The notes under the pieces: model-generated
What the model saw: the letters and a program-made list of their open reading frames with translations, nothing else
Told to the model about the DNA's origin: nothing
Database searches by the model: none
Position numbers and translations under genes: made by a program
Origin: Escherichia coli
Lineage (GTDB): Bacteria; Pseudomonadota; Gammaproteobacteria; Enterobacterales; Enterobacteriaceae
Assembly: GCF_003334785.1 (NCBI RefSeq)
Contig: NZ_QOWV01000012.1
Length of the DNA stretch: 64,000 bases
Reading direction: 5' to 3' (one strand)
Part shown: positions 1 through 64,000 of the stretch, in pieces
Layout of the letters: the number at the start of each line of letters is the position of its first letter
How positions within the stretch are numbered: position 1 is the first letter of the stretch

Positions 1-1
1 C

Positions 2-154
2 AGCAAGCGTTACACTCAGCGCATTGAGCGACATAATCTGAATCTGAGACAACATCTGGCAAGGCTGGGACGGAAGTTACTGTCGTTCTCAAAATCGGTG
101 GAGTTGCATGACAAGGTCATCGGGCATTATCTGAACATAAAACACTATCAGTAA
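2..154 (+). CDS. 3' end of an unidentified ORF running off the left window edge (partial)
   Basis: Open frame from the window edge to TAA at 152-154; no family recognised by eye. Confidence 0.2.
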
Positions 155-878
155 GTTGGAGTCATTACCTCCTCCCGAACTCAAAGCTATCATACAGATA
201 ATTACTGGTTAACCCTATATAGGGCATTTTAAAGTGTTGTGATCTTACCCAGCAATAGTGGACACGCGGCTAAGTGAGTAAACTCTCAGTCAGAGGTGAT
301 TCACAAGACAAAACAGTTTCAACCAGTAAAAAAACGTAAACACCATTCGCATGAATTTCGTAGTTAAGATCTGAAGCTTGCAGAATGCATCGGTGTTACT
401 GCCGGAGTTCGTGAACTTAGTCTGCATGAATCACCACAGCTTTACATCTGTCGCAGTAAACAGCAAAATCAGCAAACTTACTTAATTATATCGAGTGCGA
501 TTACAATCGCTGGCGATGGTACAGTTGGTGTGGCGGTCTCAGTCCGGAACAATTTGAAAATCAGAATCTCACTTAAAACGGCATCCATTTTACAAAAGAT
601 GGCCGTCTGTGTATTTGTAATGAATACCTTCTACATGTTTAGAGTGCATAATCCACGACAAGGCGATATCCTAAAAATTAGCTAGCAGGCAACTTTGATG
701 GCATAGATAATGTTTTTAGTAAAAAAGAGTTGACTGAATATAATACAGCCTCTTCCTACATAAGAAGGAATGTGCTCACAAAAAAAACCATTAGTCTGCT
801 TCCTGTTCTTACAATAATCAGTATTATGTATTTTATTTATATAGCAAAATATGCTTGTTACACCTGTCATAATTAGGC

Positions 879-1172
879 ATGGTAAAATTATTGACTGAAC
901 CCTGGGGGAGAAAGATGCACAGTGATTATTATAATATGGTTTTTGGTGAAAAATTGGCCAATATTTTATATGAAGCTAACTCTCAATTTTTTTACGAGAG
1001 AAATGTCATAGAAGAGGCAGTCAACGCTTTATTCTGTGAGCGTGAAATAATAAACAACAAGAACATAATAAAGAAGCTGATGTTCTTTTTGTCAGATGTT
1101 AATCACACCAAGAAAGATGTTGTTCAGAGCGCACTTAATATTATCATTGACATTACATCAGGTGATATTTGA
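879..1172 (+). CDS. hypothetical protein (97 aa) in AT-rich DNA
   Basis: ORF in track; strongly AT-rich context typical of horizontally acquired DNA; no recognisable motif. Confidence 0.3.
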   Translation: MVKLLTEPWGRKMHSDYYNMVFGEKLANILYEANSQFFYERNVIEEAVNALFCEREIINNKNIIKKLMFFLSDVNHTKKDVVQSALNIIIDITSGDI

Positions 1173-1505
1173 GATTTTACATAAAAGATAATCTCTCAAG
1201 GAGTCTTATCTGAAAACGAAATATATAGTCCCTCTCGTTTTGTAATATCGATTGGCTTTGTTGAATCGGTTACGTACCCCGGAGCCGGTCATATTTTCAG
1301 GTAATACACACGCTTTCAGACATTTCGGCTTTCGTCATTTTGGTATCATGGGCATAGCTTCTGCTACCTGACCATCATAATCACGCAGCTTCAGTGAAGC
1401 AGTGACCACCTGTTTAACCCGGTGTATCGTTATGATCTTATCCAGCAATTGAACCGCCCCGGGTTTCCTGGAGAGTGTTTTATCTGTGAACTCAGGCTGC
1501 CAGAT

Positions 1506-1612
1506 CATCGTTTCCGATGGAAGCATAATAAGCTTTTTCTGCTTCTGCCGGTGGAATATGGCCCTGCCTTTCCAGCAATCGTCGATTGTTATACCAGTCC
1601 ACCCACGTGAGT
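1506..1612 (-). mobile_element. IS3-family transposase 3'-terminal remnant
   Basis: Minus-strand translation reads ...DELTTLTWVDWYNNRRLLERQGHIPPAEAEKAYYAS, a typical IS3-family OrfB C-terminus; only ~35 codons present, so a decayed fragment. Confidence 0.5.
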
Positions 1613-3195
1613 GTGGTCAGCTCATCATACTGACACGTGCATTACCCCTACCGCGATAATGCAACCGTACAATATAGGGCGTTTCCTAAACGCAGCCCTC
1701 ATCACTCCAATCCAACAAGACACAGCATTTTTGATCACGAAGAAAGACAAATAATTTCCGTAAATGTTTCCGTTGTTACAAATAACAACAGTGTTTTATA
1801 TTTCTTTGGCCTCAGGCCCGCGCATGTTGCCATTCGATGTCATTTTCCTGACTCGTTTCTTCTTTATGGTGTAGTGTGATCTTCACTTTATGGATGCTAA
1901 CAATATGAAAAGAAAAATTATTCCCGTGCTAATCGGTTGTACGCTCTCTTTCTCTGCCCTGGCGGCACAACCTACGGCTGAGCGCTATGTCGTCAGTTTT
2001 CCAGAAGGCACGCACGTGAACTATGCCGGCGCATTTGCCAGTGCATTCCCGAACGGCCTTCCGGTTGGGATAGGTTCTGGCCTGCTGTTCACCGGTAATC
2101 CGTGATCGAATCGAGCGGAATACGCAGCCCCGACAAATACGAGCCCCCTTCAGCAGATACAGGCCGGTAATACCTGAAAATCAGCCTATTACCGCCCACG
2201 CCTCCGGCACCATTCCCTTTTGATTTCGAATTCTTTGTTGTCGCTATACCGCTTAATGTTCCCGGTCCTCCGGTGCAGATAACACCGGAGTCATCGTAGC
2301 GCTGCTTCAATATTCAGGTGACATATTTCCAGACGGAAGCCGGCGCGCGATCGTAAAGTTTGTTCATTGTCAGTTCTGCCAGCCGGTTGTCAACGGCAGA
2401 GTTAAAGGCTTCCAGCTCCGCAAGGGTAAGTTTATAACGCGTGTGGGAATTCACTTTTCCCGCGTCTCCTGACGTATTACGGGCTGCCACTTACCAGGTG
2501 TCCCGCAATACAGCCTTAGTGTTCCGTTATCGGGGATCCGGACGCACCGCAACAACCGGGGAAGTATTTCTGGTTTAGAGCAGTGTCAAGAGGGATTTCT
2601 CAGCCCCTCACTCACCGGCTCAGTCTCAGGGCAGGAGCATTAATACGCTCAGTTCATGTCTTATACAGGAATGGGCACAGGGGGAGCTGGCGTGTCACTG
2701 CTGATTTTACGCATCAGCGTTCATGTATCTGCACTCTGATACATGAACGATTCACAGCGCTCTGTTACCGGAGAGATTTACTCTCTTAGCTTACTCTGGC
2801 AAATCCTTTACGTTACTCTCTGATGACTTCTTATATTTATAATACCAATCAGACAGCCTTATCCCATCGGTGATATCAGTCTCCTCCTCGCCAGGAACGG
2901 GCTGACTCACTGTAACCACCTCCGAAAACAACTCTGCAATTATCAGAACGCTAGTTTTCCCCTTGTCTCACGAAAGTCCTCCCTCCTTTATCGCGCGTGC
3001 GTGCGGAAGCATCTTTTCGCAACAACCACCCGGGATTCCGCTACGGCTCTGCCATCGCAATCCCCCCGTTTATCTCCGGACAGCCACATTCCCGATTATT
3101 TTTTACGTTTCTCCCCGGTTGTTATGCCAGTGAAGGTGGCGCGCTGTTTTCATGACCACACCGGCTGGTTTAACAACATCCGGAGGAACATTCTC

Positions 3196-3393
3196 ATGGC
3201 TACAGCCGCAGCCGGCAGTAACATGACGTTCTCACCGTCACAGAATGGTACGTCACTGGACCTGCAGGCCGGACTGGAAGCCCGTGTCCGGGAAAATATC
3301 ACCCTGGGCGTTCAGGCAGGTTATGTCCACAGCGTCAGCGGCAGCAGCGCTGAAGGCTATAACGGTCAGGCCACGCTGAATGTGACCTTCTGA
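3196..3393 (+). pseudogene. flu: antigen 43 autotransporter, C-terminal beta-barrel fragment only
   Basis: Translation ...GSNMTFSPSQNGTSLDLQAGLEARVRENITLGVQAGYVHSVSGSSAEGYNGQATLNVTF matches the extreme C-terminus of Ag43; upstream sequence in the same frame is unrelated, so the gene is truncated. Confidence 0.6.
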
Positions 3394-3507
3394 CAGAACC
3401 ATCGCCTCTCTGTGGTCCCGGTCATCATGATCGGGACCCGGACCGGCGCAACGGATATTCAACGCCACATTCGCTGGCATTAACAATAACATGATATTCA
3501 TCACGGA

Positions 3508-5049
3508 GTGACTATGTTACAGATAGTCGGCGCGCTGATCCTGCTGATCGCAGGATTTGCCATTCTTCGCCTTTTGTTCAGAGCATTAATCAGCACGGCT
3601 TCTGCGCTGGCAGGGCTCATATTGCTGTGTCTGTTCGGCCCGGCCTTACTGGCTGGCTATATCACCGAACGCATAACCCGGTTGTTCCATATTCGCTGGC
3701 TGGCAGGCGTATTTCTGACGATTGCCGGAATGATCATCAGCTTCATGTGGGGACTTGATGGTAAACATATCGCGCTGGAGGCTCACACCTTTGACTCTGT
3801 GAAATTTATTCTGACCACCGCTCTCGCCGGTGGTCTGCTGGCTGTTCCCCTGCAGATCAAAAACATTCAGCAGAACGGGATCACACCAGAAGATATCAGC
3901 AAGGAAATTAACGGGTATTACTGCTGTTTTTATACTGCCTTTTTCCTTATGGCGTGTTCTGCATGCGCACCATTGATCGCGTTACAGTACGATATTTCAC
4001 CGTCACTGATGTGGTGGGGCGGGTTGTTGTACTGGCTGGCTGCATTAGTGACGCTGCTATGGGCGGCCAGCCAAATCCAGGCGCTGAAAAAACTGACCTG
4101 TGCCATCAGCCAGACACTGGAAGAACAACCGGTGCTCAACAGTAAATCGTGGCTGACCAGTTTGCAAAACGATTACAGCCTTCCTGACTCACTGACGGAG
4201 CGCATCTGGCTGACGCTCATTTCTCAACGGATTTCCCGGGGAGAGCTGAGGGAATTTGAACTGGCAGACGGAAACTGGTTACTGAACAATGCCTGGTATG
4301 AAAGAAACATGGCAGGGTTTAACGAACAGTTGAAAGAGAACCTGTCATTCACACCTGATGAACTGAAAACGCTCTTCCGGAACCGCCTGAATTTATCACC
4401 GGAAGCGAATGACGATTTTCTCGATCGTTGCCTGGACGGCGGTGACTGGTATCCCTTTTCAGAAGGTCGCCGTTTTGTATCATTCCATCACGTGGATGAG
4501 CTTCGTGTCTGTGCCTCCTGCGGGCTGACAGAAGTACATCATGCCCCGGAAAATCATAAGCCGGATCCGGAATGGTACTGCTCCTCTCTTTGTCGCGAAA
4601 CAGAAACACTGTGTCAGGAAATTTATGAACGCCCTTACAACAGCTTTATTTCCGATGCAACGGCGAATGGTCTGATTCTCATGAAACTGCCGGAAACCTG
4701 GAGTACAAATGAGAAAATGTTTGCTTCCGGAGGGCAGGGACATGGGTTTGCCGCTGAACGGGGAAACCATATTGTCGACAGAGTCCGTCTGAAAAACGCA
4801 CGGATCCTCGGTGATAATAATGCCAGAAATGGAGCAGACAGACTGGTCAGCGGAACAGAAATCCAGACGAAATATTGTTCAACTGCAGCCCGTAGCGTCG
4901 GTGCGGCATTCGACGGACAAAACGGACAGTATCGTTACATGGGAAATAATGGCCCCATGCAACTGGAAGTCCCCCGTGATCAGTATGCCGGCGCTGTTGA
5001 AACCATGAGGAATAAGATCCGCGAAGGTAAAGTAACCGCGCTGAAATGA
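3508..5049 (+). CDS. yeeR: CP4-44-type inner membrane protein YeeR homologue (513 aa)
   Basis: Hydrophobic N-terminal half; position after a flu remnant and before yeeS/yeeT/cbeA/cbtA mirrors the CP4-44 gene order. Confidence 0.6.
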   Translation: MTMLQIVGALILLIAGFAILRLLFRALISTASALAGLILLCLFGPALLAGYITERITRLFHIRWLAGVFLTIAGMIISFMWGLDGKHIALEAHTFDSVKFILTTALAGGLLAVPLQIKNIQQNGITPEDISKEINGYYCCFYTAFFLMACSACAPLIALQYDISPSLMWWGGLLYWLAALVTLLWAASQIQALKKLTCAISQTLEEQPVLNSKSWLTSLQNDYSLPDSLTERIWLTLISQRISRGELREFELADGNWLLNNAWYERNMAGFNEQLKENLSFTPDELKTLFRNRLNLSPEANDDFLDRCLDGGDWYPFSEGRRFVSFHHVDELRVCASCGLTEVHHAPENHKPDPEWYCSSLCRETETLCQEIYERPYNSFISDATANGLILMKLPETWSTNEKMFASGGQGHGFAAERGNHIVDRVRLKNARILGDNNARNGADRLVSGTEIQTKYCSTAARSVGAAFDGQNGQYRYMGNNGPMQLEVPRDQYAGAVETMRNKIREGKVTALK

Positions 5050-5219
5050 GTCCGGAAGCTGCCGGCATTGCTGCCTGTCTGATGACGTACAGTCATCATG
5101 CCTGTCGTACGGAGTGTTATGCCATGACGGTCCATTATTACCGGCTGCGGGATTACGCCCTGCAGCATCCGGAATGCAGCGCCATTATGCGCATCATCGA
5201 CTGAATGGAGAGAAGTACA

Positions 5220-5696
5220 ATGCAACAGCTTTCCTTTCTGCCCGGAGAGATGACGCCCGGCGAGCGCAGCCTCATTCAACGGGCCCTGAAAACCCTGGAC
5301 CGCCATCTTCATGAACCCGGCGTGGCCTTCACCTCCACCCGTGCGGCACGAGAATGGCTGATTCTGAACATGGCGGGACTGGAGCGTGAAGAGTTCCGGG
5401 TGCTGTATCTGAACAACCAGAATCAGCTGATTGCCGGTGAAACCCTCTTCACCGGCACCATCAACCGCACGGAAGTCCATCCCCGTGAAGTGATTAAACG
5501 CGCCCTGTATCACAATGCCGCTGCTGTGGTGCTGGCACACAATCACCCGTCCGGTGAAGTCACACCCAGCAAGGCAGACCGCCTTATCACGGAACGTCTG
5601 GTACAGGCACTGGGCCTGGTGGATATCCGGGTGCCGGACCATCTGATAGTCGGTGGCAGCCAGGTTTTCTCCTTTGCCGAACATGGTCTGCTTTAA
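5220..5696 (+). CDS. yeeS: RadC-like JAB-domain protein (YeeS/YfjY/YkfG family)
   Basis: MQQLSFLPGEMTPGERSLIQRAL... with the HNHPSGEVTPS JAB/MPN metal motif; start taken at the internal Met matching family length. Confidence 0.7.
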   Translation: MQQLSFLPGEMTPGERSLIQRALKTLDRHLHEPGVAFTSTRAAREWLILNMAGLEREEFRVLYLNNQNQLIAGETLFTGTINRTEVHPREVIKRALYHNAAAVVLAHNHPSGEVTPSKADRLITERLVQALGLVDIRVPDHLIVGGSQVFSFAEHGLL

Positions 5697-5758
5697 CCCG
5701 TCACAACCACATCACACCTGTTTTCACTTTTATCTTCTGTCTTCAGAGGTATCCCACT

Positions 5759-5980
5759 ATGAAAATCATCACCCGTGGCGAAGCCATGCGTATTCACCGT
5801 CAGCATCCGGCATCCCGTCTTTTTCCGTTCTGTACCGGCAAATACCGCTGGCACGGCAGTGCTGAAGCGTATACCGGTCGTGAAGTGCAGGATATTCCCG
5901 GTGTGCTGGCCGTGTTTGCAGAACGCCGTAAGGACAGTTTTGGTCCGTATGTCCGGCTGATGAGCGTCACCCTGAACTGA
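5759..5980 (+). CDS. yeeT: DUF987 protein YeeT homologue (73 aa)
   Basis: 73-aa ORF MKIITRGEAMRIHRQHPASRLFPFCTGKYRWHG... in the conserved position between radC-like gene and cbeA. Confidence 0.65.
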   Translation: MKIITRGEAMRIHRQHPASRLFPFCTGKYRWHGSAEAYTGREVQDIPGVLAVFAERRKDSFGPYVRLMSVTLN

Positions 5981-6142
5981 TGTTCCGTCACCCGGAAAAC
6001 GAGTACGACTGGCTGAGCTCAGACGCCGCTGTGGATGAGGTCCTGCTCATCAACGAATACACCTTTACCGAAGCCGGTCTGCGCGCCGGCTGACCCGTCA
6101 TCGTTAAACTATCATTCACCGATTTTCTGTGAGGATTTTATC

Positions 6143-6511
6143 GTGTCAGACACACTTTCCGGGACAACGCATCCCGATGACAATGACGACCATCCCTGGT
6201 GGGGACTACCCTGCACAGTGACGCCCTGTTTCGGCGCCCGTCTGGTGCAGGAGGGTAACCGCCTGCATTACCTTGCCGACCGCGCCGGTATCAGAGGCCT
6301 GTTCAGCGATGCAGATGCGTACCACCTGGACCAGGCCTTTCCGCTGCTGATGAAACAACTGGAACTCATGCTCACCAGCGGTGAACTGAATCCCCGCCAT
6401 CAGCATACCGTCACGCTGTATGCAAAAGGTCTGACCTGCAAAGCTGACACTCTCGGTAGCGGTGGTTACGTTTATCTGGCTGTTTATCCGACGCCCGAAA
6501 CGAAAAAGTAA
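6143..6511 (+). CDS. cbeA: type IV antitoxin CbeA (YeeU family)
   Basis: GTG start; [52 protein letters not shown]... matches the YeeU/CbeA family; immediately upstream of cbtA. Confidence 0.75.
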
Positions 6512-6600
6512 ACCACCGGAATAACCTTCTGCTCCGGCCTGGTGCTTTCACCACGCCACTTTTCCATTTTTCATCTCTGCATATCAGGAAAACCTTCAGT

Positions 6601-6975
6601 ATGAAAACATTACCCGATACACACGTACGGGAGGCATCGAGCTGCCCGTCTCCCGTCACCATCTGGCAGACTCTGCTCTCCCGACTACTGGGCCAGCATT
6701 ACGGCCTTACACTGAATGACACACCGTTCGCCGATGAACGTGTGATTGAGCAGCATATTGAAGCTGGCATTTCACTGTGTGATGCGGTGAATTTTCTCGT
6801 GGAAAAATACGCGCTGGTGCGTACCGACCAGCCGGGATTCAGCACTTGTCCCCGCTCTCAGTTAATAAACAGTATTGATATCCTCCGGGCTCGCAGGGCG
6901 ACCGGCCTGATGACCCGCGACAATTACAGAACGGTAAATAACATTACCCTGGGTAAGCATCCGGAGAAACGATGA
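6601..6975 (+). CDS. cbtA: toxin CbtA (YeeV family, cytoskeleton-inhibiting)
   Basis: 124-aa [79 protein letters not shown]...; conserved antitoxin-toxin order. Confidence 0.75.
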
Positions 6976-7460
6976 AACTTTCCCTGATGCTGGAAGCCGA
7001 CAGAATTAATGTGCAGGCACTGAACATGGGGCGAATTGTCGTTGACGTCGATGGTGTTAATCTCACTGAACTGATTAACAAGGTCGCTGAAAACGGTTAT
7101 TCACTCCGCGTGGTGGAGGAATCCGACCAACAGTCAACCTGCACACTACCACCGTTTGCAACCCTTGCCGGCATACGCTGCAGTACCGCACATATCACGG
7201 AAAAGGATAACGCCTGGCTGTACTCGCTGTCGCATCAGACCAGTGACGTTGGTGAATCAGAATGGATTCATTTCACAGGTAGCGGATATCTGTTACGTAC
7301 CGATGCGTGGTCATATCCGGTTCTGCGGCTTAAACGCCTGGGGCTGTCAAAAACGTTCCGTCGTCTGGTTATCACACTTACCCGACGTTATGGCGTCAGT
7401 CTCATTCATCTGGATGCCAGCGCTGAATGCCTGCCGGGTTTACCCACTTTCAACTGGTAA
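6972..7460 (+). CDS. yeeW: CP4-like prophage protein (YeeW-like), function unknown
   Basis: ATGA start/stop overlap with cbtA as in the CP4-44 cbtA-yeeW arrangement; 162 aa. Confidence 0.5.
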
Positions 7461-7471
7461 CCAGGAACAAC

Positions 7472-7669
7472 ATGAAATCATTAACCACGGAAACCGCACT
7501 GGATATTCTGATTGCGTGGCTGCAGGACAATATCGACTGCGAATCGGGAATTATCTTTGACAACAATGAGGATAAAACGGATTCAGCAGCACTGTTGCCC
7601 TGTATCGAACAGGCCAGAGAGGATATCCGTACCCTGCGCCAACTGCAGCTTCAGCACCAGAACCGGTGA
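7472..7669 (+). CDS. small hypothetical prophage protein (65 aa)
   Basis: ORF following yeeW-like gene; internal Met chosen; no motif recognised. Confidence 0.3.
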   Translation: MKSLTTETALDILIAWLQDNIDCESGIIFDNNEDKTDSAALLPCIEQAREDIRTLRQLQLQHQNR

Positions 7670-8386
7670 GTCTTACTCACCAGACTTCATTCCACTGACG
7701 CCAGCCTGAACAGGGCTGGCATTTTCATTTATCTGCAAAAAGGAATATCGATTATGTCTGATATCACAGCCTACCGTCCGGAAGTGGTCAACGAGAATAC
7801 GGACGTTATCTGCTCAACCAGCATCCGCCGCATTCTGGCTGTACGAAAGAGTTCACTGCTGCAAATCGACACAATTATCCGGCATCAAGTGAGCGATATC
7901 AGTTAACAGATATAGATGGAGAAGATGCTTTTATCCGGATTGGTTCTATCGCGATGGTGCGAGTACTACTTGATGCAATGAAGCCTGTCGAGGAAGATGA
8001 CGAGTAACAGAGCTCGGTATCTCAATCAGGAGCTGATTGTCCTGGTTCGATGCCGAAAACCAGTGATTTTTCGTGTTGGTATCTGTGTTGGTATAAGATG
8101 ATATTGTTTATTATTAACAATTTTAAATCATGAGGTTAAGTCACATGTTTGAGTCCGGCCTTCGCACCTTCGCACCTTCGCACCATCGGAACATCAATAG
8201 ACATCAACGGACGTTTTTTTATGACTGAAATCCGCGCCACACAAGGCTTTTCGCTATTTTTCGCTCAACCTAAGTCAACCTACATCAACTTACTGATGTG
8301 GATACAGCTACAGCTGCGGCTATACCCCGATTCGATAATGTTTGTACCCACACAAAACCCTTGAAAGGCTACAAGGCTGAAATTGT

Positions 8387-8605
8387 CTAAACCATAGAGA
8401 TGATTTTTATGATCCAGTCTTTCTCTTGTTGAGATAGTTCCAGTTTGCTCACTCGTGTTAAGAAGGTATTGATCACCTGAACATCCGAATTGGTGAGCCT
8501 ATTTAATAGAGCGGGTGGTATACCTTTACTAACAATCGCTTTGCGGTGACTTTCGTAGTTTTTATTACTCATTGTTGATCCTAAAAAATCATTGTATGGC
8601 GGCAT
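8387..8605 (-). CDS. hypothetical protein (72 aa); possibly C-terminal part of a frameshifted gene
   Basis: ORF in track directly downstream of the 8629..8871 ORF on the same strand, different frame. Confidence 0.3.
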   Translation of the reverse strand: MPPYNDFLGSTMSNKNYESHRKAIVSKGIPPALLNRLTNSDVQVINTFLTRVSKLELSQQEKDWIIKIISMV

Positions 8606-8628
8606 TGATCGTTTCCAGCAACCTTTAC

Positions 8629-8871
8629 TTACTCACTTCGAACTGCATCCTCGTAGACTGTTCCACTACAATAATCGAAAAGGCGCGGATGTCCATTCAG
8701 GTATCCCGCTAATACGTATAGCAATAACAATGGCTTATGCGGCGCGCGCTGTTCACCCTTGTGCCAGATTTTTATATTGGCAATTGCCTGCTGTAGCGAT
8801 TTACTGGAAGCTATTGATATCCCTAGCAGTGAAATAATTGCGATCATGCTCGCAAATTTTCTGCTGTTCAA
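8629..8871 (-). CDS. hypothetical protein (80 aa) with RAPHKPLLLLYVLAGYLNGHPRLFDY motif; possibly N-terminal part of a frameshifted gene
   Basis: ORF in track, divergent from the HNH gene; followed 24 bp downstream by a second ORF in another frame. Confidence 0.3.
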   Translation of the reverse strand: MNSRKFASMIAIISLLGISIASSKSLQQAIANIKIWHKGEQRAPHKPLLLLYVLAGYLNGHPRLFDYCSGTVYEDAVRSE

Positions 8872-8950
8872 GCCTGCAAGTGAAGATATATTACCTTGAT
8901 CTCATTTGTTTTTTTGCTGCCTGTTCTGAGAACGTATAAGGACATTCTCC

Positions 8951-9601
8951 ATGAATAAACTCCCTGATCATCTTCCGCGGCGGTATATCATCGAAGCTAT
9001 CCATTTATGGGATGCGGGAGAAACTCATCAGTTCCAGCCTGCGCGGTTGTATGAGATTGAATATCATGGCCGACGTTACCCCTCGAAGGCGATTGCTGGC
9101 ATCGCAGCGACATTGATGACGGGGACGCAATTTACCCCTGCGGATTTCACCGGCGGAATAAAATCTAAATGTGTCAAGCTACTCATAGAGCAGGGATTTC
9201 ATATTCATCTGGATAAAGCCGCTGCGGCTCCCATAGCCGACGTTCTGTTCCCGGATGAGTTGCCGTCGCAGGAGACATACCTTGAAGGTGCGGCGATAAA
9301 GGTGACAGTAAACCGCTATGAACGCGATAAAAAGGCCCGAGATAAAGCGGTCGAACATCATGGATGCCAGTGCAACGTATGCGGTGTTGATCTGGTGAAG
9401 ATCTATGGTGATATCGCTGAAGGCTTTATCCATGTGCATCACCTGGTGCCGCTGTCAGCCATTAAAGAGGATTACCAGCTGGATCCAGTTAATGATTTGC
9501 TGCCTGTGTACCCTAATTGCCATGCGATGTTGCACCGACGCAAACCACCGTTTACGCCGGAGCAGTTAAAAGCGCTGATGGATGCGAATAAATCAAATTA
9601 A
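8951..9601 (+). CDS. HNH endonuclease with an extra N-terminal domain (type IV restriction-like)
   Basis: C-terminal HHGCQCNVCG...FIHVHHLVPLS...NDLLPVYPNCHAMLHRR is a canonical HNH (C-x2-C, HH, N, C-x2-H) motif; about 120 aa of unrelated N-terminal sequence; AAGGA Shine-Dalgarno upstream of ATG. Confidence 0.7.
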   Translation: MNKLPDHLPRRYIIEAIHLWDAGETHQFQPARLYEIEYHGRRYPSKAIAGIAATLMTGTQFTPADFTGGIKSKCVKLLIEQGFHIHLDKAAAAPIADVLFPDELPSQETYLEGAAIKVTVNRYERDKKARDKAVEHHGCQCNVCGVDLVKIYGDIAEGFIHVHHLVPLSAIKEDYQLDPVNDLLPVYPNCHAMLHRRKPPFTPEQLKALMDANKSN

Positions 9602-9608
9602 TGAACGC

Positions 9609-10589
9609 TCACCTTTCGCGCCAAAACTGCAAAATTGCTTCTACAAACTTGTCAGAAATAATCCCCCGACGGGCTGCCGTGCTGAAATGACTGCTTCGCA
9701 GTGCCGTCGTCCAGTTCTCCGGTGACCGGTACGCTGAACCGTAATATCCCGTGCTTAAATCGTCCGGGTCTTCATCAGGCGCGTTCGTCAGTCCTCTTTC
9801 ACCTTGTTGCTGGAAGTCGACGAAAATAATATTGGCTAAAACATTATTTTGATAATTGCCATAAATAACTTCATACGCATGAGGGAAATTTTCTTTCCAG
9901 TACCAGGTGGTATCGCCGCAAAACCACGGTGCGTCAGTAATATTATTAAGCTGAGAATGGTATTGTTTTAGATCCCTACGAAAGGCTTCAACCATATGAT
10001 TAAAGTGTTGAGGGTGTGACGCGTAGTCACTGGTCATTAAGTCAAATTCGCCTTGCATCCAGCATACGCCGAGGAATTTGTTATGCGGATTTTTTGCCAG
10101 TGCGGCTCGCGTTCTGCTGACTAAATCCTGGTATAGCGGAGTATCCGTTCCCCAACGACAAGCATCATGGCTGGCTCCGTGCCGTTCTGAATATGTCCCT
10201 TCGCTGCCCGCGGTAAAAGCCGATCCGCCACGGCAACACGGAACGATGAGAACCCCTGCATTATCAGGAATAAAGGGCAGTAATTTCCGTGCTATATGCA
10301 GTGCCTGGCCAACGGTGCCGTACTGTGTTTGATGATTCGTTGCCAGAGGATGGTGATAACCCTGCATATCCTGAACATCGTGTGGGCAGTGAGTCAGTGG
10401 AATCATGTCGTTAAAGTGACATGGCGGGCCTCCGGGATGCGTATGCGCAAATCTCGCTAATTGTTTGATTCTGGGATGAGGCGCATCTTCCCTGTCCGGT
10501 AATGGCAGTCCTTCGCCATACGCCATGGCATTAGACTGACCAGCAATGGTAAGAATATAGTAATAATCGGGCGATATTATTGCGTTCAT
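9609..10589 (-). CDS. nanS: 9-O-acetyl-N-acetylneuraminate esterase NanS
   Basis: MNAIISPDYYYILTIAGQSNAMAYGEG... matches NanS (YjhS); start at the internal Met giving 326 aa; synteny with nanM and nanC. Confidence 0.85.
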   Translation of the reverse strand: MNAIISPDYYYILTIAGQSNAMAYGEGLPLPDREDAPHPRIKQLARFAHTHPGGPPCHFNDMIPLTHCPHDVQDMQGYHHPLATNHQTQYGTVGQALHIARKLLPFIPDNAGVLIVPCCRGGSAFTAGSEGTYSERHGASHDACRWGTDTPLYQDLVSRTRAALAKNPHNKFLGVCWMQGEFDLMTSDYASHPQHFNHMVEAFRRDLKQYHSQLNNITDAPWFCGDTTWYWKENFPHAYEVIYGNYQNNVLANIIFVDFQQQGERGLTNAPDEDPDDLSTGYYGSAYRSPENWTTALRSSHFSTAARRGIISDKFVEAILQFWRER

Positions 10590-10653
10590 ATAAATTTCGC
10601 GTAATTGAAATGACAAATTGATAGCAGGGCCCCTTTACCGGGGCCCTGAAGCG

Positions 10654-11760
10654 TTAGTTTTGTACTGTAACTTTATTATCCTTCACAGAGATCAAAACTG
10701 AATCCGTCACCGCTTTGCCGCCTGCAGTTTCACCGCCAATAATCAATAGACTATTATTCCAGGGCAATGATACTCCGTAGGCCCGACCTTGCGATAATTC
10801 ACCCGATTTATCCCATTTCCCGTTATGCCAAAGATGAATATCAGTGCTATATGATTTTTTCAGGCCTTCATGCGCATAGTTCTTACCGTTCTGGTAATTT
10901 TCTCGTGAACCTTTGAATCCGGCCCCTCCGGCAAATATAAGAGAATCATTGCTTATCCCCGCAAAACCGCCAGCTACGCCATCTGGTGATGAGACGGGAG
11001 CAAGCTTATTCCATTTTAAATTATTACCGGTGAAATCAAGTTCAAATACGGCATCCGTTCGCAATCCTGGTTTGGCTTCGCCATTAATAAGCCAGGTTTT
11101 ATCACCTTTATTCACAACCGCCGCACCAGCCGTTCCGTACCAGGGCGATTCGCCAGCGTAACTCCATTGCTGTGTTGAGGGATCAAAAGACAACAGAAAC
11201 TTATTGAAAAAATAATCTTCTGCTTTTTTGTCAAAATAGTGAGCGTTGATTTTATCTATAGCGGTTGAATCTTTTCCAGCCTCGTTGAGATCTTCAAAAT
11301 AGCCATTGAAGATATTCTGGTTAACACCGCCAGTAACATAAGCCTTGCCGTTGTGTACAAAAGTTACATGACCCGCCATGCCCATCGGTGCGTGCGACAT
11401 CAATTTAACCCAACTATTGGTTTTGGGGTTGTATTTGTGTACGTCATTAAATACCTGAGTCAAGCCCTCGCTGTTTTTGCCAATGCCGCCAAACACATAC
11501 AGATTGCCATCAATAAATGCCGAGGTTGCTTGATCTCTTGGTCCACCAGGGAATGCAGCTAACGCTTTCCATTTTTTATCTTTGGCCTGTGTATCCAGCT
11601 TGTACCATGCCGTACCTGCGCTACCTAAACCAATGTAGACAGTGTCGTTATCAATTGCTCCGGTACCACTTTTAAATGGCACAGGAGTTTCCGGTAATAC
11701 AGACGCGTTTGCGGCAAATGAAGCCATCATGATAGCAAGCGCCGTTATTGTTTTATTCAT
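10654..11760 (-). CDS. nanM: N-acetylneuraminate mutarotase NanM (kelch repeats)
   Basis: MNKTITALAIMMASFAANASVLPETPVPFKSGTG... signal peptide plus kelch repeats; 368 aa from the internal Met. Confidence 0.85.
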   Translation of the reverse strand: MNKTITALAIMMASFAANASVLPETPVPFKSGTGAIDNDTVYIGLGSAGTAWYKLDTQAKDKKWKALAAFPGGPRDQATSAFIDGNLYVFGGIGKNSEGLTQVFNDVHKYNPKTNSWVKLMSHAPMGMAGHVTFVHNGKAYVTGGVNQNIFNGYFEDLNEAGKDSTAIDKINAHYFDKKAEDYFFNKFLLSFDPSTQQWSYAGESPWYGTAGAAVVNKGDKTWLINGEAKPGLRTDAVFELDFTGNNLKWNKLAPVSSPDGVAGGFAGISNDSLIFAGGAGFKGSRENYQNGKNYAHEGLKKSYSTDIHLWHNGKWDKSGELSQGRAYGVSLPWNNSLLIIGGETAGGKAVTDSVLISVKDNKVTVQN

Positions 11761-11779
11761 TGTGACTGTCTCCTGTCTA

Positions 11780-12496
11780 CTACAGTTTAAATGACACACC
11801 AATGCGATAACTGTTTTCCGATAAATTATCTCTGCCGTTGTAAACACCCTGACGGTCAAGGTAGTCATATTCTATGTATGGCGTAATATCCGGCGTCATA
11901 TGGTATTGTAGAACAAATGCATTTTCCGTCGCCCATTTCTTATGGTTTGCATAGCGATAATCGTTCTGTTTGCTGTATAGCGTCGTTTGCCATGCGAAGG
12001 TGAAATCACTATTAATATGGTAAGTGACATATCCATCCCAACGATGAACGTTATCACGAGACATATCACCGGATAAGTCTTGTTGTCGGTAAGCTTTCCA
12101 GTCGTAACGATAGCGAATGCCAAAATTAAGATCTTTTGTCGCGTCCCAGGACAGTTTTACGTAGGGTCCGTAGCGTGTGCCGTTGCTGCTAAAATGCGTT
12201 AACATTCCCGGGCGCACCGTCCATTGATCATCAAGTTTAATCGCGTAATTAACATCAACCTGAACATCATTGAGTGCGGCATTTTCCTTTTTATTATCAT
12301 GAATGGTATTCCAGGTATTACTTTCCATACTTGCCCACCATCCATTTTGCCATCCCTCACTGACTTTGAGTCGAGTCTCATAGGCGTGGCTTCCACTACG
12401 ATATCCACCACGTACGTCCAGTGTCGCAGCTTGAGAAATTAATGGTGACGAAAAGCACAGTAATAATACGCCAGAAAGTATTTTAGCCTTTTTCAT
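11780..12496 (-). CDS. nanC: N-acetylneuraminic acid outer-membrane channel NanC (KdgM family)
   Basis: MKKAKILSGVLLLCFSSPLISQA... signal peptide, beta-barrel-like sequence ending ...YRIGVSFKL; 238 aa. Confidence 0.85.
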   Translation of the reverse strand: MKKAKILSGVLLLCFSSPLISQAATLDVRGGYRSGSHAYETRLKVSEGWQNGWWASMESNTWNTIHDNKKENAALNDVQVDVNYAIKLDDQWTVRPGMLTHFSSNGTRYGPYVKLSWDATKDLNFGIRYRYDWKAYRQQDLSGDMSRDNVHRWDGYVTYHINSDFTFAWQTTLYSKQNDYRYANHKKWATENAFVLQYHMTPDITPYIEYDYLDRQGVYNGRDNLSENSYRIGVSFKL

Positions 12497-12920
12497 AAAT
12501 TTCACTCATTTGTAGGAAACAGAAAGCAATACAAAGCCCGCATAAACAATTAGCATTTATGTTGTGTAATATTTTTTTGCCAGGCTTATAGTGTCTTTGG
12601 CAACCGGTAGCTGTATTTTATATTTTTTGTATAAGGTCTCCTGTGAAAAATCTCTTTTCACATTATTTAAATAAACAGAGAGCCAGATTAAATACCTGAG
12701 TATAAAATCTCTTCTGATGTTTAATTGATTTGAATGTTCGTAAGCTATATCACTTACTCAATCCATTTTACCCAGAGTCATAAAATAGAGTGTCTGTTGA
12801 TCTCATTTTCATATTCCTTTCAGACTGAAGTGCATTTTCATCACCCGATGTGAAAGAACTGAAGTGATGTTTGCCATAGATTGCGAGATGCCCTGTCTCA
12901 TTGACTATCTTGGTGCACCT

Positions 12921-12935
12921 TTATACCTGTTATAC
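12921..12935 (-). promoter_or_regulatory. NanR-type operator (GGTATA direct repeats) in the nanC-fimB intergenic region
   Basis: Plus strand TATACCtgtTATACC is the reverse complement of GGTATAacaGGTATA, the NanR hexamer-repeat operator pattern. Confidence 0.45.
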
Positions 12936-13951
12936 CAGATCAAAAATCACGCAATCCATACAACAAAACCAGATTTGCAATTCGTGTCACAAAATATGTC
13001 GATATTTTTCTAAGAAGAAGATGCCATGTGAAGCCAAACGAACACTTGCGGAGGCCTTCACAAACCAAGGGTTGTTATTTAATTATCTGTTTTATAAGTA
13101 ATTTATTTAGAGTATAAACAAGGAAAGATTTGCAAGATAACTCAGTGGGCGTGGTGAAAATAAGTGTTTACCCGCCATCAGGCTGAGCATAATTCTCATC
13201 ATGAAATATGTTTCCTGGTTTGTGGCTTGTAGCTGGTCACTCCTGAAGTCTCTCTGGAGAGGCTTGTTGATGTTGGTGTTTTCAGGATGATGTTTCACTT
13301 AGCTTGTTTGCCGAATAGCCCGGCGAACAGCTGTGATTGAGGAAGGTTTAAGTCGCAGTGACCAAAGCCATATTTACCAACGGATGCAGATGAAAAAATC
13401 ATCTCCTGCTTTCCCCCATATCTCCAGGATAAAAAGGAATGTAACAATCTCATGAACTAAACTGACGAACCAGCCAGGAATAATCGCTAGGGACCTAAGA
13501 ATTAGCCTGATAATAGCTACTAAGAAATTACTGCGTTCCATGAAATAGCCATTTTGTGGCAAATGGAGTTGTCTAATAATGTCATATGTGAGACGGATAG
13601 TTGAACGAATATTAAATTTTGCTGAATTTTTTATGTTGATTTTACTTGTTACAGAACATATCACATGATATATAGATAAGATTAGTTGCATTAATGATGA
13701 GGGTTATTATTAGATTCGTATCCGATTGATAAATATATAAAGGTACATAGCATGCAAGAGCATAGCGTTTGTATGGCAACGTTATTATAAGTAACTGTTG
13801 CTACTCCATTTAAGTTCACTCAGAAGAACTGGTCCACTTACGTTAGTTATTAAGCAAACGTTCGCTTTTATAAACATAATCAGGATAAAAATGTTGGATT
13901 ATTGCTAACCCAGCACAGCTAGTGCGCGTCTGTAATTATAAGGGAAAAACG

Positions 13952-14554
13952 ATGAAGAATAAGGCTGATAACAAAAAAAGGAACTTCCTGACCCATAGTG
14001 AAATCGAATCACTCCTTAAAGCAGCAAATACCGGGCCTCATGCAGCACGTAATTATTGTCTGACTTTGCTTTGTTTTATTCATGGTTTCCGGGCGAGTGA
14101 AATTTGTCGATTGAGGATTTCGGATATTGATCTTAAGGCAAAGTGTATATATATCCATCGATTAAAAAAAGGCTTTTCAACAACGCACCCGCTATTGAAC
14201 AAAGAAGTTCAGGCTTTAAAAAACTGGTTGAGTATCCGTACTTCGTACCCGCATGCTGAGAGCGAATGGGTATTTTTATCGCGTAAGGGAAATCCGCTTT
14301 CTCGGCAACAGTTTTACCATATTATCTCGACTTCCGGTGGTAATGCCGGGTTGTCACTGGAGATTCATCCGCACATGTTACGCCATTCGTGTGGTTTTGC
14401 TTTGGCGAATATGGGAATAGATACGCGACTTATCCAGGATTATCTTGGGCATCGCAATATTCGTCATACTGTCTGGTATACCGCCAGCAATGCAGGGCGT
14501 TTTTACGGCATCTGGGATAGAGCCAGAGGACGACAGCGTCACGCTGTTTTATAG
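13952..14554 (+). CDS. fimB: type 1 fimbriae switch recombinase FimB
   Basis: MKNKADNKKRNFLTHSEIESLLKAANTGPHAARNYCLTLL... tyrosine recombinase, 200 aa. Confidence 0.9.
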   Translation: MKNKADNKKRNFLTHSEIESLLKAANTGPHAARNYCLTLLCFIHGFRASEICRLRISDIDLKAKCIYIHRLKKGFSTTHPLLNKEVQALKNWLSIRTSYPHAESEWVFLSRKGNPLSRQQFYHIISTSGGNAGLSLEIHPHMLRHSCGFALANMGIDTRLIQDYLGHRNIRHTVWYTASNAGRFYGIWDRARGRQRHAVL

Positions 14555-15031
14555 AGATAGTTGAGATACCAGGGATGGTGTTAAAAACTACATTATTCTT
14601 ACGATATATCAAAAATGATTAACCATTTATTAATTGATGTTATTGTAAGTGTGATTATTAATTTTCATAATAAACATTAAGTTAACCATATCCATACAAA
14701 ATACAATGGTTTATGTTCTTAAAAATAAATAAACAAAATCATTCATAAATTTACACATCACTTAAATTCTCCTGTTTCCGCACTTTTTTCTTTATTTTTT
14801 AAGCAACTGGAAGTTAATCCACTGCAATCTATTGTTATATTGAATCAAATCAATGAAAATAGATGTTATCACATCAGTGATATTTTATTTTTGTATGATA
14901 TTTAATGTAATTGACTGATAGCCACATCACTTCGTGTGTGGTTATCTTTTTATCTATTGGGCTAATTTTGACCGATTGAGGTTTCCTATAGGTATTCATT
15001 CAAATATATCTCAGTCAGGAGTACTACTATT

Positions 15032-15628
15032 GTGAGTAAACGTCGTTATCTTACCGGTAAAGAAGTTCAGGCCATGATGCAGGCGGTTTGTTACGGGGCA
15101 ACGGGAGCCAGAGATTATTGTCTTATTCTGTTGGCATATCGGCATGGGATGCGTATTAGTGAACTGCTTGATCTGCATTATCAGGATCTTGACCTTAATG
15201 AAGGTCGAATAAATATTCGCCGACTGAAGAACGGATTTTCTACCGTTCACCCGTTACGTTTTGATGAGCGTGAAGCCGTGGAACGCTGGACCCAGGAACG
15301 TGCTAACTGGAAAGGCGCTGACCGGACCGACGCTATATTTATTTCTCGCCGTGGGAGTCGGCTTTCTCGCCAGCAGGCCTATCGCATTATTCGCGATGCC
15401 GGTATTGAAGCTGGAACCGTAACGCAGACTCATCCTCATATGTTAAGGCATGCTTGCGGTTATGAACTGGCGGAGCGTGGTGCAGATACTCGTTTAATTC
15501 AGGATTATCTCGGGCATCGAAATATTCGCCATACTGTACGTTATACCGCCAGTAATGCTGCTCGTTTTGCCGGATTATGGGAAAGAAATAATCTCATAAA
15601 CGAAAAATTAAAAAGAGAAGAGGTTTGA
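15032..15628 (+). CDS. fimE: type 1 fimbriae switch recombinase FimE
   Basis: GTG start; MSKRRYLTGKEVQAMMQAVCYGATGARDYCLILLAYRHGMRISELL...; 198 aa. Confidence 0.9.
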   Translation: MSKRRYLTGKEVQAMMQAVCYGATGARDYCLILLAYRHGMRISELLDLHYQDLDLNEGRINIRRLKNGFSTVHPLRFDEREAVERWTQERANWKGADRTDAIFISRRGSRLSRQQAYRIIRDAGIEAGTVTQTHPHMLRHACGYELAERGADTRLIQDYLGHRNIRHTVRYTASNAARFAGLWERNNLINEKLKREEV

Positions 15629-15675
15629 TTTAACTCATTGATAATAAAGTTAAAAAACAAATAAATACAAGACAA

Positions 15676-15989
15676 TTGGGGCCATTTTGACTCATAGAGG
15701 AAAGCATCGCGCACAAACTTTTTCAGTTTATTTGTTGGCTTAATATTCTATTGTTATCTTTATTTATAGATTTTTATATTGCATGAGGTGGTTTTTGGAG
15801 AGAAGAATGAGGAAGATGCGTCGAGCCACAGAAACGTTAGCTTTACATATAGCGGAGGTGATGTGAAATTAATTTACAAGAGAAATAATTTACATATCAA
15901 ACAGTTAGATGCTTTTTGTCGTTTTTTAATATTTTTATGCTTGAGAAAAAATACGTAACTTATTTATGATATGGACAGTTTGGCCCCAA
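15676..15989. promoter_or_regulatory. fimS: fimS invertible phase-variation switch (314 bp) bounded by 9-bp inverted repeats, captured in the fimA-ON orientation
   Basis: TTGGGGCCA at 15676-15684 and TGGCCCCAA at 15981-15989; promoter-like TTGAGA / TATGATA inside the element pointing toward fimA. Confidence 0.85.
15944..15971 (+). promoter_or_regulatory. fimA sigma70 promoter inside fimS (-35 TTGAGA, -10 TATGATA)
   Basis: Hexamers read directly from sequence, about 18 bp apart, immediately inside the right inverted repeat and oriented toward fimA. Confidence 0.55.
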
Positions 15990-16108
15990 ATGTTTCATCT
16001 TTTAGGGGAAAACTGTGCAGTGTTGGCAGTCAAACTCGTTGACAAAACAAAGTGTACAGAACGACTGCCCATGTCGATTTAGAAATAGTTTTTTTAAAGG
16101 AAAGCAGC

Positions 16109-16657
16109 ATGAAAATTAAAACTCTGGCAATCGTTGTTCTGTCGGCTCTGTCCCTCAGTTCCGCAGCGGCTCTGGCCGATACTACGACGGTAAATGGTGG
16201 GACCGTTCACTTTAAAGGGGAAGTTGTTAACGCCGCTTGCGCAGTTGATGCAGGCTCTGTTGATCAAACCGTTCAGTTGGGACAGGTTCGTACCGCTAGC
16301 CTGAAGCAGGCTGGAGCAACCAGCTCTGCCGTTGGTTTTAACATTCAGTTGAATGATTGCGATACCACTGTTGCCACAAAAGCCGCTGTTGCCTTCTTAG
16401 GTACGGCAATTGATGCTACGCGTACTGATGTACTGGCTCTGCAGAGTTCTGCTGCAGGTAGTGCAACAAACGTTGGCGTGCAGATCCTGGACAGAACAGG
16501 CAATGCTCTGACGCTGGACGGTGCGACATTTAGTGCACAAACAACCCTGAATAACGGTACCAACACCATTCCGTTCCAGGCGCGTTATTATGCAATCGGC
16601 GAGGCAACCCCGGGTGCAGCTAATGCGGATGCAACCTTCAAGGTTCAGTATCAATAA
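16109..16657 (+). CDS. fimA: type 1 fimbrial major subunit FimA
   Basis: [23 protein letters not shown] signal peptide, pilin sequence ending ATFKVQYQ; 182 aa. Confidence 0.9.
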
Positions 16658-16721
16658 CCTACCCAGGTTCAAGGACGTCATTACGGGCAGGGATGCCCAC
16701 CCTTGTGCGATAAAAATAACG

Positions 16722-17261
16722 ATGAAAAGGAAGAGATTATTTCTGTTAGCGTCGTTGCTGCCAATGTTTGCTCTGGCCGGAAATAAATGGAATACCACGC
16801 TGCCCGGCGGAAATATGCAATTTCAGGGCGTCATTATTGCGGAAACTTGCCGGATTGAAGCCGGTGATAAACAAATGACGGTCAATATGGGGCAAATCAG
16901 CAGTAACCGGTTTCATGCGGCAGGGGAAGATAGCGCACCGGTGCCTTTTGTTATTCATTTACGGGAATGTAGCACGGTGGTGAGTGAACGTGTGGGGGTG
17001 GCGTTTCACGGTGTCGCGGATGGTAAAAATCCGGATGTGCTTTCCGTGGGAGAGGGGCCAGGGATAGCCACCAATATTGGCGTAGCGTTGTTTGATGATG
17101 AAGGAAACCTCGTACCGATTAATCGTCCTCCAGCAAACTGGAAACGGCTTTACTCAGGCTCTACTTCGCTACATTTCATCGCCAAATATCGTGCTACCGG
17201 GCGTCGGGTTACTGGCGGCATCGCCAATGCCCAGGCCTGGTTCTCTTTAACCTATCAGTAA
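16722..17261 (+). CDS. fimI: fimbrial protein FimI
   Basis: [19 protein letters not shown] signal peptide, pilin-like sequence ending FSLTYQ; 179 aa from the internal start. Confidence 0.85.
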
Positions 17262-17297
17262 TTGTTCAGCAGATAATGTGATAACAGGAACAGGACA

Positions 17298-18023
17298 GTG
17301 AGTAATAAAAACGTCAATGTAAGGAAATCGCAGGAAATAACATTCTGCTTGCTGGCAGGTATCCTGATGTTTATGGCAATGATGGTTGCCGGACGCGCTG
17401 AAGCGGGAGTGGCCTTAGGTGCGACTCGCGTAATTTATCCGGCAGGGCAAAAACAAGTGCAACTTGCCGTGACAAATAATGATGAAAATAGTACCTATTT
17501 AATTCAATCATGGGTGGAAAATGCCGATGGTGTAAAGGATGGTCGTTTTATCGTGACGCCTCCTCTGTTTGCGATGAAGGGAAAAAAAGAGAATACCTTG
17601 CGTATTCTTGATGCAACAAATAACCAATTGCCACAGGATCGGGAAAGTTTATTCTGGATGAATGTTAAAGCGATTCCGTCAATGGATAAATCAAAATTGA
17701 CTGAGAATACGCTACAGCTCGCAATTATCAGCCGCATTAAACTGTACTATCGCCCGGCTAAATTAGCGTTGCCACCCGATCAGGCCGCAGAAAAATTAAG
17801 ATTTCGTCGTAGCGCGAATTCTCTGACGCTGATTAACCCGACACCCTATTACCTGACGGTAACAGAGTTGAATGCCGGAACCCGGGTTCTTGAAAATGCC
17901 TTGGTGCCTCCAATGGGCGAAAGCACGGTTAAATTGCCTTCTGATGCGGGAAGCAATATTACTTACCGAACAATAAATGATTATGGTGCACTTACCCCCA
18001 AAATGACGGGCGTAATGGAATAA
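17298..18023 (+). CDS. fimC: periplasmic fimbrial chaperone FimC
   Basis: GTG start; 241 aa; PapD-like chaperone sequence; operon position. Confidence 0.9.
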   Translation: MSNKNVNVRKSQEITFCLLAGILMFMAMMVAGRAEAGVALGATRVIYPAGQKQVQLAVTNNDENSTYLIQSWVENADGVKDGRFIVTPPLFAMKGKKENTLRILDATNNQLPQDRESLFWMNVKAIPSMDKSKLTENTLQLAIISRIKLYYRPAKLALPPDQAAEKLRFRRSANSLTLINPTPYYLTVTELNAGTRVLENALVPPMGESTVKLPSDAGSNITYRTINDYGALTPKMTGVME

Positions 18024-18089
18024 CGCAGGGGGAATTTTTCGCCTGAATAAAAAGAATTGACTGCCGGGTGACTTTAAACCGGAGGAATA

Positions 18090-20726
18090 ATGTCATATCT
18101 GAATTTAAGACTTTACCAGCGAAACACACAATGCTTGCATATTCGTAAGCATCGTTTGGCTGGTTTTTTTGTCCGGCTCTTTGTTGCCTGTGCTTTTGCC
18201 GCACAGGCACCTTTGTCATCTGCCGAACTCTATTTTAACCCGCGTTTTTTAGCGGATGATCCCCAGGCTGTGGCCGATTTATCGCGTTTTGAAAATGGGC
18301 AAGAATTACCGCCAGGGACGTATCGCGTCGATATCTATTTGAATAATGGTTATATGGCAACGCGTGATGTCACATTTAATACGGGCGACAGTGAACAAGG
18401 GATTGTTCCCTGCCTGACACGCGCGCAACTCGCCAGTATGGGGCTGAATACGGCTTCTGTCGCCGGTATGAATCTGCTGGCGGATGATGCCTGTGTGCCA
18501 TTAACCACAATGGTCCAGGACGCTACTGCGCATCTGGATGTTGGTCAGCAGCGACTGAACCTGACGATCCCTCAGGCATTTATGAGTAATCGCGCGCGTG
18601 GTTATATTCCTCCTGAGTTATGGGATCCCGGTATTAATGCCGGATTGCTCAATTATAATTTCAGCGGAAATAGTGTACAGAATCGGATTGGGGGTAACAG
18701 CCATTATGCATATTTAAACCTACAGAGTGGGTTAAATATTGGTGCGTGGCGTTTACGCGACAATACCACCTGGAGTTATAACAGTAGCGACAGATCATCA
18801 GGTAGCAAAAATAAATGGCAGCATATCAATACCTGGCTTGAGCGAGACATAATACCGTTACGTTCCCGGCTGACGCTGGGTGATGGTTATACTCAGGGCG
18901 ATATTTTCGATGGTATTAACTTTCGCGGCGCACAATTGGCCTCAGATGACAATATGTTACCCGATAGCCAAAGAGGATTTGCCCCGGTGATCCACGGTAT
19001 TGCTCGTGGTACTGCACAGGTCACTATTAAACAAAATGGGTATGACATTTATAATAGTACGGTGCCACCGGGGCCTTTTACCATCAACGATATCTATGCC
19101 GCAGGTAATAGTGGTGACTTGCAGGTAACGATCAAAGAGGCTGACGGCAGCACGCAGATTTTTACCGTACCCTATTCGTCAGTCCCGCTTTTGCAACGTG
19201 AAGGGCATACTCGTTATTCCATTACGGCAGGAGAATACCGTAGTGGAAATGCGCAGCAGGAAAAACCCCGCTTTTTCCAGAGTACATTACTCCACGGCCT
19301 TCCGGCTGGCTGGACAATATATGGTGGAACGCAACTGGCGGATCGTTATCGTGCTTTTAATTTCGGTATCGGGAAAAACATGGGGGCACTGGGCGCTCTG
19401 TCTGTGGATATGACGCAGGCTAATTCCACACTTCCCGATGACAGTCAGCATGACGGACAATCGGTGCGTTTTCTCTATAACAAATCGCTCAATGAATCAG
19501 GCACGAATATTCAGTTAGTGGGTTACCGTTATTCGACCAGCGGATATTTTAATTTCGCTGATACAACATACAGTCGAATGAATGGCTACAACATCGAAAC
19601 ACAGGATGGAGTTATTCAGGTTAAGCCGAAATTCACCGACTATTACAACCTCGCTTATAACAAACGCGGGAAATTACAGCTCACCGTTACTCAGCAACTC
19701 GGGCGCACATCAACACTGTATTTGAGTGGTAGCCATCAAACTTATTGGGGAACGAGTAATGTCGATGAGCAATTCCAGGCTGGATTAAATACTGCGTTCG
19801 AAGATATCAACTGGACGCTCAGCTATAGCCTGACGAAAAACGCCTGGCAAAAAGGACGTGATCAGATGTTAGCGCTTAACGTCAATATTCCTTTCAGCCA
19901 CTGGCTGCGTTCTGACAGTAAATCTCAGTGGCGACATGCCAGTGCCAGCTACAGCATGTCACACGATCTCAACGGTCGGATGACCAATCTGGCTGGTGTA
20001 TACGGTACGTTGCTGGAAGACAACAACCTCAGCTATAGCGTGCAAACCGGCTATGCCGGGGGAGGCGATGGTAATAGCGGAAGCACAGGCTACGCCACGC
20101 TGAATTATCGCGGTGGTTACGGCAATGCCAATATCGGTTACAGCCATAGCGATGATATTAAGCAGCTCTATTACGGAGTCAGCGGTGGGGTATTGGCTCA
20201 TGCCAATGGCGTAACGCTGGGGCAGCCGTTAAACGATACGGTGGTGCTTGTTAAAGCGCCTGGCGCAAAAGATGCAAAAGTCGAAAACCAGACGGGGGTG
20301 CGTACCGACTGGCGCGGTTATGCCGTGCTGCCTTATGCCACTGAATATAGGGAAAACAGAGTGGCGCTGGATACCAATACCCTGGCTGATAACGTCGATT
20401 TAGATAACGCGGTCGCTAACGTTGTTCCCACTCGTGGGGCGATCGTGCGAGCAGAGTTTAAAGCGCGCGTTGGGATAAAACTGCTCATGACGCTAACCCA
20501 CAATAATAAGCCGCTGCCGTTTGGGGCGATGGTGACATCAGAGAGTAGCCAGAGTAGCGGCATTGTTGCGGATAATGGTCAGGTTTACCTCAGCGGAATG
20601 CCTTTAGCGGGAAAAGTTCAGGTGAAATGGGGAGAAGAGGAAAATGCTCACTGTGTCGCCAATTATCAACTGCCACCAGAGAGTCAGCAGCAGTTATTAA
20701 CCCAGCTATCAGCTGAATGTCGTTAA
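18090..20726 (+). CDS. fimD: outer-membrane fimbrial usher FimD
   Basis: 878-aa usher following the chaperone gene. Confidence 0.9.
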   Translation: MSYLNLRLYQRNTQCLHIRKHRLAGFFVRLFVACAFAAQAPLSSAELYFNPRFLADDPQAVADLSRFENGQELPPGTYRVDIYLNNGYMATRDVTFNTGDSEQGIVPCLTRAQLASMGLNTASVAGMNLLADDACVPLTTMVQDATAHLDVGQQRLNLTIPQAFMSNRARGYIPPELWDPGINAGLLNYNFSGNSVQNRIGGNSHYAYLNLQSGLNIGAWRLRDNTTWSYNSSDRSSGSKNKWQHINTWLERDIIPLRSRLTLGDGYTQGDIFDGINFRGAQLASDDNMLPDSQRGFAPVIHGIARGTAQVTIKQNGYDIYNSTVPPGPFTINDIYAAGNSGDLQVTIKEADGSTQIFTVPYSSVPLLQREGHTRYSITAGEYRSGNAQQEKPRFFQSTLLHGLPAGWTIYGGTQLADRYRAFNFGIGKNMGALGALSVDMTQANSTLPDDSQHDGQSVRFLYNKSLNESGTNIQLVGYRYSTSGYFNFADTTYSRMNGYNIETQDGVIQVKPKFTDYYNLAYNKRGKLQLTVTQQLGRTSTLYLSGSHQTYWGTSNVDEQFQAGLNTAFEDINWTLSYSLTKNAWQKGRDQMLALNVNIPFSHWLRSDSKSQWRHASASYSMSHDLNGRMTNLAGVYGTLLEDNNLSYSVQTGYAGGGDGNSGSTGYATLNYRGGYGNANIGYSHSDDIKQLYYGVSGGVLAHANGVTLGQPLNDTVVLVKAPGAKDAKVENQTGVRTDWRGYAVLPYATEYRENRVALDTNTLADNVDLDNAVANVVPTRGAIVRAEFKARVGIKLLMTLTHNNKPLPFGAMVTSESSQSSGIVADNGQVYLSGMPLAGKVQVKWGEEENAHCVANYQLPPESQQQLLTQLSAECR

Positions 20727-20735
20727 GGGGGCGTG

Positions 20736-21266
20736 ATGAGAAACAAACCTTTTTATCTTCTGTGCGCTTTTTTGTGGCTGGCGGTGAGTCACGCTTTGGC
20801 TGCGGATAGCACGATTACTATCCGCGGCTATGTCAGAGATAACGGCTGTAGTGTGGCCGCTGAATCAACCAATTTTACTGTTGATCTGATGGAAAACGCG
20901 GCGAAGCAATTTAACAACATTGGCGCGACGACTCCTGTTGTTCCATTTCGTATTTTGCTGTCACCCTGTGGTAATGCCGTTTCTGCCGTAAAAGTTGGGT
21001 TTACCGGCGTTGCAGATAGCCACAATGCCAATCTGCTTGCACTTGAAAATACGGTGTCAGCGGCTTCGGGACTGGGAATACAGCTTCTGAATGAGCAGCA
21101 AAATCAAATACCCCTTAATGCTCCATCGTCCGCGATTTCGTGGACGACCCTGACGCCGGGTAAACCAAATACGTTGAATTTTTACGCCCGGCTAATGGCG
21201 ACACAGGTGCCTGTCACTGCGGGGCATATCAATGCCACGGCTACCTTCACTCTTGAATATCAGTAA
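20736..21266 (+). CDS. fimF: minor fimbrial subunit FimF
   Basis: [22 protein letters not shown] signal peptide; pilin ending ATFTLEYQ. Confidence 0.9.
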
Positions 21267-21278
21267 CTGGAGATGCTC

Positions 21279-21782
21279 ATGAAATGGCGCAAACGTGGGT
21301 ATTTATTGGCGGCAATATTGGCGCTCGCAAGTGCGACGATACAGGCAGCCGATGTCACCATCACGGTGAACGGTAAGGTCGTCGCCAAACCGTGTACGGT
21401 TTCCACCACCAATGCCACGGTTGATCTCGGCGATCTTTATTCTTTCAGTCTGATGTCTGCCGGGGCGGCATCGGCCTGGCATGATGTTGCGCTTGAGTTG
21501 ACTAATTGTCCGGTGGGAACGTCGAGGGTCACCGCCAGCTTCAGCGGGGCAGCCGACAGTACCGGATATTATAAAAACCAGGGGACCGCGCAAAACATCC
21601 AGTTAGAGCTACAGGATGACAGTGGCAACACATTGAATACTGGCGCAACCAAAACAGTTCAGGTGGATGATTCCTCACAATCAGCGCACTTCCCGTTACA
21701 GGTCAGAGCATTGACGGTAAATGGCGGAGCCACTCAGGGAACCATTCAGGCAGTGATTAGCATCACCTATACCTACAGCTGA
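21279..21782 (+). CDS. fimG: minor fimbrial subunit FimG
   Basis: MKWRKRGYLLAAILALASATIQA signal peptide; 167 aa. Confidence 0.9.
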   Translation: MKWRKRGYLLAAILALASATIQAADVTITVNGKVVAKPCTVSTTNATVDLGDLYSFSLMSAGAASAWHDVALELTNCPVGTSRVTASFSGAADSTGYYKNQGTAQNIQLELQDDSGNTLNTGATKTVQVDDSSQSAHFPLQVRALTVNGGATQGTIQAVISITYTYS

Positions 21783-21801
21783 ACCCGAAGAGATGATTGT
21801 A

Positions 21802-22704
21802 ATGAAACGAGTTATTACCCTGTTTGCTGTACTGCTGATGGGCTGGTCGGTAAATGCCTGGTCATTCGCCTGTAAAACCGCCAATGGTACCGCTATCCCT
21901 ATTGGCGGTGGCAGCGCCAATGTTTATGTAAACCTTGCGCCCGCCGTGAATGTGGGGCAAAACCTGGTCGTGGATCTTTCGACGCAAATCTTTTGCCATA
22001 ACGATTATCCGGAAACCATTACAGACTATGTCACACTGCAACGAGGCTCGGCTTATGGCAGCGTGTTATCTAATTTTTCCGGGACCGTAAAATATAGTGG
22101 CAGTAGCTATCCATTTCCTACCACCAGCGAAACGCCGCGCGTTGTTTATAATTCGAGAACGGATAAGCCGTGGCCGGTGGCGCTTTATTTGACGCCTGTG
22201 AGCAGTGCGGGCGGGGTGGCGATTAAAGCTGGCTCATTAATTGCCGTGCTTATTTTGCGACAGACCAACAACTATAACAGCGATGATTTTCAGTTTGTGT
22301 GGAATATTTACGCCAATAATGATGTGGTGGTGCCTACTGGCGGCTGCGATGTTTCTGCTCGTGATGTCACCGTTACTCTGCCGGACTACCCTGGTTCAGT
22401 GCCAATTCCTCTTACCGTTTATTGTGCGAAAAGCCAAAATCTGGGGTATTACCTCTCCGGCACAACCGTAGATGCGGGCAACTCGATTTTCACCAATACC
22501 GCGTCGTTTTCACCAGCGCAGGGCGTCGGCGTACAGTTGACGCGCAACGGTACGATTATTCCAGCGAATAACACGGTATCGTTAGGAGCAGTAGGGACTT
22601 CGGCGGTAAGTCTGGGATTAACGGCAAATTACGCACGTACCGGAGGGCAGGTGACTGCAGGGAATGTGCAATCGATTATTGGCGTGACTTTTGTTTATCA
22701 ATAA
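21802..22704 (+). CDS. fimH: mannose-binding fimbrial tip adhesin FimH
   Basis: MKRVITLFAVLLMGWSVNAWSFACKTANGTAIPIGGGSANVYVNLAPAVNVGQNLVVDLSTQIFCHNDYPETITDYVTLQRGSAYG...; 300 aa. Confidence 0.9.
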   Translation: MKRVITLFAVLLMGWSVNAWSFACKTANGTAIPIGGGSANVYVNLAPAVNVGQNLVVDLSTQIFCHNDYPETITDYVTLQRGSAYGSVLSNFSGTVKYSGSSYPFPTTSETPRVVYNSRTDKPWPVALYLTPVSSAGGVAIKAGSLIAVLILRQTNNYNSDDFQFVWNIYANNDVVVPTGGCDVSARDVTVTLPDYPGSVPIPLTVYCAKSQNLGYYLSGTTVDAGNSIFTNTASFSPAQGVGVQLTRNGTIIPANNTVSLGAVGTSAVSLGLTANYARTGGQVTAGNVQSIIGVTFVYQ

Positions 22705-22775
22705 AGAAATCACAGGGCATTGCTAATGCAGTTACGCAATATTACCTGAAGCTAAAAACCTGCACGTTAGCCCTT

Positions 22776-22813
22776 TGTAGGCCAGATAAGACGCGTCAGC
22801 GTCGCATCTGGCA
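22776..22813. repeat. REP-like palindromic element downstream of fimH
   Basis: tgtaggccagataagacgcgtcagcgtcgcatctggca resembles the REP consensus (GCC.GATGCG.CG...CGCATC.GGC). Confidence 0.5.
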
Positions 22814-22939
22814 TAAACAAAGCGCACTTTGCTGGTCTGTTCCCCTCACCCTAACCCTCTCCCCGGAGGGGCGAGGGGACTGTCCGGGCACATTTTTAGA
22901 CTTTGTCATCAGTCAGAGCCTGCCATTGGCAGGCTCTGG

Positions 22940-23131
22940 TGTTCTTTTACGCTACCTTGCTAATAATCAGCCCAACCACGGAGTTGACCAGCTCCAGCAG
23001 ACCCCAGGTTTTCAACGTGTCTTTTACTGACAGGTCAAAATTATCTAAGAGGCATTGCTAATGCAGCGAATGTGTCTGAACCTGCGGTCTTTGTCAGTAC
23101 CAGCATCAGGCCAATGCCGAATACCACCCAG
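22940..23131 (-). pseudogene. gntP: gluconate permease gntP remnant: first ~19 codons fused through ~55 bp of junction sequence to the last ~30 codons
   Basis: Minus strand reads MHVLNILWVVFGIGLMLVL, then [17 protein letters not shown] and a stop; downstream frame reads [29 protein letters not shown]; the ~1.1 kb transporter core is absent. Confidence 0.75.
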
Positions 23132-23204
23132 AGAATGTTAAGCACATGCATAACGTTTTACCTTACCTGGTTGAACCGTTGTTATTTTGGGCGACATGTT
23201 ATGT

Positions 23205-23222
23205 AAATTGGTCAACCATTGT
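23205..23222. promoter_or_regulatory. UxuR/ExuR-type operator (imperfect AAATTGGT..ACCAATT palindrome) upstream of uxuA
   Basis: aaattggtcaaccattgtt read from sequence. Confidence 0.45.
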
Positions 23223-23311
23223 TGCGATGAATGTCACATCCTCTGATCAATAACCATCGATTACCCTTTGCTGCAATTTGCAGCAACAACCATGAGAGTG
23301 AAATTCTTGTG

Positions 23312-23329
23312 ATGTGGTTAACCAATTTC
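23312..23329. promoter_or_regulatory. second UxuR/ExuR-like operator with adjacent TTGACA -35 element of the uxuA promoter region
   Basis: atgtggttaaccaatttc contains the palindrome TGGTTAACCA; TTGACA lies about 18 bp downstream. Confidence 0.4.
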
Positions 23330-23490
23330 AGAATTCGGGTTGACATGTCTTACCAAAAGGTAGAACTTATACGCCATCTCATCCGATGCAACGCCACGGC
23401 TGCGGTCTGGTTGTTCATCCGGATACCTAAACAACTCCAGGGTTCCGCGTCTCTTTGCTGTGGAACCCACTATGTGAAAGAGGAAAAATC

Positions 23491-24675
23491 ATGGAACAGA
23501 CCTGGCGCTGGTACGGCCCAAACGATCCGGTTTCTTTAGCTGATGTCCGTCAGGCGGGCGCAACTGGCGTGGTTACCGCGCTGCACCATATCCCGAACGG
23601 CGAAGTATGGTCCGTAGAAGAGATCCTCAAACGCAAGGCGATCGTTGAAGACGCAGGCCTGGTGTGGTCTGTCGTAGAAAGCGTACCAATTCACGAAGAT
23701 ATCAAAACCCACACTGGCAACTATGAGCAGTGGATCGCTAACTATCAGCAGACTCTGCGCAACCTGGCGCAGTGCGGCATTCGCACCGTGTGCTACAACT
23801 TCATGCCGGTGCTCGACTGGACCCGTACTGACCTCGAATACGTGCTGCCAGACGGCTCCAAAGCTCTGCGCTTCGACCAGATCGAATTCGCTGCATTCGA
23901 AATGCATATCCTGAAACGTCCAGGCGCGGAAGCGGATTACACCGAAGAAGAAATTGCTCAGGCTGCTGTTCGCTTCGCCACTATGAGCGACGAAGACAAA
24001 GCGCGTCTGACGCGTAACATCATTGCCGGTCTGCCGGGCGCGGAAGAAGGGTATACCCTCGACCAGTTCCGTAAGCACCTGGAGCTGTACAAAGATATCG
24101 ATAAAGCGAAGCTGCGCGAAAACTTTGCCGTCTTCCTGAAAGCGATTATTCCAGTTGCTGAAGAAGTTGGCGTGCGTATGGCGGTTCACCCGGACGATCC
24201 GCCGCGCCCGATCCTTGGCCTGCCGCGCATTGTTTCCACCATTGAAGATATGCAGTGGATGGTTGATACCGTAAACAGCATGGCGAACGGTTTCACCATG
24301 TGCACCGGTTCCTACGGCGTGCGTGCTGACAACGATCTGGTTGATATGATCAAGCAGTTCGGTCCGCGTATTTACTTCACCCATCTGCGCTCCACCATGC
24401 GTGAAGATAACCCGAAAACCTTCCACGAAGCGGCGCACCTGAACGGTGACGTTGATATGTACGAAGTGGTGAAAGCGATTGTTGAAGAAGAACACCGTCG
24501 TAAAGCGGAAGGCAAAGAAGACCTGATCCCGATGCGTCCGGACCACGGTCATCAGATGCTGGACGACCTGAAGAAGAAAACCAACCCAGGTTACTCCGCA
24601 ATTGGTCGTCTGAAAGGCCTGGCCGAAGTTCGCGGTGTCGAACTGGCGATCCAGCGCGCTTTCTTTAGCCGTTAA
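23491..24675 (+). CDS. uxuA: mannonate dehydratase UxuA
   Basis: [45 protein letters not shown]...; 394 aa from the internal Met. Confidence 0.9.
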
Positions 24676-24755
24676 TACCCACCGGCATGGCTGCGCGCCG
24701 TGCCGGTTCCTTCTTCCTTGCCGTCACTCTCTGAAGACGGATTCTGGAGTTTACG

Positions 24756-26216
24756 ATGACTACTATTGTTGACAGCAATCTGCCGGTTGCCCGCCCGTCA
24801 TGGGAGCATTCTCGTCTGGAATCACGCATTGTGCATCTCGGTTGCGGGGCGTTTCACCGCGCGCACCAGGCGCTGTATACCCATCACCTGCTGGAAAGCA
24901 CCGACAGCGACTGGGGTATCTGCGAAGTTAACCTGATGCCAGGCAACGACCGCGTGCTGATCGAAAACCTGAAAAAACAGCAACTGCTGTACACCGTGGC
25001 GGAAAAAGGCGCGGAAAGCACCGAGCTGAAAATTATCGGTTCGATGAAAGAAGCGCTGCATCCGGAAATCGACGGCTGCGAAGGTATTCTCAATGCGATG
25101 GCGCGTCCGCAGACGGCGATTGTCTCTCTGACAGTCACGGAAAAAGGCTACTGCGCTGATGCGGCAAGCGGTCAGCTGGATCTCAATAACCCACTGATCA
25201 AGCACGATCTGGAAAACCCGACTGCGCCGAAGTCCGCGATTGGTTACATCGTCGAAGCCCTGCGGCTGCGTCGTGAAAAAGGGTTGAAAGCGTTTACGGT
25301 GATGTCCTGCGATAACGTGCGTGAAAACGGCCATGTGGCGAAGGTCGCGGTACTGGGACTGGCTCAGGCGCGTGACCCGCAGCTGGCGGCATGGATTGAA
25401 GAGAACGTCACCTTCCCGTGCACCATGGTTGACCGCATCGTTCCGGCGGCGACGCCAGAAACCTTACAGGAAATTGCTGACCAGCTGGGCGTTTACGACC
25501 CGTGCGCCATTGCCTGCGAACCGTTCCGTCAGTGGGTGATTGAAGATAATTTCGTTAATGGTCGCCCGGACTGGGATAAAGTGGGCGCACAGTTCGTTGC
25601 AGACGTTGTGCCGTTCGAAATGATGAAGCTGCGTATGCTGAACGGTAGCCACTCTTTCCTGGCGTACCTCGGTTACCTCGGCGGCTATGAAACTATTGCC
25701 GACACCATGACTAACCCGGATTATCGCAAAGCGGCCTTTGCCCTGATGATGCAGGAACAAGCGCCAACGCTGTCGATGCCGGAAGGTACGGACCTGAACG
25801 CCTATGCGACGCTGCTGATCGAGCGTTTCAGCAACCCGTCTCTGCGTCACCGTACCTGGCAGATTGCGATGGACGGCAGCCAGAAGTTACCGCAGCGTCT
25901 GCTGGACCCGGTGCGTCTGCACCTGCAAAACGGCGGCAGCTGGCGTCACCTGGCGCTGGGCGTGGCTGGCTGGATGCGTTACACCCAGGGCGTGGATGAG
26001 CAGGGTAATGCCATTGACGTGGTCGACCCGATGCTGGCCGAGTTCCAGAAGATTAACGCGCAGTATCAGGGCGCAGACCGCGTGAAAGCGCTGCTAGGCC
26101 TGAGCGGTATTTTTGCCGATGATCTGCCGCAGAATGCCGACTTTGTTGGCGCGGTGACGGCGGCATATCAGCAGCTGTGCGAACGCGGTGCGCGCGAGTG
26201 TGTGGCTGCGCTGTAA
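24756..26216 (+). CDS. uxuB: D-mannonate oxidoreductase UxuB
   Basis: 486 aa; MTTIVDSNLPVARPSWEHSRLESRIVHLGCGAFHRAHQALY... NAD-binding N-terminus; operon with uxuA. Confidence 0.9.
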   Translation: MTTIVDSNLPVARPSWEHSRLESRIVHLGCGAFHRAHQALYTHHLLESTDSDWGICEVNLMPGNDRVLIENLKKQQLLYTVAEKGAESTELKIIGSMKEALHPEIDGCEGILNAMARPQTAIVSLTVTEKGYCADAASGQLDLNNPLIKHDLENPTAPKSAIGYIVEALRLRREKGLKAFTVMSCDNVRENGHVAKVAVLGLAQARDPQLAAWIEENVTFPCTMVDRIVPAATPETLQEIADQLGVYDPCAIACEPFRQWVIEDNFVNGRPDWDKVGAQFVADVVPFEMMKLRMLNGSHSFLAYLGYLGGYETIADTMTNPDYRKAAFALMMQEQAPTLSMPEGTDLNAYATLLIERFSNPSLRHRTWQIAMDGSQKLPQRLLDPVRLHLQNGGSWRHLALGVAGWMRYTQGVDEQGNAIDVVDPMLAEFQKINAQYQGADRVKALLGLSGIFADDLPQNADFVGAVTAAYQQLCERGARECVAAL

Positions 26217-26240
26217 CTAACTGATTACCCTACAGACTTA

Positions 26241-26286
26241 CTGGTCAATCAAACTGATATTTGGTTGACCAGTTTTCGTTTTTTTG
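26241..26286 (+). terminator. rho-independent terminator of uxuAB
   Basis: Hairpin ctggtcaatcaaa...tttggttgaccag followed by ttttcgtttttttg. Confidence 0.6.
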
Positions 26287-26356
26287 CCCACCTGTACGTG
26301 CCAACTTCCAGTGCTAATGGTATAGTTTGAGATTAACAGGGGCCGTAAAATTGCCC

Positions 26357-26395
26357 GTTGTAGGCCGGATAAGGCGTTCACGCCGCATCCGGCAA
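26357..26395. repeat. REP element between uxuB and uxuR
   Basis: gttgtaggccggataaggcgttcacgccgcatccggcaa matches the REP consensus. Confidence 0.6.
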
Positions 26396-26430
26396 AAATT
26401 TGATTAACCGCACCTAACGGACACAACACC

Positions 26431-27204
26431 ATGAAATCTGCCACCTCTGCGCAAAGACCTTACCAGGAAGTCGGGGCGATGATCCGCGATCTGATCATAA
26501 AGACGCCGTACAACCCTGGCGAACGGCTGCCGCCGGAGCGTGAAATTGCAGAAATGCTTGATGTCACGCGGACGGTGGTACGTGAAGCGCTGATCATGCT
26601 GGAGATCAAAGGGCTGGTGGAAGTACGCCGGGGTGCCGGTATCTATGTTCTTGATAACTCAGGCAGCCACAACACAGACAGTCCGGATGCCAACGTCTGC
26701 AATGATGCGGGTCCTTTTGAGCTGTTACAGGCGCGTCAGTTACTGGAAAGTAACATCGCCGAGTTTGCCGCCCTGCAGGCTACCCGCGAAGATATCGTCA
26801 AAATGCGTCAGGCATTGCAACTGGAAGAGCGTGAACTGGCTTCCAGCGCGCCGGGTAGCAGCGAAAGCGGTGATATGCAGTTCCATCTCGCCATTGCCGA
26901 AGCAACGCATAACAGCATGCTGGTGGAGCTGTTCCGTCAGTCCTGGCAGTGGCGGGAAAACAATCCAATGTGGATCCAGTTGCACAGCCATCTGGATGAC
27001 AGCCTGTATCGCAAAGAGTGGTTGGGCGATCACAAACAGATCCTCGCCGCGTTAATCAAAAAAGATGCCCGAGCGGCGAAGCTGGCAATGTGGCAGCATC
27101 TGGAAAACGTTAAGCAACGTCTGCTGGAATTCTCGAACGTTGACGATATTTATTTTGATGGCTATCTGTTTGATTCATGGCCGCTGGATAAAGTCGACGC
27201 CTGA
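26431..27204 (+). CDS. uxuR: GntR-family repressor UxuR
   Basis: 257 aa; N-terminal winged-helix (GERLPPEREIAEMLDVTRTVVREAL) plus FadR-like C-terminal domain. Confidence 0.9.
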   Translation: MKSATSAQRPYQEVGAMIRDLIIKTPYNPGERLPPEREIAEMLDVTRTVVREALIMLEIKGLVEVRRGAGIYVLDNSGSHNTDSPDANVCNDAGPFELLQARQLLESNIAEFAALQATREDIVKMRQALQLEERELASSAPGSSESGDMQFHLAIAEATHNSMLVELFRQSWQWRENNPMWIQLHSHLDDSLYRKEWLGDHKQILAALIKKDARAAKLAMWQHLENVKQRLLEFSNVDDIYFDGYLFDSWPLDKVDA

Positions 27205-27344
27205 CTTATTATAATAAGCGCAAGGGTAAACGTTCCTTGCGCTTTCTTAAATTAAGAAGTCGCAATGAGTATTACTTTGTAAATTGCAGGGTATTGTTTA
27301 GCTATCTGTATAACCTGAATGTTAGTACTCATTCTTCCTGGTAG

Positions 27345-28175
27345 TTATTTACCAATATAATTCCATTCACCATTTTTTAATTCAAACAGTTCTGGAAGAG
27401 ATGACGGTTGCAGAGTCATACGTTTGAGTGGTGCATTTTCATCACCCGGGATAACTTTATATCCCATTTTTGCATGGATCTCCGCGGTACCGGGATAGGC
27501 TTCTATACCAATTATTGGGTCATTACCCAACTCAATATTAGCATTAAGTAATGCGGCAAGGGCGAATCCGGAAGAATTTGCTACCCCTGTTACCGTCATT
27601 ATCTGATCAATATAGATATCAATCCTTGGCTGCTCATTGGTCCATCTTTTTGCCTGAGAAGCTGGAAGGGTTGAAATATATCCTATCGTGGTTCCGGCAT
27701 AACCAGGAACATTGCAACCAGGGCCTAATGTTATTTCATGAACTGTATAGTCCTCAACAGGATCGAAAGGGCTCTTCATAAATAAATTTAGCCGTAAACC
27801 TTCTGCTAACTCTGTGGTAGCATGCGCCTTTTTACATATGCCACCATATATTTCGTCTAAAGCTGAGGTGATTTTCAAGTTCCGATAGAGCATACGTCCT
27901 GTTGTTGTAATACCATCGGATTCTCTGCATGCTCCTGTCACATAATTAAATGGCCAGGGCTCTTTACTAATATCAAGTTTTCTAATTTCGACAACGCTTT
28001 TTCCATCGTAATTATGGTTATTGCCACGAGTAAGAGGCGGAAGATAGATGTTTTCCGAATCCATGCGTGCATATTTTAATTTACGTGTAAACTCACTGTC
28101 GACTATTGGGTGATGAAGGAAGTGAGCATCTGTAATAATTTGACTCTGAAGGGCATTGCTTAATGGCATAGACAT
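27345..28175 (-). CDS. yjiC: uncharacterized protein YjiC
   Basis: 276-aa ORF in the K-12 yjiC position, AT-rich, divergent from iraD. Confidence 0.75.
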   Translation of the reverse strand: MSMPLSNALQSQIITDAHFLHHPIVDSEFTRKLKYARMDSENIYLPPLTRGNNHNYDGKSVVEIRKLDISKEPWPFNYVTGACRESDGITTTGRMLYRNLKITSALDEIYGGICKKAHATTELAEGLRLNLFMKSPFDPVEDYTVHEITLGPGCNVPGYAGTTIGYISTLPASQAKRWTNEQPRIDIYIDQIMTVTGVANSSGFALAALLNANIELGNDPIIGIEAYPGTAEIHAKMGYKVIPGDENAPLKRMTLQPSSLPELFELKNGEWNYIGK

Positions 28176-28847
28176 AATAGTTACCTTTTATGAGTATTTC
28201 ACTGATGTTTAGAAAAATAGATAAATTTTTCTGTAGTAAAAAGAGAAGTAAACAAATGACATGCATGTTTCTATTGTAGTGATATCAACTCTACACGGTG
28301 ATATTAAAGGGTAGGAAACACTCTAAAGTATCAAAAAACGCTCATTTAAAATTATTTGCATGCAATTTAAAAGCATATCTTATTACTAATTGGAATTTGA
28401 TGTTGCTATATTGAGGTCTATATTAATAATGCCTGTGAATGGTATTTTTGATGTATTTGATATGTTATCAATTTATATTATTTACAAACTAATTGTTTCA
28501 AATAATACATGGCTGATTATGCGGAAATAAATAATTTCCCACCGGAATTAAGTAGCAGCGGTGACAAGTATTTTCATCTACGTAACTATTCGGAATATTC
28601 AGAATATACTAGCGGTTTTTTTTTGAGTTTGATGATTTTTATCAAATCATGACTTTTTTCCTGAAAAGTCAGTAGATATTCATAGGCAAGTAAGGTTTTA
28701 TACTTTGCTGACAGGATTCAGGCCTGTCTCAGACTGACATGGATGTAATGAACAAAAGGGAATGGCTATGGAAAATGAGCATCAATACAGTGGTGCCCGG
28801 TGTTCAGGGCAAGCCGCATATGTTGCTAAACGTCAGGAGTGCGCAAA

Positions 28848-29240
28848 ATGATGCGCCAATCACTTCAGGCTGTTTTACCTAAAATTTCAGGCAATAAAAC
28901 GTCATTGCTGCGTAAATCGGTATGCAGCGATCTCCTCACTCTTTTTAATTCTCCTCATTCGGCATTACCGTCATTACTTGTTTCAGGCATGCCCGAGTGG
29001 CAAGTGCATAACCCGAGCGACAAACATCTCCAGAGCTGGTATTGCCGTCAGCTGCGTTCTGCACTGTTATTTCATGAGCCACGGATTGCGGCGTTGCAGG
29101 TTAATCTGAAAGAAGCGTACTGCCACACTCTGGCGATCAGCCTTGAGATAATGCTGTACCACGACGATGAACCGCTAACGTTTGATCTGGTCTGGGATAA
29201 TGGCGGTTGGCGCAGTGCGACGCTGGAGAATGTCAGCTAA
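28848..29240 (+). CDS. iraD: anti-adaptor protein IraD (RpoS stabiliser)
   Basis: [56 protein letters not shown]...; 130 aa from the internal Met. Confidence 0.85.
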
Positions 29241-30144
29241 GCACAATCTCCAGCTCGCGCAGTTCACGCCAGAAGCGTTCGGCAACGGGATTCATGCGGG
29301 TATTCATCCGGTATGCATAGGCCTGAATCGGGATCACCAGTTCGTCCCGATTCAGTACAACGAGCTTCCCGCTGCGAATTTCTTGTTGGATGGCGTACTC
29401 CGGCAGCCAGGCAATCCCACAGCCGTCGAGGGCAACCTGCTTTAAAAGCTCGCTCATCGAAGAGACAAAAAAGGTGCTGAAACTTAACTCACTGTGGCGC
29501 GTCAGGGTGCGATTAATCAATCGCCCCATGTAGGAGTTGCGGCTGTAATTCAGTAACGGAAAGTGTGGCTGCGCGAGGTTAAAAAGTGCTTCTCCGTGTT
29601 CGTCACTGGCGCAGACAGGGAACAATTGAGATTCAAATAAGCGAATGTGGTCAAACGGCGCTTCCAGCAAATCTTCGTCGTGAAAGGAAAAAATACAGTC
29701 ACTTTGCCCTTCACGCAGTTTATCGACCGCTTCATCGACATCAATGGCTTCAATTGCCCAGGTAAAGAGCGGCGGCATCTGGCTGATAATGGACGGTAAC
29801 AGACCGAGGGAAAGAGAGTGTGCAGCGGCTATCTTGATTTTACGTTGCGCGTAATCGCTGCCGCCACGCAGCTCTGCCAGATTGCTCTCTAACTGTTGCA
29901 ACAGATGGCGGATCTGCGAATGGAAGATTTTCCCTTGTTCTGAGAGTTGCAGCGGCGTTACCTGGCGGTTAAACAATTCAACACCAATCGCCTGTTCCAG
30001 CGCACGGATGCGGCGGCTGAATGCCGGTTGCGAGACGTTGCGACTGACTGCCGCCTGGGAAAAATTGCGGCATTTTTCCAGGGTCAGAAAATCATAAAGC
30101 CATTTGGTTTCAATATTATGCAAAATCGCACCACAGTCATCCAT
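29233..30144 (-). CDS. hypT: LysR-family hypochlorite-responsive regulator HypT (YjiE)
   Basis: 303 aa; LysR helix-turn-helix N-terminus; 8-bp convergent overlap with iraD as in K-12. Confidence 0.85.
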
Positions 30145-30208
30145 TACGTTTTACTCTGTCAGCCGCCCTTGCGGGCATTCTACGTCCATTCGGGCGGCTG
30201 ACAACCGT

Positions 30209-31381
30209 TTAAGCCGTTTCAAACGTTCCTTTCACGCAGGCTTTGCCGTCTTTGACCATCAGTTTGCCGCGAGCGTATACCTGCTCAATGCGCAGTTCTG
30301 GCGTCATGACCAGCAAGTCAGCATCATTGCCTGGCAGAATTTCGCCTTTCCCGGTCAGGTTAAGGAAACCGGCTACGCTACTGGTGAGCGGGCGCAGGGC
30401 ATCGCTGATACTGAAATCATAGTCTTTGACCAGCACCTGCACGGTTTCCAGCAACGTTTCAAAACCTGCAACACCGATATGGGTTAAATTCCCTTCGTCA
30501 TCGAAGAACGGCTGGCTACCGTTGCCGTCGGAGCTGAGGGTGACGCGTGCCAGCGGAATACCCGCCTGAACGGCGCGGGCAATACCTTCGGCAGGGGCGA
30601 CCGGTTCGTCAATGCTGCTGGTGATATCGATGGTGCCGCCTTTGCGCGCGAACTCCAGCGCCTGCTCAAACAACGGTACGTTGCGGTTAACGTGGGTCGG
30701 CAGCAGCTTGCTGATCGGCACATCGCAGTTTTCCAGCAGGTCATAAATAGGCTGTAACGCCTTTTTACTGTCGCCCATGTGGAACACGGTGACGCCAGGT
30801 TTACCGCCGAGCAAACCGCCAACGCGGGATTCTGCCGCCATATTGGCCAGGTGATAAACGTCCGGTGCGGCAGAACGGTGATCAGAGATGGCGCATTTCA
30901 CGCCAATCACACGATCGATAATCGCCACGTCTTTTTCCACGGAACCCGTAATGGTGCGGGAAGGGACATGATAAGCGCCGGTCAGCATCCAGGCGCTGAT
31001 GCCTTCTTCATTGAGCGCACGGGTCTTGGCGAGCAGGGATTCCGGGTGGCGAGAGATAGAGTCGGTGCCCAGCAGACCAACCACTGACGTGACGCCCGCT
31101 TCCGTCAGGCGACTTAGCGCCACTTCCGGCGTGCGCGTCGTGGGACCTGCTTCGCCGCCACCGCCAATCAAATGGACGTGTTGATCAATAAAACCTGGGC
31201 AGAGGATCTGCCCACTGAGATCGACAACCGTGCAGTTCGGTACAATGTCAGAAGGGATATTGCTGGCAACGGCGATAATTTTGCCGTTAGCGACGAGGAC
31301 ATCGCAAATTCCCCGATCTTCCGGCGCATACAAATGCGCTCCCTGCAGCAGGGTAAAACCGGCTGCGGTATAATCAATCAT
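30209..31381 (-). CDS. iadA: isoaspartyl dipeptidase IadA
   Basis: 390 aa; amidohydrolase HxH metal motif (FIDQHVHLIGGGGEAG). Confidence 0.9.
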   Translation of the reverse strand: MIDYTAAGFTLLQGAHLYAPEDRGICDVLVANGKIIAVASNIPSDIVPNCTVVDLSGQILCPGFIDQHVHLIGGGGEAGPTTRTPEVALSRLTEAGVTSVVGLLGTDSISRHPESLLAKTRALNEEGISAWMLTGAYHVPSRTITGSVEKDVAIIDRVIGVKCAISDHRSAAPDVYHLANMAAESRVGGLLGGKPGVTVFHMGDSKKALQPIYDLLENCDVPISKLLPTHVNRNVPLFEQALEFARKGGTIDITSSIDEPVAPAEGIARAVQAGIPLARVTLSSDGNGSQPFFDDEGNLTHIGVAGFETLLETVQVLVKDYDFSISDALRPLTSSVAGFLNLTGKGEILPGNDADLLVMTPELRIEQVYARGKLMVKDGKACVKGTFETA

Positions 31382-31393
31382 GGTAACTCCTTG

Positions 31394-31855
31394 TTAAACA
31401 ATAAGCTGCATAACCCAGATCGACAGCAATGCGTTAATCACGCAGACCGTAATGATATGCGGGTAATATTTGGCATTCACTTCGGCTGTCCCCAGGCAGC
31501 GACCGACATTTTGCACCGGGTTGCCCATTAAATACATCGCGGGCAGTAAAACGGTGACATCGTGACCGGTTAATGCGCCGGCGGTCGCCAGACTGGCGGC
31601 AACACCGACTGCGCCGCCCATACTCATTAATGCGGCTAAAAGGACGGTTGCCGCTTCACCGGGTAATCCCCACAGCGCCATTACGGGTTCACAGATATGC
31701 CCCACCCAGTCGAGCAGGCCGGTAATTTTCAGCGCCTGAATGATGACAAACGCCATCACCACGTTTGGCAGCAGGTTGGTCGTGGCGATAGTAAAGCCAC
31801 GGCGCGCACCATCGATAAACATATCCATGACATTTTTGCGGACCTGAGTTGTCAT
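31394..31855 (-). CDS. yjiG: inner membrane protein YjiG
   Basis: 153-aa hydrophobic ORF, 4-bp overlap with yjiH. Confidence 0.8.
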   Translation of the reverse strand: MTTQVRKNVMDMFIDGARRGFTIATTNLLPNVVMAFVIIQALKITGLLDWVGHICEPVMALWGLPGEAATVLLAALMSMGGAVGVAASLATAGALTGHDVTVLLPAMYLMGNPVQNVGRCLGTAEVNAKYYPHIITVCVINALLSIWVMQLIV

Positions 31856-32547
31856 GCTTGCGCTCCTTGCGTTGGGTTGCGACGTTCTTCGAAGTTAAGC
31901 CAGACGCGCAAAATGTTGGCTCCGACAAATTTAAACACCAGGATGACGGCTAAAGGTACGATTACGGACGTGCCCAGAAAGGCAAACACCGCGACGCCGG
32001 AAGAGAAGTAGTTGGTGATGATGGCGCTACCGCTGGTTTGATATGCGGCGAAAATCACTTTATCGCGTTCGGTAATTTCACCTTCCTGCGCCAGCTCTTT
32101 GGTCATACCGGCGGCGGCATCCGTGTTTTGCAGGTTAGCGATCAGCGCCAGCGAGCAGATCCCTGGAATGCCCAACAACGGTTTTAGCACAGGTGTCATT
32201 AACTGCTGCGCGGCGCGTAATCCACCAAGACCATCGGTAATTGAAATAATCCCCAGAGAGAGAATGACTGACGGTGCCAGCTCCAGCGCAAAGAGAAAGC
32301 CATCTTTAGCCCCCGCGCCACCCGCCCCGCGAAATGAGGTGGTGGCTCCATTCGCACCAGGCAGTTGCCCAAACGATCCGTTCAGAACGGAAAAATCAAA
32401 AACGCGCCACCAACTGTCTGTCCCGGAAAAAACACCGGAAAAAAAGATTATGGTGAGAAAAAAAGCCAGATACCCTTTAATGCCCACTTTTTCTGTCGCC
32501 AGCTCCCCGGCTACAGCATCCCCTTGTTGTGTCATAACAATCCCCAT
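31852..32547 (-). CDS. yjiH: inner membrane protein YjiH
   Basis: 231-aa hydrophobic ORF upstream of yjiG in the same operon. Confidence 0.8.
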   Translation of the reverse strand: MGIVMTQQGDAVAGELATEKVGIKGYLAFFLTIIFFSGVFSGTDSWWRVFDFSVLNGSFGQLPGANGATTSFRGAGGAGAKDGFLFALELAPSVILSLGIISITDGLGGLRAAQQLMTPVLKPLLGIPGICSLALIANLQNTDAAAGMTKELAQEGEITERDKVIFAAYQTSGSAIITNYFSSGVAVFAFLGTSVIVPLAVILVFKFVGANILRVWLNFEERRNPTQGAQA

Positions 32548-32784
32548 TGTTTTTTTGTGTTTGTGTGTTGCTTGAGCCAGGAAAATTCCTGGAGCGGAAA
32601 AACCTTATCAGCCATGTGGGTATGGGGAAAATGCAAGTATGTTTCTGGCTATGCGTTTTTTGCATAGCGGAAAAATTACGCTGTGTGGAAAAGGCTCTGC
32701 GCAGGATTGAGTTGCAGAAAATTCATAAACCCAGTGACAATGACATCAGTAAATAAAAACAGAAAATCCAGGGACGAAAACGAG

Positions 32785-33339
32785 ATGGCAAAGTACAACG
32801 AAAAAGAGCTGGCGGATACGAGCAAGTTTTTAAGTTTTGTCCTCCGACACAAACCGGAGGCGATTGGTATCGTACTTGACCGTGAAGGATGGGCGGATAT
32901 CGATAAGCTTATACTCTGTGCCCAAAAAGCGGGCAAGCGGTTAACCCGTGCATTGCTGGATACCGTGGTCGCTACCAGTGATAAAAAACGTTTTAGTTAT
33001 TCCAGTGATGGTAGGTGCATCCGCGCGGTTCAGGGGCATTCGACTTCGCAGGTCGCTATTTCCTTTGTCGAAAAAACACCGCCACAGTTTCTCTACCACG
33101 GTACGGCAAGCCGTTTCCTTGATGAGATAAAAAAACAGGGGCTGATTGCAGGGGATCGTCATTACGTGCATCTCTCTGCTGATGAAGCAACGGCACGCAA
33201 AGTGGGAGCAAGACACGGATCGCCGGTTATCTTAACCGTCAAAGCACAGGAAATGGCGAAACGAGGTATCCCTTTCTGGCAAGCGGAAAACGGAGTCTGG
33301 CTGACATCAACGGTTGCGGTCGAATTTCTTGAGTGGTAA
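32785..33339 (+). CDS. kptA: RNA 2'-phosphotransferase KptA (Tpt1 family)
   Basis: [42 protein letters not shown]...; 184 aa from the internal Met. Confidence 0.85.
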
Positions 33340-33351
33340 GGGAAACACTCC

Positions 33352-34530
33352 TCATGAAGTGACCACTTGCAGCTTAAATAATTGTACTGTGCTGATAAGC
33401 GCAGCAATAAACAACGCCGCCGCGCCGCAGAGAGTGGCGCCGGCAAGCGCCGATGTTCCATTGCCGAGCATACTGGTCAGCGCCGGGCCGAGGATTTGTC
33501 CAATGCCGTAAATGAGCGTCACAAAGCCTAAAAGATTGAGATTTCCCGGAACGCTCAGTTGGCGGGCGATAGTCATCACCAGAGATGTCGTGCCCATAAA
33601 GGTACCGCCAAAACCGATACTACTAATGATAAGCAAGAGAGGAGAGTCGCTGGCGAGAGTAAGCAGCACACTGATAGCCTGCACCAGCAAATTCGCCGTC
33701 AGGCAAGGCAAAGCCCCCCAACGTTTTGCTGCCCATAGCCAGCCAAAGCAGCCTGGCACAATTGATAAGCCGACTAACGTCCAGAGATGGGCGGTTAACA
33801 ATGGTGAGCCTGCATCTTTCGCCATGAGCGGCAGGTAAGTCGCGACGATGATATAACCAAATCCCGCCAGGCCGTACAGAATAGCCAGTAACCACCAGCT
33901 CATTATCTGTTGCTCCGTTTTTGCCAATGGCATTGGTGCGATGGCGTGTTTTTTCGAGGGCATTAAAAGCGTAAGTGCAATCAGCATCATGCCAGAAAGC
34001 GCCCCGGCGCCTTGCCATAACGTTTGCGAGGATAAGGCAAAATGCAGGCCTGCCAGAACATATTCGTTGCCCAGTGCAATGCCAATGCCAACGCCAGAAA
34101 ACAAAGCTGCCAGCACAAAAGGATGGCGCGTGTGCTGCATAATCAGCGTCGAACCAAAAATCAGCATACCGGCGCTGGCGACACCCGCCAGGAAGCGAAT
34201 CAATAACACCAGAATAAATGGCGGCAACCATGCCATTGCGAGGATCAACAACCCGCTCGCCAGGGCAGAAACCAACAGAAATGGGCGCAGGCGCGACGGC
34301 TGGTGAAATGCGCCAAACGAAAATAGCAGACTGCCAGCCAGATACCCCGCATAGTTGCCGCTGGCAATCCACGAGAGCTGGCTAAATGAAAACGCCCCTT
34401 CCGCCATCATGACGGGCAACATAGGCGTATAAAGGAAGCGACCTAATCCCATACCTAAGGTCAGAACCAGCATCCCGAAAAGCGCGGTGCTGAAAGAAAA
34501 GCGTTCTACGGGATGCGAGGACGAAGGCAT
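33352..34530 (-). CDS. yjiJ: MFS transporter YjiJ
   Basis: 392 aa, multi-span hydrophobic profile. Confidence 0.8.
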
Positions 34531-34597
34531 GTTTAACCTTGTATGTCATTTTTGTTGTTAACAAGTTAATAACAAAAAGGTGAAATATGCCAGCCTG

Positions 34598-37705
<3,108 letters not shown>

Positions 37706-37820
37706 GATTTTCCTTCCCCGTACCACGGGAGATAATGAAAAGAGGCCACATTATTACCATTCTTTTAGTGTGGTTTATTTGATCTCTCTCGCGGTTAGCC
37801 ACTTAGTTTTTCATGGATTT

Positions 37821-39101
37821 CTAAAAATTGCCGAGGGGGAACAAGGCCGGTAGCTGCGACAGCAAATATAAAATTAGCCCAATACAACCGCCGACCAGCG
37901 TACCGTTGACACGGATAAACTGCAGATCTTTGCCGATATTTAACTCGATTTGCCGCGACATATCCCGCGCATCCCAGCTTTTTACCGTGTCGCTGATATG
38001 GCGCGTCAGGAATGCGGAAAACTCAGGCGCGACGCGGTGCGCGGCTTGTTCCAGATGACCATTTAACGACGCCCGCAAGGCATCATCGGCAATTAACGTT
38101 TCGCCAAACCATTGACCCGCCCGCGCGATACGTTCTTTCACACGAGAATCTTCACTGTTGATATCCACTTTCAGCCATTCCCGTAAATCCCCCCACAATT
38201 CACTGAGATAGCGGTTAAAAGCTTCATCTTCTTTCAGATAACTTTTTACGGCATCGGCTCGCGCTGCCATTTCAGGATCGTTTTTCAACTTGTCGATCAG
38301 GGCAAAGGTGGCGCGATCAAATGCATGGCGGATCTGATGCGCACGATCGCGGCTGATATCATCAAGCAAAGAATTCACCGCGTCAGAAACCAACTCCGCG
38401 CTATGTTCGCCCAGCCATTCAGTAGGCAAAATTTTGGCTTTCAGCGGATGCTCGCTCTCCAGCCAGCGAACAATTTGCTGGGCAATAAACTTGCGCGATT
38501 TATCGCGCTGGAGAAGGGCGATCAACTGTGCGATCAGCGTATCCAGCAGCACCTGATGACGATTGTTTTTGGTCATACTCTCCAGCATCAACGCACTGGT
38601 TCCGGAAAGATCGACCTTATCAATCGCCCGATGGACCGCGCGCTTAAGCAGGCGCTGAATACGCGCATCATCGGTCAGTTCAAGAAAACCGCTCATGATC
38701 TGCAACAGATGCTGACCAACGCGGCGGGCGTTCTCCGGCTGACTAAACCAGTTGCCAATCAACAACGCCGGTTCGTGACGTCGAATCAATGCCACCAGCG
38801 ACTGGGTATCGAGAAATTTTTCCTGCACGAACTGACCGAGATTTTCGCCAATCCGGTCTTTATTACGCGGGATAATCGCCGTATGACGAGAAATGATCGG
38901 AATCGGCACGCGGCGAAACAGCGCCACCACCGCAAACCAGTCCGCCAGCGCGCCGACCATCGCCGCTTCAGCAATCGCCTTCACGCCGCTCACCCAAAAA
39001 TTGGGCGGCAAAAACAGCGTAACGACAAAGGTAGCAGCGGCGATAAGCAGTAAAGAGAGCGCCAACATTTTGGCGCGTCTGAGTTCAATGAGTTTATTCA
39101 T
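37821..39101 (-). CDS. yjiN: inner membrane protein YjiN (DUF445)
   Basis: 426-aa ORF with N-terminal transmembrane segments; synteny. Confidence 0.8.
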
Positions 39102-39141
39102 AACGTTAAGAATAGAGCCTGACGGCAGGATCGCGCAAAAA

Positions 39142-40374
39142 TCACCGCTCCTCCGCCAGCTCGGCAGCCTGATGTTGGCGCACGCGATTGAGCAATCCTG
39201 CCAGGGTGAAAACGACGATAACGCCCGCCACGACGGCTAACAGATGAAACGGCAAGCGACCGCCGTTAAACCACAGCCAGCGGCCGATTTCGACCGAGAC
39301 AGACATCACCATCAGGATCACCATATTCAGCGATGCGGAGACGGTCCCTTTCGGTAAGTTATTGGAAAAAAGCGTAAAGCGGAATAAGGTCGGGAAGATC
39401 AAACCAATCCCGAAAGCATACAGACTGGTGCCCAGCACCGACCACAGCCAGACGTGCGGTGACAGCAGATTGCCGATAATCAACAGCGCGAGGCCGACCA
39501 GTTGAATGGGTACGGCACGCCAGATAAAGCGCGGTTCGGTCGGATCTTTAACGAAACGCGCCACGATGGCATTCGCGACAATCACCGCGCCGAACACCGG
39601 AACCTGTGTCCAGGCGAACTGCGAAGTTGTTAAGCCGCCCGCGTCGATCAGGATCACCGGCGAGACAGCCACCCAACTCATCATTGGGATATAGCTTAAA
39701 GAGATGGTTGCTGCGCCAAAGAGGAACAGCCGATTGCAAAAGACATTACGAAAATCGCGCAAGACGCTTTTGGCGCTAAATGGAACCGCGCCGCGCTTCA
39801 CCGTCTCTGGCATCGCCAGCAGTAAGCCAACAAATGAGATAAAACCCATAACCGCAATGATGGCAAAAAGGACTTTCCAGTGCACAAAGTGCATCAGAGC
39901 TGCGCCGGAAAGCGGGCCAATAATCGGCGCAATCAGTACGATGGAGGTGATAATCGCCATCAACTTAATCCCTTTTGTCTGTCCGAACGCCTCCTGCACC
40001 GTGACATAACCAACGGTAGCAATAAAACAGATACTGGTGCCCTGAATTGCACGCGCGATAAGAAACTGTGTCATAGACGTGGTGAACATTGTCGCAGCGC
40101 AGGCAAGGGTAAATATTAGCGCCCCGGTAATCAGCACCGGCCTGCGGCCAATCCTGTCGGAAAGTGGCCCCAGCAGCCACTGCAACGCCATACCGCCAGC
40201 GAGATAGAGACTGACGGCTGCCGGGGCCAGACTGACATCGGCATTAAAATCACGGACCACATTAATGATCCCCGGCTGGATCAGATCCGTCGACAGGTAC
40301 GCGGCAAAGTCATACAAAATCAACGCCATCGGGAAAAACAGCGTGGCGGCATGGCGGGCAAAAAAACGTGGCAT
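39142..40374 (-). CDS. mdtM: MFS multidrug efflux transporter MdtM
   Basis: [43 protein letters not shown]...; 410 aa from the internal Met. Confidence 0.85.
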
Positions 40375-40840
40375 AACAAACAACTCCTTGTCCGGAGAAC
40401 CCCAATGGGGAAAACGAAATTCAATACCGTCGGTAATGACGAAAGGCAGGCGAGAAGGACAAATGTACTGAATTTCATGTAATCAACCACTCTGCCTGTG
40501 AACACACAGACAGAGAAATACCTTCTGATTCCAGGTCAGAATGTATAACGATTACAAATAGTCATCAGCACATTACACCTCTTGAATTGATGGGTTGCAT
40601 AGAAAATATACACCTTAAGTGTAATTAAAATTTGCGGTTAATCAAAAGAGCGCGGTGGAAAGGGGAATATCTGCCGGGTACAGGAAATGTAAAACGCGAG
40701 CCTGTTTCCGGAAAAATGTATCGTTTGCAGACGAACAAAAATAGCCTGGAAAGCGCCTCGGGGAACGAGAAATTGCCGGGTGAGAATGGTTTTGTTAGTC
40801 GCTAAAGTCGGGCCATCTTATCAACAGGTGACGGATCGCC

Positions 40841-41785
40841 ATGACAAACTTCACGACCAGCACGCCGCATGACGCATTGTTTAAATCTTTTCTCACGCAT
40901 CCGGATACCGCGCGGGATTTTATGGAGATCCACTTACCTAAAGATTTACGTGAACTGTGCGATCTCGACAGCTTAAAACTTGAATCCGCCAGCTTTGTCG
41001 ATGAAAAATTGCGGGCGCTACATTCCGATATTCTGTGGTCGGTAAAGACCCGCGAAGGCGATGGCTATATTTATGTGGTGATTGAACATCAGAGCCGCGA
41101 GGATATTCATATGGCCTTTCGCCTGATGCGCTATTCTATGGCGGTGATGCAGCGCCATATCGAGCATGATAAACGCCAGCCGCTACCGCTGGTCATCCCG
41201 ATGCTGTTTTATCACGGTAGCCGTAGTCCTTACCCCTGGTCCCTGTGCTGGCTGGACGAATTTGCCGACCCGACTACCGCACGGAAAGTTTATACCGCCG
41301 CGTTCCCGCTGGTGGATGTCACTGTCGTGCCAGACGACGAGATTGTGCAGCACCGCAGAGTCGCTCTGTTGGAGTTGATCCAAAAGCATATTCGCCAGCG
41401 CGATCTGATGGAGCTTATCGATCAACTGGCAGTATTACTGGTTACAGGGTGCGCTAATGACAGCCAGATAACCGCGCTGTTAAATTACATTTTACTGACT
41501 GGCGATGAAGCGCGTTTTAAGGCGTTTATCAGCGAACTTACCAGGCGAATGCCACACCACAGGGAGCGAATAATGACAATTGCAGAGCGAATTCATAATG
41601 ATGGATGGCTGTTGGGAAGGGAGAAAGGGAAAGAAGAAGGGGAACAGCGCCTCCTCCGATTGTTGTTGCAGAATGGGGCAGATCCTGAATGGATACAAAA
41701 GATTACCGGACTTTCGGCAGAGCAAATGCAGGCATTAGAGCAGCCCTTGCCTGAAAGCAAGCGCGAACCATGGATCGAATACTAA
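40841..41785 (+). CDS. rpnD: recombination-promoting nuclease RpnD (YhgA-like PD-(D/E)XK family), intact 314-aa frame
   Basis: Single uninterrupted [69 protein letters not shown]...; YhgA-like family features. Confidence 0.75.
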
Positions 41786-41809
41786 TCAGAGGCTGATGAC
41801 AAACGCAAA

Positions 41810-41912
41810 GCAGCCTGATGTGCTACGCTTATCAGGTCTACATAACCCATTAAATATATTGAACTTTAAAAATTTTGTAGACCTGGTAAGGCGTTCACAT
41901 AGCATCCGGCAT
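41810..41912. repeat. REP/BIME cluster between rpnD and yjiR
   Basis: gcctgatgtgctacgcttatcaggtctac and gtagacctggtaaggcgttcacatagcatccggca palindromic units. Confidence 0.55.
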
Positions 41913-42027
41913 GAACAAAGCGCACTTTGCCTAAGCCATGCTGTAACGTGGCGATGACCCTGCAAAGATAAAACGAGTTACAGGCGATTCGTGAGAGTAA
42001 ATCAGGGGCCTCGGCACTAATTCGAAT

Positions 42028-43440
42028 TTATTCCATTGCCCGATACACGGCATCGCCAATTTGCTTTAGTGCTTCGCGATAGGTTTCGCTGAGCGGCAAA
42101 GCGCAGTTGATGCGCAGACAATTACGGTATTTGCCGGAAGCCGAGAAAATCGAGCCTGCTGCCACCTGGATTTTCATGCGGTACAGCTGCCGCGCGACGC
42201 AGACCATATCGACCTGTTCAGGCAATTCGATCCACAGTAAAAATCCGCCTTTCGGGCGCGTAATACAGATTTCGCAGGGAAAATATTCCCGTATCCAGCA
42301 GGTATAAAGCGCCAGATTGCGCTGATAAGTCTGCCGCATCCGCCGGATATGGCGATGATAGTGACCTTCCAGCACAAACGTTGCCGCCGCCATTTGCGTG
42401 GACGGCACATTAAAGCTGCTGATGGCGTATTTCATATGCATCAGTTTATCGTGATAACGCCCCGGTGCGACCCAACCCACGCGCAGGCCTGGTGCAATGC
42501 TTTTACTGAACGAGCTGCACAACAGCACTCGCCCGTCGATATCCCAGGAATGAATGGTCCGCGGGCGCGGATACTCCGTTGCCAGTTCGCCGTAGACATC
42601 ATCTTCAAAAATCACAATATCATGACGCTGAGCGAGAGAGAGAACGGCCCGTTTGCGCGCGTCCGGCATAATAAATCCCAGCGGATTATTACAGTTTGGC
42701 ACCAGAATGATGCCTTTAATCGGCCACTGTTCCAGCGCCAGTTCCAGCGCTTCAACGCTGATGCCAGTTTCTGGATCGGTTGGGATTTCAATCACTTTCA
42801 CGCCCATACCGCGCAGCATCTGCATCGAACCGTAATAACAGGGGGATTCGACCGCGACAATATCGCCCGGTTTACACACCGCCATTAACGCCAGCGACAT
42901 CGAGTTATGGCAGCCGCTGGTGATAATGATGTCATCGGCGGTGACCACCGAGCCGCTGTCGAGCATCAGGCGGGCAACCTGCTCACGCAATACCCGCTGA
43001 CCGGCTAACAAGTCATAACCGAGAACGGTTTGCAGATTATGCTGCACCACCCGGCTTAGCTCCCGCCACAGCGGTTTCAGGCTGGGCGTTTCGACATCCG
43101 GCGTGCTTTTGCTTAACGGAACAATGGAACTGTCGCTATGCGCTTCCAGCATATCCAGCACCTGATCCCACTGGGTAATTTCCACCGGACGCTGCACCGG
43201 ACGCGTCATTGGTGGCACTGGCGGCTGGGCTTTACGTTGTGCGACAAAATAACCCGAACGCGGCTGTGGGGTGATGAGCTTCATCGTCTCCAGCGTCTGA
43301 TACGCCTGCTGCACGGTGCTGATGCTGACGCCGTGCTTCTGGCTTAAGCTGCGCACCGACGGCAATTTCTCCCCGTGACGATACAGCCCTTGCTCAATCC
43401 GCTCGGCAAGTAGAGTCGCCAGATGTTGATAACGCGTCAT
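42028..43440 (-). CDS. yjiR: MocR/GntR-family regulator with aminotransferase-like domain YjiR
   Basis: 470 aa; N-terminal GntR helix-turn-helix (LPSVRSLSQKHGVSISTVQQAYQTLE) plus PLP-fold domain. Confidence 0.85.
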   Translation of the reverse strand: MTRYQHLATLLAERIEQGLYRHGEKLPSVRSLSQKHGVSISTVQQAYQTLETMKLITPQPRSGYFVAQRKAQPPVPPMTRPVQRPVEITQWDQVLDMLEAHSDSSIVPLSKSTPDVETPSLKPLWRELSRVVQHNLQTVLGYDLLAGQRVLREQVARLMLDSGSVVTADDIIITSGCHNSMSLALMAVCKPGDIVAVESPCYYGSMQMLRGMGVKVIEIPTDPETGISVEALELALEQWPIKGIILVPNCNNPLGFIMPDARKRAVLSLAQRHDIVIFEDDVYGELATEYPRPRTIHSWDIDGRVLLCSSFSKSIAPGLRVGWVAPGRYHDKLMHMKYAISSFNVPSTQMAAATFVLEGHYHRHIRRMRQTYQRNLALYTCWIREYFPCEICITRPKGGFLLWIELPEQVDMVCVARQLYRMKIQVAAGSIFSASGKYRNCLRINCALPLSETYREALKQIGDAVYRAME

Positions 43441-43616
43441 GCTGTATTCCTTATTTGGACCATACAGAGAGAAAAACCGGTACAGATGAGGCTAAAAAAC
43501 CGGATGCAGATGCTGTTTTAACCTGTCTGTATGTTAAATAAAACTAATATTTGCATCTGTATTGTGAACTGCCAGAAGACGGATGATGAAGCCTCTGAAA
43601 GATGAGGAGGCAGCAG

Positions 43617-43781
43617 ATGGAATTTCACGAAAACAAAGCCAAAACGCCGTTTATCGGCCTAGTGCAACTCTGGCAGGAGGTGAGGCGTTGGCGGCGGCAA
43701 ATGCAGACCCGACGAGTGTTACAGCAGATGAGTGATGAACGGTTGAGGGATATCGGGTTACGCAGGGAGGATGTGGAGTGA
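43617..43781 (+). CDS. yjiS: DUF1127 small protein YjiS (54 aa)
   Basis: MEFHENKAKTPFIGLVQLWQEVRRWRRQMQTRRVLQQMSDERLRDIGLRREDVE; GAGGAGG Shine-Dalgarno; below the 60-aa track cutoff, found by manual translation. Confidence 0.8.
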   Translation: MEFHENKAKTPFIGLVQLWQEVRRWRRQMQTRRVLQQMSDERLRDIGLRREDVE

Positions 43782-44277
43782 GGGGGGATATAAATTTATA
43801 TAATAAAACGTTTTTATGTTTTTAAATTAAGTTATAAAAATTTTCCCGAGACTATTCATCAATAGGTATGGAGTGTACAGGAATATCTTCTTCACTAACC
43901 TCTTTAAACTCATGTCGATAATGGTCAAAAAACGCACAGTGATTACTTGTGTTTTTTGACTGACTTTACAACTCTCATTATTCGCTATTGTGAAGTTTCT
44001 CTAATTGTTTTATATCCTGGAAAGTTAAATGTTAGTTACTGCATACTTTTTTATTTTTTGAGATTTATTTTCATTTGAAATTATAAAGTCAGGTGATAAA
44101 TGAGTTGTGATTAATAGATAGTTGATATCATTTTTATCTAAAATTGATTTATGGTGCCGACCTGAAAAATTAGCTATTGCCGCCTGATTAATTATACGAT
44201 ATTTTTAAAGGTTTTCTTTCAAATTAGAAATATTCTGGGGTTTTGTTTTTGTATCTTTTATCTCTAAGGAGCTTGCT

Positions 44278-47043
44278 TTGGGTCAATCAGAATACATTTC
44301 ATGGGTAAAATGTACTTCCTGGCTAAGTAACTTTGTGAATCTTAGAGGGTTGAGACAACCGGATGGCCGTCCTCTTTATGAATATCATGCAACCAATGAT
44401 GAATATAACCAATTAACGCAGCTACTCCGTGCAGTCGGTCAATCACAATCTAATATATGTAATAAGGACTTTGCTGCCTGTTTTGTTCTTTTTTGCTCTG
44501 AGTGGTACCGCAGGGATTATGAACGGCAATGCGGATGGACGTGGGACCCTATATATAAAAAAATAGGGATTTCATTTACCGCCACAGAGCTTGGTACCAT
44601 CGTACCGAAAGGGATGGACGATTACTGGCTGCGCCCAATTCGATTTTATGAATCTGAACGACGCAATTTTCTCGGAACATTATTCAGTGAAGGTGGTTTA
44701 CCTTTCCGGTTACTCAAAGAATCAGACAGTCGCTTTCTGGCTGTTTTCTCCAGGATCCTTGGACAATATGAGCAAGCAAAGCAGTCAGGTTTTTCTGCCC
44801 TTTCGCTGGCAAGAGCCGTCATAGAAAAATTAGCGCTGCCAACTGTTTTTAGCGAAGATACTTCTGTAGAACTTATCAGTCATATGGCTGATAACCTCAA
44901 TTCCTTAGTACTTACTCACAACCTAATAAATCACAAAGAACCAGTACAACAGCTTGATAAGGTTCACCCTACCTGGCGAAGCGAGTTTCCAATACCGTTA
45001 GATGATGAAACAGGAACGCATTTTTTGAATGGACTGCTATGCGCAGCCTCTGTAGAGGCTAAGCCTCGACTACAAAAAAATAAGAGTACGCGTTGCCAAT
45101 TCTATTGGTCAGAAAAGCATCCAGATGAGCTTAGGGCGATAGTATCTCTCCCTGACGAAGTTTCCTTTCCTGTAACAAGCGAGCCGTCAACTACGCGCTT
45201 TGAACTTGCCATTTGTGAAGATGGTGAGGAAGTCTCTGGCCTTGGGCCAGCTTATGCTTCCCTGGAAAACAGACAGGCAACAGTTCGATTACGTAAAAGC
45301 GAAGTGAGATTTGTCAGGCAAAATCCATCGGCAGGTTTGTCGTTAGTGGCTCGTGCTGGAGGGATGATTGTTGGGAGCATTAAACTTGATGACAGTGAAA
45401 TTGCCATTGGTGAGGTGCCGTTAACCTTCATCGTTGATGCAGATCAATGGCTGTTACAGGGACAGGCCTCCTGTAGTGTGCAAAGCAGCGATGTTCTGAT
45501 TGTGCTCCCTCGGGACAATAGTACTGTTGCTGGTTTTGATGGCCAATCGAGTGCAGTAAACGTATTAGGACTTGTCGCTATGACTCTGGCGGTTGCTCTG
45601 CGTCAGGCGCTAGCGGGCGTTCTGGGTATCTCCGGCGCAGAACTCGGCTATTCTGTACGCCCGGTCAGACTGGAGGATGGGCAATCGGTATTAGCCGTTC
45701 AGCTTTATGATGTGATCAGCGGTGGTGCAGGTTTTGCCTCCAGCGCACCGGTACACATTGAAGCTATTTTGCAGGGAATGGTGAAACAGTTAGGTTGCCG
45801 CCATTGTGATACTGCATGTAGTGAATGCCTGCTTGATTCCCAGACTCGCCACGATCACGATTTGCTGGATCGCAAAGCGGCGCTGGCCTGGCTTGGCGAT
45901 GACTTCACGTATTACATCGGTTTACCGGATGAAGAGACATTCTCGCTGCCGGATGCCCGCTACTGCCCTGGCGCTATTGGCGATACGATTCGCCGGGCGA
46001 TTAACGAAGGCGCTGAAAAGCTCACCCTGTGGATGACCGGCGCGCCCAATGAGTGGGATTTATACGCCCGTCAGTTCCGCGCGGCGGTTCAGAGCTATCG
46101 GCTAAAAGACAACGTCGAGGTCGATCTTGTTATACCTGCGGGAGTGGATGACCCGGATCTGTTGTATGAACTATCGCAATTTACTGCGCTGGGTGTGCGG
46201 CTGTGCCATGTTGAACAGGATCTGCAATTGCCGATCGTTGCCCAGGTTACCTTTGCCGATCGCGTGATGACGCTGGCTTCTCGCAGCCAGCAGGCAACGA
46301 TTCCGGGGCCGGAGTGGCACCTGAATGACGAACTGGTGGTGCGTAGTCTCGGTTATAAAACGGTAGAACTGAACGAGTTTATTCTGCCGGCTAAAGCCGC
46401 CAACGCTGTCGAGCGGGTCAAAGACATTCAGATCCACAAACAGTTGAATGGACCACTTTCGCAGTTTGGACAACGCTTCTGGGACGTGCTGTTTAACGAC
46501 CATGAAGAAGCACAGTCACTGATGAATAACACGCGAATTACCGGCGTTCACTATACCGATCGCTATCTGCAAAACCCGGTTGCGCTGGCGTTGTTGGGAT
46601 CAATTCTGAGACCGCTAAAAACAAAGCTGACCGATGGCGCTGAAGTGGCGCTGGATACGCTGTTTAAAGATAAAGATCGCCCCGGTAACCGGCCTTTCCA
46701 TGACTGGATGAGCATAGCGGATTTTCAGGATTTCGCTGATCAGTGGTTTGCTGCTGCGCTGGGCAGGCCGATAGAACTAACGGTGTTCGACTCGCCGCGC
46801 GATATCCCTCACCATCGTAAACTGACGGTGACTTTTGAGGATGGTCAGGTTTTGAAGATCCGCTTCGATCAGGGGATGGGCTACTGGCGTATCAACTTTG
46901 CATCGCAATGGCATTACTTTGACTTCCGCGATGACGTTTCTTTCCAGTTAGTCAAAATGGCTCAGGCCTGCAATGAAGGAAATGTGGCCAACAGCGAAGA
47001 GAGCTGGGCAACGGATGTGCTGGTGGAGGTGAGCGCCTCCTGA
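44278..47043 (+). CDS. orphan 921-aa protein of the immigration-control region; contains GG-x-G plus C-x2-C-x3-C-x2-C motif (DUF1998/MZB-like zinc ribbon); function unknown, candidate defence protein
   Basis: Long uninterrupted ORF; TTG start 6 nt after AAGGAG; motif [13 protein letters not shown]...[34 protein letters not shown] at nt ~45715-45830; occupies the slot where K-12 carries yjiT/yjiV and mcrBC. Confidence 0.8.
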
Positions 47044-47050
47044 TGATGTG

Positions 47051-47082
47051 CCGCTCCCGATGTGGTGTCGGGAGCGTTTTTC
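47051..47082. terminator. intrinsic terminator hairpin between the convergent 921-aa ORF and symE
   Basis: gctcccga-tgtggtg-tcgggagc stem-loop followed by TTTTT on the plus strand. Confidence 0.55.
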
Positions 47083-47085
47083 CAT

Positions 47086-47427
47086 TCAGGCAACTTTCTG
47101 TTTACCGGCAATCACCCCAATAAATTCCTGCACCTGCTTTTGTTTACGCGCCGACAGCTTGCACACCCTGCGCAGCGACTGCATCAGTTCGCTCTCTTCG
47201 GCGGCGGGTGGTTGAGCGGTGAGGACGATGCAGCCTTCCATCACTTTGACATCTACCGCCGTGCCGGTGGCAAAACCGGCGGCTTCCAGCCACTGACCTT
47301 TCAGGGTGATGGCGGGAATATGCGCGTGATCCGGGTAGCGGCTCGCATAACCGACGGTGACATGACGGTTATTTGCCGGAGAGACTTCTGCTTCGAACGG
47401 TTGTGCAATAGAATACGTGTCAGTCAT
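47086..47427 (-). CDS. symE: SOS-induced toxin-like endoribonuclease SymE
   Basis: [74 protein letters not shown]...; 113 aa from the internal Met. Confidence 0.85.
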
Positions 47428-47497
47428 AACTGCTATTCTCCGATAATAGTGATTGTGATGAGCGGTGCGGGTGTGTTGGCGCACATCCGCACCGCGC
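47420..47497 (+). ncRNA. symR: cis-antisense sRNA SymR (position inferred, boundaries approximate)
   Basis: In K-12 SymR is encoded opposite the symE start/5'UTR; here an inverted repeat gcggtgcgg...ccgcaccgc at 47462-47496 lies in the corresponding position. Confidence 0.4.
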
Positions 47498-47503
47498 TAA
47501 ATA

Positions 47504-47521
47504 CCTGGATATATCATCAGT
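47504..47521. promoter_or_regulatory. LexA box of the symE promoter
   Basis: Reverse complement reads CTGATGATATATCCAG (CTG-N10-CAG with AT-rich centre) upstream of symE. Confidence 0.45.
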
Positions 47522-47654
47522 AAATACAGGGAAAGTCCAGCTAAAAATAGAATAAAATGGTCAGTTCCTGGAATGATTTAAATATATTTATGTGAGTTAT
47601 GATTGGCGTGAAATAATAAAAGGCGCACCGGAAAGGTGCGCCAGAAAATAATGA

Positions 47655-48968
47655 TCAGGATTTTTTACGCGAGGCTTTTTTACCTCCGCTGGCTGCGCGT
47701 TCAGCTTTGATTTTTTCCAGCAACGCGGCGGCGCTGTTTTCTCCGCTGATTAATTCCGGGTTTTCGGCCCGCCACTGGGCGGTGAGTTCACCACGGAACG
47801 CTTTTGCCAGGATGGATTGCGTCAGGTTGTTAACGCGGGCTAAGGCGTTGTTGACCTGTTTTTCTATGGTGTCTGCGTAGGCGAAGAGCTGCTCGACGCG
47901 GCGAACGATTTCGTGTTGTTCGGGGAGTGGAGGAACAGTTATTGGGTATGCAATTAATTTCTGTGCATTAATATTTGATTGACTGACCCCATCAGATTTT
48001 ACTGAGTAGCAATATTGCCTCCCCAAAATGCTATTTAAATGGTAGTTAAGATAGTCAGGGTTTAAATCAGGTAAACATTGAACCCTAATCAAATAACCTG
48101 CATAAATAGCTGGTTGCTCTGATTTATATATGGCTGTTTTCCCGACAAGTTCAGGACTATTTGTACGATTGAATAATACATCATTGTACTCAAGTTTATA
48201 CTTTTCAATTTCTATGGTATCTGAAGTATAGACTAGATCCGTCCAGTCCAATTTTCCGCCCTGAAGATTGCCCATTCTTAATACAGGAATGAGTCCTTCT
48301 TTATTAGACTTAGATGACGTTCCATAACTTGGTTTTTTTATAAATTCCCCAAGTTTGCCTTCTATCCACCCAGACAGGCTCGAATTATCTCTCCAGTCTT
48401 CAGTTAGTTTTCCACTTACCGCGGCACCCAGCACCGCCTGACGAAAACGTTTCAGGATTTGTGGGATTTGCTCAAGACGTGCTTTGGTGCTCTCTACCTG
48501 CGCCAGCAGCGTATCGAGTTTTTCAGCGATGATTTTTTGTTCTGAAATTGGAGGAAGTTGTATTTCCCAAGCCTCCATTCCAGCTTTGGTAATATGTGGC
48601 ATTGCCACGCCGTGAGCCGATGCTTTAAGTGCCTCTGTAATATTCAATAATGCATAATAAGCAAATTGCTTATTAAGTGCAGGGGATGTTTCAATCTTCC
48701 AAATATGGTAGTGATAAATTAGTTTATGATCCCACTTCGACCAATATGGACCAAATGTTGCTGACCAAGCATATAGGAGATCATTTTTATAGCAATATTT
48801 ATCTTCCTGTAGCTCTAAGTTGGAATAAAACCATTTATTCCCTCCATTCAAATTTTGAATTCTGAGAATAGGAACACCTTCTGTGAGCATTTCTTCTTTC
48901 TTATATGCTCTGCCATTGATGAGGGTCAAAACATCACCCAACTGGCATATTTGCCAATTTTTACTCAT
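47655..48968 (-). CDS. hsdS: type I restriction-modification specificity subunit HsdS (437 aa, type IA framework, target-recognition domains unlike EcoKI)
   Basis: Conserved central and C-terminal repeats (PPISEQKIIAEKLDTLLAQVE... and PPLPEQHEIVRRVEQLFAYAD...) flank two AT-rich variable domains; ATGA overlap with hsdM. Confidence 0.9.
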   Translation of the reverse strand: MSKNWQICQLGDVLTLINGRAYKKEEMLTEGVPILRIQNLNGGNKWFYSNLELQEDKYCYKNDLLYAWSATFGPYWSKWDHKLIYHYHIWKIETSPALNKQFAYYALLNITEALKASAHGVAMPHITKAGMEAWEIQLPPISEQKIIAEKLDTLLAQVESTKARLEQIPQILKRFRQAVLGAAVSGKLTEDWRDNSSLSGWIEGKLGEFIKKPSYGTSSKSNKEGLIPVLRMGNLQGGKLDWTDLVYTSDTIEIEKYKLEYNDVLFNRTNSPELVGKTAIYKSEQPAIYAGYLIRVQCLPDLNPDYLNYHLNSILGRQYCYSVKSDGVSQSNINAQKLIAYPITVPPLPEQHEIVRRVEQLFAYADTIEKQVNNALARVNNLTQSILAKAFRGELTAQWRAENPELISGENSAAALLEKIKAERAASGGKKASRKKS

Positions 48969-50554
48969 TCCTTCACCCCACCAAACGCTTCTTCCAGCAA
49001 CTGACGCTGTGCATCCGCCTCATCGCTCGCCCCCAGTTCACGCATCAGCGCATCCAGTTCACCCAGCGCCTGTACCAGTTCGCCCATCGCTTCTGCCGCT
49101 AATACATCCGGCTCCGGCAGGTTGTCGGCGTCAATGCTGTCTTTATCTTTCAGCCAGGAGATATCCAGCGAATCGGATTTCGCGGAGCGGATCCACTCGC
49201 GGCTGAACTTGCGCCAGCGGCTGGTAGCCAGATGCTGATCGGTATTTTTGTTCTCTTCGCTGTCGGCAACTTCCGTCTCTTCGGCGTTAAAACTCCATTC
49301 CCCTTCAGTACGCGGGCTTAAGCCGTGGGGATCTTCGCCATACACGCGCTCAAACGGCTGCAAATGCTCGTCGGTAAACGGCGTGCGTTTACCAAAGCTC
49401 GGCATATTGGTCCGCAGGTCGTACACCCACACGTCGTCGGTGCAGTTCTTATCCTGATGCGGGTTCGCCACTGTGCCTTTGGTAAAGAACAGCACGTTGG
49501 TCTTCACGCCCTGCGCGTAAAAAATACCGGTCGGCAGACGCAGAATGGTGTGCAGATGACACTTATCCATCAGGTCACGACGGATGTCGGTGCCTTTGCC
49601 GCCTTCAAACAACACGTTATCTGGCACCACCACCGCCGCACGACCGCCGGGATGCAGCGTTTCGATAATATGCTGCATAAAGCACAGCTGTTTGTTGCTG
49701 GTCGGGTGAACAAAGGTGCGGGTAATGTTGGTGCCTGCGGCGCTGCCAAACGGCGGGTTAGTGGCGACAATATGCGCCTTCGGCAGGTTTTCACCGTCGC
49801 TGCCCAGGGTGTTGCCCAGACGGATTGCGCCGCCGTGGTCGAGGTTGCCTTCAATATCGTGCAGCAGGCAGTTCATCAGCGCCAGACGACGGGTGCCGGG
49901 CACCAGTTCGAGGCCGATAAACGCGCGGTGGATCTGGAAATCCTGTGTGTCGCCATCAAGGTCGTCCAGATCGTTAGTCTGCGACTTAACGTAGCGGTCG
50001 GCTTCAATCAAAAAGCCCGCCGTACCCGCTGCCGGGTCCTGCACCACTTCACGCGGCTGCGGTTTCAGCAGATGAATAATGGTTTTAATCAGCGGACGCG
50101 GGGTGAAGTACTGGCCCGCGCCAGACTTGGTTTCGTTCGCGTTCTTCTGCAACAGCCCTTCGTACATATCGCCGAAGTCATCGCGCGACTTACCGTGCGC
50201 ACCGTTGTACCAGTCCAGTGAATCCATATTGCTGACCAGTTCGGTCAACTGTTTTGGCTGGGTAATGGTGGTGTTGACGTTCTGGAACACCGCCTGCACC
50301 AGCTTTTGATTGTCGGCGCCCAGATGTACCAGCAGGTTACGGTAGAACTGCAACTGCTCCTGACCGATACGGGATTTCAGGTCGTCCCAGCGGTAGCCTT
50401 CCGGCAGGTATTCCGCTTCCTGTCTGGTTTCTTTACACATTTTCAAAAACAGCAGCGAGGCGAGTTCATTGACGTAGTTTTGATAGGAAACGCCGCCATC
50501 GCGCAGGTTGTCGCACAGCTTCCACAGCTTGGCGACCAGATCGTTATTGTTCAT
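48965..50554 (-). CDS. hsdM: type I restriction-modification N6-adenine methyltransferase HsdM
   Basis: 529 aa; NPPF catalytic motif (HIVATNPPFGSAAG); sequence closely matches EcoKI-family HsdM as recalled. Confidence 0.9.
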   Translation of the reverse strand: MNNNDLVAKLWKLCDNLRDGGVSYQNYVNELASLLFLKMCKETRQEAEYLPEGYRWDDLKSRIGQEQLQFYRNLLVHLGADNQKLVQAVFQNVNTTITQPKQLTELVSNMDSLDWYNGAHGKSRDDFGDMYEGLLQKNANETKSGAGQYFTPRPLIKTIIHLLKPQPREVVQDPAAGTAGFLIEADRYVKSQTNDLDDLDGDTQDFQIHRAFIGLELVPGTRRLALMNCLLHDIEGNLDHGGAIRLGNTLGSDGENLPKAHIVATNPPFGSAAGTNITRTFVHPTSNKQLCFMQHIIETLHPGGRAAVVVPDNVLFEGGKGTDIRRDLMDKCHLHTILRLPTGIFYAQGVKTNVLFFTKGTVANPHQDKNCTDDVWVYDLRTNMPSFGKRTPFTDEHLQPFERVYGEDPHGLSPRTEGEWSFNAEETEVADSEENKNTDQHLATSRWRKFSREWIRSAKSDSLDISWLKDKDSIDADNLPEPDVLAAEAMGELVQALGELDALMRELGASDEADAQRQLLEEAFGGVKE

Positions 50555-50639
50555 TGTGAGTTCCGTAAATTAAGCAGCGGCCCAAATTTATTGGGCCGCA
50601 TAAGAATAAATTGCCGAGGGTAATATACACAAAATCATT

Positions 50640-50755
50640 CAGGTTGCATCAAGGCGGCAAGTGAGTGAATCCCCGGGAGCGTACAGAAGTACGTGACCGG
50701 GGTGAACGAGCGCAGCCAACGCAGAGGCAGCCTGAAGGATGAAGTGTATACGTGT
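50640..50755. repeat. ERIC (IRU) intergenic repeat between hsdR and hsdM
   Basis: aagtgagtgaatccccgggagcgtacagaagtacgtgaccggggtgaacgagcgcagccaacgcagag matches the ERIC consensus. Confidence 0.7.
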
Positions 50756-53700
50756 CAGGCCAGCTCGTCCCAGATATAATCGCTGAATTTATCGAGCAGG
50801 TTGTCGAGATTATCGTCAAAGGTTCTTTGCAGCATCGCCTTCCCGCCGCGACGGTGGAAGTTGCCGGTTTTGAAGACATCGTCGTCGAGCACCACTTTCT
50901 CTTTCAGCGCCTGTGCTAAACGATCGAGCCAGCTTAATTGCTCGCTGCTCCAGTCGTTTTCGCCCTTGATGCGCGTCAGCGCGTGATCGACACGTTCCTC
51001 AAACGGTTTCAGCGCATCGCCCACCGCAGCGCGGCGAATATGTCCAATCAACCGGGCGGCAATATCTTCATTACGCGTCTCTTTCCACGCTTTGCGCAGG
51101 GAAGATTCCTCAAAGTGCTGGCGGTCAAACCACTCCTGGAGTTCGACCAGCCCTTTACGGGTGAGATCGCGCGGGCGATTGATCACCGCCTGCAATGCCG
51201 GTTGCGCGTTCGGGGAACGTTGCACCAGCGAGTCAAAGGCTTCGAGGAAATCCTGCGGCGTGTCGTAATCACCGTACAGCGATTTTACGCTCAACACTTC
51301 ATCGTCGATATCGAGGAAGATCGGCGCATCATTCAGGTTATTGATATCAGTTTTCAGCTTTTCCAGGCGGGCGATAAAGCCAGGCAGCTTGTTAAAGACT
51401 TCGGCGCTCCAGTGCGGCCCTTTTTCCCGCAGGCGCGAGGCGAAGCCGTTAAAGCCCACCCCCGCCGCGTCCTGGCATAGCTCATCCAGACGACGCACCT
51501 GTTTATCTATCGTTTCGCTGCGGTCACGGTTAAACGTGGCCAGGCCGATGATGCGCTGGAGCTTCGCCACCAGTTGTTCATGGCTGTGCTCGGCAAAACT
51601 GCGGCCATCCGCTTCGGTGATTTTATAGGTTTCTGAATCGGTAATTTCGTTGACCAGCGTTTGCAGCTCCACCTTAGGACGCACCACCACCGGACGCATG
51701 GTGTCGACGCTCTCCAGCGTGCTGTATATATCGACGCAGTCGAAAATCTTAAAGCTGGTTTTATTCACGTCCGGGCACAAGCGCGTGGCGCGGCCTTTCA
51801 TCTGCTCGTACAGAATACGGCTGCGTACTTTACGCAGGAACACGATGTTACAGATCGACGGAATATCGACGCCGGTCGTCAGCAGGTCGACGGTTACCAC
51901 AATATTGGGCAGCCGCTCTTTATTGAAGCGGGTGATCATGGTCTGCACTTTGCGCGCGTCTTTATCGGCATCACCGGTGATCTTGATTATCGCGTCGTGC
52001 TCCAGTTGCGGATACTTTTTCTTGAACGCGGTACGCAACTCTTCCACCACCATATCGGCATGGGCATTGGTGACGCAGAAGACCAGCGTTTTTTGCGACC
52101 CGGTCGGGTCAAGGTAGTTGGTGAGTTCGTTACAGACGGCGCGGTTAAACGCCGGGATCACCAGGCCACGGTTAAAGTCGGCGACCTCAAAATCCTGATC
52201 GTCTTCCAGGGTGTCGTTGATTACTTCCCCCTGCGGGCTGATGCGCTCTACCTGTTCGCCTTTGGAGAGATAAACACCCTCCTGTGCGTTGCGGGTGGTG
52301 ATCTGAATTGGTGGATCCTGGTCGATCAGAAAACCGTCGATAACCGCGGTACGGTAGGTATAACGGTAAACCGGCTCGCCGAAAATCTGCACCGTATGCA
52401 ACGCCGGGGTGGCGGTGAGGGCGATTTTTATCGCATCGAAGTGATCGAGAATGCGACGGTAGGCAGAGACATAATCCAGCTGGCTGCGGAACTGTAGTTC
52501 GCCTTCGGTCTGCTCTTTATCGAGAATATAGCCGCGATGCGCTTCATCGACGACGATACAGTCGTAACGGGCCACCGGCATCGGTTCATCTGATTGCAGG
52601 GTGCGTTTCACCAGCGACTGTACGGTGGCAACGTGAATTTTGGTGCTGTCTTCCGGGAATTTATCCGTCAGCCCTTTAATGTCGAAAATGCTGTTGAAGG
52701 TGTCGCCGTTAATACGCGTATCTTCAAACGCCCCCAGCGCCTGCTCGCCAAGAGAACGGCGATCCACAAGGAAGAGAATGCGTTTAAAACGCTGGGACTG
52801 GATCAGGCGGAACATCATGGCAATTGCGGTGCGGGTTTTACCGGTACCGGTCGCCATCGCCAGCAGGATCTCTTGTTGACCCTTGACGATTGCCTTTTCC
52901 ACCGCGCGGACGGCATCTTCCTGATAATAACGCAGGCCCAGCTCGCTCATGCCGGGATTATCGGCAAACCACTGATTCTGTTTTTGCGGTTCGCTGCCGA
53001 GCATTTCCAGCAGCTCTTCCGGGCGATGCCACTCGGGTAAGGCTTTCGACATATTGCGGGTATCACGCACGTCGCGATACCAGATGCCACTTTTAGTCTT
53101 CATTGCTGCGCGGTATTCGCGCCCGTTGGTGGAGTAGCAGAAGGGGATTTTAAACCGTTGTTGGCCGCTGGAGTCCTGCCAGCTAGTTTCATACTCCGGC
53201 ACCGCTTCATGCACTTCATCCGGTGAGTAGTGCTCAAGCAAGGTTTCCCGCAGGAAGCCATTATCGAAGCATTTACTGTAGCGATACGACTCATTGAGCT
53301 TGCCGGGAACGTCGATATTTTTACGTTTCGCCTCTACCACCGCGATGGGTTTGAGGCCGACAAACAGCACATAATCCGCAAAGCCCTGTTTACCCGTTTC
53401 ATCTTTCCCGGTCGGCCATTCGGCAATGGCTTTATTGACGCCGGGTTCCGGGCGCGCGCCTTTGGAGAAGCGCAGGGTTTTGCTATCGGCCTGCCAGCCT
53501 GCTTTACGCAGTTGCGCATCAATCAGGAAGCGGCTCTCTTCTTCGCTAAGGTTGAGTGTGCGCTTGATGGCCTGATCGGTAATTTCTTTGTGGTAAGCCT
53601 TACGTTCCTGTTCAGTCTGTTTGGCCAGTTCCGCGTTCTTCTCGGCGAGCTGTGCTTCCAGCGCCGCAAGGCGAGCCTGGGTTTGCGCTTCTGTTTCCTG

Positions 53701-54267
53701 CTGTTTGCCTTCCAGAATAGCGATATAGCCGTTCAGGGCAACCAGCTTCTGCTGTTGCGCTTCGACTTCTGCCTGAGTCTGCGCTTTTTCTCGCACCTGC
53801 TGTTCAAGCTGTTGTTTTAGCGTCAGCACTTCCTGGTGATAGAGGTTCTCGCCACGTTCTGGTAACACAAACACCGGCACCGGGAAGTCATAATCTTTAG
53901 TGACCAGACGGTAGTACCAGACAGCCAGGCGGAACCCGAGTCGCAGGCACATCTGGGCATCGTCGAGATCGTTGTGATATTCGTGCACCGCCTGGTTACC
54001 AATGCGGCGTAATTTGTGAAATACAGAGAGAATGTTGTCATCAACGAAGGCGATTTTGCCGAGTTCGCGCAGGAGATCGTGTTGATTCTCACAAGGGGGG
54101 ATGTTGAGTAACAGACCAAGATGTTTCGCTGTGGCTTCGCCAAACATACGCATTTTAATTAGCGTCGTATTGGGATCATCCGGGTAGTTATTTTCCGCCG
54201 CACAGGCGATGGCATAAGTGAAGTCGTTGACGCCCTTCAGGAATTCGAAGTTGGATTTATTCATCAT
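50755..54267 (-). CDS. hsdR: type I restriction endonuclease/translocase HsdR
   Basis: 1170 aa; Walker A (AMATGTGKTRTA) and DEAH-like (VVDEAHRG) helicase motifs; operon context. Confidence 0.9.
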   Translation of the reverse strand: MMNKSNFEFLKGVNDFTYAIACAAENNYPDDPNTTLIKMRMFGEATAKHLGLLLNIPPCENQHDLLRELGKIAFVDDNILSVFHKLRRIGNQAVHEYHNDLDDAQMCLRLGFRLAVWYYRLVTKDYDFPVPVFVLPERGENLYHQEVLTLKQQLEQQVREKAQTQAEVEAQQQKLVALNGYIAILEGKQQETEAQTQARLAALEAQLAEKNAELAKQTEQERKAYHKEITDQAIKRTLNLSEEESRFLIDAQLRKAGWQADSKTLRFSKGARPEPGVNKAIAEWPTGKDETGKQGFADYVLFVGLKPIAVVEAKRKNIDVPGKLNESYRYSKCFDNGFLRETLLEHYSPDEVHEAVPEYETSWQDSSGQQRFKIPFCYSTNGREYRAAMKTKSGIWYRDVRDTRNMSKALPEWHRPEELLEMLGSEPQKQNQWFADNPGMSELGLRYYQEDAVRAVEKAIVKGQQEILLAMATGTGKTRTAIAMMFRLIQSQRFKRILFLVDRRSLGEQALGAFEDTRINGDTFNSIFDIKGLTDKFPEDSTKIHVATVQSLVKRTLQSDEPMPVARYDCIVVDEAHRGYILDKEQTEGELQFRSQLDYVSAYRRILDHFDAIKIALTATPALHTVQIFGEPVYRYTYRTAVIDGFLIDQDPPIQITTRNAQEGVYLSKGEQVERISPQGEVINDTLEDDQDFEVADFNRGLVIPAFNRAVCNELTNYLDPTGSQKTLVFCVTNAHADMVVEELRTAFKKKYPQLEHDAIIKITGDADKDARKVQTMITRFNKERLPNIVVTVDLLTTGVDIPSICNIVFLRKVRSRILYEQMKGRATRLCPDVNKTSFKIFDCVDIYSTLESVDTMRPVVVRPKVELQTLVNEITDSETYKITEADGRSFAEHSHEQLVAKLQRIIGLATFNRDRSETIDKQVRRLDELCQDAAGVGFNGFASRLREKGPHWSAEVFNKLPGFIARLEKLKTDINNLNDAPIFLDIDDEVLSVKSLYGDYDTPQDFLEAFDSLVQRSPNAQPALQAVINRPRDLTRKGLVELQEWFDRQHFEESSLRKAWKETRNEDIAARLIGHIRRAAVGDALKPFEERVDHALTRIKGENDWSSEQLSWLDRLAQALKEKVVLDDDVFKTGNFHRRGGKAMLQRTFDDNLDNLLDKFSDYIWDELA

Positions 54268-54454
54268 TGTTATTAATCCATTGCTGTGTGGGCCTGTCCA
54301 AATATTTAAGGCCCATAACGTCTTATCTTAGCTTTCTGTACCTTTCCGGACAATGACCGGAGTCACAGCAACTGACTCATTTCTAACGTGTTCGTCTATT
54401 TTGGTAGTGTTATAGTAGCCGAAAAACATCTACCTGATTCTGCAAGGATGTACT

Positions 54455-55369
54455 ATGACGGTTCCTACCTATGACAAATTTATTGAACCTGTTCTGCGTT
54501 ATCTGGCGACAAAACCGGAAGGTGCAGCCGCGCGTGATGTTCATGAGGCTGCCGCGGATGCATTAGGACTGGATGACAGCCAGCGAGCGAAAGTCATTAC
54601 CAGCGGACAACTTGTTTATAAAAATCGTGCAGGCTGGGCACATGACCGTTTAAAACGTGCCGGGTTGTCGCAAAGTTTGTCGCGTGGCAAATGGTGCCTG
54701 ACTCCTGCGGGTTTTGACTGGGTTGCGTCTCATCCCCAGCCAATGACGGAGCAGGAGACGAACCATCTGGCCTTCGATTTTGTGAATGTCAAACTTAAGT
54801 CACGGCCGGATGCCGTCGATTTAGATCCGAAAGCCGACTCTCCCGATCATGAAGAACTAGCAAAGAGCAGCCCGGACGATCGGTTAGATCAGGCGCTAAA
54901 AGAGCTTCGTGATGCGGTGGCTGATGAGGTTCTGGAAAACTTATTGCAGGTTTCTCCTTCGCGCTTTGAAGTCATTGTTCTGGATGTTTTGCATCGCCTG
55001 GGGTATGGCGGCCACCGTGATGATTTGCAGCGTGTTGGCGGTACTGGAGATGGTGGCATCGATGGTGTGATATCGCTTGATAAACTTGGCCTGGAGAAAG
55101 TTTATGTTCAGGCAAAACGTTGGCAGAACACTGTAGGCAGGCCAGAATTACAGGCATTTTACGGCGCACTGGCTGGGCAAAAGGCGAAACGTGGGGTGTT
55201 TATTACCACTTCTGGATTTACGTCTCAGGCGCGTGACTTTGCTCAATCCGTCGAGGGTATGGTGTTGGTTGATGGGGAACGCCTGGTGCACTTAATGATC
55301 GAAAACGAAGTAGGGGTTTCTTCACGTTTGTTGAAGGTGCCGAAACTGGATATGGACTATTTTGAGTGA
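54455..55369 (+). CDS. mrr: type IV modification-dependent restriction endonuclease Mrr
   Basis: 304 aa; MTVPTYDKFIEPVLRYLATKPEGAAARDVHEAAADALGL... winged-helix N-terminus plus Mrr catalytic core (VYVQAKRW). Confidence 0.9.
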   Translation: MTVPTYDKFIEPVLRYLATKPEGAAARDVHEAAADALGLDDSQRAKVITSGQLVYKNRAGWAHDRLKRAGLSQSLSRGKWCLTPAGFDWVASHPQPMTEQETNHLAFDFVNVKLKSRPDAVDLDPKADSPDHEELAKSSPDDRLDQALKELRDAVADEVLENLLQVSPSRFEVIVLDVLHRLGYGGHRDDLQRVGGTGDGGIDGVISLDKLGLEKVYVQAKRWQNTVGRPELQAFYGALAGQKAKRGVFITTSGFTSQARDFAQSVEGMVLVDGERLVHLMIENEVGVSSRLLKVPKLDMDYFE

Positions 55370-55374
55370 AATAT

Positions 55375-55408
55375 CAGGCCGGATGCGGCTGCGCCTTATC
55401 CGGCCCAT
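55375..55408. repeat. REP element between mrr and yjiA
   Basis: caggccggatgcggctgcgccttatccggccc. Confidence 0.55.
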
Positions 55409-55414
55409 AACCCC

Positions 55415-56371
55415 TTACTTCCTCAACCCCGCAAACGCCGCCCGAATCTCATCCTCCGGCAACTGAATCCCGATAAACACCATCGTGCTATGCGGTTTTT
55501 CATCGCCCCACGGTCTGTCCCAGTCGGCGCTGTAGAGGCGCTGGACGCCCTGGAACAGCAGGCGGTTAGCTTCGCCGTCAATCCACAGCATCCCTTTGTA
55601 ACGCAGCAGTTTATCCGCCGATTCCAGCAGCAGGTTTTCCATCACGCGGGAAACTTCGCTGATATCTACCGGGTAATCCAGTTCCACCACAATCGACGAA
55701 ATATCGTTTTGTTTATCCGCGATAAAGTGGAAACGCGGTTTGGTGCTGACGACGTTCTCTTCCAGCATAAAACCGTTGGTGTTGAACAGCAGGCCCAGGT
55801 CGATGTCGCCGTGGGTAACGGTGTAGACCGGTGCACGGGCGTTGATGCGCGCCAGGCGTTCGCGCAGTTTTTCTGCTTCGCCTGCGACGTCGGTTTTAGT
55901 CAGCAGAATACGGTCGGCGTAGCCAACCTGTGACTGGGCGATGGTGAACTGGTTCATCTGCTCATCGGCATGTACCGCATCCACCAGCGCAATCACGCCG
56001 TCCAGCAGGTAACGCTGGCATAAAATCTCATGGGAGAAAAAGGTCTGAATAATCGGGCCGGGATCGGCCATGCCGGTGCATTCAATGACCAGACGGTCGA
56101 ACTGAATATTGCCCTTGTCGAGATTATCCAGCAGGTCGAGTAGCGCGTCCTCCAGCTCGTTGGAGCGCGAACAGCAGATGCAGCCGTTGGTCAGCGTTTT
56201 GATCTGCGTGGCGCGGTCACCAATCAGTTGATCATCAACGGAGACTTCGCCGAATTCGTTTTCAATCACGGCAATCTTGTAGCCGTGTTGTTCGTTAAGA
56301 ATATGGCGCAGCAGGGTGGTTTTGCCCGCGCCTAAAAAACCGGTGAGTAGGGTAACTGCAATCGGGTTCAT
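55415..56371 (-). CDS. yjiA: COG0523/CobW-family metal-associated GTPase YjiA
   Basis: MNPIAVTLLTGFLGAGKTTLLRHILNEQHGYKIAVIENEFGEVSVD... P-loop and CxCC motif (GCICCS); 318 aa from the internal Met. Confidence 0.85.
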   Translation of the reverse strand: MNPIAVTLLTGFLGAGKTTLLRHILNEQHGYKIAVIENEFGEVSVDDQLIGDRATQIKTLTNGCICCSRSNELEDALLDLLDNLDKGNIQFDRLVIECTGMADPGPIIQTFFSHEILCQRYLLDGVIALVDAVHADEQMNQFTIAQSQVGYADRILLTKTDVAGEAEKLRERLARINARAPVYTVTHGDIDLGLLFNTNGFMLEENVVSTKPRFHFIADKQNDISSIVVELDYPVDISEVSRVMENLLLESADKLLRYKGMLWIDGEANRLLFQGVQRLYSADWDRPWGDEKPHSTMVFIGIQLPEDEIRAAFAGLRK

Positions 56372-56381
56372 GCTCTCTCCA

Positions 56382-56585
56382 TTAACAACAGCGCATACCG
56401 CCTTTACCATCGCCGCCGTAGCGCGCGTTCTGGCGTTCGCGGAAGAATTCTTCATAGCTCATGTACGGCTTGTCGGGATGGTTGGTCTTCATATGCTCGA
56501 CGTAGTTGTCGTAGTCTGGAATGCCAATCAACATCTTCGCCGCCTGGCCGAGATATTTTTTTGCCTGTCCTAAGTTACCAAACAT
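56382..56585 (-). CDS. yjiX: DUF466 small protein YjiX
   Basis: 67-aa ORF immediately downstream of btsT and upstream of yjiA, as in K-12. Confidence 0.8.
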
Positions 56586-56595
56586 AGTTCACTCT

Positions 56596-56628
56596 GATAA
56601 GAACAAAGCCCCGCCGAAGCGGGGCTAA
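56596..56628 (-). terminator. intrinsic terminator downstream of btsT
   Basis: agccccgcc-gaa-gcggggct hairpin followed by a T-rich run on the minus strand. Confidence 0.5.
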
Positions 56629-56634
56629 ACACGG

Positions 56635-58785
56635 TTAGTGGTGCGAAGAGATCTTCACGCCGCCTTCCGGGATTGGAACGTACGGTGTTTCTTTGTCAGT
56701 ACGTTTGTCGCTGTTACGCACCTTCAGCCAGGTTTTGAAACCGTAGAAGATGATGCTGTACACCACAATCAGGAACAGAATACTCAGGCCCGCGTTGGTG
56801 TAGTTGTTCACAACAATGTGGTTCATGTTGGCAATCTGCTGCGCCGTCAGGTCAGTACCGTTAGCAATCTTCTCTTTGTACTGGCTTGCCATGTAGAAGA
56901 AGCCTTCCATCTGTGGGTTGGTGCTGAACAGTTTCAGACCCAGTGCCCAGGTGGTGCAGATAAGCAGCCATACAGCCGGAACAACGGTAACCCAGATGTA
57001 TTGGGTGCGCTTCATCTTAATCAGCACAACGGTGCCCAGTACCAGCGCCACGGCTGCCAGCATCTGGTTGGAGATACCGAACAGCGGCCACAGGCTCTTA
57101 ACGCCGCCCAGCGGATCGACCACGCCCTGATACAGCAGGTAGCCCCACAGACCCACACAGCCCGCAGTACCGATGATACCGGCAACCAGAGAGTCGGTTT
57201 TTTTCAGGAACGGGATGAAGTTACCCAGCAGGTCTTGCAGCATAAAGCGGCCAGAACGGGTACCCGCATCCAGCGCGGTCAGGATGAACAGGGCTTCGAA
57301 CAGAATACCGAAGTGATACCAGAAGCCCATGTCAGCCATCGGCAGCACTTTGTGGAACACATGAGCGATACCTACCGCCAGCGTCGGCGCACCACCTGCA
57401 CGGTTCAGGACAGAAGGCTCACCAATGTCTTTCGCGGTTTGCAGGATCTGCTCTGGCGAAATCACGAAGCCCCAGGAGCTGACGGTTGCCGCCGCGTGTG
57501 CGGTAACGTCTTTCAGCTGCGCCATGATGATCGGCGCGTTCTCGCCACCCATTTCATGCAGGTTAGGCATGGTGATGCCAAGGCCAGCAGGCGGGGTATT
57601 CATCGCGAAGTAAAGACCCGGTTCGATGATGGACGCAGCAACCAGCGCCATAATCGCCACGAAGGACTCCATCAGCATTGCGCCGTAGCCAATGAAACGC
57701 GCGTCGGTTTCATTAGCCAGCAGTTTCGGCGTCGTACCGGAAGAGATCAGCGCGTGGAAGCCAGATACCGCACCACAGGCGATGGTGATGAACAGGAACG
57801 GGAACAGAGCGCCTTTCCACAGCGGGCCAGTACCGTCAATGTACTGGGTCATCGCAGGCATTTTCAGTTCCGGGTTCAGCACCACGATACCCAGCGCCAG
57901 GCCGACGATAACGCCGATTTTCAGGAAGGTTGCCAGATAGTCGCGCGGTGCGAGGATCAGCCACACCGGCAGCAGTGCGGAAACAAACGCATAGCCAATC
58001 AGCGCGAAGGTAATGGTGGTGTCTTTAAAGGTCAGTGCCGGACCCCAGTACGGATCGTGAGCAATCACGCCACCGAAGTAGATAGAGGCAACCAGCAGCA
58101 CGATACCAATGACAGAGACTTCACCCACACGCCCCGGACGGATAAAGCGCATGTAGATACCCATAAACAGCGCAATCGGTACGGTTGAGCAAACGGTGAA
58201 AACACCCCACGGGCTTTCGGCCAGGGCTTTAACCACAATCAGCGCCAGGACGGCAAGGATGATGATCATGATTAAGAAACAGCCAAACAGCGCGATAGTC
58301 CCCGGTACTGGTCCCATCTCTTCTTTGATCATCTCACCGAGAGATGCGCCGTTACGGCGAGAGGAGATAAACAGCACCATAAAGTCCTGTACCGCACCGG
58401 CCAGTACTACCCCCGCCAGCAGCCACAGCGTGCCAGGTAGGTAGCCCATCTGCGCGGCGAGAACCGGACCAACCAGCGGACCAGCACCGGCGATAGCGGC
58501 GAAGTGGTGACCAAACAACACGTAACGGTTGGTCGGAACGTAGTTCAGACCGTCGTTGTTAATAACCGCAGGCGTCGCGCGCGTGGGGTCGAGTTTCATC
58601 ACCTTCTGGGCGATGTACAAACTGTAGTAGCGATACGCCACCAGATACACCGACACAGAGGCGACCACGATCCACAGGGCGCTGACGTGCTCCCCCCGAC
58701 GTAATGCAACTACCGCGAGGCAGAATGCACCGATGATTCCGAGAATCACCCAGGGTATGTGCTTGAATAGTTTTTTCGTATCCAT
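56635..58785 (-). CDS. btsT: CstA-family pyruvate/H+ symporter BtsT (YjiY)
   Basis: MDTKKLFKHIPWVILGIIGAFCLAVVALRRGEHVSALWIVVASVSVYLVAYRYYSLYIAQ...; 716 aa from the internal Met. Confidence 0.9.
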   Translation of the reverse strand: MDTKKLFKHIPWVILGIIGAFCLAVVALRRGEHVSALWIVVASVSVYLVAYRYYSLYIAQKVMKLDPTRATPAVINNDGLNYVPTNRYVLFGHHFAAIAGAGPLVGPVLAAQMGYLPGTLWLLAGVVLAGAVQDFMVLFISSRRNGASLGEMIKEEMGPVPGTIALFGCFLIMIIILAVLALIVVKALAESPWGVFTVCSTVPIALFMGIYMRFIRPGRVGEVSVIGIVLLVASIYFGGVIAHDPYWGPALTFKDTTITFALIGYAFVSALLPVWLILAPRDYLATFLKIGVIVGLALGIVVLNPELKMPAMTQYIDGTGPLWKGALFPFLFITIACGAVSGFHALISSGTTPKLLANETDARFIGYGAMLMESFVAIMALVAASIIEPGLYFAMNTPPAGLGITMPNLHEMGGENAPIIMAQLKDVTAHAAATVSSWGFVISPEQILQTAKDIGEPSVLNRAGGAPTLAVGIAHVFHKVLPMADMGFWYHFGILFEALFILTALDAGTRSGRFMLQDLLGNFIPFLKKTDSLVAGIIGTAGCVGLWGYLLYQGVVDPLGGVKSLWPLFGISNQMLAAVALVLGTVVLIKMKRTQYIWVTVVPAVWLLICTTWALGLKLFSTNPQMEGFFYMASQYKEKIANGTDLTAQQIANMNHIVVNNYTNAGLSILFLIVVYSIIFYGFKTWLKVRNSDKRTDKETPYVPIPEGGVKISSHH

Positions 58786-58804
58786 AGTAAAACCTGGCAT
58801 TTTA

Positions 58805-58915
58805 CTCGTCGTCTTTTGGCTTACAGGTGCGGCAGCTGCGTTCGTTCACCTCTGACACTTACTGTTGTAAGCTCCCGGGGATTCACTCACTTGCTGCCTT
58901 CCTGCAAACCAAAAT
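58805..58915. repeat. ERIC (IRU) repeat upstream of btsT, inverted relative to the copy at 50640-50755
   Basis: ...ctgttgtaagctcccggggattcactcacttgctgcc... is the reverse complement of the ERIC core seen between hsdR and hsdM. Confidence 0.6.
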
Positions 58916-59135
58916 CCATAGAGTAATTTGTTAATCATAGGCCGAAGCCGTTCTAGGTTTGCGTTGCGTTTGAGGAGGTAAATTGACCGCTATCCTGCAG
59001 TGATGTTGCCAGAGATACGCGCGCGTAAAGTAAGGTAAATAACTGAGTGGTTATTTTAGGGATGTAAGCGGTCAGGAATGGCGGTGAGCGGTTGGGCAAG
59101 AATTATTCATCGGGTGGATATGTGATTGAGATCAC

Positions 59136-59171
59136 AATAAAAATGCCCCTTCGACGAATGCGTGAAGGGGC
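59136..59171 (-). terminator. intrinsic terminator downstream of hpaC
   Basis: ccccttc...gaagggg hairpin followed by a T-run on the minus strand. Confidence 0.5.
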
Positions 59172-59177
59172 TGGAGC

Positions 59178-59690
59178 TTAAATCGCAGCTTCCATTTCCA
59201 GCATCACCGGATGGAAACGGCGTTTAAAGTAGATAAGTCCGTGACCTTCTGCACTGAGGATGATGTTTTTAATCTCCACCAGATACACCAGATGTGTGCC
59301 AATTGCCTGCACATCGCGGATCTCACCTTCAAGACTGGCCAGCGAACCTTTTAGCACCGGCTGCGCCAGCGGACCTTTTTGCCAGCATGAGAGGCTAAAA
59401 CGCTCTTCCATCGCCATGCCTGTCATGCCCGCGAAGTGGCGTGCCATCAGTTCCTGCTCATGGTTGAGGACGTTGACGCACAACTTGCCGTTGCCCTGAA
59501 AAACCGGGTTCATCGCACTGTTGGCGTTAATGCACACCATCAGCGACGGTGGTGTATCCGTGACCGAGCAGACAGCCGTTGCCGTAATCCCGCATTGTCC
59601 GGTGTCGCCCTCGGTGGTGATAATATTTACCGCTGCCGACAGGCTGGCCATCGCGTCACGAAAGCGCAGGCGTTGTTCATCTAATTGCAT
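59178..59690 (-). CDS. hpaC: 4-hydroxyphenylacetate 3-monooxygenase reductase component HpaC
   Basis: 170-aa flavin reductase MQLDEQRLRFRDAMASLSAAVNIITTEGDTGQCGITATAVCSVTDTPPSLMVCINANSAMNPVF... Confidence 0.9.
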   Translation of the reverse strand: MQLDEQRLRFRDAMASLSAAVNIITTEGDTGQCGITATAVCSVTDTPPSLMVCINANSAMNPVFQGNGKLCVNVLNHEQELMARHFAGMTGMAMEERFSLSCWQKGPLAQPVLKGSLASLEGEIRDVQAIGTHLVYLVEIKNIILSAEGHGLIYFKRRFHPVMLEMEAAI

Positions 59691-59707
59691 CTTAACCTCC
59701 TGCTGCG

Positions 59708-61270
59708 TTATTTCAGCAGCTTATCCAGCATGTTGATATCGTCGTTGTTGTGCAGGTGCGGCACAGTCCAGCCGTTCTGGTCGTATTCCGACAGGCAGCG
59801 ATCAACCATCGCCATCATCTTGTCCATATTGCCGGAGCTTTGTGCCTGGCGCAGACACTGCAGGCGAATCTCATCCTGGCTACCGGAGTAGTTGATTTCA
59901 TACAGTTCGTGGCGACCACCAAACTCGCTGCCAATGGCGTCCCACATCAGTTTGAGGATCTTGATGCGCTGGACGTGATCCATACCATTCGAACCGCGCA
60001 CATACTTCGCCAGATACTGGTCGATCTGCGGATTGTTCAGGTCACGGGCACTGGAAGGGAGGTAGATCAGGCCACTGGTAACGTTGCGTTCGATAATGTT
60101 TTTGATCTTCGCGTAGGCCATTGGTGCCAGTACGCGATAGGTTTGCAGTGCGGCATGATCCGGTAAATAAGCCCCGTTGACCCACGGCGTCGCTTCAGAA
60201 CACATCGAGTCACTCAATGCCCAGAAGGTGTTGCGCCACGCCACCACTTCACCGAGATCGGCCTGCACACCACGGAACTCCAGGGTGCCGGTACATTCGA
60301 GTGATTTTTTCAGCAGTGCCGTAATGAAGTCGAGTTTCACTGCCAGGCGCACACAGGCTTGCAGCGGATACATACGGGCAAAACCGCCTTCCATCGTCCA
60401 GCGACGGCAGCGATCAAAATCGCGGTAGATCAGCACGTTTTCCCATGGGATCAGCACGTTATCCATCACCAGAATCGCATCATTCTCATCGAAGCGGCTG
60501 GAGAGCGGGTAGTCATACGGTGAGCCGGTAGCACCCGCGACCATCTCATAAGAGGCGCGGGAGATTAATTTCACGCCATCAGCATCCATTGGCGCAACGA
60601 ACATCAGCGCGAAGTCCGGGTTTTCGCCCATTACTTGTGCCGAGCCGAAGCCAACCATGTTGTAGTGAGTCAGCGCCGAGTTGGTGGCAACCACTTTCGC
60701 ACCGCTAACGATAATCCCGGCGTCAGTCTCTTTTTCCAGCTTGATGTAAACGTCTTTCACTTTATCGGTCGGCAAATGACGATCGATCGGTGGGTTAACA
60801 ATCGCGTGGTTAAAGTAGAGGCCAGTTTCCTGAATACGGGTATACCAGTTACGGGCGTTCTGCTCGAACTGACCGTAAAAGCCCGGATTCGCGCCCAGTG
60901 CGCAACCGAAAGCAGCTTTGTAGTCTGGGGTACGGCCCATCCAGCCATAGCTCAGGCGTGACCACTCAGCGATGGCGTCGCGTTGCTGGCGCAGGTCGTC
61001 GGCACTTTTCGCCACGCGGAAGAATTTATGGGTATAGCCGCCGCTGCCGGTGTCGGTGTTCCAACACAGAGAGTCCTGCATCTCCGGTTTGTGCAGCGCG
61101 TCGTACAGTTGGGCAACAGACGCTGCCGCATTACGAAATGCCGGATGAGTAGTGACGTCTTTCACTCGCTCGCCATAGATATAGATCTCGCGACCATCCT
61201 GCAGGCTTTTCAGATACTCTTCCCCGGTGAACGGACGTTGGGTACTGGCGCGGAAATCTTCTGGTTTCAT
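59708..61270 (-). CDS. hpaB: 4-hydroxyphenylacetate 3-monooxygenase oxygenase component HpaB
   Basis: 520 aa; MKPEDFRASTQRPFTGEEYLKSLQDGREIYIYGERVKDVTTHPAFRNAAASVAQLYDALH... Confidence 0.9.
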   Translation of the reverse strand: MKPEDFRASTQRPFTGEEYLKSLQDGREIYIYGERVKDVTTHPAFRNAAASVAQLYDALHKPEMQDSLCWNTDTGSGGYTHKFFRVAKSADDLRQQRDAIAEWSRLSYGWMGRTPDYKAAFGCALGANPGFYGQFEQNARNWYTRIQETGLYFNHAIVNPPIDRHLPTDKVKDVYIKLEKETDAGIIVSGAKVVATNSALTHYNMVGFGSAQVMGENPDFALMFVAPMDADGVKLISRASYEMVAGATGSPYDYPLSSRFDENDAILVMDNVLIPWENVLIYRDFDRCRRWTMEGGFARMYPLQACVRLAVKLDFITALLKKSLECTGTLEFRGVQADLGEVVAWRNTFWALSDSMCSEATPWVNGAYLPDHAALQTYRVLAPMAYAKIKNIIERNVTSGLIYLPSSARDLNNPQIDQYLAKYVRGSNGMDHVQRIKILKLMWDAIGSEFGGRHELYEINYSGSQDEIRLQCLRQAQSSGNMDKMMAMVDRCLSEYDQNGWTVPHLHNNDDINMLDKLLK

Positions 61271-61520
61271 GTCGACCTCTACAGTATTAATCGGAATACG
61301 ATTGTTAATTTTGTGTGTTGTTTTTGTTATTCAATTGAAGCTTGCAGGGGCGATTACGGGAAGAGACTTTTGGGACAATGGCTGGTACTTTTCAGGTCGG
61401 GTACGGTTTTGTGATCGAGGTCGCTTTTAGCGATTTTTGACGTTACTAAATCCCCTTGCTCCAGGCGGAGAAAGGGGAATAGCAGGTGGTGCCTGGTTTC
61501 CCGTTAAGGCTAAGGGATTT

Positions 61521-62411
61521 TCACGTCACAGGTACTTTTTTGGCACGATAAGCACTGGGCGAGCAACCGACTAAGCGATAAAAAAAGCGCGCAAAATAAG
61601 CCGGATCCTTAAAACCGAGTTGCCAGGCAATATTGTTCACGGCGTTATCAGAAAACAGCAGCAGCCGCTTGGCTTCTCGCAGCTGCCTGTCGAAAATCAA
61701 CCGTTTTGGCGGACGGTTGGCAAAGCGACGGCAGATGTCCGTGAGTCGTGATTCGGTGATATGCAGTTCGTTAGCGTAATCCGGTACTGTCCAGTGCTGA
61801 TGAAAATGGCTTTCAATCAGCATATGAAAACGCTGGAACAGTTTTAATTCTCCGCGCATCCCGCTGGCGGCATGGTCGTCGAGTTTTGCGTTACGCAGCA
61901 GTAGGGTGAACACTGCCTGTGCCAGGAGCGTCAGGGTGTGTTCCCGTCCAGGCAGTTGTTCCACCGATTCCCGCTCTATCAGTTGCCAATAGTGTTCCAG
62001 CGCCGCCAGTTCGTCGGGTTTATCTGCCAGTGACAGGCAAATCCCCGGCAGGCCGAAGGTTTCCCGAGTGCCCGGATACAGAACTTCCAGCAGGGGCCAG
62101 ATCAGATCTTCCCGTACCGTCAACACATGACCGTCGGCGTCAGACTCCGTAATAAACGCATGAGGTACTGACGGCGGCGTCAGGACAAACAGGGGCGCTT
62201 CCACCGAGTAGCGATGATCGTCAAGCTGTAGCTCAATCTGTCCGCTATTGAGGAAATGCATCTGAAAGTACTGTTCGTGGCGATGTGGCAGCATATGGCG
62301 GCCAAAAAATGCCGCCATGCGGGCGAACGACTGATAATGCACATCGTCCGTACCCAGGCTTTCATCGTACTCTTTGCTGATATCAATATTGGCAATCTGA
62401 CGGTCACGCAT
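61521..62411 (-). CDS. hpaA: AraC/XylS-family activator HpaA
   Basis: 296 aa; C-terminal AraC-type helix-turn-helix; upstream of hpaBC. Confidence 0.85.
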   Translation of the reverse strand: MRDRQIANIDISKEYDESLGTDDVHYQSFARMAAFFGRHMLPHRHEQYFQMHFLNSGQIELQLDDHRYSVEAPLFVLTPPSVPHAFITESDADGHVLTVREDLIWPLLEVLYPGTRETFGLPGICLSLADKPDELAALEHYWQLIERESVEQLPGREHTLTLLAQAVFTLLLRNAKLDDHAASGMRGELKLFQRFHMLIESHFHQHWTVPDYANELHITESRLTDICRRFANRPPKRLIFDRQLREAKRLLLFSDNAVNNIAWQLGFKDPAYFARFFYRLVGCSPSAYRAKKVPVT

Positions 62412-62420
62412 CGTCGTTCC

Positions 62421-63797
62421 TTACGGGGTCGCTCGCGGACGGGAGGACTGCATTGGAATCGCCCAGATAATCCCCGCACCAATCACCAGCAGCGCGGCAA
62501 CAAACCACAATCCACTGTTAAAGCTGCCGGTCAGATCTTTCAACCAGCCGATCATAAACGGACTTAATGCTGAACCAATGTTGCCAGTGGCGTTGATCAC
62601 CGCAATACCGATCGCTCGTGCCCGCAGGCTGATGGACTGATCCGGTGTTGTCCAGAAAATCGCCATTGCGCTGAATGATCCTGTCGAAGCCATAATGATC
62701 CCCAGCATCTGGATCATGTTGTGATCAGTTGCCGAAGCCAGTAACCAACCAGCGGCAGCGAACAAATAAGGAAGGGCGGTGTGATGCCTTCGTTCCTGGC
62801 GGTGATCTGAGTGACGGCTCCAGTAAATCATCCCGAGAATGGTACAAATCTGCGGTACGGCGGCCAGCAGGCCGATGGTGATATTACTGCTGCCCTGATT
62901 AAAGCTTTGCAGGATCTGCGGTGTCCAGATGCTGATCGCACTAAGTGTGTTGGTCAGGCAGAAATACGCCAGGGTATACATCATCACCACCGGAGTGAAG
63001 ATCTCCCGCCACATGCTGCGTTGTTGCATGGCGTGGTGGCTGATGGCTCCCTCTGGCTGAACCAGCGTCAGACGATCGTTATCCATCATCTCTTGCAGGC
63101 ATTTTTTGTCTTCTTTCGTCAGCCACTTAGCTTTGTCCGGTGAGTCATCAAGCCAGAACCACACCATGATGCCGAGTAATACCGACGGGAAGCCTTCCAG
63201 CAAAAACAGCCACTGCCAGCCTTTTAATGCCATTACGCCATCCAGCGACAAAATGTAGCCGGAAACGATCGATCCCAACGCTGTCGTTACCGGCATTGCC
63301 ACCATAAACAAGGCGTTGGCACGGGCGCGGAAATAGGCCGGAAACCAGAAGGTTAAATACAGCAGAATGCCAGGCAGAAAGCCGGCTTCGGTAATGCCAA
63401 CCAGTATACGCAGTACGTACAAGCTGGTGGGGCCAGTGGCAAACATGGTGGCAGTAGAGGCGATGCCCCAAAGCACCATGATGGTGGCGATCCAGCGCCG
63501 CGCACCGACAATACTCAGCATAATGTTGCTGGGAATGCCGAAGATGACATAAGCGGCGTAGAACAGGGTGGTGGCGAGGCCAAACATGGTGGCGCTCAGA
63601 CCGAGGTCGCGTCCCATCGTGAGTCCGGCAAAGCCGATGTTGATGCGATCAAGGAACGAGAAGATAAACAGCACGAACAGAAAGACGATCAGGCGGCGAA
63701 ACAGCTTCTTAATAACCGCCTGTTGTCCGGCAGTCAGCGCTTTATGCTGATTCGCCGGATCGATACTCTCCGGTATGGCAGGTGAGGTGTCGCTCAT
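62421..63797 (-). CDS. hpaX: MFS 4-hydroxyphenylacetate permease HpaX
   Basis: MSDTSPAIPESIDPANQHKALTAGQQAVIKKLFRRLIVFLFVLFIFSFLDRINIGFAGLTMG...; 458 aa from the internal Met. Confidence 0.85.
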   Translation of the reverse strand: MSDTSPAIPESIDPANQHKALTAGQQAVIKKLFRRLIVFLFVLFIFSFLDRINIGFAGLTMGRDLGLSATMFGLATTLFYAAYVIFGIPSNIMLSIVGARRWIATIMVLWGIASTATMFATGPTSLYVLRILVGITEAGFLPGILLYLTFWFPAYFRARANALFMVAMPVTTALGSIVSGYILSLDGVMALKGWQWLFLLEGFPSVLLGIMVWFWLDDSPDKAKWLTKEDKKCLQEMMDNDRLTLVQPEGAISHHAMQQRSMWREIFTPVVMMYTLAYFCLTNTLSAISIWTPQILQSFNQGSSNITIGLLAAVPQICTILGMIYWSRHSDHRQERRHHTALPYLFAAAGWLLASATDHNMIQMLGIIMASTGSFSAMAIFWTTPDQSISLRARAIGIAVINATGNIGSALSPFMIGWLKDLTGSFNSGLWFVAALLVIGAGIIWAIPMQSSRPRATP

Positions 63798-63835
63798 TTT
63801 TCTTCCTCTAATGGGATTTTTGTAGGGTACGACAA

Positions 63836-64000
<165 letters not shown>

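Follow-up and report, generated by a model that had tools for sequence, protein, structure and literature searches.

A decayed gntP remnant between fimH and uxuA of Escherichia coli, very probably an old and naturally occurring deletion allele

The stretch of DNA analyzed here (the window) is 64,000 nucleotides long and comes from Escherichia coli (contig NZ_QOWV01000012.1). Between fimH, which encodes the type 1 fimbrial adhesin (21802..22704, plus strand; assigned from its open reading frame and from the RefSeq annotation of identical sequence), and uxuA, which encodes mannonate dehydratase (23491..24675, plus strand; ORF list and annotation), lies a dead remnant of a sugar-acid transporter gene, about 200 bp in length. 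In K-12 the same slot is filled by gntP (b4321), a gene of the GntP family and the UxuR regulon that encodes a fructuronate/gluconate permease. The window retains only its first 19 codons and, at the other end, its last ~30 (22947-23151, minus strand), on the strand opposite to both neighbors. The 5′ remnant (23095..23151, minus strand) consists of the start codon, at 23149-23151, and the first 19 codons; it opens a frame of 36 codons that is not conserved, and its N-terminal peptide, MHVLNILWVVFGIGLMLVL, is identical to residues 1-19 of K-12 GntP. The 3′ remnant (22947..23039, minus strand) is a separate frame holding the last 30 codons and the stop, with 3 mismatches to K-12 in 97 positions, which is typical of the species. 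Between the two, and also on the minus strand, is a strongly diverged segment (23040..23094) that alignments place at K-12 codons ~392-412. An earlier note, written from the sequence of the window, had described gntP as cut down to its two ends with a core of ~1.1 kb absent, and had given N- and C-terminal readings of GntP; comparison with K-12 bears out the description, the loss being 1,113 bp, and both readings are correct. Set beside K-12 gntP, the remnant is alike in its first 19 codons and near-identical in its promoter region and 3′ end; it differs in that 371 codons are gone, the next ~21 are decayed and frameshifted, four more have been lost near the C-terminus through slippage, and no transporter would be encodable.

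The spacer between fimH and the remnant holds several features of its own. The first copy of a 16-nt repeat, GGCATTGCTAATGCAG, lies at 22716..22731, 12 nt past the fimH stop codon. Alignment, together with a sub-threshold naRNA4/REP match, places REP-like and GC-rich repeat elements at 22760..22895, and a terminator-like hairpin with a 13-bp stem followed by a T-run (22912..22949, plus strand; consensus scan only) lies downstream of fimH, touches the gntP stop codon and is kept as in K-12. A stretch of ~75 bp at 22836-22910, made up of a GC-rich, box-C-like repeat (CCCTCACCCTAACCCTCTCCCCGGAGGGGCGAGGGG) and adjoining spacer sequence, is present in the window and in K-12 and absent in strains E2348/69 and A33; in E2348/69 the REP arrangement directly after fimH also differs. 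The 3′ remnant of the window-type allele has lost 12 bp between two AATAATCAG repeats (window ~22957-22970), and with them four codons (VLII); it also shows an A-to-T change (Met to Lys). Neither change is found in the E2348/69-type allele or in K-12, and together they are further pseudogene decay by small-repeat slippage.

Comparison by BLAST with the fimH-gntP-uxuA interval of K-12 (NC_000913.3, 4548500-4552500; positions within this reference are prefixed L001) gave two blocks. The left block pairs window 22300-23039 with L001 807-1558 at 96.8% identity and reaches 105 nt into the 3′ end of gntP, and the right block pairs window 23094-23800 with L001 2740-3446 at 99.2% identity, running from gntP codon 19 through uxuA. 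At first sight, 54-55 bp stand between the blocks in place of 1,181 bp of K-12. Since these 54-55 bp are colinear with gntP beyond the left block, the real deletion lies further right than the BLAST gap. Its two end points are occupied in K-12 by copies of an 11-bp direct repeat, CAGTACCAGCA, at L001 1628-1638 and 2741-2751; the copies fall in codons 17-20 and 388-391 of the intact gene, and the repeat occurs exactly twice in the 4-kb K-12 locus, where 0.01 occurrences are expected. What has been lost between them is 1,113 bp, or 371 codons, in frame. A single copy survives and forms the deletion junction (23095..23105, an 11-nt match to L001 1628-1638), with no inserted DNA, colinear gntP to its left and gntP codons 1-16 to its right. 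The earlier note had proposed that alignment to the K-12 interval would define the breakpoints, and it is this alignment that sets them at the CAGTACCAGCA copies.

Deletions of this type have a familiar counterpart in lacI, where spontaneous deletions between short direct repeats are said to have been described by Albertini and colleagues in 1982. As there, copies of a repeat, here of 11 bp, flank the lost interval and one is left at the junction; the one considered here, however, has persisted in nature, where it stands at ~16% frequency, and the sequence on one side of its junction is hyper-diverged, a feature that laboratory deletions lack. We suggest that in an ancestor with an intact gntP the 1,113 bp would have dropped out between the two 11-bp copies of CAGTACCAGCA, one copy staying behind, and that the process was slipped mispairing or some other RecA-independent recombination between short direct repeats, a suggestion drawn from junction anatomy only. 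Such an event, with subsequent decay, would have left codons 1-19 and the last ~30 codons, with ~55 bp of badly decayed gntP between them; afterwards the allele would have split into at least two classes and recombinants between them, on flanks typical of the respective phylogroups.

The segment at 23040-23094 is, as its alignments show, native gntP sequence (about codons 392-412), diverged to about 70-75% identity and colinear with the 3′ remnant. Against gntP it shows 14-19 substitutions in 55 aligned nucleotides (25-35%), together with deletions of 13 nt and 1 nt. For the E2348/69 and A33 alleles, local alignment of the junction with gntP gives 30 identities in 40 positions, a score reached by at most 1 of 5,000 shuffles, and the gntP match is the best plus-strand match of these segments in the whole 4-kb locus. 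The window's own allele has a shorter match (14 of 17), with a score attained by 49 of 5,000 shuffles (p about 0.01). Among 80 gntP orthologue loci from other species, the twelve top-scoring all match at the same position in the gene, and a chimeric test query is aligned by BLAST without a break to intact genes (85.2% identity), from which it differs in length by 14 nt. At the codon level, K-12 LVL-ATAAGSNTLTHINDAS has become LVL-AMTAGSDTF(-1 nt)YISNAS in the remnant, where the 13-nt deletion follows; K-12 AAGSNTLTHINDAS is the counterpart of TAGSDTF-YISNAS. What had previously been called a non-coding junction is better described as colinear, diverged gntP. It had also been conceded that the junction might turn out to be native gntP and the gene merely a short paralogue: the former is so, and the latter is not. 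As this locus shows, what looks like "filler" where a deletion is joined may be decayed native sequence.

No full-length gntP reading frame of 447 codons is present. With 1,113 bp gone, a frameshift beyond them and a stop after 36 codons, gntP is here a pseudogene and not a functional member of its family. Fructuronate is imported by GntP, as is gluconate, although the latter is of lower relevance; the route for hexuronates is ExuT. We infer that a transporter cannot be encoded and that GntP-mediated uptake would be lost. The divergent gntP/uxuA control region (23152..23490) differs from K-12 at 1 of 339 positions and has no gaps, and uxuA and uxuB are intact; since the divergent promoter/operator region and uxuAB are untouched, hexuronate catabolism and regulation should be normal, the predicted loss being confined to GntP-dependent uptake. 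An effect of the deletion on uxuA/gntP control, which had been thought possible, finds no basis in so conserved a region. In K-12, genomic SELEX detected a single UxuR binding site, and it lies in the gntP-uxuA spacer (PMC5934670).

The allele is widespread. In a population sample of 5,426 complete E. coli genomes, the junction is present in 851 (~16%, about one in six) and the whole 901-bp interval is found in one piece in 847, while full-length gntP is present in 4,532-4,536. The junction occupies one place per genome and is never found elsewhere in the genome or on plasmids; it also occurs in 22 metagenome contigs. Two allele classes can be told apart, one like that of the window (~667 genomes, including ATCC 8739 and O26 and O103 STEC) and one like that of E2348/69 (~183 genomes), and the flanks of each match the phylogroup haplotype of its own strain; the two lineages are presumably phylogroups A/B1 and B2. 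Carriers come from humans, cattle, poultry, dogs, wild animals and water. One metagenome contig (OQIF01001629.1) is a recombinant of the two classes: the left half of its segment (ATTA...GCAGC) is of type 1 and the right half (GTCATTG) of type 2, and the 12-bp deletion of the 3′ remnant is absent. Carriage across species was considered for the most divergent-looking metagenome contig (L109) and rejected, the contig being plain E. coli.

Taking the anatomy and the distribution together, we regard the gntP remnant, with high confidence, as a naturally occurring, old and non-functional deletion allele (a pseudogene) of the fructuronate/gluconate permease gene. A different origin was implied when a 15-bp repeat was said to bound the remnant. 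The 15-mer, GGCATTGCTAATGCA, does have exactly two occurrences in the 64 kb of the window, where 0.01 would be expected, and its first copy is at 22716-22730 as the earlier note had it; the second is at 23051-23065, 20 nt away from the reported 23031-23045. The two copies bracket only the fimH-gntP spacer and the 3′ fragment, and the deletion end points in K-12 are the two CAGTACCAGCA 11-mers. It is nevertheless conceivable that the repeat made the deletion, either between its copies or by supplying the junction as filler, copied through template switching from the DNA immediately past fimH. In full the match spans 16 nt, a length attained by none of 500 shuffles within ±3 kb and so beyond chance in this window, and in an 18-nt core all four differences from K-12 gntP shift towards the sequence downstream of fimH. 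The copies can also recombine with each other, as a metagenome contig (OIEU01002450.1, ~3597-3611) suggests: there the fimH stop region is joined to the diverged segment via CATTGCTAATG, so that the spacer and the 3′ remnant are taken out of an otherwise colinear E. coli contig. That deletion is a later, secondary one, seen once, and since no complete genome carries it, it is rare or possibly an assembly artefact. Against a causal role of the repeat, its copies lie off the end points of the 1,113-bp loss, and the entire junction is colinear with gntP well beyond the 16-mer. The gntP-side copy (23051-23066) sits in the decayed segment, where K-12 GCATCGTTAATG has become GCATTGCTAATG, and no gntP-internal copy of the full 15-mer was found at the breakpoint in any of the five intact Escherichia alleles examined. 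The fimH-side copy is polymorphic among strains, and the variant with the longer match (13-16 nt) is present in SFAD3 as well, a strain in which gntP is intact; in the older-looking class, that of E2348/69, the repeat core is only 11 nt long, as reached by 16 of 500 shuffles (~3%). A short templated correction from the fimH side may have taken place, yet chance is adequate to account for the repeat, and we consider it highly improbable that the repeat caused the deletion. A mobile-element footprint was likewise considered and rejected, the 335 bp between the 15-mer copies being plain fimH-gntP spacer and gntP 3′ end, colinear with K-12.

That the remnant might be the scar of a laboratory knockout is suggested by a deletion that is clean, internal and in frame and that keeps both ends of the gene. 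The population data exclude an engineered origin for practical purposes: the identical junction is shared by ~850 complete genomes of wild isolates from many hosts and countries and by the 22 metagenome contigs, and it exists in two diverged classes with recombinants. The junction is itself derived from gntP and shows no trace of FRT, lox or cassette sequence, and over its first 25 kb the window matches natural isolates (dog, food, human and poultry) at ~100% identity. Of the earlier proposal of a lineage-specific or engineered deletion, the tie to particular lineages holds and the engineering falls away, given ~850 of 5,426 natural genomes and no scar sequence. We think it very unlikely, although somewhat less so than engineering, that the remnant has gained a new function, be it through the 36-codon frame (the first GntP transmembrane helix plus a tail) or through a regulatory RNA made from the intact, UxuR-controlled gntP promoter. 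The promoter and start codon are kept and the frame is open in the window. It is not conserved, however; in E2348/69, and also in a metagenome contig (L099), codon 8 is changed from TGG to the nonsense codon TGA, and 4-5 of the ~17 tail residues differ between the classes. A search of the interval against Rfam gave no family at the gathering threshold, with weak sub-threshold matches only, and the folding energy of the repeat and junction is unremarkable (z-scores -0.6 to +0.5). The segment, moreover, evolves at a neutral rate.

How the segment came to be so diverged is a harder matter. Between deletion and intact alleles, the 3′ remnant differs at 2-3 of 97-109 positions and the 5′ remnant at 1 of 57, while the segment differs at 15-17 of 51 with 14 further gap positions; for the same segment, E. 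albertii and K-12 differ at 6 of 65. The divergence is too great for a simple, recent slippage: with 14-19 differences in 55 aligned positions, the Jukes-Cantor (JC) distance of the segment from intact alleles is 0.31-0.46. One reading, to which we give roughly a one-in-three standing, is that the allele predates the E. coli phylogroups and may go back to the split from E. albertii, and that the segment has decayed neutrally. The two deletion classes differ in it by JC ~0.10, and the third positions of uxuA in the same genomes differ by 0.08-0.09; since the two distances are equal, the segment appears to be evolving neutrally, and the deletion would predate the split of the two lineages. Third positions of E. 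coli and E. albertii differ by 0.28 in uxuA and 0.39 in gntP, so that on the same clock the distance from segment to intact alleles equals or exceeds that between the species. The substitutions are rich in transitions (10:3) and break conserved motif residues (H-I-N-D to Y-I-S-N), as is expected after loss of function. On this account the flanks would have been overwritten continually by recombination with intact alleles, in keeping with the polymorphisms that the 3′ remnant has in common with intact alleles and with the existence of a recombinant haplotype; the junction stretch would have escaped, because recombination across the heterology would restore the gene. There are difficulties. With just 55 sites the error of the clock is wide; the boundary is sharp, lacking any gradient; the allele is not found in representative genomes of other Escherichia species; and a neutral polymorphism is unlikely to live so long without balancing selection.

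The sharp boundary (the final 40 nt of the 3′ remnant are free of mismatches, after which divergence is ~30%) is no worse a fit to one complex event than to gradual decay, and it does not discriminate between the two accounts. It is about equally plausible that the segment arose in one event at or near the time of the deletion, either by conversion of a short patch, the donor being a gntP homologue (unsampled, diverged or already dead), or as a cluster of break-repair errors. Segment and deletion are in complete linkage in the 5,426 genomes and in the metagenomes: a chimeric query found no intermediate allele, with the segment in an undeleted gntP, among the former, and a junction-specific pattern found none among the latter. 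Against such an event stands the failure to find a donor. Sensitive BLAST with the junction matched only the junction itself within E. coli and nothing on plasmids; an exact 22-mer scan of 100,044 species representatives gave no donor in another species; and Smith-Waterman comparison with 80 orthologue and paralogue loci (from Escherichia, Citrobacter, Klebsiella, Edwardsiella, Yersinia, Gilliamella, actinobacteria and others) gave none closer than E. coli's own gene, at ~76% identity. Patchwork templating from nearby DNA was also sought, and only the known 11-16-nt match was found; a 22-mer of the segment has no second occurrence in the window even with 3 mismatches allowed. Two candidate sources were rejected: a gntP-like fragment on a plasmid, in which the segment is ordinary and resembles the intact gene, and the divergent intact allele of SFAD3, in which the divergence lies mid-gene, outside the segment. 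Break-repair errors would need a rate of ~30%, which is far beyond that of known polymerases, and as the two classes are still diverging at the neutral rate, a burst is unnecessary.

Of these two accounts, that of an old, neutrally decaying allele would make the locus a small natural case of a long-lived gene-loss polymorphism in E. coli. One may go further and speculate that the deletion is an ancient presence/absence polymorphism which, if the 55-bp segment is read as a neutral clock, is no younger than the split of E. coli and E. albertii, and which selection (balancing or niche-dependent) on the gut uptake of fructuronate/gluconate has kept in E. coli for that long; we hold this stronger version to be rather unlikely. 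If it were true, recombination would have erased the signal of age everywhere except in the stretch protected by the junction.

The feature has been touched on by annotation. A pseudogene labelled "GntT/GntP/DsdX family permease, incomplete" by RefSeq/PGAP (for example AYN42_RS23910 and H4J01_RS25880) is the same feature and is found in hundreds of genomes; PGAP marks only the 3′ piece of 93-108 nt and misses the 5′ piece, the diverged middle and the deletion mechanism. Many RefSeq records label the remnant merely "hypothetical protein". Annotation pipelines are inconsistent in this respect, and the 5′ half is overlooked. Full-text searching of the literature found no description of this allele. 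The remnant is, then, a pseudogene of a well-known gene, made by a well-known mechanism and already flagged in RefSeq; the hyper-diverged relic and its bearing on the age of the allele are the only non-trivial residue. In practical terms, GntP is lacking in ~16% of sequenced E. coli (among them the EPEC prototype E2348/69, ATCC 8739 and O26/O103 STEC), a fact that bears on metabolic models, on studies of sugar-acid niches in gut colonization and on the use of K-12 gene content as a reference. Sweeney et al., in Infect Immun in 1996, are said to have found that E. coli F-18, when given gntP of K-12, gained a new niche in the intestine; this suggests that natural strains without functional gntP were noticed long ago.

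Other losses of gntP occur beside the fim island, and these are independent, through insertion sequences or large deletions. In EECO1006 (NZ_CP090319.1) a gntP otherwise identical to that of K-12 is broken by an IS1 insertion. In 23AR1101 (NZ_CM132250.1) a copy of ISKpn26 (IS5 family) truncates the remnant, cutting it inside the diverged segment; the place of fimH is taken in this strain by a tyrosine recombinase gene, and the locus has thus been replaced on its fim side. In Shigella the whole region including the gntP locus has been lost (PMC4374849), by a large deletion, whereas the gntP remnant reflects an internal deletion between short repeats.

The plasmid fragment mentioned above (NZ_CP081720.1, 3001-3381) is a 381-bp 3′ piece of a gntP-like gene, 84.5% identical to K-12 and located among IS26, IS3 and higBA genes on a 147-kb plasmid; ~32 plasmids in the collection carry such a fragment. 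In the record of ATCC 8739 (NZ_CP022959.1), an IS3 transposase gene occupies positions 1-150 of the extracted locus, directly upstream of fimG, where fimF would be expected, and the fim operon in this record appears to be disrupted. The intact gntP of SFAD3 is 94.9% identical to that of K-12, and its mismatches cluster in a 400-bp block in the middle of the gene (~660-1080 from the 3′ end, with up to 9 per 60 nt) that looks like an imported recombination tract.

Follow-up and report, generated by a model that had tools for sequence, protein, structure and literature searches.

An immigration control region haplotype of Escherichia coli with a mosaic HsdS, an empty mcrBC slot and a putative DruH::DruE relic

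Gene content of the locus

The DNA considered here is a window of 64 kb (the whole stretch that was analysed), of which the segment 39400-59500 is 99.99% identical to the corresponding region of E. coli NCTC9087. The gene order yjiS, 921-aa open reading frame (ORF), symE, hsdS, hsdM, hsdR, mrr, reported in the initial annotation of this DNA, is recovered in full, including the position and the size of each gene. The genes are the following:

43617-43781, plus strand: yjiS (DUF1127), a conserved gene bordering the variable segment on its left, as annotated by RefSeq in the identical locus of NCTC9087; 92.6% identical to K-12 YjiS
44278-47043, plus strand: 921-aa fusion ORF, in frame and open throughout
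47086-47427, minus strand: symE, type I toxin / endoribonuclease; NCBIfam equivalog NF010128, 180 bits versus a cut-off of 132; 94.7% identical to K-12 SymE
47422-47498, plus strand: symR, antisense antitoxin sRNA; Rfam RF01809, full length, 89.5 bits versus a gathering score of 61
47655-48968, minus strand: hsdS, 437 aa (WP_000042302.1); product 44% identical to K-12 HsdS
48965-50554, minus strand: hsdM, 529 aa
50755-54267, minus strand: hsdR, 1170 aa; NCBIfam NF008521, 1741 bits
54455-55369, plus strand: mrr, type IV modification-dependent endonuclease, 304 aa; 99.7% identical to K-12 Mrr

The window is colinear with K-12 (96.8% identity) over a stretch reaching from hsdM to yjiA and btsT, and the hsd genes occupy the allelic position beside mrr. 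The symE ORF together with the overlapping antisense symR sRNA constitutes a SymE/SymR type I toxin-antitoxin pair. As a whole, the region represents a natural haplotype, known in kind, of the immigration control region (ICR) of E. coli; the strains that carry it include several NCTC serotype reference strains, enterotoxigenic E. coli (ETEC) and poultry isolates. In what follows, the genes present, their sequence identities, the borders of the mosaic, the breakpoints of the deletion and the frequencies in the population are direct observations.

The type IA restriction-modification genes

The original criteria for the EcoKI family were complementation, hybridisation and the cross-reaction of antibodies. 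The initial description of HsdM and HsdR as near-identical to this family is fully justified: HsdM shows 97.0% identity to its EcoKI counterpart (529 of 529 aa aligned) and HsdR 98.6% (1170 of 1170 aa aligned). HsdS likewise has the type IA framework ascribed to it, with two variable target-recognition domains (TRDs) split by a conserved central region and followed by a conserved C-terminal region (84% and 96% identity to EcoKI, respectively), and the locus lies between symE and mrr, the allelic ICR position. With the EcoKI genes (hsdRMS) of K-12 it shares the chromosomal locus, the order symE-hsdS-hsdM-hsdR-mrr, the HsdS framework and the 4-nt overlap of the hsdM stop codon with the hsdS start. 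In contrast, the EcoKI HsdS consists of 464 aa and starts with MSAGKLPEGW, a sequence that is missing from the 437-aa protein encoded here, and both TRDs are different.

In such a system, the M2S1 methylase would methylate one adenine in each half-site of a bipartite target, and DNA without this m6A mark would be subject to ATP-dependent restriction by the R2M2S1 complex. The enzymes are probably active, as far as can be judged from gene structure. The alternative, namely a silent hsd system (r- or r-m-) that would persist as an inactive relic in the way of the adjoining Druantia genes, appears improbable. In its favour, the same island does decay, as indicated by the DruH::DruE deletion described below and by the split hsdS of strain FDAARGOS_1337, and at 1.4-3% divergence from K-12 inactivating point mutations in HsdR or HsdM are possible that would be invisible to sequence alone. 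However, all three hsd genes are of full length and free of frameshifts, the hsdM-hsdS overlap is retained, and the exact HsdS sequence is kept on at least 1000 contigs. Furthermore, codons 143-437 of hsdS differ from the allele of strain UTI89 by 26 synonymous versus 4 non-synonymous codon differences and are therefore under purifying selection.

The mosaic specificity subunit and its predicted target

Type I specificity is set by the two TRDs of HsdS, and ICR cassettes are swapped among E. coli strains. The hsdS gene of the window can be subdivided as follows:

48543-48968, minus strand: TRD1 (codons 1-142), an uncommon domain in E. coli; identity to the TRD1s of EcoKI and EcoUTI89I 15-18%, weak match to the EcoBI TRD1
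48393-48542, minus strand: central conserved region, codons 143-192; Eco646I-type homology stops at its 5' edge
47934-48392, minus strand: TRD2, codons 193-345, corresponding to the TRD2 of Eco646I/EcoUTI89I, with predicted half-site CTTC; 151 of 152 residues identical to UTI89 HsdS
47655-47933, minus strand: C-terminal type IA framework, codons 346-437; 99% identical to EcoUTI89I

The proposal of the initial annotation that the variable domains are AT-rich and not those of EcoKI is borne out by the low identity of TRD1 (15%) and TRD2 (24%) to EcoKI and by a G+C content of 39-42% in the variable part of hsdS versus 54-58% in hsdM and hsdR. The TRDs match neither the K-12 nor the B HsdS, so that the specificity subunit of this type IA system is neither that of EcoKI nor that of EcoBI; since both TRDs are unlike EcoKI, the target should not be AAC(N6)GTGC. 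While HsdS indeed differs from EcoKI, it is not wholly new, inasmuch as TRD2, the central region and the C-terminal region are those of Eco646I/EcoUTI89I (found in UTI89 and ST95 strains): codons 143-437 show ~99% protein and ~95-97% DNA identity, whereas TRD1 is unrelated (18% identity). The DNA homology to ST95-type alleles stops at window position 48542. Judging from these alignments, HsdS is a recombinant in which an uncommon TRD1 precedes the Eco646I/EcoUTI89I allele from the central region onward.

A sensitive DNA search found TRD1 in 58 of 5426 complete E. coli genomes, exclusively as near-identical copies (at least 99% identity), with no K-12 or B strain among the matches and no characterised allele linked to it. 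The exact protein WP_000042302.1 is encoded in 55 of these 5426 genomes. The TRD1 cassette also occurs in HsdS proteins of Salmonella and Pectobacteriaceae; examples of proteins sharing TRD1 come from Salmonella (P0117) and from E. coli (P0114). Shuffling of the two domains is evident in the databases, where TRD1 is paired with at least five other TRD2s, and TRD2 with at least nine other TRD1s, including those of EcoKI and EcoBI.

By the type IA convention, TRD1 provides a 3-bp half-site and TRD2 a 4-5-bp half-site, and type I TRDs with a common half-site are normally clear homologues. The target of EcoUTI89I (prototype Eco646I) is CCA(N7)CTTC, as has been verified in assays of the methylome, by deletion and by transformation (PMC8287963; PMC2490747). 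Going by the above convention, CTTC rather than CCA would belong to the C-terminal TRD, and, because TRD2, the central region and the C-terminal region are shared with Eco646I/EcoUTI89I, the CTTC half-site can be predicted for the enzyme described here. The predicted target would then begin with the TRD1 half-site and end with CTTC, the two being separated by roughly 7 nt (6-8 nt, an extrapolated length); the TRD1 half-site is most likely not AAC, TGA or CCA. In EcoKI, EcoBI, EcoDI and Eco646I, the methylated positions of the two half-sites lie at a distance of 9 nt; on this pattern, the adenine read by TRD1 would be expected 8 nt upstream of the C of CTTC (GAAG in the complementary strand), with a spacer of N6-N7 according to where in its half-site that adenine stands. 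Unrelated TRD sequences may, in principle, read one and the same half-site, in which case the enzyme would be an isoschizomer of a classical enzyme despite its different TRD1, for instance with TRD1 reading CCA in the manner of Eco646I. This seems very unlikely given the homology that is normal for TRDs with a common half-site, against which TRD1 shows only 18% identity to the UTI89 TRD1, 15% to the EcoKI TRD1 and a weak match to that of EcoBI. Thus, although TRD2 is equivalent to that of the prototype (151 of 152 residues), the enzyme is not filed as an Eco646I/EcoUTI89I isoschizomer, owing to the 18% identity of TRD1. This combination of TRD1 and TRD2 may represent a type I specificity without prior experimental characterisation. 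A full-text literature search for WP_000042302.1 returned no mention, and searches for motifs ending in CTTC (N7CTTC, NNNNNNNCTTC, GAAGN7) returned only Eco646I/UTI89, other genera and arbitrary-PCR primers.

The 921-aa open reading frame

The origin of the 921-aa ORF, overlooked in the initial annotation, becomes apparent from its two parts and the junction between them:

44278-45572, plus strand: N-terminal 431 codons of DruH (YjiT family), the 5' part of the fusion; PADLOC DruH3 (PDLC00049), E=3.5e-214, protein residues 1-437 on profile positions 1-437 of 1100
45571-45573, plus strand: deletion junction with 1 bp overlap, frame kept; 6,881 bp are gone (positions 5123-12003 of the ET220 locus L009, with intact druH-druE)
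45572-47043, plus strand: C-terminal ~490 codons of DruE (MrfA Zn-binding module and C-terminal region), the 3' part; PADLOC DruE3 (PDLC00037), E=1.7e-129, protein residues 432-918 on profile positions 1564-2054 of 2055

The DruH part also matches the NCBIfam family NF038336 (YjiT_fam) and is 97% identical to residues 1-435 of K-12 YjiT, whereas the DruE part is colinear with ET220 druE (L009 12004-13508). Residues 438-518 of the fusion correspond to the Pfam domain MZB (PF09369), the only Pfam domain found; the SF2 helicase core is absent. By its sequence, the ORF is an in-frame DruH(1-431)::DruE(1625-2114) relic of a Druantia type III system. A 6.9-kb illegitimate deletion at 1 bp of microhomology joined DruH codon 431 to DruE codon 1625, taking away the C-terminal two-thirds of DruH and the entire DruE helicase core. 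Neither full-length DruH (~1100 aa) nor full-length DruE (~2050-2100 aa) is thus encoded in the window, and, with these parts removed, the Druantia III defence was probably lost.

Strain ET220 has an intact ICR with the order yjiS-druH(1096 aa)-druE(2114 aa)-mcrC-mcrB-symE-hsdSMR-mrr; its flanks are colinear with the window at 94-97% identity, but in the window 6.9 kb of druHE and the 2.6-kb mcrBC cassette are missing, and hsdS is a different one. The yjiT and yjiV pseudogenes of K-12, located at the same yjiS-symE position, derive from the same parents, druH and druE, also degraded by internal deletion. The breakpoints, however, are different: K-12 has two separate fragments along with mcrBC, whereas here a single 6,881-bp deletion left a single ORF. 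In UTI89, the slot beside symE is occupied by GmrSD-type genes rather than by Druantia remnants, and in strain 120899 an intact druE adjoins the same hsdS allele, without mcrBC. The Druantia remnant of FDAARGOS_1337 was considered as an intermediate of the deletion seen in the window and rejected: compared with the window, its druH part is 114 bp shorter and its druE part 1.8 kb longer, so that it stems from an independent deletion. The fusion junction itself is uninterrupted in 8 complete genomes; further strains have the junction but with the ORF interrupted by insertion sequences (IS600, IS30 and IS3 in related strains, including RM10410 and Z1323CEC0018).

Could the fusion nevertheless be a functional, helicase-less single-chain defence or toxin protein, composed of a part of the proposed Druantia sensor, the Zn module and the PLD nuclease region? 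DruH's N-terminal region has been proposed to be the infection sensor, and the C-terminal region of DruE bears PLD nuclease domains (PMC13192584); the fusion retains part of the former together with the latter and is open over all 921 codons. Phages blocked by Druantia III in that study include T3 and Bas37. Nonetheless, such a function is very improbable. An in-frame outcome is expected by chance for one deletion in three, the protein would have to do without the SF2 helicase core and ~665 residues of DruH, and insertion sequences strike the ORF in related strains. Moreover, other members of the haplotype carry independent, different Druantia lesions, and the analogous remnants of K-12 are annotated as pseudogenes.

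The empty mcrBC slot

Two short features separate the end of the DruE remnant from symE:

47053-47075, no strand assigned: hairpin rich in G+C that follows the stop codon of druE, GCTCCCGATGTGGTGTCGGGAGC; the alignment shows it to be conserved in K-12
47077-47089, no strand assigned: 13-nt segment, containing the symE stop codon, in place of the 2.6-kb mcrC-mcrB cassette of K-12, BL21 and ET220, from alignments

The initial annotation had noted nothing resembling McrB or McrC between yjiS and symE, and the same holds for the whole 64-kb window, in which a tblastn search with the K-12 proteins (E<=1e-3) found no homologue in any frame, i.e. neither a McrB AAA+ GTPase gene nor a McrC nuclease gene. 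That mcrBC is truly present but concealed by an assembly or collapse artefact, a possibility the initial annotation itself had raised, can be dismissed as extremely improbable, because 60 complete genomes, each assembled independently, have the junction of the druE 3' end and symE in nearly identical form and without interruption, the identity to NCTC9087 extends across this junction, and no McrB or McrC fragment occurs in the window.

The mcrBC-less condition is the majority state in E. coli and applies to roughly 90% of its genomes: a megablast census of 5426 complete genomes, which would miss homologues below ~85% nucleotide identity, detected K-12-type mcrBC in only 597 (435 of them at 99% identity to K-12 or more). 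In K-12, mcrBC is flanked by two similar hairpins. Of these, the left one is retained in the window together with 13 unique nucleotides and without any remnant of the cassette, so that a never-filled site and a clean deletion look alike; as to the loss of mcrBC by recombination between the flanking hairpins, the data favour neither side. In either case, the druE-symE slot, occupied by mcrBC in K-12, B and ET220, is empty here while Mrr remains, and, with the slot empty, no McrBC attack on m5C- or hm5C-containing DNA would be expected from this locus.

Implications

Taken together, the locus is best explained as a complete type IA system with a recombinant HsdS, next to an empty mcrBC slot and a DruH::DruE relic of a lost Druantia III system, a reading to which we assign a probability of about 0.88. 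It illustrates two well-documented processes in the ICR, namely the exchange of hsdS TRDs via the central region and the repeated, independent erosion of Druantia III. The value of these observations is mainly practical and descriptive, and no new question is opened by them. In strains with this haplotype, McrBC should be no obstacle to m5C-modified DNA, and, as predicted from the TRDs of HsdS, DNA prepared in K-12 or B hosts should be restricted at a site that differs from those of EcoKI and EcoBI.

Gene content of the locus

The gene order proposed in the initial annotation for this immigration control region (ICR), from yjiS to mrr, is borne out by the ORF map and by the RefSeq annotation of strain NCTC9087, which is 99.99% identical to window 39400-59500; the sRNA in the following list comes from Rfam.

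43617-43781, yjiS
44278-47043, 921-aa ORF
47086-47427, symE
47422-47498, symR antitoxin sRNA
47655-48968, hsdS (437 aa)
48965-50554, hsdM
50755-54267, hsdR
54455-55369, mrr

HsdM and HsdR are, as claimed, near-identical to those of EcoKI, the type IA enzyme of K-12 (97.0% and 98.6%); the identity to K-12 is 99.7% for Mrr, 94.7% for SymE and 44% for HsdS. hsdS is AT-rich in its variable part (39-42% G+C, vs 54-58% in hsdM and hsdR). At window 40841-41785, an intact 314-aa ORF, likewise found in NCTC9087, encodes an Rpn-family recombination-promoting nuclease; in K-12, the corresponding gene, rpnD, carries a pseudogene annotation.

Mosaic HsdS and its predicted specificity

The window HsdS was aligned with the K-12 (EcoKI) and UTI89 (EcoUTI89I) proteins, and identity was counted segment by segment.

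Identity of the window HsdS to EcoKI and EcoUTI89I, by segment
Target-recognition domain 1 (TRD1): EcoKI 15%; EcoUTI89I 18%
Central region: EcoKI 84%; EcoUTI89I 90%
TRD2: EcoKI 24%; EcoUTI89I 99.3% (151/152)
C-terminal region: EcoKI 96%; EcoUTI89I 99%

Thus, the framework is conserved and neither TRD is that of EcoKI, which supports the proposed non-EcoKI type IA specificity. The EcoBI TRDs, taken from the BL21 hsdS that is split by IS1, match the window HsdS weakly outside the framework regions. The UTI89 protein (WP_001272440.1) is a member of the Eco646I group, with a TRD2 near-identical to that of the window but a different TRD1. At the DNA level, homology to the ST95/UTI89-type hsdS allele extends from the 3' end of hsdS up to window 48542, where the central conserved region borders on TRD1; hsdS is a mosaic. 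Codons 143-437 differ from this allele by 26 synonymous and 4 non-synonymous changes, the pattern expected of a functional, selected cassette.

In type IA enzymes, as established with hybrids, the N-terminal TRD specifies a 3-bp half-site and the C-terminal TRD a 4-5-bp half-site; by this rule, the CTTC of the EcoUTI89I site is assigned to TRD2. This site, CCA(N7)CTTC, was established by SMRT methylome analysis, hsdSMR deletion and transformation assays (PMC8287963), and the same site is given for Eco646I, the prototype of EcoUTI89I (PMC2490747). Hence the window TRD2 is predicted to read CTTC, with TRD1 giving a different first half-site. In our reading of the sites in PMC2490747, the methylated positions are 9 nt apart in EcoKI, EcoBI, EcoDI and Eco646I; given this spacing, the spacer in the predicted site should be about 7, its exact length depending on the place of the methylated adenine in the TRD1 half-site.

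TRD1 is rare in E. coli: sensitive blastn found it in 58 of 5426 complete genomes, always at ≥99% identity, and detected no diverged relatives there. In a large protein database, it is paired with at least five other TRD2s, including in E. coli and Salmonella, and a Pectobacteriaceae genome carries a full-length homologue (85% identity). The CTTC-type TRD2, in turn, occurs together with nine or more other TRD1s, among them the EcoKI and EcoBI domains; all this is textbook TRD shuffling. The literature, the 5426 E. coli genomes and the contigs of TRD1-sharing proteins yielded no link of TRD1 to an enzyme of known specificity. Two natural hybrids with the CTTC-type TRD2, the database proteins P0113 (EcoKI TRD1) and P0105 (EcoBI TRD1), would predict the sites AAC(N)CTTC and TGA(N)CTTC, respectively, in other enterobacteria.

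The exact 437-aa HsdS (WP_000042302.1) is found on at least 1000 contigs and in 55 of the 5426 complete genomes, its carriers including NCTC9087, NCTC9100, NCTC9038, human and porcine ETEC, and poultry isolates, so this is an ordinary ICR haplotype, already catalogued. In FDAARGOS_1337 (L007 6989-8301), the same allele is present as two ORFs (392 aa and 50 aa) owing to a 1-nt length difference, a probable knockout of the specificity subunit in a reference isolate.

Absence of mcrBC

As the initial annotation held, nothing resembling McrB or McrC lies between yjiS and symE: tblastn with the K-12 proteins gave no match within the whole 64 kb. An assembly artefact is excluded, since the junction of the druE 3' end with symE is uninterrupted in 60 genomes. 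Such absence is the rule: of 5426 complete genomes, only 597 have mcrBC of the K-12 type, and 435 of these match K-12 at ≥99% identity, a level that points to K-12 derivatives. Where ET220 and K-12 have a 2,614-bp mcrBC cassette, the window has 13 nt (47077-47089), within which the symE stop codon falls and where alignment with ET220 and K-12 revealed no cassette remnant; either mcrBC was deleted from this haplotype or it was never inserted. Reviews have described the ICR as a hypervariable defence island where other systems, GmrSD among them, can take the place of mcrBC (PMC12707154), exactly the situation in UTI89. The K-12 cassette is flanked by two similar G+C-rich hairpins, GCTCCCG...CGGGAGC (L003, the K-12 locus, about 7860-7890 and 10440-10500). 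After each comes a stretch, loosely similar between the two, that runs up to the stop codon of a convergent gene; of the hairpins themselves, the window has just the left one (47053-47075). These hairpins may be cassette boundaries or simply bidirectional terminators.

A Druantia III deletion fusion

PADLOC matches residues 1-437 of the 921-aa ORF to positions 1-437 of the 1100 of DruH (E=3.5e-214), and residues 432-918 to positions 1564-2054 of the 2055 of DruE (E=1.7e-129). NCBIfam assigns the N-terminus to the YjiT family, and Pfam detects only an MrfA Zn-binding domain (438-518). According to a recent preprint (PMC13192584), DruE is the effector, a helicase-nuclease, and DruH, of the YjiT family, is the sensor. 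Compared with the intact ET220 arrangement, yjiS-druH(1096 aa)-druE(2114 aa)-mcrC-mcrB-symE-hsdSMR-mrr, the window lacks 6,881 bp (L009, the ET220 locus, 5123-12003), with the joint at window 45572, where one base is shared and the frame is kept. About 665 DruH residues and the entire SF2 helicase core of DruE are gone. The junction is uninterrupted in 8 genomes; in further genomes that have it, IS600, IS30 or IS3 is inserted within the ORF. Druantia was also damaged independently in the same hsdS haplotype: FDAARGOS_1337 carries an internal deletion distinct from that of the window; in strain 120899, druE is intact, and the annotated druH is only 580 aa long and lies immediately downstream of the gene for an IS621 transposase. 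In view of the lost parts, the IS insertions and these independent lesions, we take the 921-aa ORF for a pseudogene-like relic of the kind that yjiT and yjiV represent in K-12; it is very improbable that it encodes a functional neo-protein. Between yjiS and the start of druH, the intergenic DNA (window 43750-44250; 29-32% G+C, ~97% identity with K-12) is presumably the promoter and regulatory region of druH.

Other features of the window and outcome

Between fimE and fimA, 322 bp (window 15672-15993) stand in the opposite orientation to NCTC9087, an assembly that is otherwise 99.99% identical; the position matches that of fimS, the phase switch of type 1 fimbriae, so the switch was caught in opposite states in the two assemblies. 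A further patch of eroded defence or mobile genes lies upstream of nan and fim, at window about 8660-9600 (annotated from NCTC9087, L015 32192-33128). Here an HNH endonuclease gene adjoins a truncated one for a restriction endonuclease that binds phosphorothioated DNA, and next to both is a degraded CP4-like element with IS fragments and a toxin-antitoxin pair, CbtA/YeeU.

Taken together, the initially annotated ICR variant is real and its interpretation is supported; to this, the present analysis adds a predicted CTTC half-site, the mosaic make-up of hsdS, and the finding that the 921-aa ORF is a fusion created by a deletion in Druantia III.

Follow-up and report, generated by a model that had tools for sequence, protein, structure and literature searches.

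Does the long open reading frame (ORF) that lies between yjiS and symE in this Escherichia coli genome encode a defence protein in its own right, or does it descend from a system that is already known? The window, by which we mean the whole stretch of 64,000 nucleotides that was analyzed, had previously been read by eye without database searches. The ORF was then described as an orphan and a single-gene defence candidate of uncharacterized function, situated in the mcrBC slot of the immigration-control region. Its location in the immigration-control region is supported, but the slot is a different one. The ORF occupies the yjiT-yjiV (Druantia III) slot, and the mcrBC slot is empty (Table 1; window positions 47076 and 47090 correspond to L001 positions 24561 and 27176). 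E. coli CT02, which carries the intact-Druantia parent haplotype, is likewise without mcrBC. Part of the E. coli population carries the Druantia operon in the interval from yjiS to symE.

The ORF listing of the window has one unbroken frame at 44278..47043 (+), encoding 921 aa. Listing and sequence together confirm what the sequence-only reading had said of it, namely 921 uninterrupted codons and a TTG start 6 nt beyond an AAGGAG SD sequence (44266-44271). The AT-rich leader, which had been put at about 500 bp, is 496 bp long and has a G+C content of 28%, compared with 49.6% for the window. A sigma-70-like scan of the leader gave one weak match (44115-44144) versus 5.7 expected by chance, and a count below chance provides no usable evidence for a promoter or for expression. 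The hairpin terminator that had been noted beside convergent symE is also present (an 11-bp stem with a T run); it is located between the ORF stop codon and the 3' end of symE, which it abuts directly. In MS20675, an identical hairpin follows druE, and mcrCB comes next. The Rfam scan of the 42-49 kb part of the window found symR alone and nothing tied to the ORF. The symE coordinates come from the near-identical locus of MS 124-1, which differs from the window by 1 nt in the fused ORF. The symE/symR pair (47086..47498) is context and lies outside the relic discussed below.

Table 1. Coordinates, in the window, of the fused ORF segments and of neighbouring features.
Feature	Position	Strand	Remarks
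druH/yjiT upstream region	43782..44277	+	AT-rich; from yjiS to the start codon; holds the SD AAGGAG
druH (yjiT-family) segment	44278..45572	+	codons 1-432 of a gene that normally has 1096 codons
Deletion junction	45572..45573	+	2-nt 'TT' microhomology; frame kept; 6,882 bp of parental operon gone
druE segment	45573..47043	+	codons 1626-2114 and stop of a 2114-codon helicase gene
MZB/DUF1998 (MrfA Zn-binding) domain	45589..45831	+	residues 438-518; PF09369 E 1.7e-8, positions 2-80/80
Intrinsic-terminator-like hairpin	47052..47076	+	11-bp stem followed by TTTTT; druE 3' end
Empty mcrBC slot	47077..47089		about 13 bp; ~2.6 kb mcrC-mcrB of K-12/MS20675 missing
symE	47086-47427	-	RefSeq annotation of the MS 124-1 locus, mapped by offset
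symR antisense RNA	47422-47498	+	Rfam RF01809, 89.5 bits

As judged from profile and structure matches, residues 1-432 of the protein are the N-terminus of DruH and residues 433-921 are the C-terminus of DruE. On the DruH side, residues 1-437 match positions 1-437 of the 1100 positions of PADLOC DruH3 (PDLC00049, E 3.5e-214), residues 15-431 match positions 1-417 of the 1090 positions of NCBIfam YjiT_fam, and residues 14-258 match residues 12-251 of the solved DruH (9tud). The segment holds the N-terminal globular domain and the start of the Ig-like array, whereas a full-length DruH (~1100 aa) consists of a globular NTD, an Ig-like array and a CTD with an ssDNA/ATP site. On the DruE side, residues 432-918 match positions 1564-2054 of the 2055 positions of PADLOC DruE3 (PDLC00037, E 1.7e-129), and the druE-derived part matches residues 1611-2089 of the solved DruE (9tu7, E 1.7e-34). 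This segment holds the Zn-binding module and the C-terminal PLD-like region. Descent from druH and druE is thus seen in both profile matches and in the nucleotide sequence, which is identical to the CT02 operon minus a deletion at 2765 of 2766 positions. On the basis of homology to the intact genes and the solved structures, the domain content of the chimera is already fixed. PGAP assigns a family name because the score against the YjiT family NF038336 (STY4851/ECs_5259) is 503.3, above the cutoff of 150, yet positions 1-417 of 1090 alone are matched. The arrangement of two adjacent genes, druH then druE, is present in CT02 and MS20675, and is replaced in the window by a single fused ORF. An apparent query coverage of 86% by the DruH homologue P0028 had raised the idea that the C-termini of DruH and DruE are homologous. 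Beyond residue 432, however, the BLASTP alignment was a low-identity, gap-rich over-extension, and we rejected homology of the two C-termini.

The parent state of the fused ORF exists base for base in E. coli CT02, which shares the haplotype of the immigration-control region and has intact druH (1096 aa, WP_016239407.1) and druE (2114 aa, WP_000213434.1), both with full-length matches to DruH3 and DruE3. In a three-way breakpoint comparison, removing 6,882 bp (3 x 2294) from the CT02 sequence yields the window ORF, with 1 nt difference over 2,766 nt. The druH part is identical to CT02 druH at 1294 of 1295 nt, and the druE part to the 3' end of CT02 druE at 1471 of 1471 nt. Among the flanks compared, 878 bp upstream, the AT-rich leader included, and 1,957 bp downstream, all positions are identical. 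Comparison with MS20675 gives the same junction.

We regard this origin as shown. A single illegitimate deletion of 6,882 bp between two 'TT' dinucleotides took out codons 433-1096 of druH, the spacer between the genes, and codons 1-1625 of druE. With druH and druE in the same reading phase and a deletion that is a multiple of three, the fused DruH(1-432)::DruE(1626-2114) frame is open; from druH it retains the upstream region, SD and start codon, and from druE the terminator. The deletion is recent and took place within a Druantia type III operon whose two genes were intact. The chance prior of an in-frame outcome is about 1/3. The breakpoint falls approximately inside the first Ig-like region (257-464, Wu et al. 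numbering), with only residues 14-258 aligning confidently to 9tud. An opposite course of events, in which the 6.9 kb would be an insertion in CT02-like strains, is contradicted by full-length DruH and DruE homologues across Enterobacterales and beyond. An assembly artefact was ruled out, as the junction is identical in 21 complete assemblies that were made independently, in different laboratories and on different platforms.

The four cysteines that had drawn attention to the ORF are genuine. CRHC (residue 507) and CSEC (residue 514) form C507-x2-C510-x3-C514-x2-C517 (nt 45796-45828), and all four line up with cysteines of the solved DruE. The assignment to an MZB/DUF1998-like domain agrees with the Pfam search of the ORF protein, in which MZB was the sole domain found. 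The earlier statement that no helicase motif is visible also holds, as regular-expression searches found neither Walker A nor DExH/DEAD motifs in the ORF. In the parental DruE, TGSGKT (residue 127), DEAH (residue 264) and the Pfam DEAD domain (residues 106-310) are all within the deleted part. The absence of the motifs is thus due to deletion of the helicase, and not to membership of a family without helicases. The ORF has no SF2 helicase core of the kind that defines Druantia III DruE (TGSGKT, DEAH, RecA1/RecA2).

No PLD match was found in the Pfam search of the ORF protein, and no canonical PLD catalytic motif (HxKx4D). The sole HxK in the ORF is H846-R-K848, which is followed by acidic residues at +5/+6 (LTVTFED) rather than by D at +5 only; at the aligned position, the solved DruE has H-G-R-E. 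The DruE PLD-like domains were described as lacking the canonical motif and as dispensable for defence (Hu et al., 10.64898/2026.05.12.722862). A second study considered the second (last) PLD domain potentially active and reported DNA cleavage by DruE (Wu et al., PMC13192584). Given the latter study, the fragment may conceivably retain some nuclease activity.

What can such a protein still do? We consider it highly likely that the ORF is a recent deletion relic of the Druantia type III druH-druE operon, unable to defend and decaying neutrally, and the fusion is very probably a dead remnant. It may still be transcribed and translated, yet it would be unable to perform Druantia defence. Of DruE, the SF2 helicase motor is gone, as are the dimerisation region (Cap/PD) and the OB fold; of DruH, the ssDNA- and ATP-binding site of the Ig array and C-terminus is gone. 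The function of the parent system can no longer be called uncharacterized, as Druantia III was the subject of structural and genetic dissection in 2025-2026 (10.64898/2026.05.12.722862; PMC13192584). In a homologous E. coli Druantia III, deletion of druH or druE abolishes defence, and so does each of the following: mutation of DEAH, deletion of the DruE PD subdomain, or removal of DruH's C-terminal remainder. The position of the ssDNA/ATP site is between Ig5 and the CTD, and removal of the PLD-like domains leaves defence unaffected (10.64898/2026.05.12.722862). K121A and D251A abolish defence too (PMC13192584). From this distantly related homologue, and not from its own clade, we infer that the chimera has lost defence. 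The distance to the tested homologue is reflected in a phmmer E-value of 1.7e-34 for the DruE C-terminus, and DruH aligns over its N-terminal ~250 aa only. This distance counts against the interpretation as a relic, and so do other observations: the ORF is open and has its native upstream region, SD and terminator, so that a protein could be made, some junction copies are still uninterrupted (5/21, see below), and DNA cleavage by DruE was reported (PMC13192584).

The junction is present in 21 of 5,426 complete E. coli genomes. In 16 of these copies, the fused gene is further broken by IS600/IS30, IS3-family or ISEc52 elements, and 5 copies are uninterrupted. The uninterrupted copies differ by three SNPs, all nonsynonymous. 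Because the deletion is so recent, the absence of a decay or selection signal in the uninterrupted copies is uninformative either way. A 44-nt junction-spanning probe matched 105 genomes, each at a single place. The ORF is not an orphan, since hundreds of homologues were found for each half in a search of 5.8 billion proteins, and copies are already named in RefSeq. In that search, the full length was covered by the ORF's own 90% cluster only, all other matches covered one half, and the DruH-N::DruE-C architecture was not found in any other taxon. RefSeq labels some identical or near-identical copies 'STY4851/ECs_5259 family protein' and splits others into two partial pseudogenes. It has an ordinary CDS in four genomes, and PGAP annotates two partial pseudogenes for the copy in E423, which is different by 2 nt.

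Decay of the operon is not confined to this junction. Among 673 complete E. coli genomes with any Druantia III operon sequence, 232 hold at least 80% of it in one piece. At least six independent operon lesions were identified: the window deletion, the K-12 double deletion, GmM062, BL21, an inversion plus IS66 in an ETEC strain (ETEC-2265), and P0002, which is an independent in-frame DruH::DruE fusion.

Three other interpretations were weighed against neutral decay. The reading that we started from, an intact stand-alone defence or restriction protein built on DUF1998/MZB and native to the slot, could appeal to a genuine MZB domain, to a defence-island setting next to hsdRMS and symE, and to the ordinary CDS in RefSeq. 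It is already refuted by near-isogenic CT02, where a two-gene parent has the 6,882 additional bp exactly at the junction, and we give it next to no credence. Its halves map to two different families, both truncated, PGAP splits the E423 copy, and no full-length homologues exist elsewhere in the protein search. A neo-functionalised chimera is very improbable, though slightly less so. In such a chimera, the DruH NTD, as a proposed sensing or DNA-contact surface, would be joined to the DruE Zn module and PLD-like nuclease domains to give a helicase-free minimal effector. The preserved frame, the native expression signals, the complete MZB domain and the independent in-frame fusion in P0002 would fit this idea, as would DNA modelled on the DruH N-terminal helices and a potentially active last PLD domain (PMC13192584). 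The in-frame prior of about one in three, the IS-disrupted copies in 16 of the 21 junction genomes, the exclusively nonsynonymous SNPs and the confinement to one 90% cluster argue against it. Moreover, the breakpoint is within the Ig-like array and not in a domain linker (by the approximate mapping), and the PLD-like domains lack HxKx4D, with H-G-R-E in the solved DruE, and are dispensable (10.64898/2026.05.12.722862).

We give a marginally smaller chance to an interfering fragment, that is, a chimera without defence of its own that would act as a dominant-negative or decoy on Druantia, on another YprA-type system, or on a phage anti-defence protein directed against the N-terminus of DruH. The fusion does keep the DruH NTD and the DruE C-terminal domains, and the DruE CTD was reported to mediate higher-order assembly, with loss of defence in assembly mutants (PMC13192584). 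However, the region examined showed no further DruH/DruE copy, each of the 105 probe-matching genomes has a single matching place, and the fused gene is often disrupted by IS elements, which speaks against its being maintained; the proposal is pure speculation. It is similarly very doubtful that the fusion is expressed from the native druH promoter with an activity of its own, be it as a DruH-NTD-guided, helicase-independent Zn-module/PLD-like nuclease or as a decoy that titrates phage anti-Druantia factors. If this were true, large defence genes would give rise through internal deletions to new compact effectors, and not only to pseudogenes.

With the operons of CT02 and MS20675, the window ORF shares nt 1-1295 as druH and nt 1296-2766 as the druE 3' end (1 mismatch to CT02). 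It also has its upstream region, start codon and terminator in common with them, at the same place in the chromosome; it differs in lacking the helicase core, Cap/PD/OB, and DruH Ig2-6/CTD, and in having one fused gene instead of two. The K-12 pseudogenes yjiT'/yjiV' are remnants of this operon as well, situated at the same locus (97% nt identity), and they too keep the DruH N-terminus and the DruE C-terminus with its MZB domain. K-12 arose through different deletions, of 3,018 bp and 2,183 bp, and has an internal stop; more of both genes is kept, the remnants are out of frame or annotated as a pseudogene, and mcrCB, absent from the window, comes next. The proposal that the ORF might be an intact relative of K-12 yjiV was thus right as to the relationship with yjiT/yjiV, and wrong as to intactness, given the 6,882-bp deletion relative to CT02.

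EcDruIII of ATCC 8739 (PDB 9tu7-9tuc for DruE, 9tud for DruH) is homologous at ORF residues 14-258 (DruH NTD) and 433-896 (DruE Zn module and PLD-like region), with the four Zn cysteines aligned. In contrast to the window ORF, it belongs to a distantly related Druantia III clade; both proteins of the system are complete and the helicase is active, and defence needs exactly the parts that are deleted in the window. YprA/MrfA helicases and DISARM DrmB have the MZB Zn-binding module in common with the ORF, which itself has no helicase domain. DrmB/DISARM models gave no match at E <= 0.1 in PADLOC, where the best matches were all DruE or DruH. The TIGR03817 DECH-helicase model was matched with E 6.9e-5 and 21.3 bits versus a cutoff of 874, over its C-terminal 69 positions only.

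Together, the above observations identify the ORF as a pseudogene-like relic of an already known system. The main value of the finding is in annotation hygiene, as a truncated two-gene fusion is carried in RefSeq as an ordinary family protein, and a reading based on domains (MZB in a defence island) suggests, wrongly, that a new single-gene system is present. For phage work, strains with the window allele (LR-64-2, MS 124-1, NCTC9087 and others) are to be scored as Druantia-negative. The locus also illustrates the rapid decay of the Druantia III operon in the immigration-control region of E. coli, in a series of which K-12 yjiT/yjiV are a part.

The protein encoded between yjiS and symE had been called an orphan in the sequence-only reading, but both of its halves are assigned by PADLOC to type III Druantia, a known two-gene anti-phage system. 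Residues 1-437 matched DruH over profile positions 1-437 of 1100 (E = 3.5e-214), in agreement with the NCBIfam model YjiT_fam/STY4851 (positions 1-417 of 1090 aligned to residues 15-431), and residues 432-918 matched DruE over positions 1564-2054 of 2055 (E = 1.7e-129). The protein thus divides cleanly into two unrelated halves, each a cut-down form of a far longer protein. On re-inspection of the window, the reading frame, TTG start, AAGGAG, AT-rich leader (496 bp from yjiS to the start, 28% G+C versus 49.6% window-wide), cysteines and hairpin were each found again, which confirms the earlier description of the sequence. The cysteines (C507, C510, C514 and C517) all lie within the Pfam MZB match, and this domain is genuine; as also described, no Walker A or DExH/DEAD motif was found in the 921 residues. 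The proposed likeness to DISARM DrmB and to YprA holds for the shared zinc module and for nothing beyond it, and the PADLOC search returned no match of the fused ORF to any DrmB model at E <= 0.1.

Features of the fused ORF, its neighborhood and related loci (window coordinates unless stated otherwise)
Feature	Position	Strand	Remarks
Fused ORF, single open frame	44278..47043	+	921 aa, TTG start; ORF listing
AAGGAG	44266-44271	+	6 bases 5' of the TTG start
MZB/PF09369	residues 438-518 of fused ORF		Pfam, E 1.7e-8, whole model (positions 2-80/80)
ISEc52	44912-44916		NCTC9038
IS600/IS30 complex	~45012-45014		RM10410, NCTC9100, E2 group
IS3-family element	45575-45583		E2 group
Hairpin + T-run	47052-47076		between fused-ORF stop codon and 3' end of convergent symE
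Empty mcrBC slot	47077-47089		mcrBC cassette absent; druE hairpin abuts symE 3' end
symR antitoxin RNA	47422-47498	+	Rfam RF01809, 89.5 bits, full-length
314-aa ORF	40841-41785	+	upstream of yjiR
ETEC-2265 loci (L013/L014)	4844382-4845956 and 4959060-4969866		NZ_CP023346.1

Intact forms of the operon are found at the same locus in other strains. In MS20675, yjiT/druH (1096 aa) and the DEAD/DEAH helicase gene druE (2114 aa) are followed by mcrCB, symE and hsdS, and BLASTN showed the window to be collinear with this arrangement to druH codon 432 and to pick up again at druE codon 1626. Strain CT02 is closer still: its YjiS, YjiR, SymE, HsdS and HsdM proteins are the same as those of the window, the compared flanks are identical (878 bp upstream, 1,957 bp downstream), and its intact druH and druE both match DruH3/DruE3 over their full length, with a Pfam DEAD helicase domain at DruE residues 106-310. 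The CT02 locus is a near-isogenic parent of the window allele. Apart from a clean deletion of 6,882 bp, a single base sets the window ORF off from CT02: T554 in the window versus C in CT02, which gives L185 instead of S. T554 is private to the window among the uninterrupted copies checked; LR-64-2, with 100% identity to the window across the 4.1 kb in question, presumably has it as well. The breakpoints have only 'TT' in common, which points to an illegitimate, microhomology-mediated deletion as the event that joined druH to druE. Because both the distance from the druH start to the druE start (3,303 nt, 3 x 1101) and the length of the deletion (3 x 2294 nt) are multiples of three, the fusion remains in frame, a result expected by chance alone in one third of cases. 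That the ORF is a recent, deletion-derived DruH::DruE fusion is virtually certain.

Lost with the deletion are residues 433-1096 of DruH, the 12-bp intergenic spacer and residues 1-1625 of DruE, among them TGSGKT at residue 127 and DEAH at residue 264. DruH is left with its N-terminal globular domain (homologous to residues 12-251 of the solved DruH 9tud) and some 170 residues from the Ig-like array; DruE is left with its zinc-binding module and its PLD-like C-terminal region, which together are homologous to residues 1611-2089 of the solved DruE 9tu7. The sole HxK of the chimera is H846-R-K848, and the aligned residues in the solved DruE are H-G-R-E, so no canonical PLD catalytic motif was evident by motif inspection and alignment to that structure. 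Essential parts of a homologous E. coli Druantia III have been mapped in two 2026 preprints (10.64898/2026.05.12.722862; PMC13192584). Defence was abolished by deletion of druH or druE or mutation of DEAH (10.64898/2026.05.12.722862), by deletion of the DruE PD subdomain (K683-N753) or Cap-interface mutations, and by the helicase-pocket substitutions K121A and D251A (PMC13192584); Ig5 and the C-terminal domain flank the ssDNA/ATP site of DruH. Set against the extent of the deletion, these mutants suggest that the chimera would lack every part shown to be essential and keep parts reported as insufficient or dispensable. This step is made by homology, because the characterized system belongs to a different, distantly related clade.

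Among 5,426 complete E. coli genomes searched with a 44-nt probe across the junction, 21 carry it. The fused gene is uninterrupted in five (MS 124-1, LR-64-2, 364_BP0073, NCTC9087 and E423, the last annotated by PGAP as two partial pseudogenes); taken together, these five copies show three differences from the window, each of them nonsynonymous. The other 16 copies have later IS lesions, most of them in the E2 group of 13 mainly poultry strains. In a search of 5.8 billion proteins, full-length coverage was confined to the chimera's own 90% cluster. The remaining matches cover one half, being either DruE fragments or DruH proteins of about 1095-1100 aa, the latter spread over many Enterobacterales and also found outside that order, and thus no family has the fusion architecture. 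Neither the junction-bearing genomes nor the protein search gave a sign of selection keeping the fusion. That it is expressed and has a new or interfering activity is very improbable. Absence of a defence function is highly likely: the fused ORF is, with high probability, what remains of an already known system, Druantia III, and no longer functional.

The locus is indeed the immigration-control region, as had been proposed. The fused ORF occupies the Druantia slot and not, as first read, that of mcrBC, which is empty. Since mcrBC is absent both here and from CT02 with its intact Druantia, Druantia III and mcrBC vary independently in this region. The symR RNA lies antisense to the symE 5' end. 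Counterparts of the 314-aa ORF are annotated in near-identical loci as 'Rpn family recombination-promoting nuclease/putative transposase', and the counterpart in the K-12-like CY708 is a pseudogene with an internal stop.

The suspected kinship to K-12 yjiT/yjiV was borne out, although the fused ORF is no intact relative: it descends from the same parent and retains less of it. Comparison of a K-12-like locus (L002, NZ_CP068279.1, 6881-11322) with that of MS20675 (L001, 14881-24528) revealed two other deletions in yjiT'/yjiV', of 3,018 bp (16389->19407 in MS20675 coordinates) and 2,183 bp (21556->23739); these pseudogenes are the same Druantia III operon, shortened internally by the two deletions. 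MG1655, W3110, MC4100 and others share the 46%-coverage pattern of the K-12 form. Some part of druHE is present in 673 of the 5,426 genomes, with at least 80% in one place in only 232, some of which also contain IS3-family insertions. Several independent lesions exist beyond that of the window: GmM062 has two further deletions, BL21 has lost all but the final 3.35 kb of druE, and in ETEC-2265, whose haplotype in this region is that of the window, a ~120-kb inversion splits druH, the 5' part of which now adjoins paeA, and druE has in addition an ISCro1 (IS66-family) insertion. Match coordinates place the same split in ETEC strains 120899, 602354, 103605, 204446, 504237 and TW10722. Finally, P0002 (1023 aa, Logan assembly) is an independent in-frame DruH(1-393)::DruE(~1473-2114) fusion in a haplotype 97-98% identical, which shows that deletions joining druH to druE in frame occur repeatedly.

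Follow-up and report, generated by a model that had tools for sequence, protein, structure and literature searches.

Within the window that we analysed, a stretch of 64,000 nucleotides of Escherichia coli DNA (GCF_003334785.1 NZ_QOWV01000012.1), an open reading frame (ORF) of 921 codons is very probably what an inactivated Druantia type III defence system has left in the immigration control region of E. coli, between yjiS and symE-hsdSMR. The ancestral locus held two genes, druH (1096 aa) and druE (2114 aa, with an SF2/MrfA-like helicase, an MZB module and two PLD-like domains), and one in-frame deletion of 6,882 bp fused the 5' end of druH with the 3' end of druE. The features of the locus are the following, the last three (symE, SymR and hsdSMR) being context outside the remnant, with coordinates counted in the window and, for the intact counterpart in E. 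coli KE58, in its locus (L001):

43783..44277, plus strand: AT-rich region (approx. 29-32% GC) between yjiS and druH, from the GC profile and the sequence; presumed druH promoter and leader
44278..47043, plus strand: fusion ORF DruH(1-432)::DruE(1626-2114), 921 aa, Druantia type III remnant
44278..45573, plus strand: druH (yjiT)-derived part, codons 1-432 (PADLOC, NCBIfam, PDB); colinear with KE58 L001 5828-7123
45572..45573, plus strand: deletion junction, with a 2-nt TT microhomology and an imperfect GGA(C)TT (window compared with L001 near 7123 and 14004)
45574..47043, plus strand: druE-derived part, codons 1626-2114 and stop (PADLOC, PDB); colinear with KE58 L001 14006-15475
45589..45831, plus strand: MrfA Zn-binding (MZB, formerly DUF1998) domain, aa 438-518, with four Cys, CRHC...CSEC (PF09369, translation)
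47052..47076, plus strand: terminator-like hairpin, an 11-bp stem then a T run, right after the ORF stop
47086..47427, minus strand: symE, type I toxin (an endoribonuclease), transcribed towards the fusion ORF (MS 124-1 RefSeq annotation, offset 38277; ORF list)
47422..47498, plus strand: SymR antisense RNA, the symE antitoxin (Rfam RF01809, 89.5 bits, gathering score 61)
47655..54267, minus strand: type I restriction-modification genes hsdS (47655-48968), hsdM (48965-50554) and hsdR (50755-54267), all on the minus strand

The immigration control region is the setting of both the type I restriction-modification genes and the fusion ORF. A further ORF of 153 aa (47062-47523, plus strand) was not accepted as a gene, as it has no family match and lies antisense to symE.

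The 921-codon frame opens with a TTG, which is also the RefSeq start in strain MS 124-1, and a Shine-Dalgarno sequence (AAGGAG, 44266-44271) is located 6 nt 5' of it. The region upstream of the ORF is 99.95% identical to that found 5' of the intact druH in KE58. A scan of this region for sigma-70-like promoters returned one weak match (44115-44144), no more than expected by chance; the scan is uninformative on expression. At the other end, the hairpin at 47052..47076 is the kept 3' end of the druE transcription unit. With the presumed promoter, the ribosome-binding site and the start of druH retained, together with the stop and the terminator of druE, the fusion may well be made.

A preliminary description of this DNA had reported a contrast in GC inside the ORF, AT-rich in its 5' part and GC-rich in its 3' part, and this contrast is confirmed by sliding-window GC, by GC3 and by a change-point analysis. 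Indeed, GC lies between 0.29 and 0.47 over 44050-45250, versus 0.50-0.57 from 45400 on (whole-window GC: 0.496), and the two parts of the ORF, split at 45573, differ accordingly (GC: 0.444 versus 0.538; GC3: 0.361 versus 0.578, for 44278-45573 and 45574-47043, respectively; two-proportion z = 4.9). A single change point fitted to the ORF by maximum likelihood reached a 2dLL of 24.9, whereas the maximum among 300 codon shuffles was 14.7, and the step is thus beyond chance. The likelihood is flat over approximately 45178-45573 (2dLL of 24.2 at 45573), so that composition by itself locates the break to a few hundred bases only; homology places it exactly between 45573 and 45574, close to the switch at ‘about 45500’ that had been proposed.

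This homology was obtained from several sources. When the ORF was compared by megablast with 5,426 complete E. coli genomes, it split cleanly in two: nucleotides 1-1295 match yjiT/druH, and the matches to nucleotides 1291-2766, which number in the hundreds of E. coli genomes, lie at the 3' end of a gene named DEAD/DEAH box helicase / DUF1998. At least 80% of the ORF was found in one place in only 10 of these 5,426 genomes. Consistently, the PADLOC profile DruH3 (PDLC00049) aligns its positions 1-437 of 1100 with ORF aa 1-437 (E = 3.5e-214), and DruE3 (PDLC00037) its positions 1564-2054 of 2055 with aa 432-918 (E = 1.7e-129). A split at aa 432/433 is also supported by NCBIfam (YjiT_fam NF038336, positions 1-417 of 1090 on aa 15-431), by Pfam (MZB PF09369, model positions 2-80 of 80 on aa 438-518, E = 1.7e-8) and by PDB (DruH 9tud on aa 14-258; residues 1611-2089 of the DruE chain 9tu7 on aa 433-896). 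In addition, PF27201 and PF27205 (YjiT_N and YjiT_2nd) are recorded for P0001, a protein identical to the ORF product. The view of the ORF as a defence gene, put forward in the preliminary description, is thus borne out, its halves deriving from druH and druE of Druantia III.

In a database of 5.8 billion proteins, both halves of the ORF are covered only by the identical protein, which stands for a cluster of 229 members, and by one other fusion; the remaining matches cover the DruH half alone or the DruE half alone. Query coverages of 58-86% for P0028, P0084, P0104, P0118 and P0120 had prompted us to consider a homology between DruH and the DruE tail. This was rejected on the alignment of P0028, a DruH homologue from another organism, in which an identity of approximately 75% extends to ‘AVNVLGL’ at aa 432 and then collapses, the gapped noise past this point being BLAST over-extension.

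The intact parent of the fusion was recognized in E. coli KE58 (NZ_CP141075), where the genes follow in the order yjiR, yjiS, druH/yjiT, druE, symE, hsdS, hsdM, hsdR. Its druH/yjiT (WP_129967528.1, 1096 aa) occupies 5828-9118 in locus coordinates, and its druE helicase gene (WP_000213434.1, 2114 aa), starting 12 bp after druH, occupies 9131-15475. Both products are full-length matches to the DruH3 and DruE3 profiles (positions 1-1099 of 1100 for DruH), and KE58 DruE can be aligned with 9tu7 over its whole length, which relates the locus to the Druantia III-A system of E. coli ATCC 8739/EDL933 (9tu7 for DruE, 9tud for DruH). The window shares with KE58 its flanks (yjiR, yjiS, symE and the hsdS/M/R alleles), which are 99.95% identical, as well as the promoter region, and the two sequences are colinear on both sides of a single gap, the 2,174 nt on its left differing at 1 position and its right side at none. 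Within the genes, identity is 99.95-100%, both over the 1,296 nt kept from the 5' end of druH and over the 1,470 nt kept from the 3' end of druE. The difference lies in what the window is missing, i.e. 6,882 bp comprising codons 433-1096 of druH, the spacer between the genes and codons 1-1625 of druE, with both RecA domains and the DEAH motif, so that DruH aa 433-1096 and DruE aa 1-1625 are absent. As 6,882 equals 3 x 2294, the reading frame is preserved across the join.

At the junction, the window reads ...GTATTAGGACTT up to the break and GTCGCTATG... beyond it, whereas the left parent reads ...GGACTT AAAGCG and the right parent ...GGCGGATT GTCGCT, TT being common to both. The deletion would have proceeded by illegitimate recombination at this 2-nt microhomology, either through replication slippage or through microhomology-mediated joining. 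In Pantoea, Cronobacter, Serratia, Klebsiella, Salmonella, Pseudomonas and others, DruH homologues of approximately 1095-1119 aa are typically accompanied by separate 2106-aa DruE genes, and because separate full-length druH and druE are usual in Enterobacterales and beyond, the polarity of the event is that of a deletion and not of an insertion.

The compositional step can be followed back to the intact operon. In KE58, druH has a GC of 0.453 (GC3: 0.40) and druE a GC of 0.508, and values climb steadily along the operon from 0.43 at the start of druH to 0.52-0.56 near the end of druE. The same low-to-high ramp is seen in Klebsiella, Serratia, Cronobacter and Pantoea, in druHE operons whose DruH proteins share approximately 60-71% identity with the DruH part kept in the fusion. 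The druHE cassette has thus long had this gradient, and by taking out the middle of the ramp, the deletion left a GC step at the junction.

The junction is carried by other strains. A 300-nt junction probe was 100% identical and uninterrupted in eight complete E. coli genomes, and at least 13 further genomes display the same junction but have an IS3-family element inserted 10 nt beyond it, which brings the identical junction to at least 21 complete E. coli genomes overall. Later damage is visible among these carriers. Indeed, two of the eight uninterrupted genomes are interrupted elsewhere in the ORF, at nucleotide 737, in RM10410 by an IS3-family element (plus IS30) and in NCTC9100 by a nested IS600/IS30 block. 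Z1323CEC0017 bears the IS600/IS30 block together with the insertion beyond the junction, and ORF nucleotides 738-971 are missing from it as well. This nested series shows that the deletion preceded the insertions, and that further damage went unhindered. In public assemblies, the fusion protein heads its 229-member cluster with the 921-codon frame intact; this weighs against simple decay, as the fusion allele is not rare in its lineage and may be expressed. Annotation of the allele varies: PGAP reports two pseudogene pieces in E423, RM10410 and NCTC9100 (‘YjiT, missing C-terminus’ and ‘DUF1998, missing N-terminus’), and the same sequence in MS 124-1 is one normal CDS, a ‘STY4851/ECs_5259 family protein’ (WP_206746689.1). 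The NF038336 score is 503 bits against a curated cut-off of 150, with just positions 1-417 of 1090 matched, and the NF038336 name is formally valid yet masks a truncated chimera.

The loss is one of several at this site. Traces of the druHE family were retrieved in 673 genomes, 232 of which keep at least 80% of the operon, although several of those listed carry IS insertions too, and at least five different deletion states exist between yjiS and symE. In K-12 (yjiT and yjiV), deletions are located at KE58 7337-10353 and 12507-14687, and the first of the two junctions shifts the frame, which runs into a stop at codon 505. EC24 has a 7,260-bp deletion, also out of frame; assembly ERR1937480 has an independent, in-frame deletion of approximately 6.57 kb that yields P0002, a 1023-aa DruH(1-392)::DruE-C protein; B strains keep only the last 3.35 kb of druE; and operon remnants of 51%, 46%, 35%, 29%, 17%, 6% and 1% were found in other genomes. 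An excess of in-frame fusions was considered and rejected, since the independent deletions in K-12 and EC24 are out of frame. Likewise, the right-hand ends of three alleles fall at KE58 13581-14006, but a hotspot of endpoints was judged unconvincing in view of the varied remnants of the wider survey, the ascertainment of deletion endpoints being biased by the probes used. The K-12 pseudogenes yjiT and yjiV resemble the window in their locus, in their druHE cassette (approx. 97% nucleotide identity) and in internal deletions that join the 5' part of druH to druE. They differ in that K-12 underwent two deletions and has mcrBC inserted between the druE 3' end and symE, whereas the window has one in-frame deletion and no mcrBC. 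The 921-aa ORF is a decayed defence locus already known in kind, like K-12 yjiT/yjiV, through a different event.

What the fusion retains of a Druantia III system was assessed from its domains. A full-length DruH has approximately 1,100 aa, distributed over N-terminal, Ig-like and C-terminal domains, and only aa 1-432 are found in the fusion. The SF2 (MrfA/YprA-like) helicase core is absent, as the DruE part begins only at position 1564 of the 2055 in the profile (residue 1611 of 9tu7), and no DEAD or Helicase_C Pfam match was detected in the fusion ORF. By its PF09369 match and its four Cys, the MZB (DUF1998) zinc-binding module is present. The PLD-like tail, which relates to subtype III-A, can be aligned with the last positions of DruE3 and with 9tu7 up to residue 2089; it has one HxK motif (HRK, DruE 2039-2041), kept in the fusion, and no Pfam PLD match. 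Finally, a single fused ORF stands in the place of two adjacent genes, druH then druE. Overall, what is left is the N-terminal region of DruH, the MZB zinc module and probably the two PLD-like domains, whereas the whole helicase core is gone, with most of DruH.

Four studies from 2026 agree that both proteins and the helicase ATPase of DruE are essential, and that DruH requires its N-terminal domain as well as its C-terminal remainder, but they are at odds over the PLD-like domains, taken either for a nuclease or for dispensable (10.64898/2026.05.12.722862, 10.64898/2026.05.13.724758, 10.64898/2026.05.13.724313, PMC13192584). [quoted passage not shown] These published experiments concern divergent Druantia III systems (ATCC 8739/EDL933 and Pseudomonas) and are used here at the domain level only. 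A transfer of individual residues to the KE58 proteins (DruH R1031 and Y733; DruE DEAH 252-254, F887 and others) was given up, as no correspondence was obtained with the divergent ATCC 8739 allele. The ATCC 8739/EDL933 and Pseudomonas systems, divergent alleles that are intact and active, are borne by a satellite-type island that also holds Zorya II and ARMADA II (10.64898/2026.05.13.724758), whereas in the fusion the two outer ends of the operon alone remain, joined together. Moreover, the structural MZB domain of E. coli DruE has been placed between residues 1503 and 1723 (10.64898/2026.05.13.724758), and because the fusion starts at approximately residue 1611, inside this interval, the domain is probably truncated at its N-terminal side. 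With the Ig-like and C-terminal regions of DruH and all helicase domains of DruE lost, the fusion would provide no Druantia defence and would be a drifting pseudogene.

Other origins of the ORF have to be weighed against this reading. The preliminary description saw in it a mosaic gene, whose N-terminal domain had been acquired or swapped onto a resident C-terminal framework. It is indeed a chimera of two sequences differing in composition, but one formed by loss and not by acquisition, and both halves come from the neighbouring druH and druE of one cassette. The recombination of an AT-rich N-terminal specificity domain onto a GC-rich C-terminal framework, in the manner of HsdS target-recognition domains, would agree with the reality of the step in GC and GC3, with the derivation of the halves from different genes and with the position of the ORF in a defence island beside hsdS, a defence gene that itself has abrupt AT-rich segments (34-38% GC in the neighbouring copy). 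However, HsdS mosaics exchange domains between full-length functional alleles, whereas the 921-aa ORF reflects a 6.9 kb loss with no alternative domains at the boundary. Among full-length alleles, no mutually exclusive N-terminal domains on a shared C-terminal framework were seen, and no E. coli allele places a different N-terminal domain on the DruE C-terminal part, such a combination being found neither in the 5,426 complete genomes nor in the 5.8-billion-protein database. The ‘framework’, moreover, is normally the tail of a 2114-aa helicase and not a free-standing gene, and the halves follow two adjacent KE58 genes colinearly (99.95% identity), with the 6,882-bp gap alone between them. Homologues in which both halves always occur together, with the same composition pattern, had been named as an observation that would speak against an exchange, and intact druH-druE operons with this GC pattern occur in five genera. 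A domain swap is therefore extremely unlikely. As for a collapsed or mis-joined assembly, its probability is next to nil: an assembly error can mimic a large deletion against a reference, and nothing specific points to one here, whereas the at least 21 complete genomes with the identical junction were sequenced independently, from varied hosts and countries and on varied platforms, NCTC long-read assemblies included. The junction is also present in many Logan assemblies, and the IS insertions nested on it show that it was inherited.

A last alternative concerns the fate of the fusion and not its origin. The deletion may have created a functional new gene driven from the druH promoter, such as a stand-alone nuclease, a regulator or a decoy, but this seems to us very improbable, and we give equally little credence to a chimera expressed with an activity of its own, for example as a helicase-less PLD-type nuclease or as a modulator of other defence systems. 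A new function would be in keeping with the intact 921-codon frame, its good ribosome-binding site and its terminator, with a junction located 6 aa ahead of the Pfam MZB domain, and with the retention of the HxK motif in the last PLD-like domain. The identical protein at the head of the 229-member cluster, and the independent in-frame DruH-N::DruE-C fusion of similar architecture (P0002), point in the same direction, as do studies that credit the DruE PLD region with nuclease activity (PMC13192584; 10.64898/2026.05.13.724313). However, in the E. coli system the PLD domains were found to be dispensable, and nuclease activity was not seen, according to two studies (10.64898/2026.05.12.722862; 10.64898/2026.05.13.724758), and the probable truncation of the structural MZB domain speaks against an active product. 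In sister genomes sharing the junction, the ORF itself has been hit by IS insertions and by a further deletion, and other independent deletions are out of frame or leave just 1-17% of the operon. P0002 itself came from a protein search, able to detect in-frame fusions only, and an in-frame result is expected for one-third of deletions. If the fusion were functional, the independent in-frame fusions of 921 aa and 1023 aa (P0002) would reflect selection for ‘mini’ derivatives, and not chance.

The interpretation of the ORF as a deletion relic has direct consequences for annotation, as WP_206746689.1 is a druH::druE deletion fusion that defence-system predictors should not score as Druantia. It also bears on how composition is read, since a sharp intragenic GC step may mark a deletion junction in a cassette with a built-in gradient, foreign DNA not being required. 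For E. coli, the fusion represents one more dated example of the frequent decay of Druantia III at the yjiS-symE site.

The sequence bordering the DruH::DruE fusion is nearly identical to that of E. coli KE58, in which druH and druE are intact at the same chromosomal site. Within 2.2 kb on the left side of the junction, the sole difference lies at positions 44830-44832 (codon 185) and is nonsynonymous: the window encodes Leu ('VIEKLALP'), whereas Ser ('VIEKSALP') is found in KE58, in the fusion protein P0002 of the Logan assembly ERR1937480, in the out-of-frame deletion allele EC24 and in P0028, a divergent DruH homologue. Against the MS 124-1 record, the fusion ORF differs by one base. The 495-bp stretch 5' of druH (43783-44277), with a GC content of 28-32%, was kept along with the remnant (99.95% identity to KE58), and K-12 is approximately 97% identical to the window over a stretch covering this region. 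The sequence 5' of druH is likewise AT-rich in Klebsiella, Serratia, Cronobacter and Pantoea (GC 0.28-0.41). H-NS has been reported as a contributor to Druantia defence (2026 preprint, 10.64898/2026.05.13.724758).

A second DruH::DruE fusion was identified in ERR1937480 (locus L013):

4001-7072 of L013: fusion P0002, DruH(1-392) joined to the DruE C-terminal part, 1023 aa

This fusion, also in frame, is independent of that in the window. The deleted segment corresponds to KE58 coordinates approximately 7007-13580, and the haplotype carries mcrBC. Independent druHE fusions number two in frame versus at least two out of frame, a tally compatible with chance.

IS elements have accumulated on the fusion allele of the window (L006, 2382-6413; L007, 145-2524; L004, 1-2410; three loci with the same junction). 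A nested IS600/IS30 block is located at ORF nucleotide 737 in NCTC9100 and Z1323CEC0017, the latter having additionally lost nucleotides 738-971, and an IS3-family element, together with IS30, occupies the same position in RM10410. One group, consisting mainly of poultry isolates, has an insertion 10 nt past the junction: an element of the IS3 family, annotated with an AL1L pseudoknot.

Three further features of the window flank the fusion ORF:

40841-41785, + strand: Rpn-family recombination-promoting nuclease gene, 314 aa, intact
47086-47427, - strand: symE
47422-47498, + strand: SymR antitoxin RNA (Rfam match, 89.5 bits)

The nuclease gene is also intact in KE58 (WP_000181156.1), whereas in K-12 it is a pseudogene with an internal stop. 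On the 3' side, SymR overlaps the 5' end of symE. A 153-aa ORF just 3' of the fusion (47062-47523, + strand) gave no match in family profile searches and was rejected as a gene, being a shadow ORF antisense to symE.

The preliminary description had proposed for the 921-aa ORF a possible acquisition or swap of the kind seen in variable specificity domains. Such target-recognition-domain variation more likely concerns hsdS (- strand), which is AT-rich at 47950-48400 and 48550-49000 (GC 0.34-0.38, versus 0.43-0.53 in the rest of the gene); the HsdS of the window scores 593 bits against the K-12-type HsdS model, under the cut-off of 662.

The gene order druH-druE-(symE)-hsdS-hsdM-hsdR is conserved in at least five Enterobacterales genera (KE58, L001 5828-22699; Klebsiella, Serratia, Cronobacter and Pantoea, L009-L012), with no symE between druE and the hsdS position in Cronobacter. 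The chromosomal surroundings of this block differ between genera, and in Klebsiella it adjoins P4-like satellite genes (Psu, Ogr/Delta, AlpA and a D5-type primase). Druantia III and the type I restriction genes appear to move jointly, as a single island.

Follow-up and report, generated by a model that had tools for sequence, protein, structure and literature searches.

The symE-symR locus of an Escherichia coli strain with a variant immigration control region

The symE-symR pair of Escherichia coli K-12 (symE, also yjiW, b4347; symR, also ryjC, b4625) is a type I toxin-antitoxin-like pair (Kawano, Aravind & Storz 2007) and resembles the SOS-controlled type I pairs tisB/istR-1 and dinQ/agrB of E. 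coli in that a LexA-repressed toxin gene is combined with an RNA antitoxin which blocks translation (PMC4147584). The toxins of tisB/istR-1 and dinQ/agrB are small membrane peptides, whereas SymE is a soluble protein of 113 amino acids with an AbrB/MazE fold, and unlike the RNAs of those two systems SymR is a true cis-antisense RNA that lies over the ribosome-binding site. Toxicity of SymE for growth is known for the K-12 protein only (PMC1891008), and its biochemical role, either as an RNase-like toxin or as a DNA binder that condenses the nucleoid, is disputed. The former was proposed in the 2007 work (PMC1891008), whereas Thompson 2022, as summarised in PMC11894785, reports no RNase activity and describes non-specific DNA binding with nucleoid condensation; the current MG1655 record annotates SymE as nucleoid-associated. 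PMC12707154 also names the pair as one of the toxin-antitoxin systems found with the type I families of the immigration control region, a documented variable defence island.

The locus described here lies in a stretch of 64,000 nucleotides of E. coli DNA (contig NZ_QOWV01000012.1 of assembly GCF_003334785.1), referred to below as the window. It is with high confidence the orthologue of the K-12 symE-symR locus, possesses all of its regulatory parts and lies with hsdS on one side and a decayed yjiT/yjiV gene on the other. The DNA itself shows which symE and symR sequence parts are present, that they are intact and how they are arranged; the features are as follows.

44278-47043, plus strand: open reading frame of 921 amino acids, a yjiT'-'yjiV fusion lying outside the symER module (family model, alignments with K-12 and strain 120899).
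47052-47081, plus strand: GC-rich hairpin with a stem of 9-11 bp, followed by TTTTT (terminator scan, repeat search, folds of both strands).
47086-47427, minus strand: symE coding sequence, 113 amino acids and stop (K-12 identity, NCBIfam, Pfam, annotation in strains 120899 and RM10410).
47409-47414, plus strand: -10 hexamer TAGAAT of symR, assigned by K-12 identity, within symE codons 5-7.
47422-47498, plus strand: symR, a 77-nt cis-antisense RNA with two hairpins (Rfam RF01809, fold, K-12 identity).
47438-47441, minus strand: Shine-Dalgarno sequence GGAG of symE, 10 nt upstream of the ATG, read from the sequence and arranged as in K-12.
47462-47495, plus strand: inverted repeat that forms the 3' stem-loop of SymR, with a 15-bp stem in the window allele (repeat search, Rfam, fold).
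47503-47522, minus strand: predicted LexA operator (SOS box), TACTGATGATATATCCAGGT on the symE strand (matrix scan, alignment with K-12 and across 11 lineages).
47523-47548, minus strand: conserved stretch upstream of the LexA box (multi-lineage alignment, limits of match coverage).
47622-47642, minus strand: intrinsic terminator of hsdS, a hairpin followed by TTTT, conserved in K-12 (terminator scan, repeat search).

As in K-12, gene order and orientation beside hsdS are maintained, and so are the overlap of SymR with the start codon and the Shine-Dalgarno sequence, the -10 hexamer of symR and the position of the LexA box. The difference lies on the 3' side of symE, where K-12 has mcrB-mcrC and the window has a terminator and the 3' end of the yjiT/yjiV fusion. 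The locus as a whole is textbook E. coli, each of its parts being an already-known feature; what it documents is a strain that keeps an intact symE/symR pair, SOS-controlled if judged by orthology, in a variant immigration control region.

The original prediction of a symE gene of 113 codons is borne out at the protein level. The window protein is identical to K-12 SymE (b4347) at 107 of 113 residues (95%) in a protein alignment, scores 218.6 bits against the NCBIfam equivalog model NF010128 (cutoff 132) over positions 1-112 of 113, and matches Pfam PF08845 (SymE_toxin) with an E-value of 5.5e-21, residues 20-71 covering the model from end to end (1-54 of 54). The DNA of strain 120899 is 100% identical to the window over 47044-47660, and PGAP annotates symE there; strain RM10410 matches at 220 of 221 positions over 47380-47600 and thus differs by at least one base. 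In both strains the SymE protein annotated by PGAP is WP_000132864.1. Six amino-acid changes (H5Y, Y34H, S35A, R36H, Q87R and A101E) separate window SymE from that of K-12, and among ten sampled symE alleles H5Y, Y34H-S35A-R36H and Q87R are unique to the window allele. The cluster at codons 34-36 (47326-47334) results from five nucleotide changes in three adjacent codons and has the look of one multi-base event or of a short conversion tract. It reads His-Ala-His in the window and Tyr-Ser-Arg in K-12 and the eight other sampled alleles, and it falls within the AbrB/MazE-like domain (Pfam match residues 20-71). While symE is matched in 2873 of 5426 complete E. coli genomes, only 55 of these 2873 carry a sequence at least 99% identical to the window allele. 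A rare variant with a clustered change of three residues in the DNA-binding domain could be useful to those who study SymE.

The antisense RNA is equally well supported. SymR scores 89.5 bits against Rfam family RF01809 (gathering threshold 61, E-value 5.1e-16) over model positions 1-77 of 77, and it is the single match above threshold in a scan of the whole window. Far from aligning poorly with K-12 symR, the RNA is identical at 72 of 77 positions (93.5%), and the surrounding segment 47400-47560 aligns with K-12 at 152 of 161 positions (94.4%). SymR starts five bases inside the symE reading frame, so that its 5' end covers the first two symE codons, and its hairpin 1 covers the Shine-Dalgarno sequence. 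Both the ATG (47427-47425, minus strand) and GGAG (47441-47438, minus strand) are therefore included in the SymR-complementary stretch, with the putative symR promoter inside the symE reading frame. The inverted repeat that had been noticed at the 5' region of symE, where SymR was expected, has arms of 14 nt at 47462-47475 and 47482-47495 (93% matched). It corresponds to the 3' hairpin of SymR as defined by RF01809, and is located in the 5' untranslated region of symE rather than in its coding part.

The window and K-12 RNAs share the same predicted fold of two hairpins, with minimum free energies of -39.1 kcal/mol (z -5.1) and -37.8 kcal/mol (z -5.3), respectively. Three of the five base differences between them lie in the loop of hairpin 1. 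At position 39 (47460) the window RNA has G for U, which leaves A1 unpaired, whereas in K-12 an A1-U39 pair ends the outer stem of hairpin 1. At position 44 (47465) it forms a G-C pair in hairpin 2, the 3' hairpin, where K-12 has an A·C mismatch. The tip of this 3' hairpin shows a further variation in strains Nord8 and SSGNw2 (L009 and L010), which have CGCCAA at the equivalent of window 47476-47481 in place of TTGGCG. The two are exact reverse complements and the six bases comprise the loop and its closing pair, which indicates that the hairpin tip was inverted in the Nord8/SSGNw2 lineage.

The assignment of the symR promoter follows K-12. The TAGAAT hexamer is identical to its K-12 counterpart in the alignment, and two silent changes made in K-12, which convert CATTCT to CACTCC on the symE strand, abolished SymR (Kawano et al. 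2007, PMC1891008); these changes fall on positions 2 and 5 of the hexamer. A relaxed script detected no consensus -35 element of symR near TAGAAT, and scans for the sigma-70 consensus under standard and relaxed criteria placed no promoter for symE or symR in the window, with the same outcome for the K-12 sequence.

On its 3' side symE converges on the 921-amino-acid open reading frame, as had been predicted: the latter ends at 47043 on the plus strand, and symE occupies 47086-47427 on the minus strand. The label of orphan that had been given to this reading frame does not hold. Judged from its sequence, it arose by an in-frame deletion that joined the 5' 1.3 kb of yjiT (STY4851/ECs_5259 family) to the last 1.5 kb of a yjiV-type DEAD/DEAH-DUF1998 helicase gene. 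Residues 15-431 match positions 1-417 of the 1090 positions of YjiT_fam, window 41867-45572 matches yjiR-yjiS-yjiT of K-12, and from 45568 onwards the sequence matches the 3' end of the helicase gene of 120899 (2114 amino acids) at 99.97%. At the junction, the K-12 and 120899 alignments have 5 nt in common (45568-45572). This junction is found in 8 of 5426 complete E. coli genomes, and in RM10410 PGAP calls both halves of the fusion incomplete pseudogene pieces. Strain ETEC-2265 was considered as the undeleted ancestor and rejected, as a chromosomal rearrangement splits yjiT there. In both 120899 (L001, 1-5700) and ETEC-2265 (L012, 9900-13000) the yjiT region adjoins the msrA-tamA or paeA-ytfK neighbourhood, which in K-12 is about 130 kb distant. 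A copy of IS621 lies between msrA and the yjiT-family gene in 120899, and the ETEC-2265 junction carries no annotated IS element; the arrangement suggests that a large inversion, one end of which lies in the immigration control region, has recurred.

The 42-nt gap between the two converging genes contains a perfect 9-bp inverted repeat (47052-47060 and 47068-47076), and it had been proposed that the resulting hairpin is a terminator shared by both. The convergence and the stem are found as described, and the stem folds equally well on the two strands (-22.3 and -21.4 kcal/mol, z about -4.5 to -5). However, a T5 tract follows the stem on the plus strand only, which makes this a canonical intrinsic terminator for the 921-amino-acid reading frame alone. 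Behind the stem, the symE strand reads GCACAUCAUCAG and lacks a U-tract; there is no A-tract before the stem on the plus strand, and the terminator scan reports the plus strand only. The hairpin is homologous to the one that follows yjiV in K-12 (L002, approximately 6866-6890), which implies that it came with the neighbouring gene. Its identity with the K-12 hairpin behind symE was considered and ruled out, the latter having a different sequence.

That the element at 47052-47076 nevertheless ends the transcripts of both genes as a true bidirectional terminator is a possibility that must be considered, if a somewhat doubtful one. In its favour, the stem is located 9 nt past the symE stop codon, and a GC-rich hairpin occurs 8-15 nt past that stop in every other context sampled, the neighbours being mcrB, GmrSD, DUF1524 and yjiS. 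This suggests that symE needs a 3' stem, which may matter for the gene. Against it stand the missing U-tract and the homology of the hairpin to the post-yjiV element of K-12, and the reading as a terminator of the 921-amino-acid frame is preferred. As a separate observation, the mcrC-mcrB segment of K-12 is flanked by two hairpins with similar stems (L002, 6862-6890 and 9469-9491), namely GCTCCCGA...TCGGGAGC and GCTCCCGG...CCGGGAG, of which the window retains the first only. These bracketing hairpins might be marks of cassette breakpoints or coincidental terminators.

The other end of the symE module carries the predicted LexA operator. The original prediction pointed to a CTG-N10-CAG box upstream of symE, and such a core (CTGGATATATCATCAG) is present at 47505-47520, 78-93 nt upstream of the ATG and in a position orthologous to that of the K-12 site. 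The bare pattern is unspecific, occurring 23 times in the window where 13 matches are expected, and was dropped as evidence in favour of a 20-nt heterology-index matrix. This matrix was rebuilt from 26 known LexA sites of E. coli, with symE excluded, and is approximate: compared with Table 1 of PMC11228462, most published indices are reproduced to within about one unit, tisB being the exception. Among the approximately 64,000 positions of the 64-kb window, 47503-47522 is the best LexA-like 20-mer with an index of 9.46, the next best reaching 11.63. Both triplets are intact and the sequence resembles TACTG(TA)5CAGTA. The K-12 symE box scores 8.72 on the rebuilt matrix and has a published index of 7.9, while published values for accepted SOS boxes include 9.2 for ftsK, 9.4 for dinB and 13 for polB (PMC11228462); the window index of 9.46, approximate as the rebuilt matrix is, would fall among those of functional boxes, which extend to about 13. 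The K-12 box is itself already weak. Expression of K-12 symE is induced 1.5-fold by AZT and is 2.5-fold LexA-dependent (PMC11228462), and its LexA site and SOS induction go back to Fernandez De Henestrosa 2000, as cited in PMC1891008.

Column for column, the window box aligns with the K-12 (yjiW) box and differs by one substitution, CTGG for CTGT. A lineage-specific weakening of the operator by this change was considered and ruled out, as CTGG is the common allele: of the 11 E. coli lineages sampled, 10 have it (O157:H7, BL21 and APEC among them), and K-12 with its CTGT is the exception. For work on SymE and the SOS response it may be useful that the K-12 box is a minority allele and that most E. 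coli have CTGG. Immediately upstream, the conserved stretch 47523-47548 should contain the -35 region of symE, and homology to several other E. coli lineages stops at about 47548.

Two further readings call the function of the module into question. According to the first, the module is present but attenuated, combining a weaker operator with a SymE whose DNA binding or toxicity has been altered or lost through Y34H-S35A-R36H. The window operator has the higher heterology index on the same matrix (9.46 against 8.72 for K-12), HAH in place of YSR occurs in only this one of the ten sampled alleles and falls within the Pfam match (residues 20-71), and the allele is confined to 55 of the 2873 matching genomes at 99% identity or more. 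Yet the operator in its CTGG form is the common one in E. coli, the symE reading frame is intact and scores far above the NF010128 equivalog cutoff, the symR promoter hexamer, the Shine-Dalgarno sequence and the start codon are all as in K-12, and neither the change from R to H nor that from Y to H is obviously inactivating. Attenuation is judged very unlikely, and window SymE is assumed to be as active as the K-12 protein. The second reading, in which CTG-N10-CAG is a chance palindrome and symE escapes LexA control in this strain, can appeal to the 23 occurrences of the bare pattern and to several departures from TACTG(TA)5CAGTA with a high heterology index, but it is next to incredible for a 20-mer that ranks first among some 64,000 positions, is positionally orthologous to the K-12 box behind the SOS induction documented by way of PMC1891008, and is kept in 11 of 11 lineages, which diverge from one another some 30 nt further upstream.

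On the preferred reading of an intact orthologue, expression, LexA binding and SymE activity in the strain of the window can be inferred by analogy with K-12, and the locus would operate by the published symE/SymR mechanism (PMC1891008, PMC4147584). LexA bound to 47503-47522 would keep the symE promoter nearly silent, as expected from orthology with K-12. SymR would be transcribed from the promoter inside the first symE codons (-10 hexamer at 47409-47414) with its start at 47422, and would pair with the 5' untranslated region, the Shine-Dalgarno sequence and the start codon of the symE mRNA and thereby block translation; since SymR is encoded in cis, its complementarity to the symE mRNA is perfect. 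Following DNA damage, cleavage of LexA would raise the level of symE mRNA and allow some SymE to be made, which Lon would degrade. Abundant SymE, with its AbrB/MazE fold, would stop growth by way of RNA decay, as in the 2007 model, or by nucleoid condensation; on current evidence, non-specific DNA binding that condenses the nucleoid is the more likely of the two. The description of SymE as an SOS-induced, toxin-like protein repressed by SymR and LexA, from which the analysis departed, thus stands in its repression part (PMC1891008), whereas "toxin-like" is the 2007 view and has since been disputed, as summarised in PMC11894785.

The surroundings correspond to the E. coli immigration control region (ICR, defence hotspot 36), with yjiR-yjiS-yjiT on one side, hsdS-hsdM-hsdR-mrr-yjiA on the other, and a variable set of restriction genes between the yjiA side and the yjiN-yjiS side. 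Homology to K-12 extends over four blocks, 41867-45572 (yjiR-yjiS-yjiT), 46256-47082 (the end of yjiV and the hairpin), 47090-47921 (symE to the 3' end of hsdS) and 48963-58800 (hsdM onwards), and hsdM, hsdR, mrr and yjiA follow in K-12 order. The match to 120899 runs over 45568-59660, from symE to btsT, and includes hsdSMR, mrr and yjiA. This version of the region is without a type IV cassette (neither McrBC nor GmrSD) between yjiV and symE, and the mcrC-mcrB segment of K-12 (L002, approximately 6898-9503) has no counterpart in the 64-kb window. Unlike most versions, it also has the 921-amino-acid yjiT/yjiV fusion that is common to 8 of 5426 complete genomes. With mcrBC absent and the target-recognition domains of HsdS different, the earlier view that the module is retained while the restriction content differs from K-12 is upheld. 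Across the sampled E. coli, symE is found beside varied cassettes, and its retention next to changing neighbours is the norm of the species and not a peculiarity of this strain.

Homology between lineages breaks exactly at the symE stop (47086), with differences even in the final Ala codon and the stop itself, and breaks a second time at about 47548, some 28 nt upstream of the LexA box (loci L004-L011). The two breaks delimit a symER block of about 460 bp between two cassette slots that vary independently. On the promoter side of symE an hsd gene or a remnant of one is present in 11 of 11 lineages, whatever lies on the other side. One could imagine that symE-symR is more than a passenger and has a functional link to the type I restriction system next to it; SOS-induced SymE might, for example, coat or condense DNA and so limit self-restriction at unmodified sites exposed by damage or by loss of methylation. 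Such a coupling would explain why the symER block of about 460 bp (47086-47548) remains fixed beside hsd while cassettes are exchanged, and it is at present highly improbable.

The hsdS gene next to the module (47655-48968) belongs to the EcoKI (type IA) family and its product is 44% identical overall to K-12 HsdS. This HsdS is nearly identical to the K-12 protein in the central and C-terminal conserved regions, and both of its target-recognition domains are unrelated, which predicts that its recognition sequence differs from that of the K-12 enzyme. The hsdS terminator at 47622-47642 is, judging by its sequence and position, an insulator of symE from hsd read-through.

Follow-up and report, generated by a model that had tools for sequence, protein, structure and literature searches.

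Two ERIC elements in inverted orientation between hsdM and btsT of Escherichia coli are most likely independent insertions

In a 64-kb stretch of E. coli DNA (the window), two short repeats in opposite orientation bracket a block at 50755-58785 that lies on the minus strand except for mrr, and comprises hsdR (50755-54267, minus strand), mrr (54455-55369, plus strand), yjiA (55415-56371), yjiX (56382-56585) and btsT (56635-58785), the last three on the minus strand. The arrangement raises the question whether the repeats act together, as a substrate for inversion or as the ends of a mobile unit, or whether each has a history of its own. The original prediction had placed one ERIC in the gap between hsdM and hsdR and its inverted partner upstream of btsT, and both the repeat search and the alignment bear out this placement. 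The gene names are also right, as they agree with the annotation of a 100% identical record (NZ_CP104509.1, E. coli strain E2), which lists hsdS, hsdM, hsdR, mrr, yjiA, yjiX, btsT and hpaC in the region.

The first element, ERIC-A, is located at 50626-50748 on the plus strand, plus meaning that the core is read as GTGAATCCCCGGGAGC. The second, ERIC-B, occupies 58803-58925 on the minus strand, in the btsT leader. Both are 123 bp long, with ends that were set by comparison with empty alleles, namely TACAC...GTGTA in ERIC-A and, on the minus strand, TACTC...GAGTA in ERIC-B. Each strand of the window holds a single exact copy of the core GTGAATCCCCGGGAGC. The repeat search reported inverted arms of 105 nt (50644-50748 and 58803-58907), which are 8054 nt apart and 75% complementary in the absence of gaps. 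With gaps, the identity is about 81% across aligned 150-nt stretches, and 73% for the whole elements (91 identities in 125 alignment columns). The longest exact match, GCAAGTGAGTGAATCCCCGGGAGC, has only 24 nt (50657-50680 on the plus strand, partner 58871-58894 on the minus strand) and holds a SmaI site (CCCGGG). The local alignment score of the two intergenic regions is 55, compared to 11.3 +/- 1.9 for 300 shuffles, and the likeness is therefore not due to chance. The predicted long near-identical core is real for the 24 nt, but not for the rest: the copies align along 123 bp and well above the shuffled controls, but their similarity is at the family level only.

The family in question is already known. 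ERICs are MITEs of the Enterobacteriaceae, for which reviews give a length of about 127 bp, terminal inverted repeats and a TA duplication. The ERIC-PCR primers, a pair that turns up in 233 papers and the sequences of which were confirmed from the literature, match both copies at identical offsets: 39 for the reverse complement of ERIC1R (3 mismatches out of 22 in ERIC-A, 2 in ERIC-B) and 61 for ERIC2 (3 and 5 mismatches out of 22, respectively). Both elements are imperfect palindromes with a terminal TA, and fold far better than shuffled sequence, with predicted RNA energies between -38 and -61 kcal/mol and z-scores between -3.0 and -9.1, depending on the strand. Both are intergenic, ERIC-A 4 nt past the hsdR stop codon (50755-50757, minus strand) and upstream of hsdM, and ERIC-B between the BtsR box and the Shine-Dalgarno sequence. 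ERIC-A reads TA-TACAC...GTGTA-TA, with the flanking TA dinucleotides at 50624-50625 and 50749-50750, and the empty allele of strain wlxctx60 has a single TA instead. For ERIC-B, there is no clean TA duplication, so that a duplication is ambiguous, and the insertion history is not fully explained, because 5 of the 14 adjoining bases differ from the empty allele. This is the only deviation, and not an essential one, from a likeness that extends to the size, the palindrome, the primer-site core, the TA-ended inverted repeats, the intergenic location, the dispersed copies and the presence or absence between strains. The prediction that both elements are ERICs is thus correct. When the complete window was compared with Rfam at the gathering threshold, symR was the sole match, and no ERIC family was hit. 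When ERIC-B served as the query, each of the 5,426 genomes gave a match, and the number of matching places per genome ranged from 2 to 15, with a median of 9. The review PMC10969869 credits Wilson and Sharp (2006) with 14 extra ERICs in non-K-12 strains. In a family with about nine detectable copies per genome, inverted orientation and a spacing of 8 kb are nothing unusual, and the pair is an ordinary one.

According to the original prediction, the block is a substrate for inversion, which would uncouple hsdR from hsdM-hsdS. The copies are indeed inverted and about 8 kb apart, and they have in common an exact core of 24 bp, which is about the minimum length that RecA needs to work efficiently in E. 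coli, as Shen and Huang reportedly found in 1986. Nevertheless, a RecA-dependent switch appears very improbable. In searches with a synthetic chimeric query, the inverted junction was found at a coverage of at least 80% in none of 5,426 complete E. coli genomes (best coverage 57%), although both copies are present in one colinear alignment piece, in the same order as in the window, in roughly 280-370 of them, a bracket from evenly spaced ranks of the match list and not an exact count. Among metagenome contigs, the inverted junction was also missing, whereas 30 carried the normal junction, which served as the positive control. The comparison with other strains thus yields a single orientation of the block, both in isolates and in metagenomes. 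Assemblies would reveal fixed inversions only, and rare inversion events within a culture may still happen. At the population level, however, the inversion switch is largely refuted, and was rejected on these data. The properties of the repeats and of the block point the same way: the overall identity is 73%, exact runs do not exceed 24 bp, and the annotated genes of the block (hsdR, mrr, yjiA, yjiX and btsT only) do not include a recombinase.

The proposed consequence of an inversion also carries little weight. The hsdR gene has its own promoter, and an hsdR clone that was cut within ERIC-A, at its SmaI site, complements in trans (PMC3510504), so that an inversion would not switch restriction off. 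No other SmaI site exists in the hsd locus of K-12, and hsdR and hsdMS have classically been cloned apart at this point, which means that existing experiments already show hsdR working in trans after a cut inside ERIC-A. The promoter names Pmod and Pres were not found for the hsd locus in a restriction-enzyme review, where the sole match concerned a different system. For btsT, an inversion would separate the gene from its BtsR- and CRP-controlled promoter. The pair resembles known invertible switches in having inverted repeats around a DNA segment beside a type I restriction-modification system. Examples of such switches are fimS, which this window also contains (annotation puts FimB and FimE at 10386-12062), and the hsdS 'epigenetic invertons' of other type I systems (PMC7672463). 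They rely on a recombinase of their own, their repeats are short and exact, and populations contain both orientations. In contrast, the ERIC pair has diverged repeats, no recombinase and one orientation, and flanks hsdR and core genes rather than hsdS.

Alternatively, the two ERICs could bound a MITE-flanked mobile unit that carries hsdR-mrr-yjiA-yjiX-btsT. In other bacteria, MITE pairs can mobilise the DNA between them (reviewed in PMC10969869 and PMC4133298), and the hsd/mrr region does differ among strains. However, the strain-variable segment stops at the 3' end of yjiA (at about 55415), and at neither ERIC, and all 5,426 genomes have yjiA-yjiX-btsT. ERIC-B occurs in 2,063 genomes (38% of the complete E. 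coli genomes), far more than the 938 with the hsd type that carries ERIC-A, and K-12 has the entire block with ERIC-A only. None of the 9,491 places found suggested an ERIC-bounded copy of the block at another chromosomal or plasmid site. A composite transposon was rejected, since the two ERICs occur independently and the boundary of variation is not at an ERIC; we regard it as the least probable of the explanations.

The distribution data instead point to separate histories. ERIC-A is close to fixation in the hsd locus of the K-12/B type (type IA): 893 of the 938 genomes with this hsdM-hsdR junction have it, and the copy in K-12 is 99% identical. ERIC-B is a presence/absence insertion polymorphism: K-12, O157:H7, ST131 and KOr019 lack it, with a clean gap of 123-125 bp, and many of the genomes that have it carry a different hsd region. 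Moreover, an ERIC copy elsewhere in the K-12 genome is 82% identical to ERIC-B, compared to 73% for ERIC-A. It is therefore very likely that the two ERICs were inserted independently and are opposed by chance, that they do not function as a pair, and that the 8-kb block is neither invertible nor mobile.

Independent insertions may still have local effects. That either ERIC hairpin acts at the level of the mRNA, as had also been predicted, is plausible in view of the positions, the strong predicted folds and, by analogy, review accounts of Yersinia ERICs. In these accounts of De Gregorio et al. (2005), Yersinia ERICs close to stop codons modulate mRNA decay via RNase E. ERIC-A, 4 nt past a stop codon and presumably co-transcribed, is similarly placed, whereas ERIC-B is within a leader. 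Judging from its position, ERIC-A would be part of the 3' UTR of hsdR, and its long predicted hairpin (-46.9 kcal/mol, z-score -5.6 on the transcribed minus strand) could alter the decay of the hsdR mRNA as described for Yersinia. It would be followed, at 50577-50599 on the minus strand, by a terminator-like hairpin (GCGGCCCAATAAATTTGGGCCGC, then UGCUUAAUUU), located between ERIC-A and the hsdM start (50554). This hairpin probably marks where the hsdR transcript stops, forms a structure in the leader of hsdM, or does both; in its allelic variants, 9 of 9 pairs are kept only if G.U pairs are allowed on the minus strand. ERICs were also considered as a source of promoters. This idea was dropped, because a scan for consensus sigma-70 promoters found no such site in or near ERIC-B, nor on the minus strand near ERIC-A.

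ERIC-B ends 5 nt ahead of the CCAGG Shine-Dalgarno sequence (58793-58797) and 17 nt ahead of the btsT start codon (ATG, 58783-58785). Further upstream lies the binding site for BtsR (YehT), ACCGCTTA-N13-ACCACTCA (59044-59072, minus strand), which is kept in Citrobacter and Salmonella; the published 'yjiY YehT bs' oligonucleotide (PMC4847170) has a core that agrees with positions 59040-59075 on the minus strand at every base. Beyond this site, there is a palindrome with the CRP consensus, TGTGATCTCAATCACA (59121-59136). The btsT promoter is CRP-dependent, and btsT is under post-transcriptional control by CsrA (PMC7730263). Located between the controlled promoter and the ribosome-binding site, ERIC-B would be co-transcribed with btsT. 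The K-12 leader, which lacks the element, is predicted to be unstructured (-13.9 kcal/mol, z-score +0.8), whereas the RNA of ERIC-B in the btsT sense has a predicted energy of -53.1 kcal/mol (z-score -6.4) and behaves as an independent module in the predicted fold of a longer leader. The conserved features of the leader, a UUCG hairpin and the Shine-Dalgarno sequence, are on either side of the insertion point. ERIC-B would thus add about 125 nt and a hairpin of -53 kcal/mol, and leave the Shine-Dalgarno sequence uncovered; an element of this kind could modulate the stability, the translation or the CsrA control of the btsT mRNA.

It is a further question whether ERIC-B is neutral. The element could serve the pyruvate transporter gene as a cis-regulatory RNA module, and have been kept, or gained more than once, in that capacity. 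One hint in this direction comes from Citrobacter portucalensis, where a different 123-bp ERIC (72% identical to ERIC-B and 76% to ERIC-A) likewise stops 5 nt short of CCAGG and faces the same way. Of the 56 species sampled, 52 have an empty site. If the element prefers a particular TA site, this could also account for the recurrence at one position. A comparison of E. coli with E. albertii shows 121 of 123 identical positions in ERIC-B, and 142 of 151 in the adjoining leader, a contrast that amounts to very few substitutions. The CsrA control of btsT after transcription would fit a role of the leader RNA, but 62% of the E. coli genomes do without ERIC-B, among them K-12, in which the regulation of btsT was worked out. 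On balance, we consider a non-neutral ERIC-B unlikely, if clearly less so than an inversion switch. The more specific reading, that the btsT leader is a recurrent landing site for ERICs in Escherichia and C. portucalensis and that ERIC-B is a constrained regulatory allele, is somewhat more doubtful still. If true, ERIC-B would alter the strength or duration of the production of BtsT, a pyruvate/H+ symporter, after BtsS/BtsR induction, and would set the 38% of E. coli with the element apart from K-12-like strains.

Two independent insertions, the reading that we favor, are of little import for the structure of the genome: the two ERICs do not act as a switch, and they leave the hsd system unaffected. 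In the btsT leader, on the other hand, over a third of natural E. coli have a structured insert of 123 bp that K-12 lacks. Since K-12 is the strain in which the regulation of btsT by BtsS/BtsR has been characterized, results on reporters and regulation obtained in K-12 may not transfer directly to the strains that carry ERIC-B.

The inverted repeat pair bracketing the hsdR-mrr-yjiA-yjiX-btsT block (50755-58785) is real, and both members are known ERIC repeats. An inverted-repeat search across 49-61 kb returned a single long pair, with ungapped arms of 105 nt (50644-50748 and 58803-58907) that are 75% complementary. Comparison with natural empty alleles set the ends at 50626-50748 for ERIC-A, between hsdR and hsdM, and at 58803-58925 for ERIC-B, in the btsT leader and in the opposite orientation, giving 123 bp each. 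Self-comparison upheld the predicted repeat similarity (local alignment score 55, against 11.3 ± 1.9 in shuffles), but not the predicted long near-identical core: the two elements share 91 identities in 125 aligned columns (73%), with exact runs of at most 24 nt. A 16-nt core occurs in the window at ERIC-A and ERIC-B only. Within 47-60 kb, SmaI (CCCGGG) has two sites only, 50672-50677 and 58874-58879, each in an ERIC core.

The sites of the two standard ERIC-PCR primers, which appear as a pair in 233 papers, are found at equal offsets in both elements with 2-5 mismatches in 22 positions. Both are imperfect palindromes, with RNA folds much stronger than those of shuffled sequence. A TA stands immediately outside each end of ERIC-A, against a single TA in its empty allele, and the ERIC-B query matches every one of the 5,426 complete E. 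coli genomes, the median being 9 places per genome. Primer sites, palindrome, TA flanks and dispersed copies are properties ascribed to ERIC in the literature. An Rfam scan of the window found no matching ERIC family.

The tested 8.8 kb are 100% identical to E. coli strain E2 (NZ_CP104509.1), whose annotation, together with the ORF list of the window, provides the gene layout. On the minus strand lie hsdS (47655-48968), hsdM (48965-50554), hsdR (50755-54267), yjiA (55415-56371), yjiX (56382-56585), btsT (56635-58785) and hpaC (59178-59690); mrr (54455-55369) is on the plus strand. The hsdM/hsdR and btsT/hpaC spacers measure 200 bp and 392 bp. Beyond hsdS, the SymR antitoxin RNA (47422-47498, plus strand; Rfam RF01809, 89.5 bits) lies opposite symE (47086-47427). 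Copies of IS600, IS30 and IS3 cluster with gene fragments at 41492-47043, between symE and a truncated gene (40712-41449) that follows yjiS; the cluster also holds the truncated gene of an MrfA Zn-binding-domain protein.

The original prediction, that homologous inversion of the 8-kb block uncouples hsdR from hsdM-hsdS, is not supported. A synthetic inverted junction, in which a hybrid ERIC joins the hsdM flank to the 5' end of btsT, had no match at 80% or more query coverage in any of the complete E. coli genomes (5,426); the top coverage of 57% represents merely btsT and ERIC-B. As a gapped pattern it matched no metagenome contig, against 30 contigs for the equivalent pattern of the normal ERIC-A junction. 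In the same interval of other strains, both ERICs lie in one uninterrupted colinear alignment in about 280-370 genomes, a bracket read from evenly spaced ranks of the whole-interval search (a second bracket was coarser). An exact match of 24 bp within otherwise diverged DNA (73% identity) is at the lower limit of what RecA-mediated exchange requires, and the annotated gene content of the block includes no recombinase gene. In contrast to the ERIC pair, the window would hold a genuine recombinase-driven inversion switch at fim: fimA is preceded by the invertase genes fimB and fimE (within 10386-13091), and the fimE-fimA gap (about 12063-12542) is presumably the place of the fimS invertible promoter.

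The predicted consequence for hsdR fails as well. hsdR has its own promoter (PMC3510504), and in that study hsdR cloned as a BfrBI-SmaI fragment, expressed from this natural promoter, restored restriction in trans. In the K-12 hsd locus the sole SmaI site is within the ERIC-A core and the sole BfrBI site in mrr, so the published clone had already severed hsdR from hsdMS here, with function kept. The classical clones of hsdR and of hsdMS meet at this SmaI site. An inversion would instead separate btsT from its promoter, since the BtsR (YehT) binding site (59044-59072, matching the published oligonucleotide; PMC4847170) and a CRP palindrome (59121-59136) are on the far side of ERIC-B, outside the block.

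The histories of the two elements are separate. ERIC-A is present in K-12 (99% identical) and in 893 of the 938 genomes with this hsdM-hsdR junction; a few genomes, wlxctx60 among them, show the site cleanly empty. ERIC-B is found in 2,063 of the 5,426 complete genomes and is missing from K-12, O157:H7, ST131 and KOr019, whose empty sites are identical. It is 82% identical to a copy elsewhere in the K-12 genome, and ERIC-A is no nearer to it than other ERIC copies. The promoter-side flank of ERIC-B (58926-58939) differs from the empty allele in 5 of 14 bases (TATGATTAACAAAT vs AACTATTAATCAAT), in a leader otherwise about 99% identical. The 3 bases of the other flank differ as well (AAATG vs ACATG), and comparison with the empty allele revealed no clean TA duplication at the ERIC-B flanks.

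The suggestion that the ERIC hairpins are mRNA elements is, by analogy, reasonable. ERIC-A starts 4 nt past the hsdR stop codon, and hsdR transcripts should therefore enter it. A terminator-like hairpin on the minus strand (50577-50599) lies about 25 nt beyond ERIC-A and 22 nt upstream of the hsdM ATG. Its natural variants retain 9/9 pairs only via G.U pairs on the minus strand, which suggests an RNA-level element, either an hsdR terminator or an hsdM leader structure. Adjoining ERIC-A, a promoter-like plus-strand site (50752-50780; GTGTCA, 17-nt spacer, TATAAT; 10/12 matches) is directed antisense into the hsdR 3' end.

In carrier strains, we infer, ERIC-B belongs to the btsT 5' UTR: the element is placed after the BtsR-dependent promoter region and before the Shine-Dalgarno, the leader features on either side of it are kept from Salmonella to Escherichia, and a consensus promoter scan found no promoter-like site in or after it. 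The leader is predicted to be unstructured without ERIC-B (-13.9 kcal/mol, z +0.8), and to contain with it a modular -53 kcal/mol hairpin ending 5 nt before the Shine-Dalgarno. By comparison with Yersinia ERICs, for which reviews describe mRNA effects, both ERICs may plausibly influence mRNA decay or translation. Post-transcriptional control of btsT by CsrA (PMC7730263) likewise makes such an effect plausible for this gene. The leader also carries a small GGCUUCGGCC UUCG-loop hairpin (58940-58949, minus strand), kept across genera; in Salmonella and Kluyvera both arms of its stem are altered (CAGCUUCGGCUG). Just past the hpaC stop, a GC-rich hairpin with a T run (GCCCCTTCACGCATTCGTCGAAGGGGC ATTTTT; 59140-59170, minus strand), which the consensus scan did not pick up, is likely a terminator insulating the btsT promoter from the hpa operon.

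In a scan of the btsT 5' end in one genome per species, the site was empty in 52 of 56 loci, including Salmonella, Klebsiella, Kluyvera and most Citrobacter, and also in Escherichia sp. MOD1-EC7003. ERIC-B is present in E. albertii and Escherichia sp. E1V33, both compared with 58803-59075 of the window. The E. albertii copy is identical at 121 of 123 positions, and its adjacent leader (about 150 nt) at 142 of 151. All four combinations of upstream flank (hpa-type or tsr-type) and filled or empty site are seen, which suggests either a long-standing polymorphism accompanied by recombination or gain and loss on several occasions. The sole mildly unexpected result is a different 123-bp ERIC (TACCC...GGGTA) upstream of btsT in Citrobacter portucalensis A60, 72% identical to ERIC-B and 76% to ERIC-A; other Citrobacter species have an empty leader site. 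Its orientation matches that of ERIC-B, and it likewise stops 5 nt short of the CCAGG Shine-Dalgarno (corresponding to 58798-58803). It may reflect either a hotspot of repeated insertion or a polymorphism that is old and shared.
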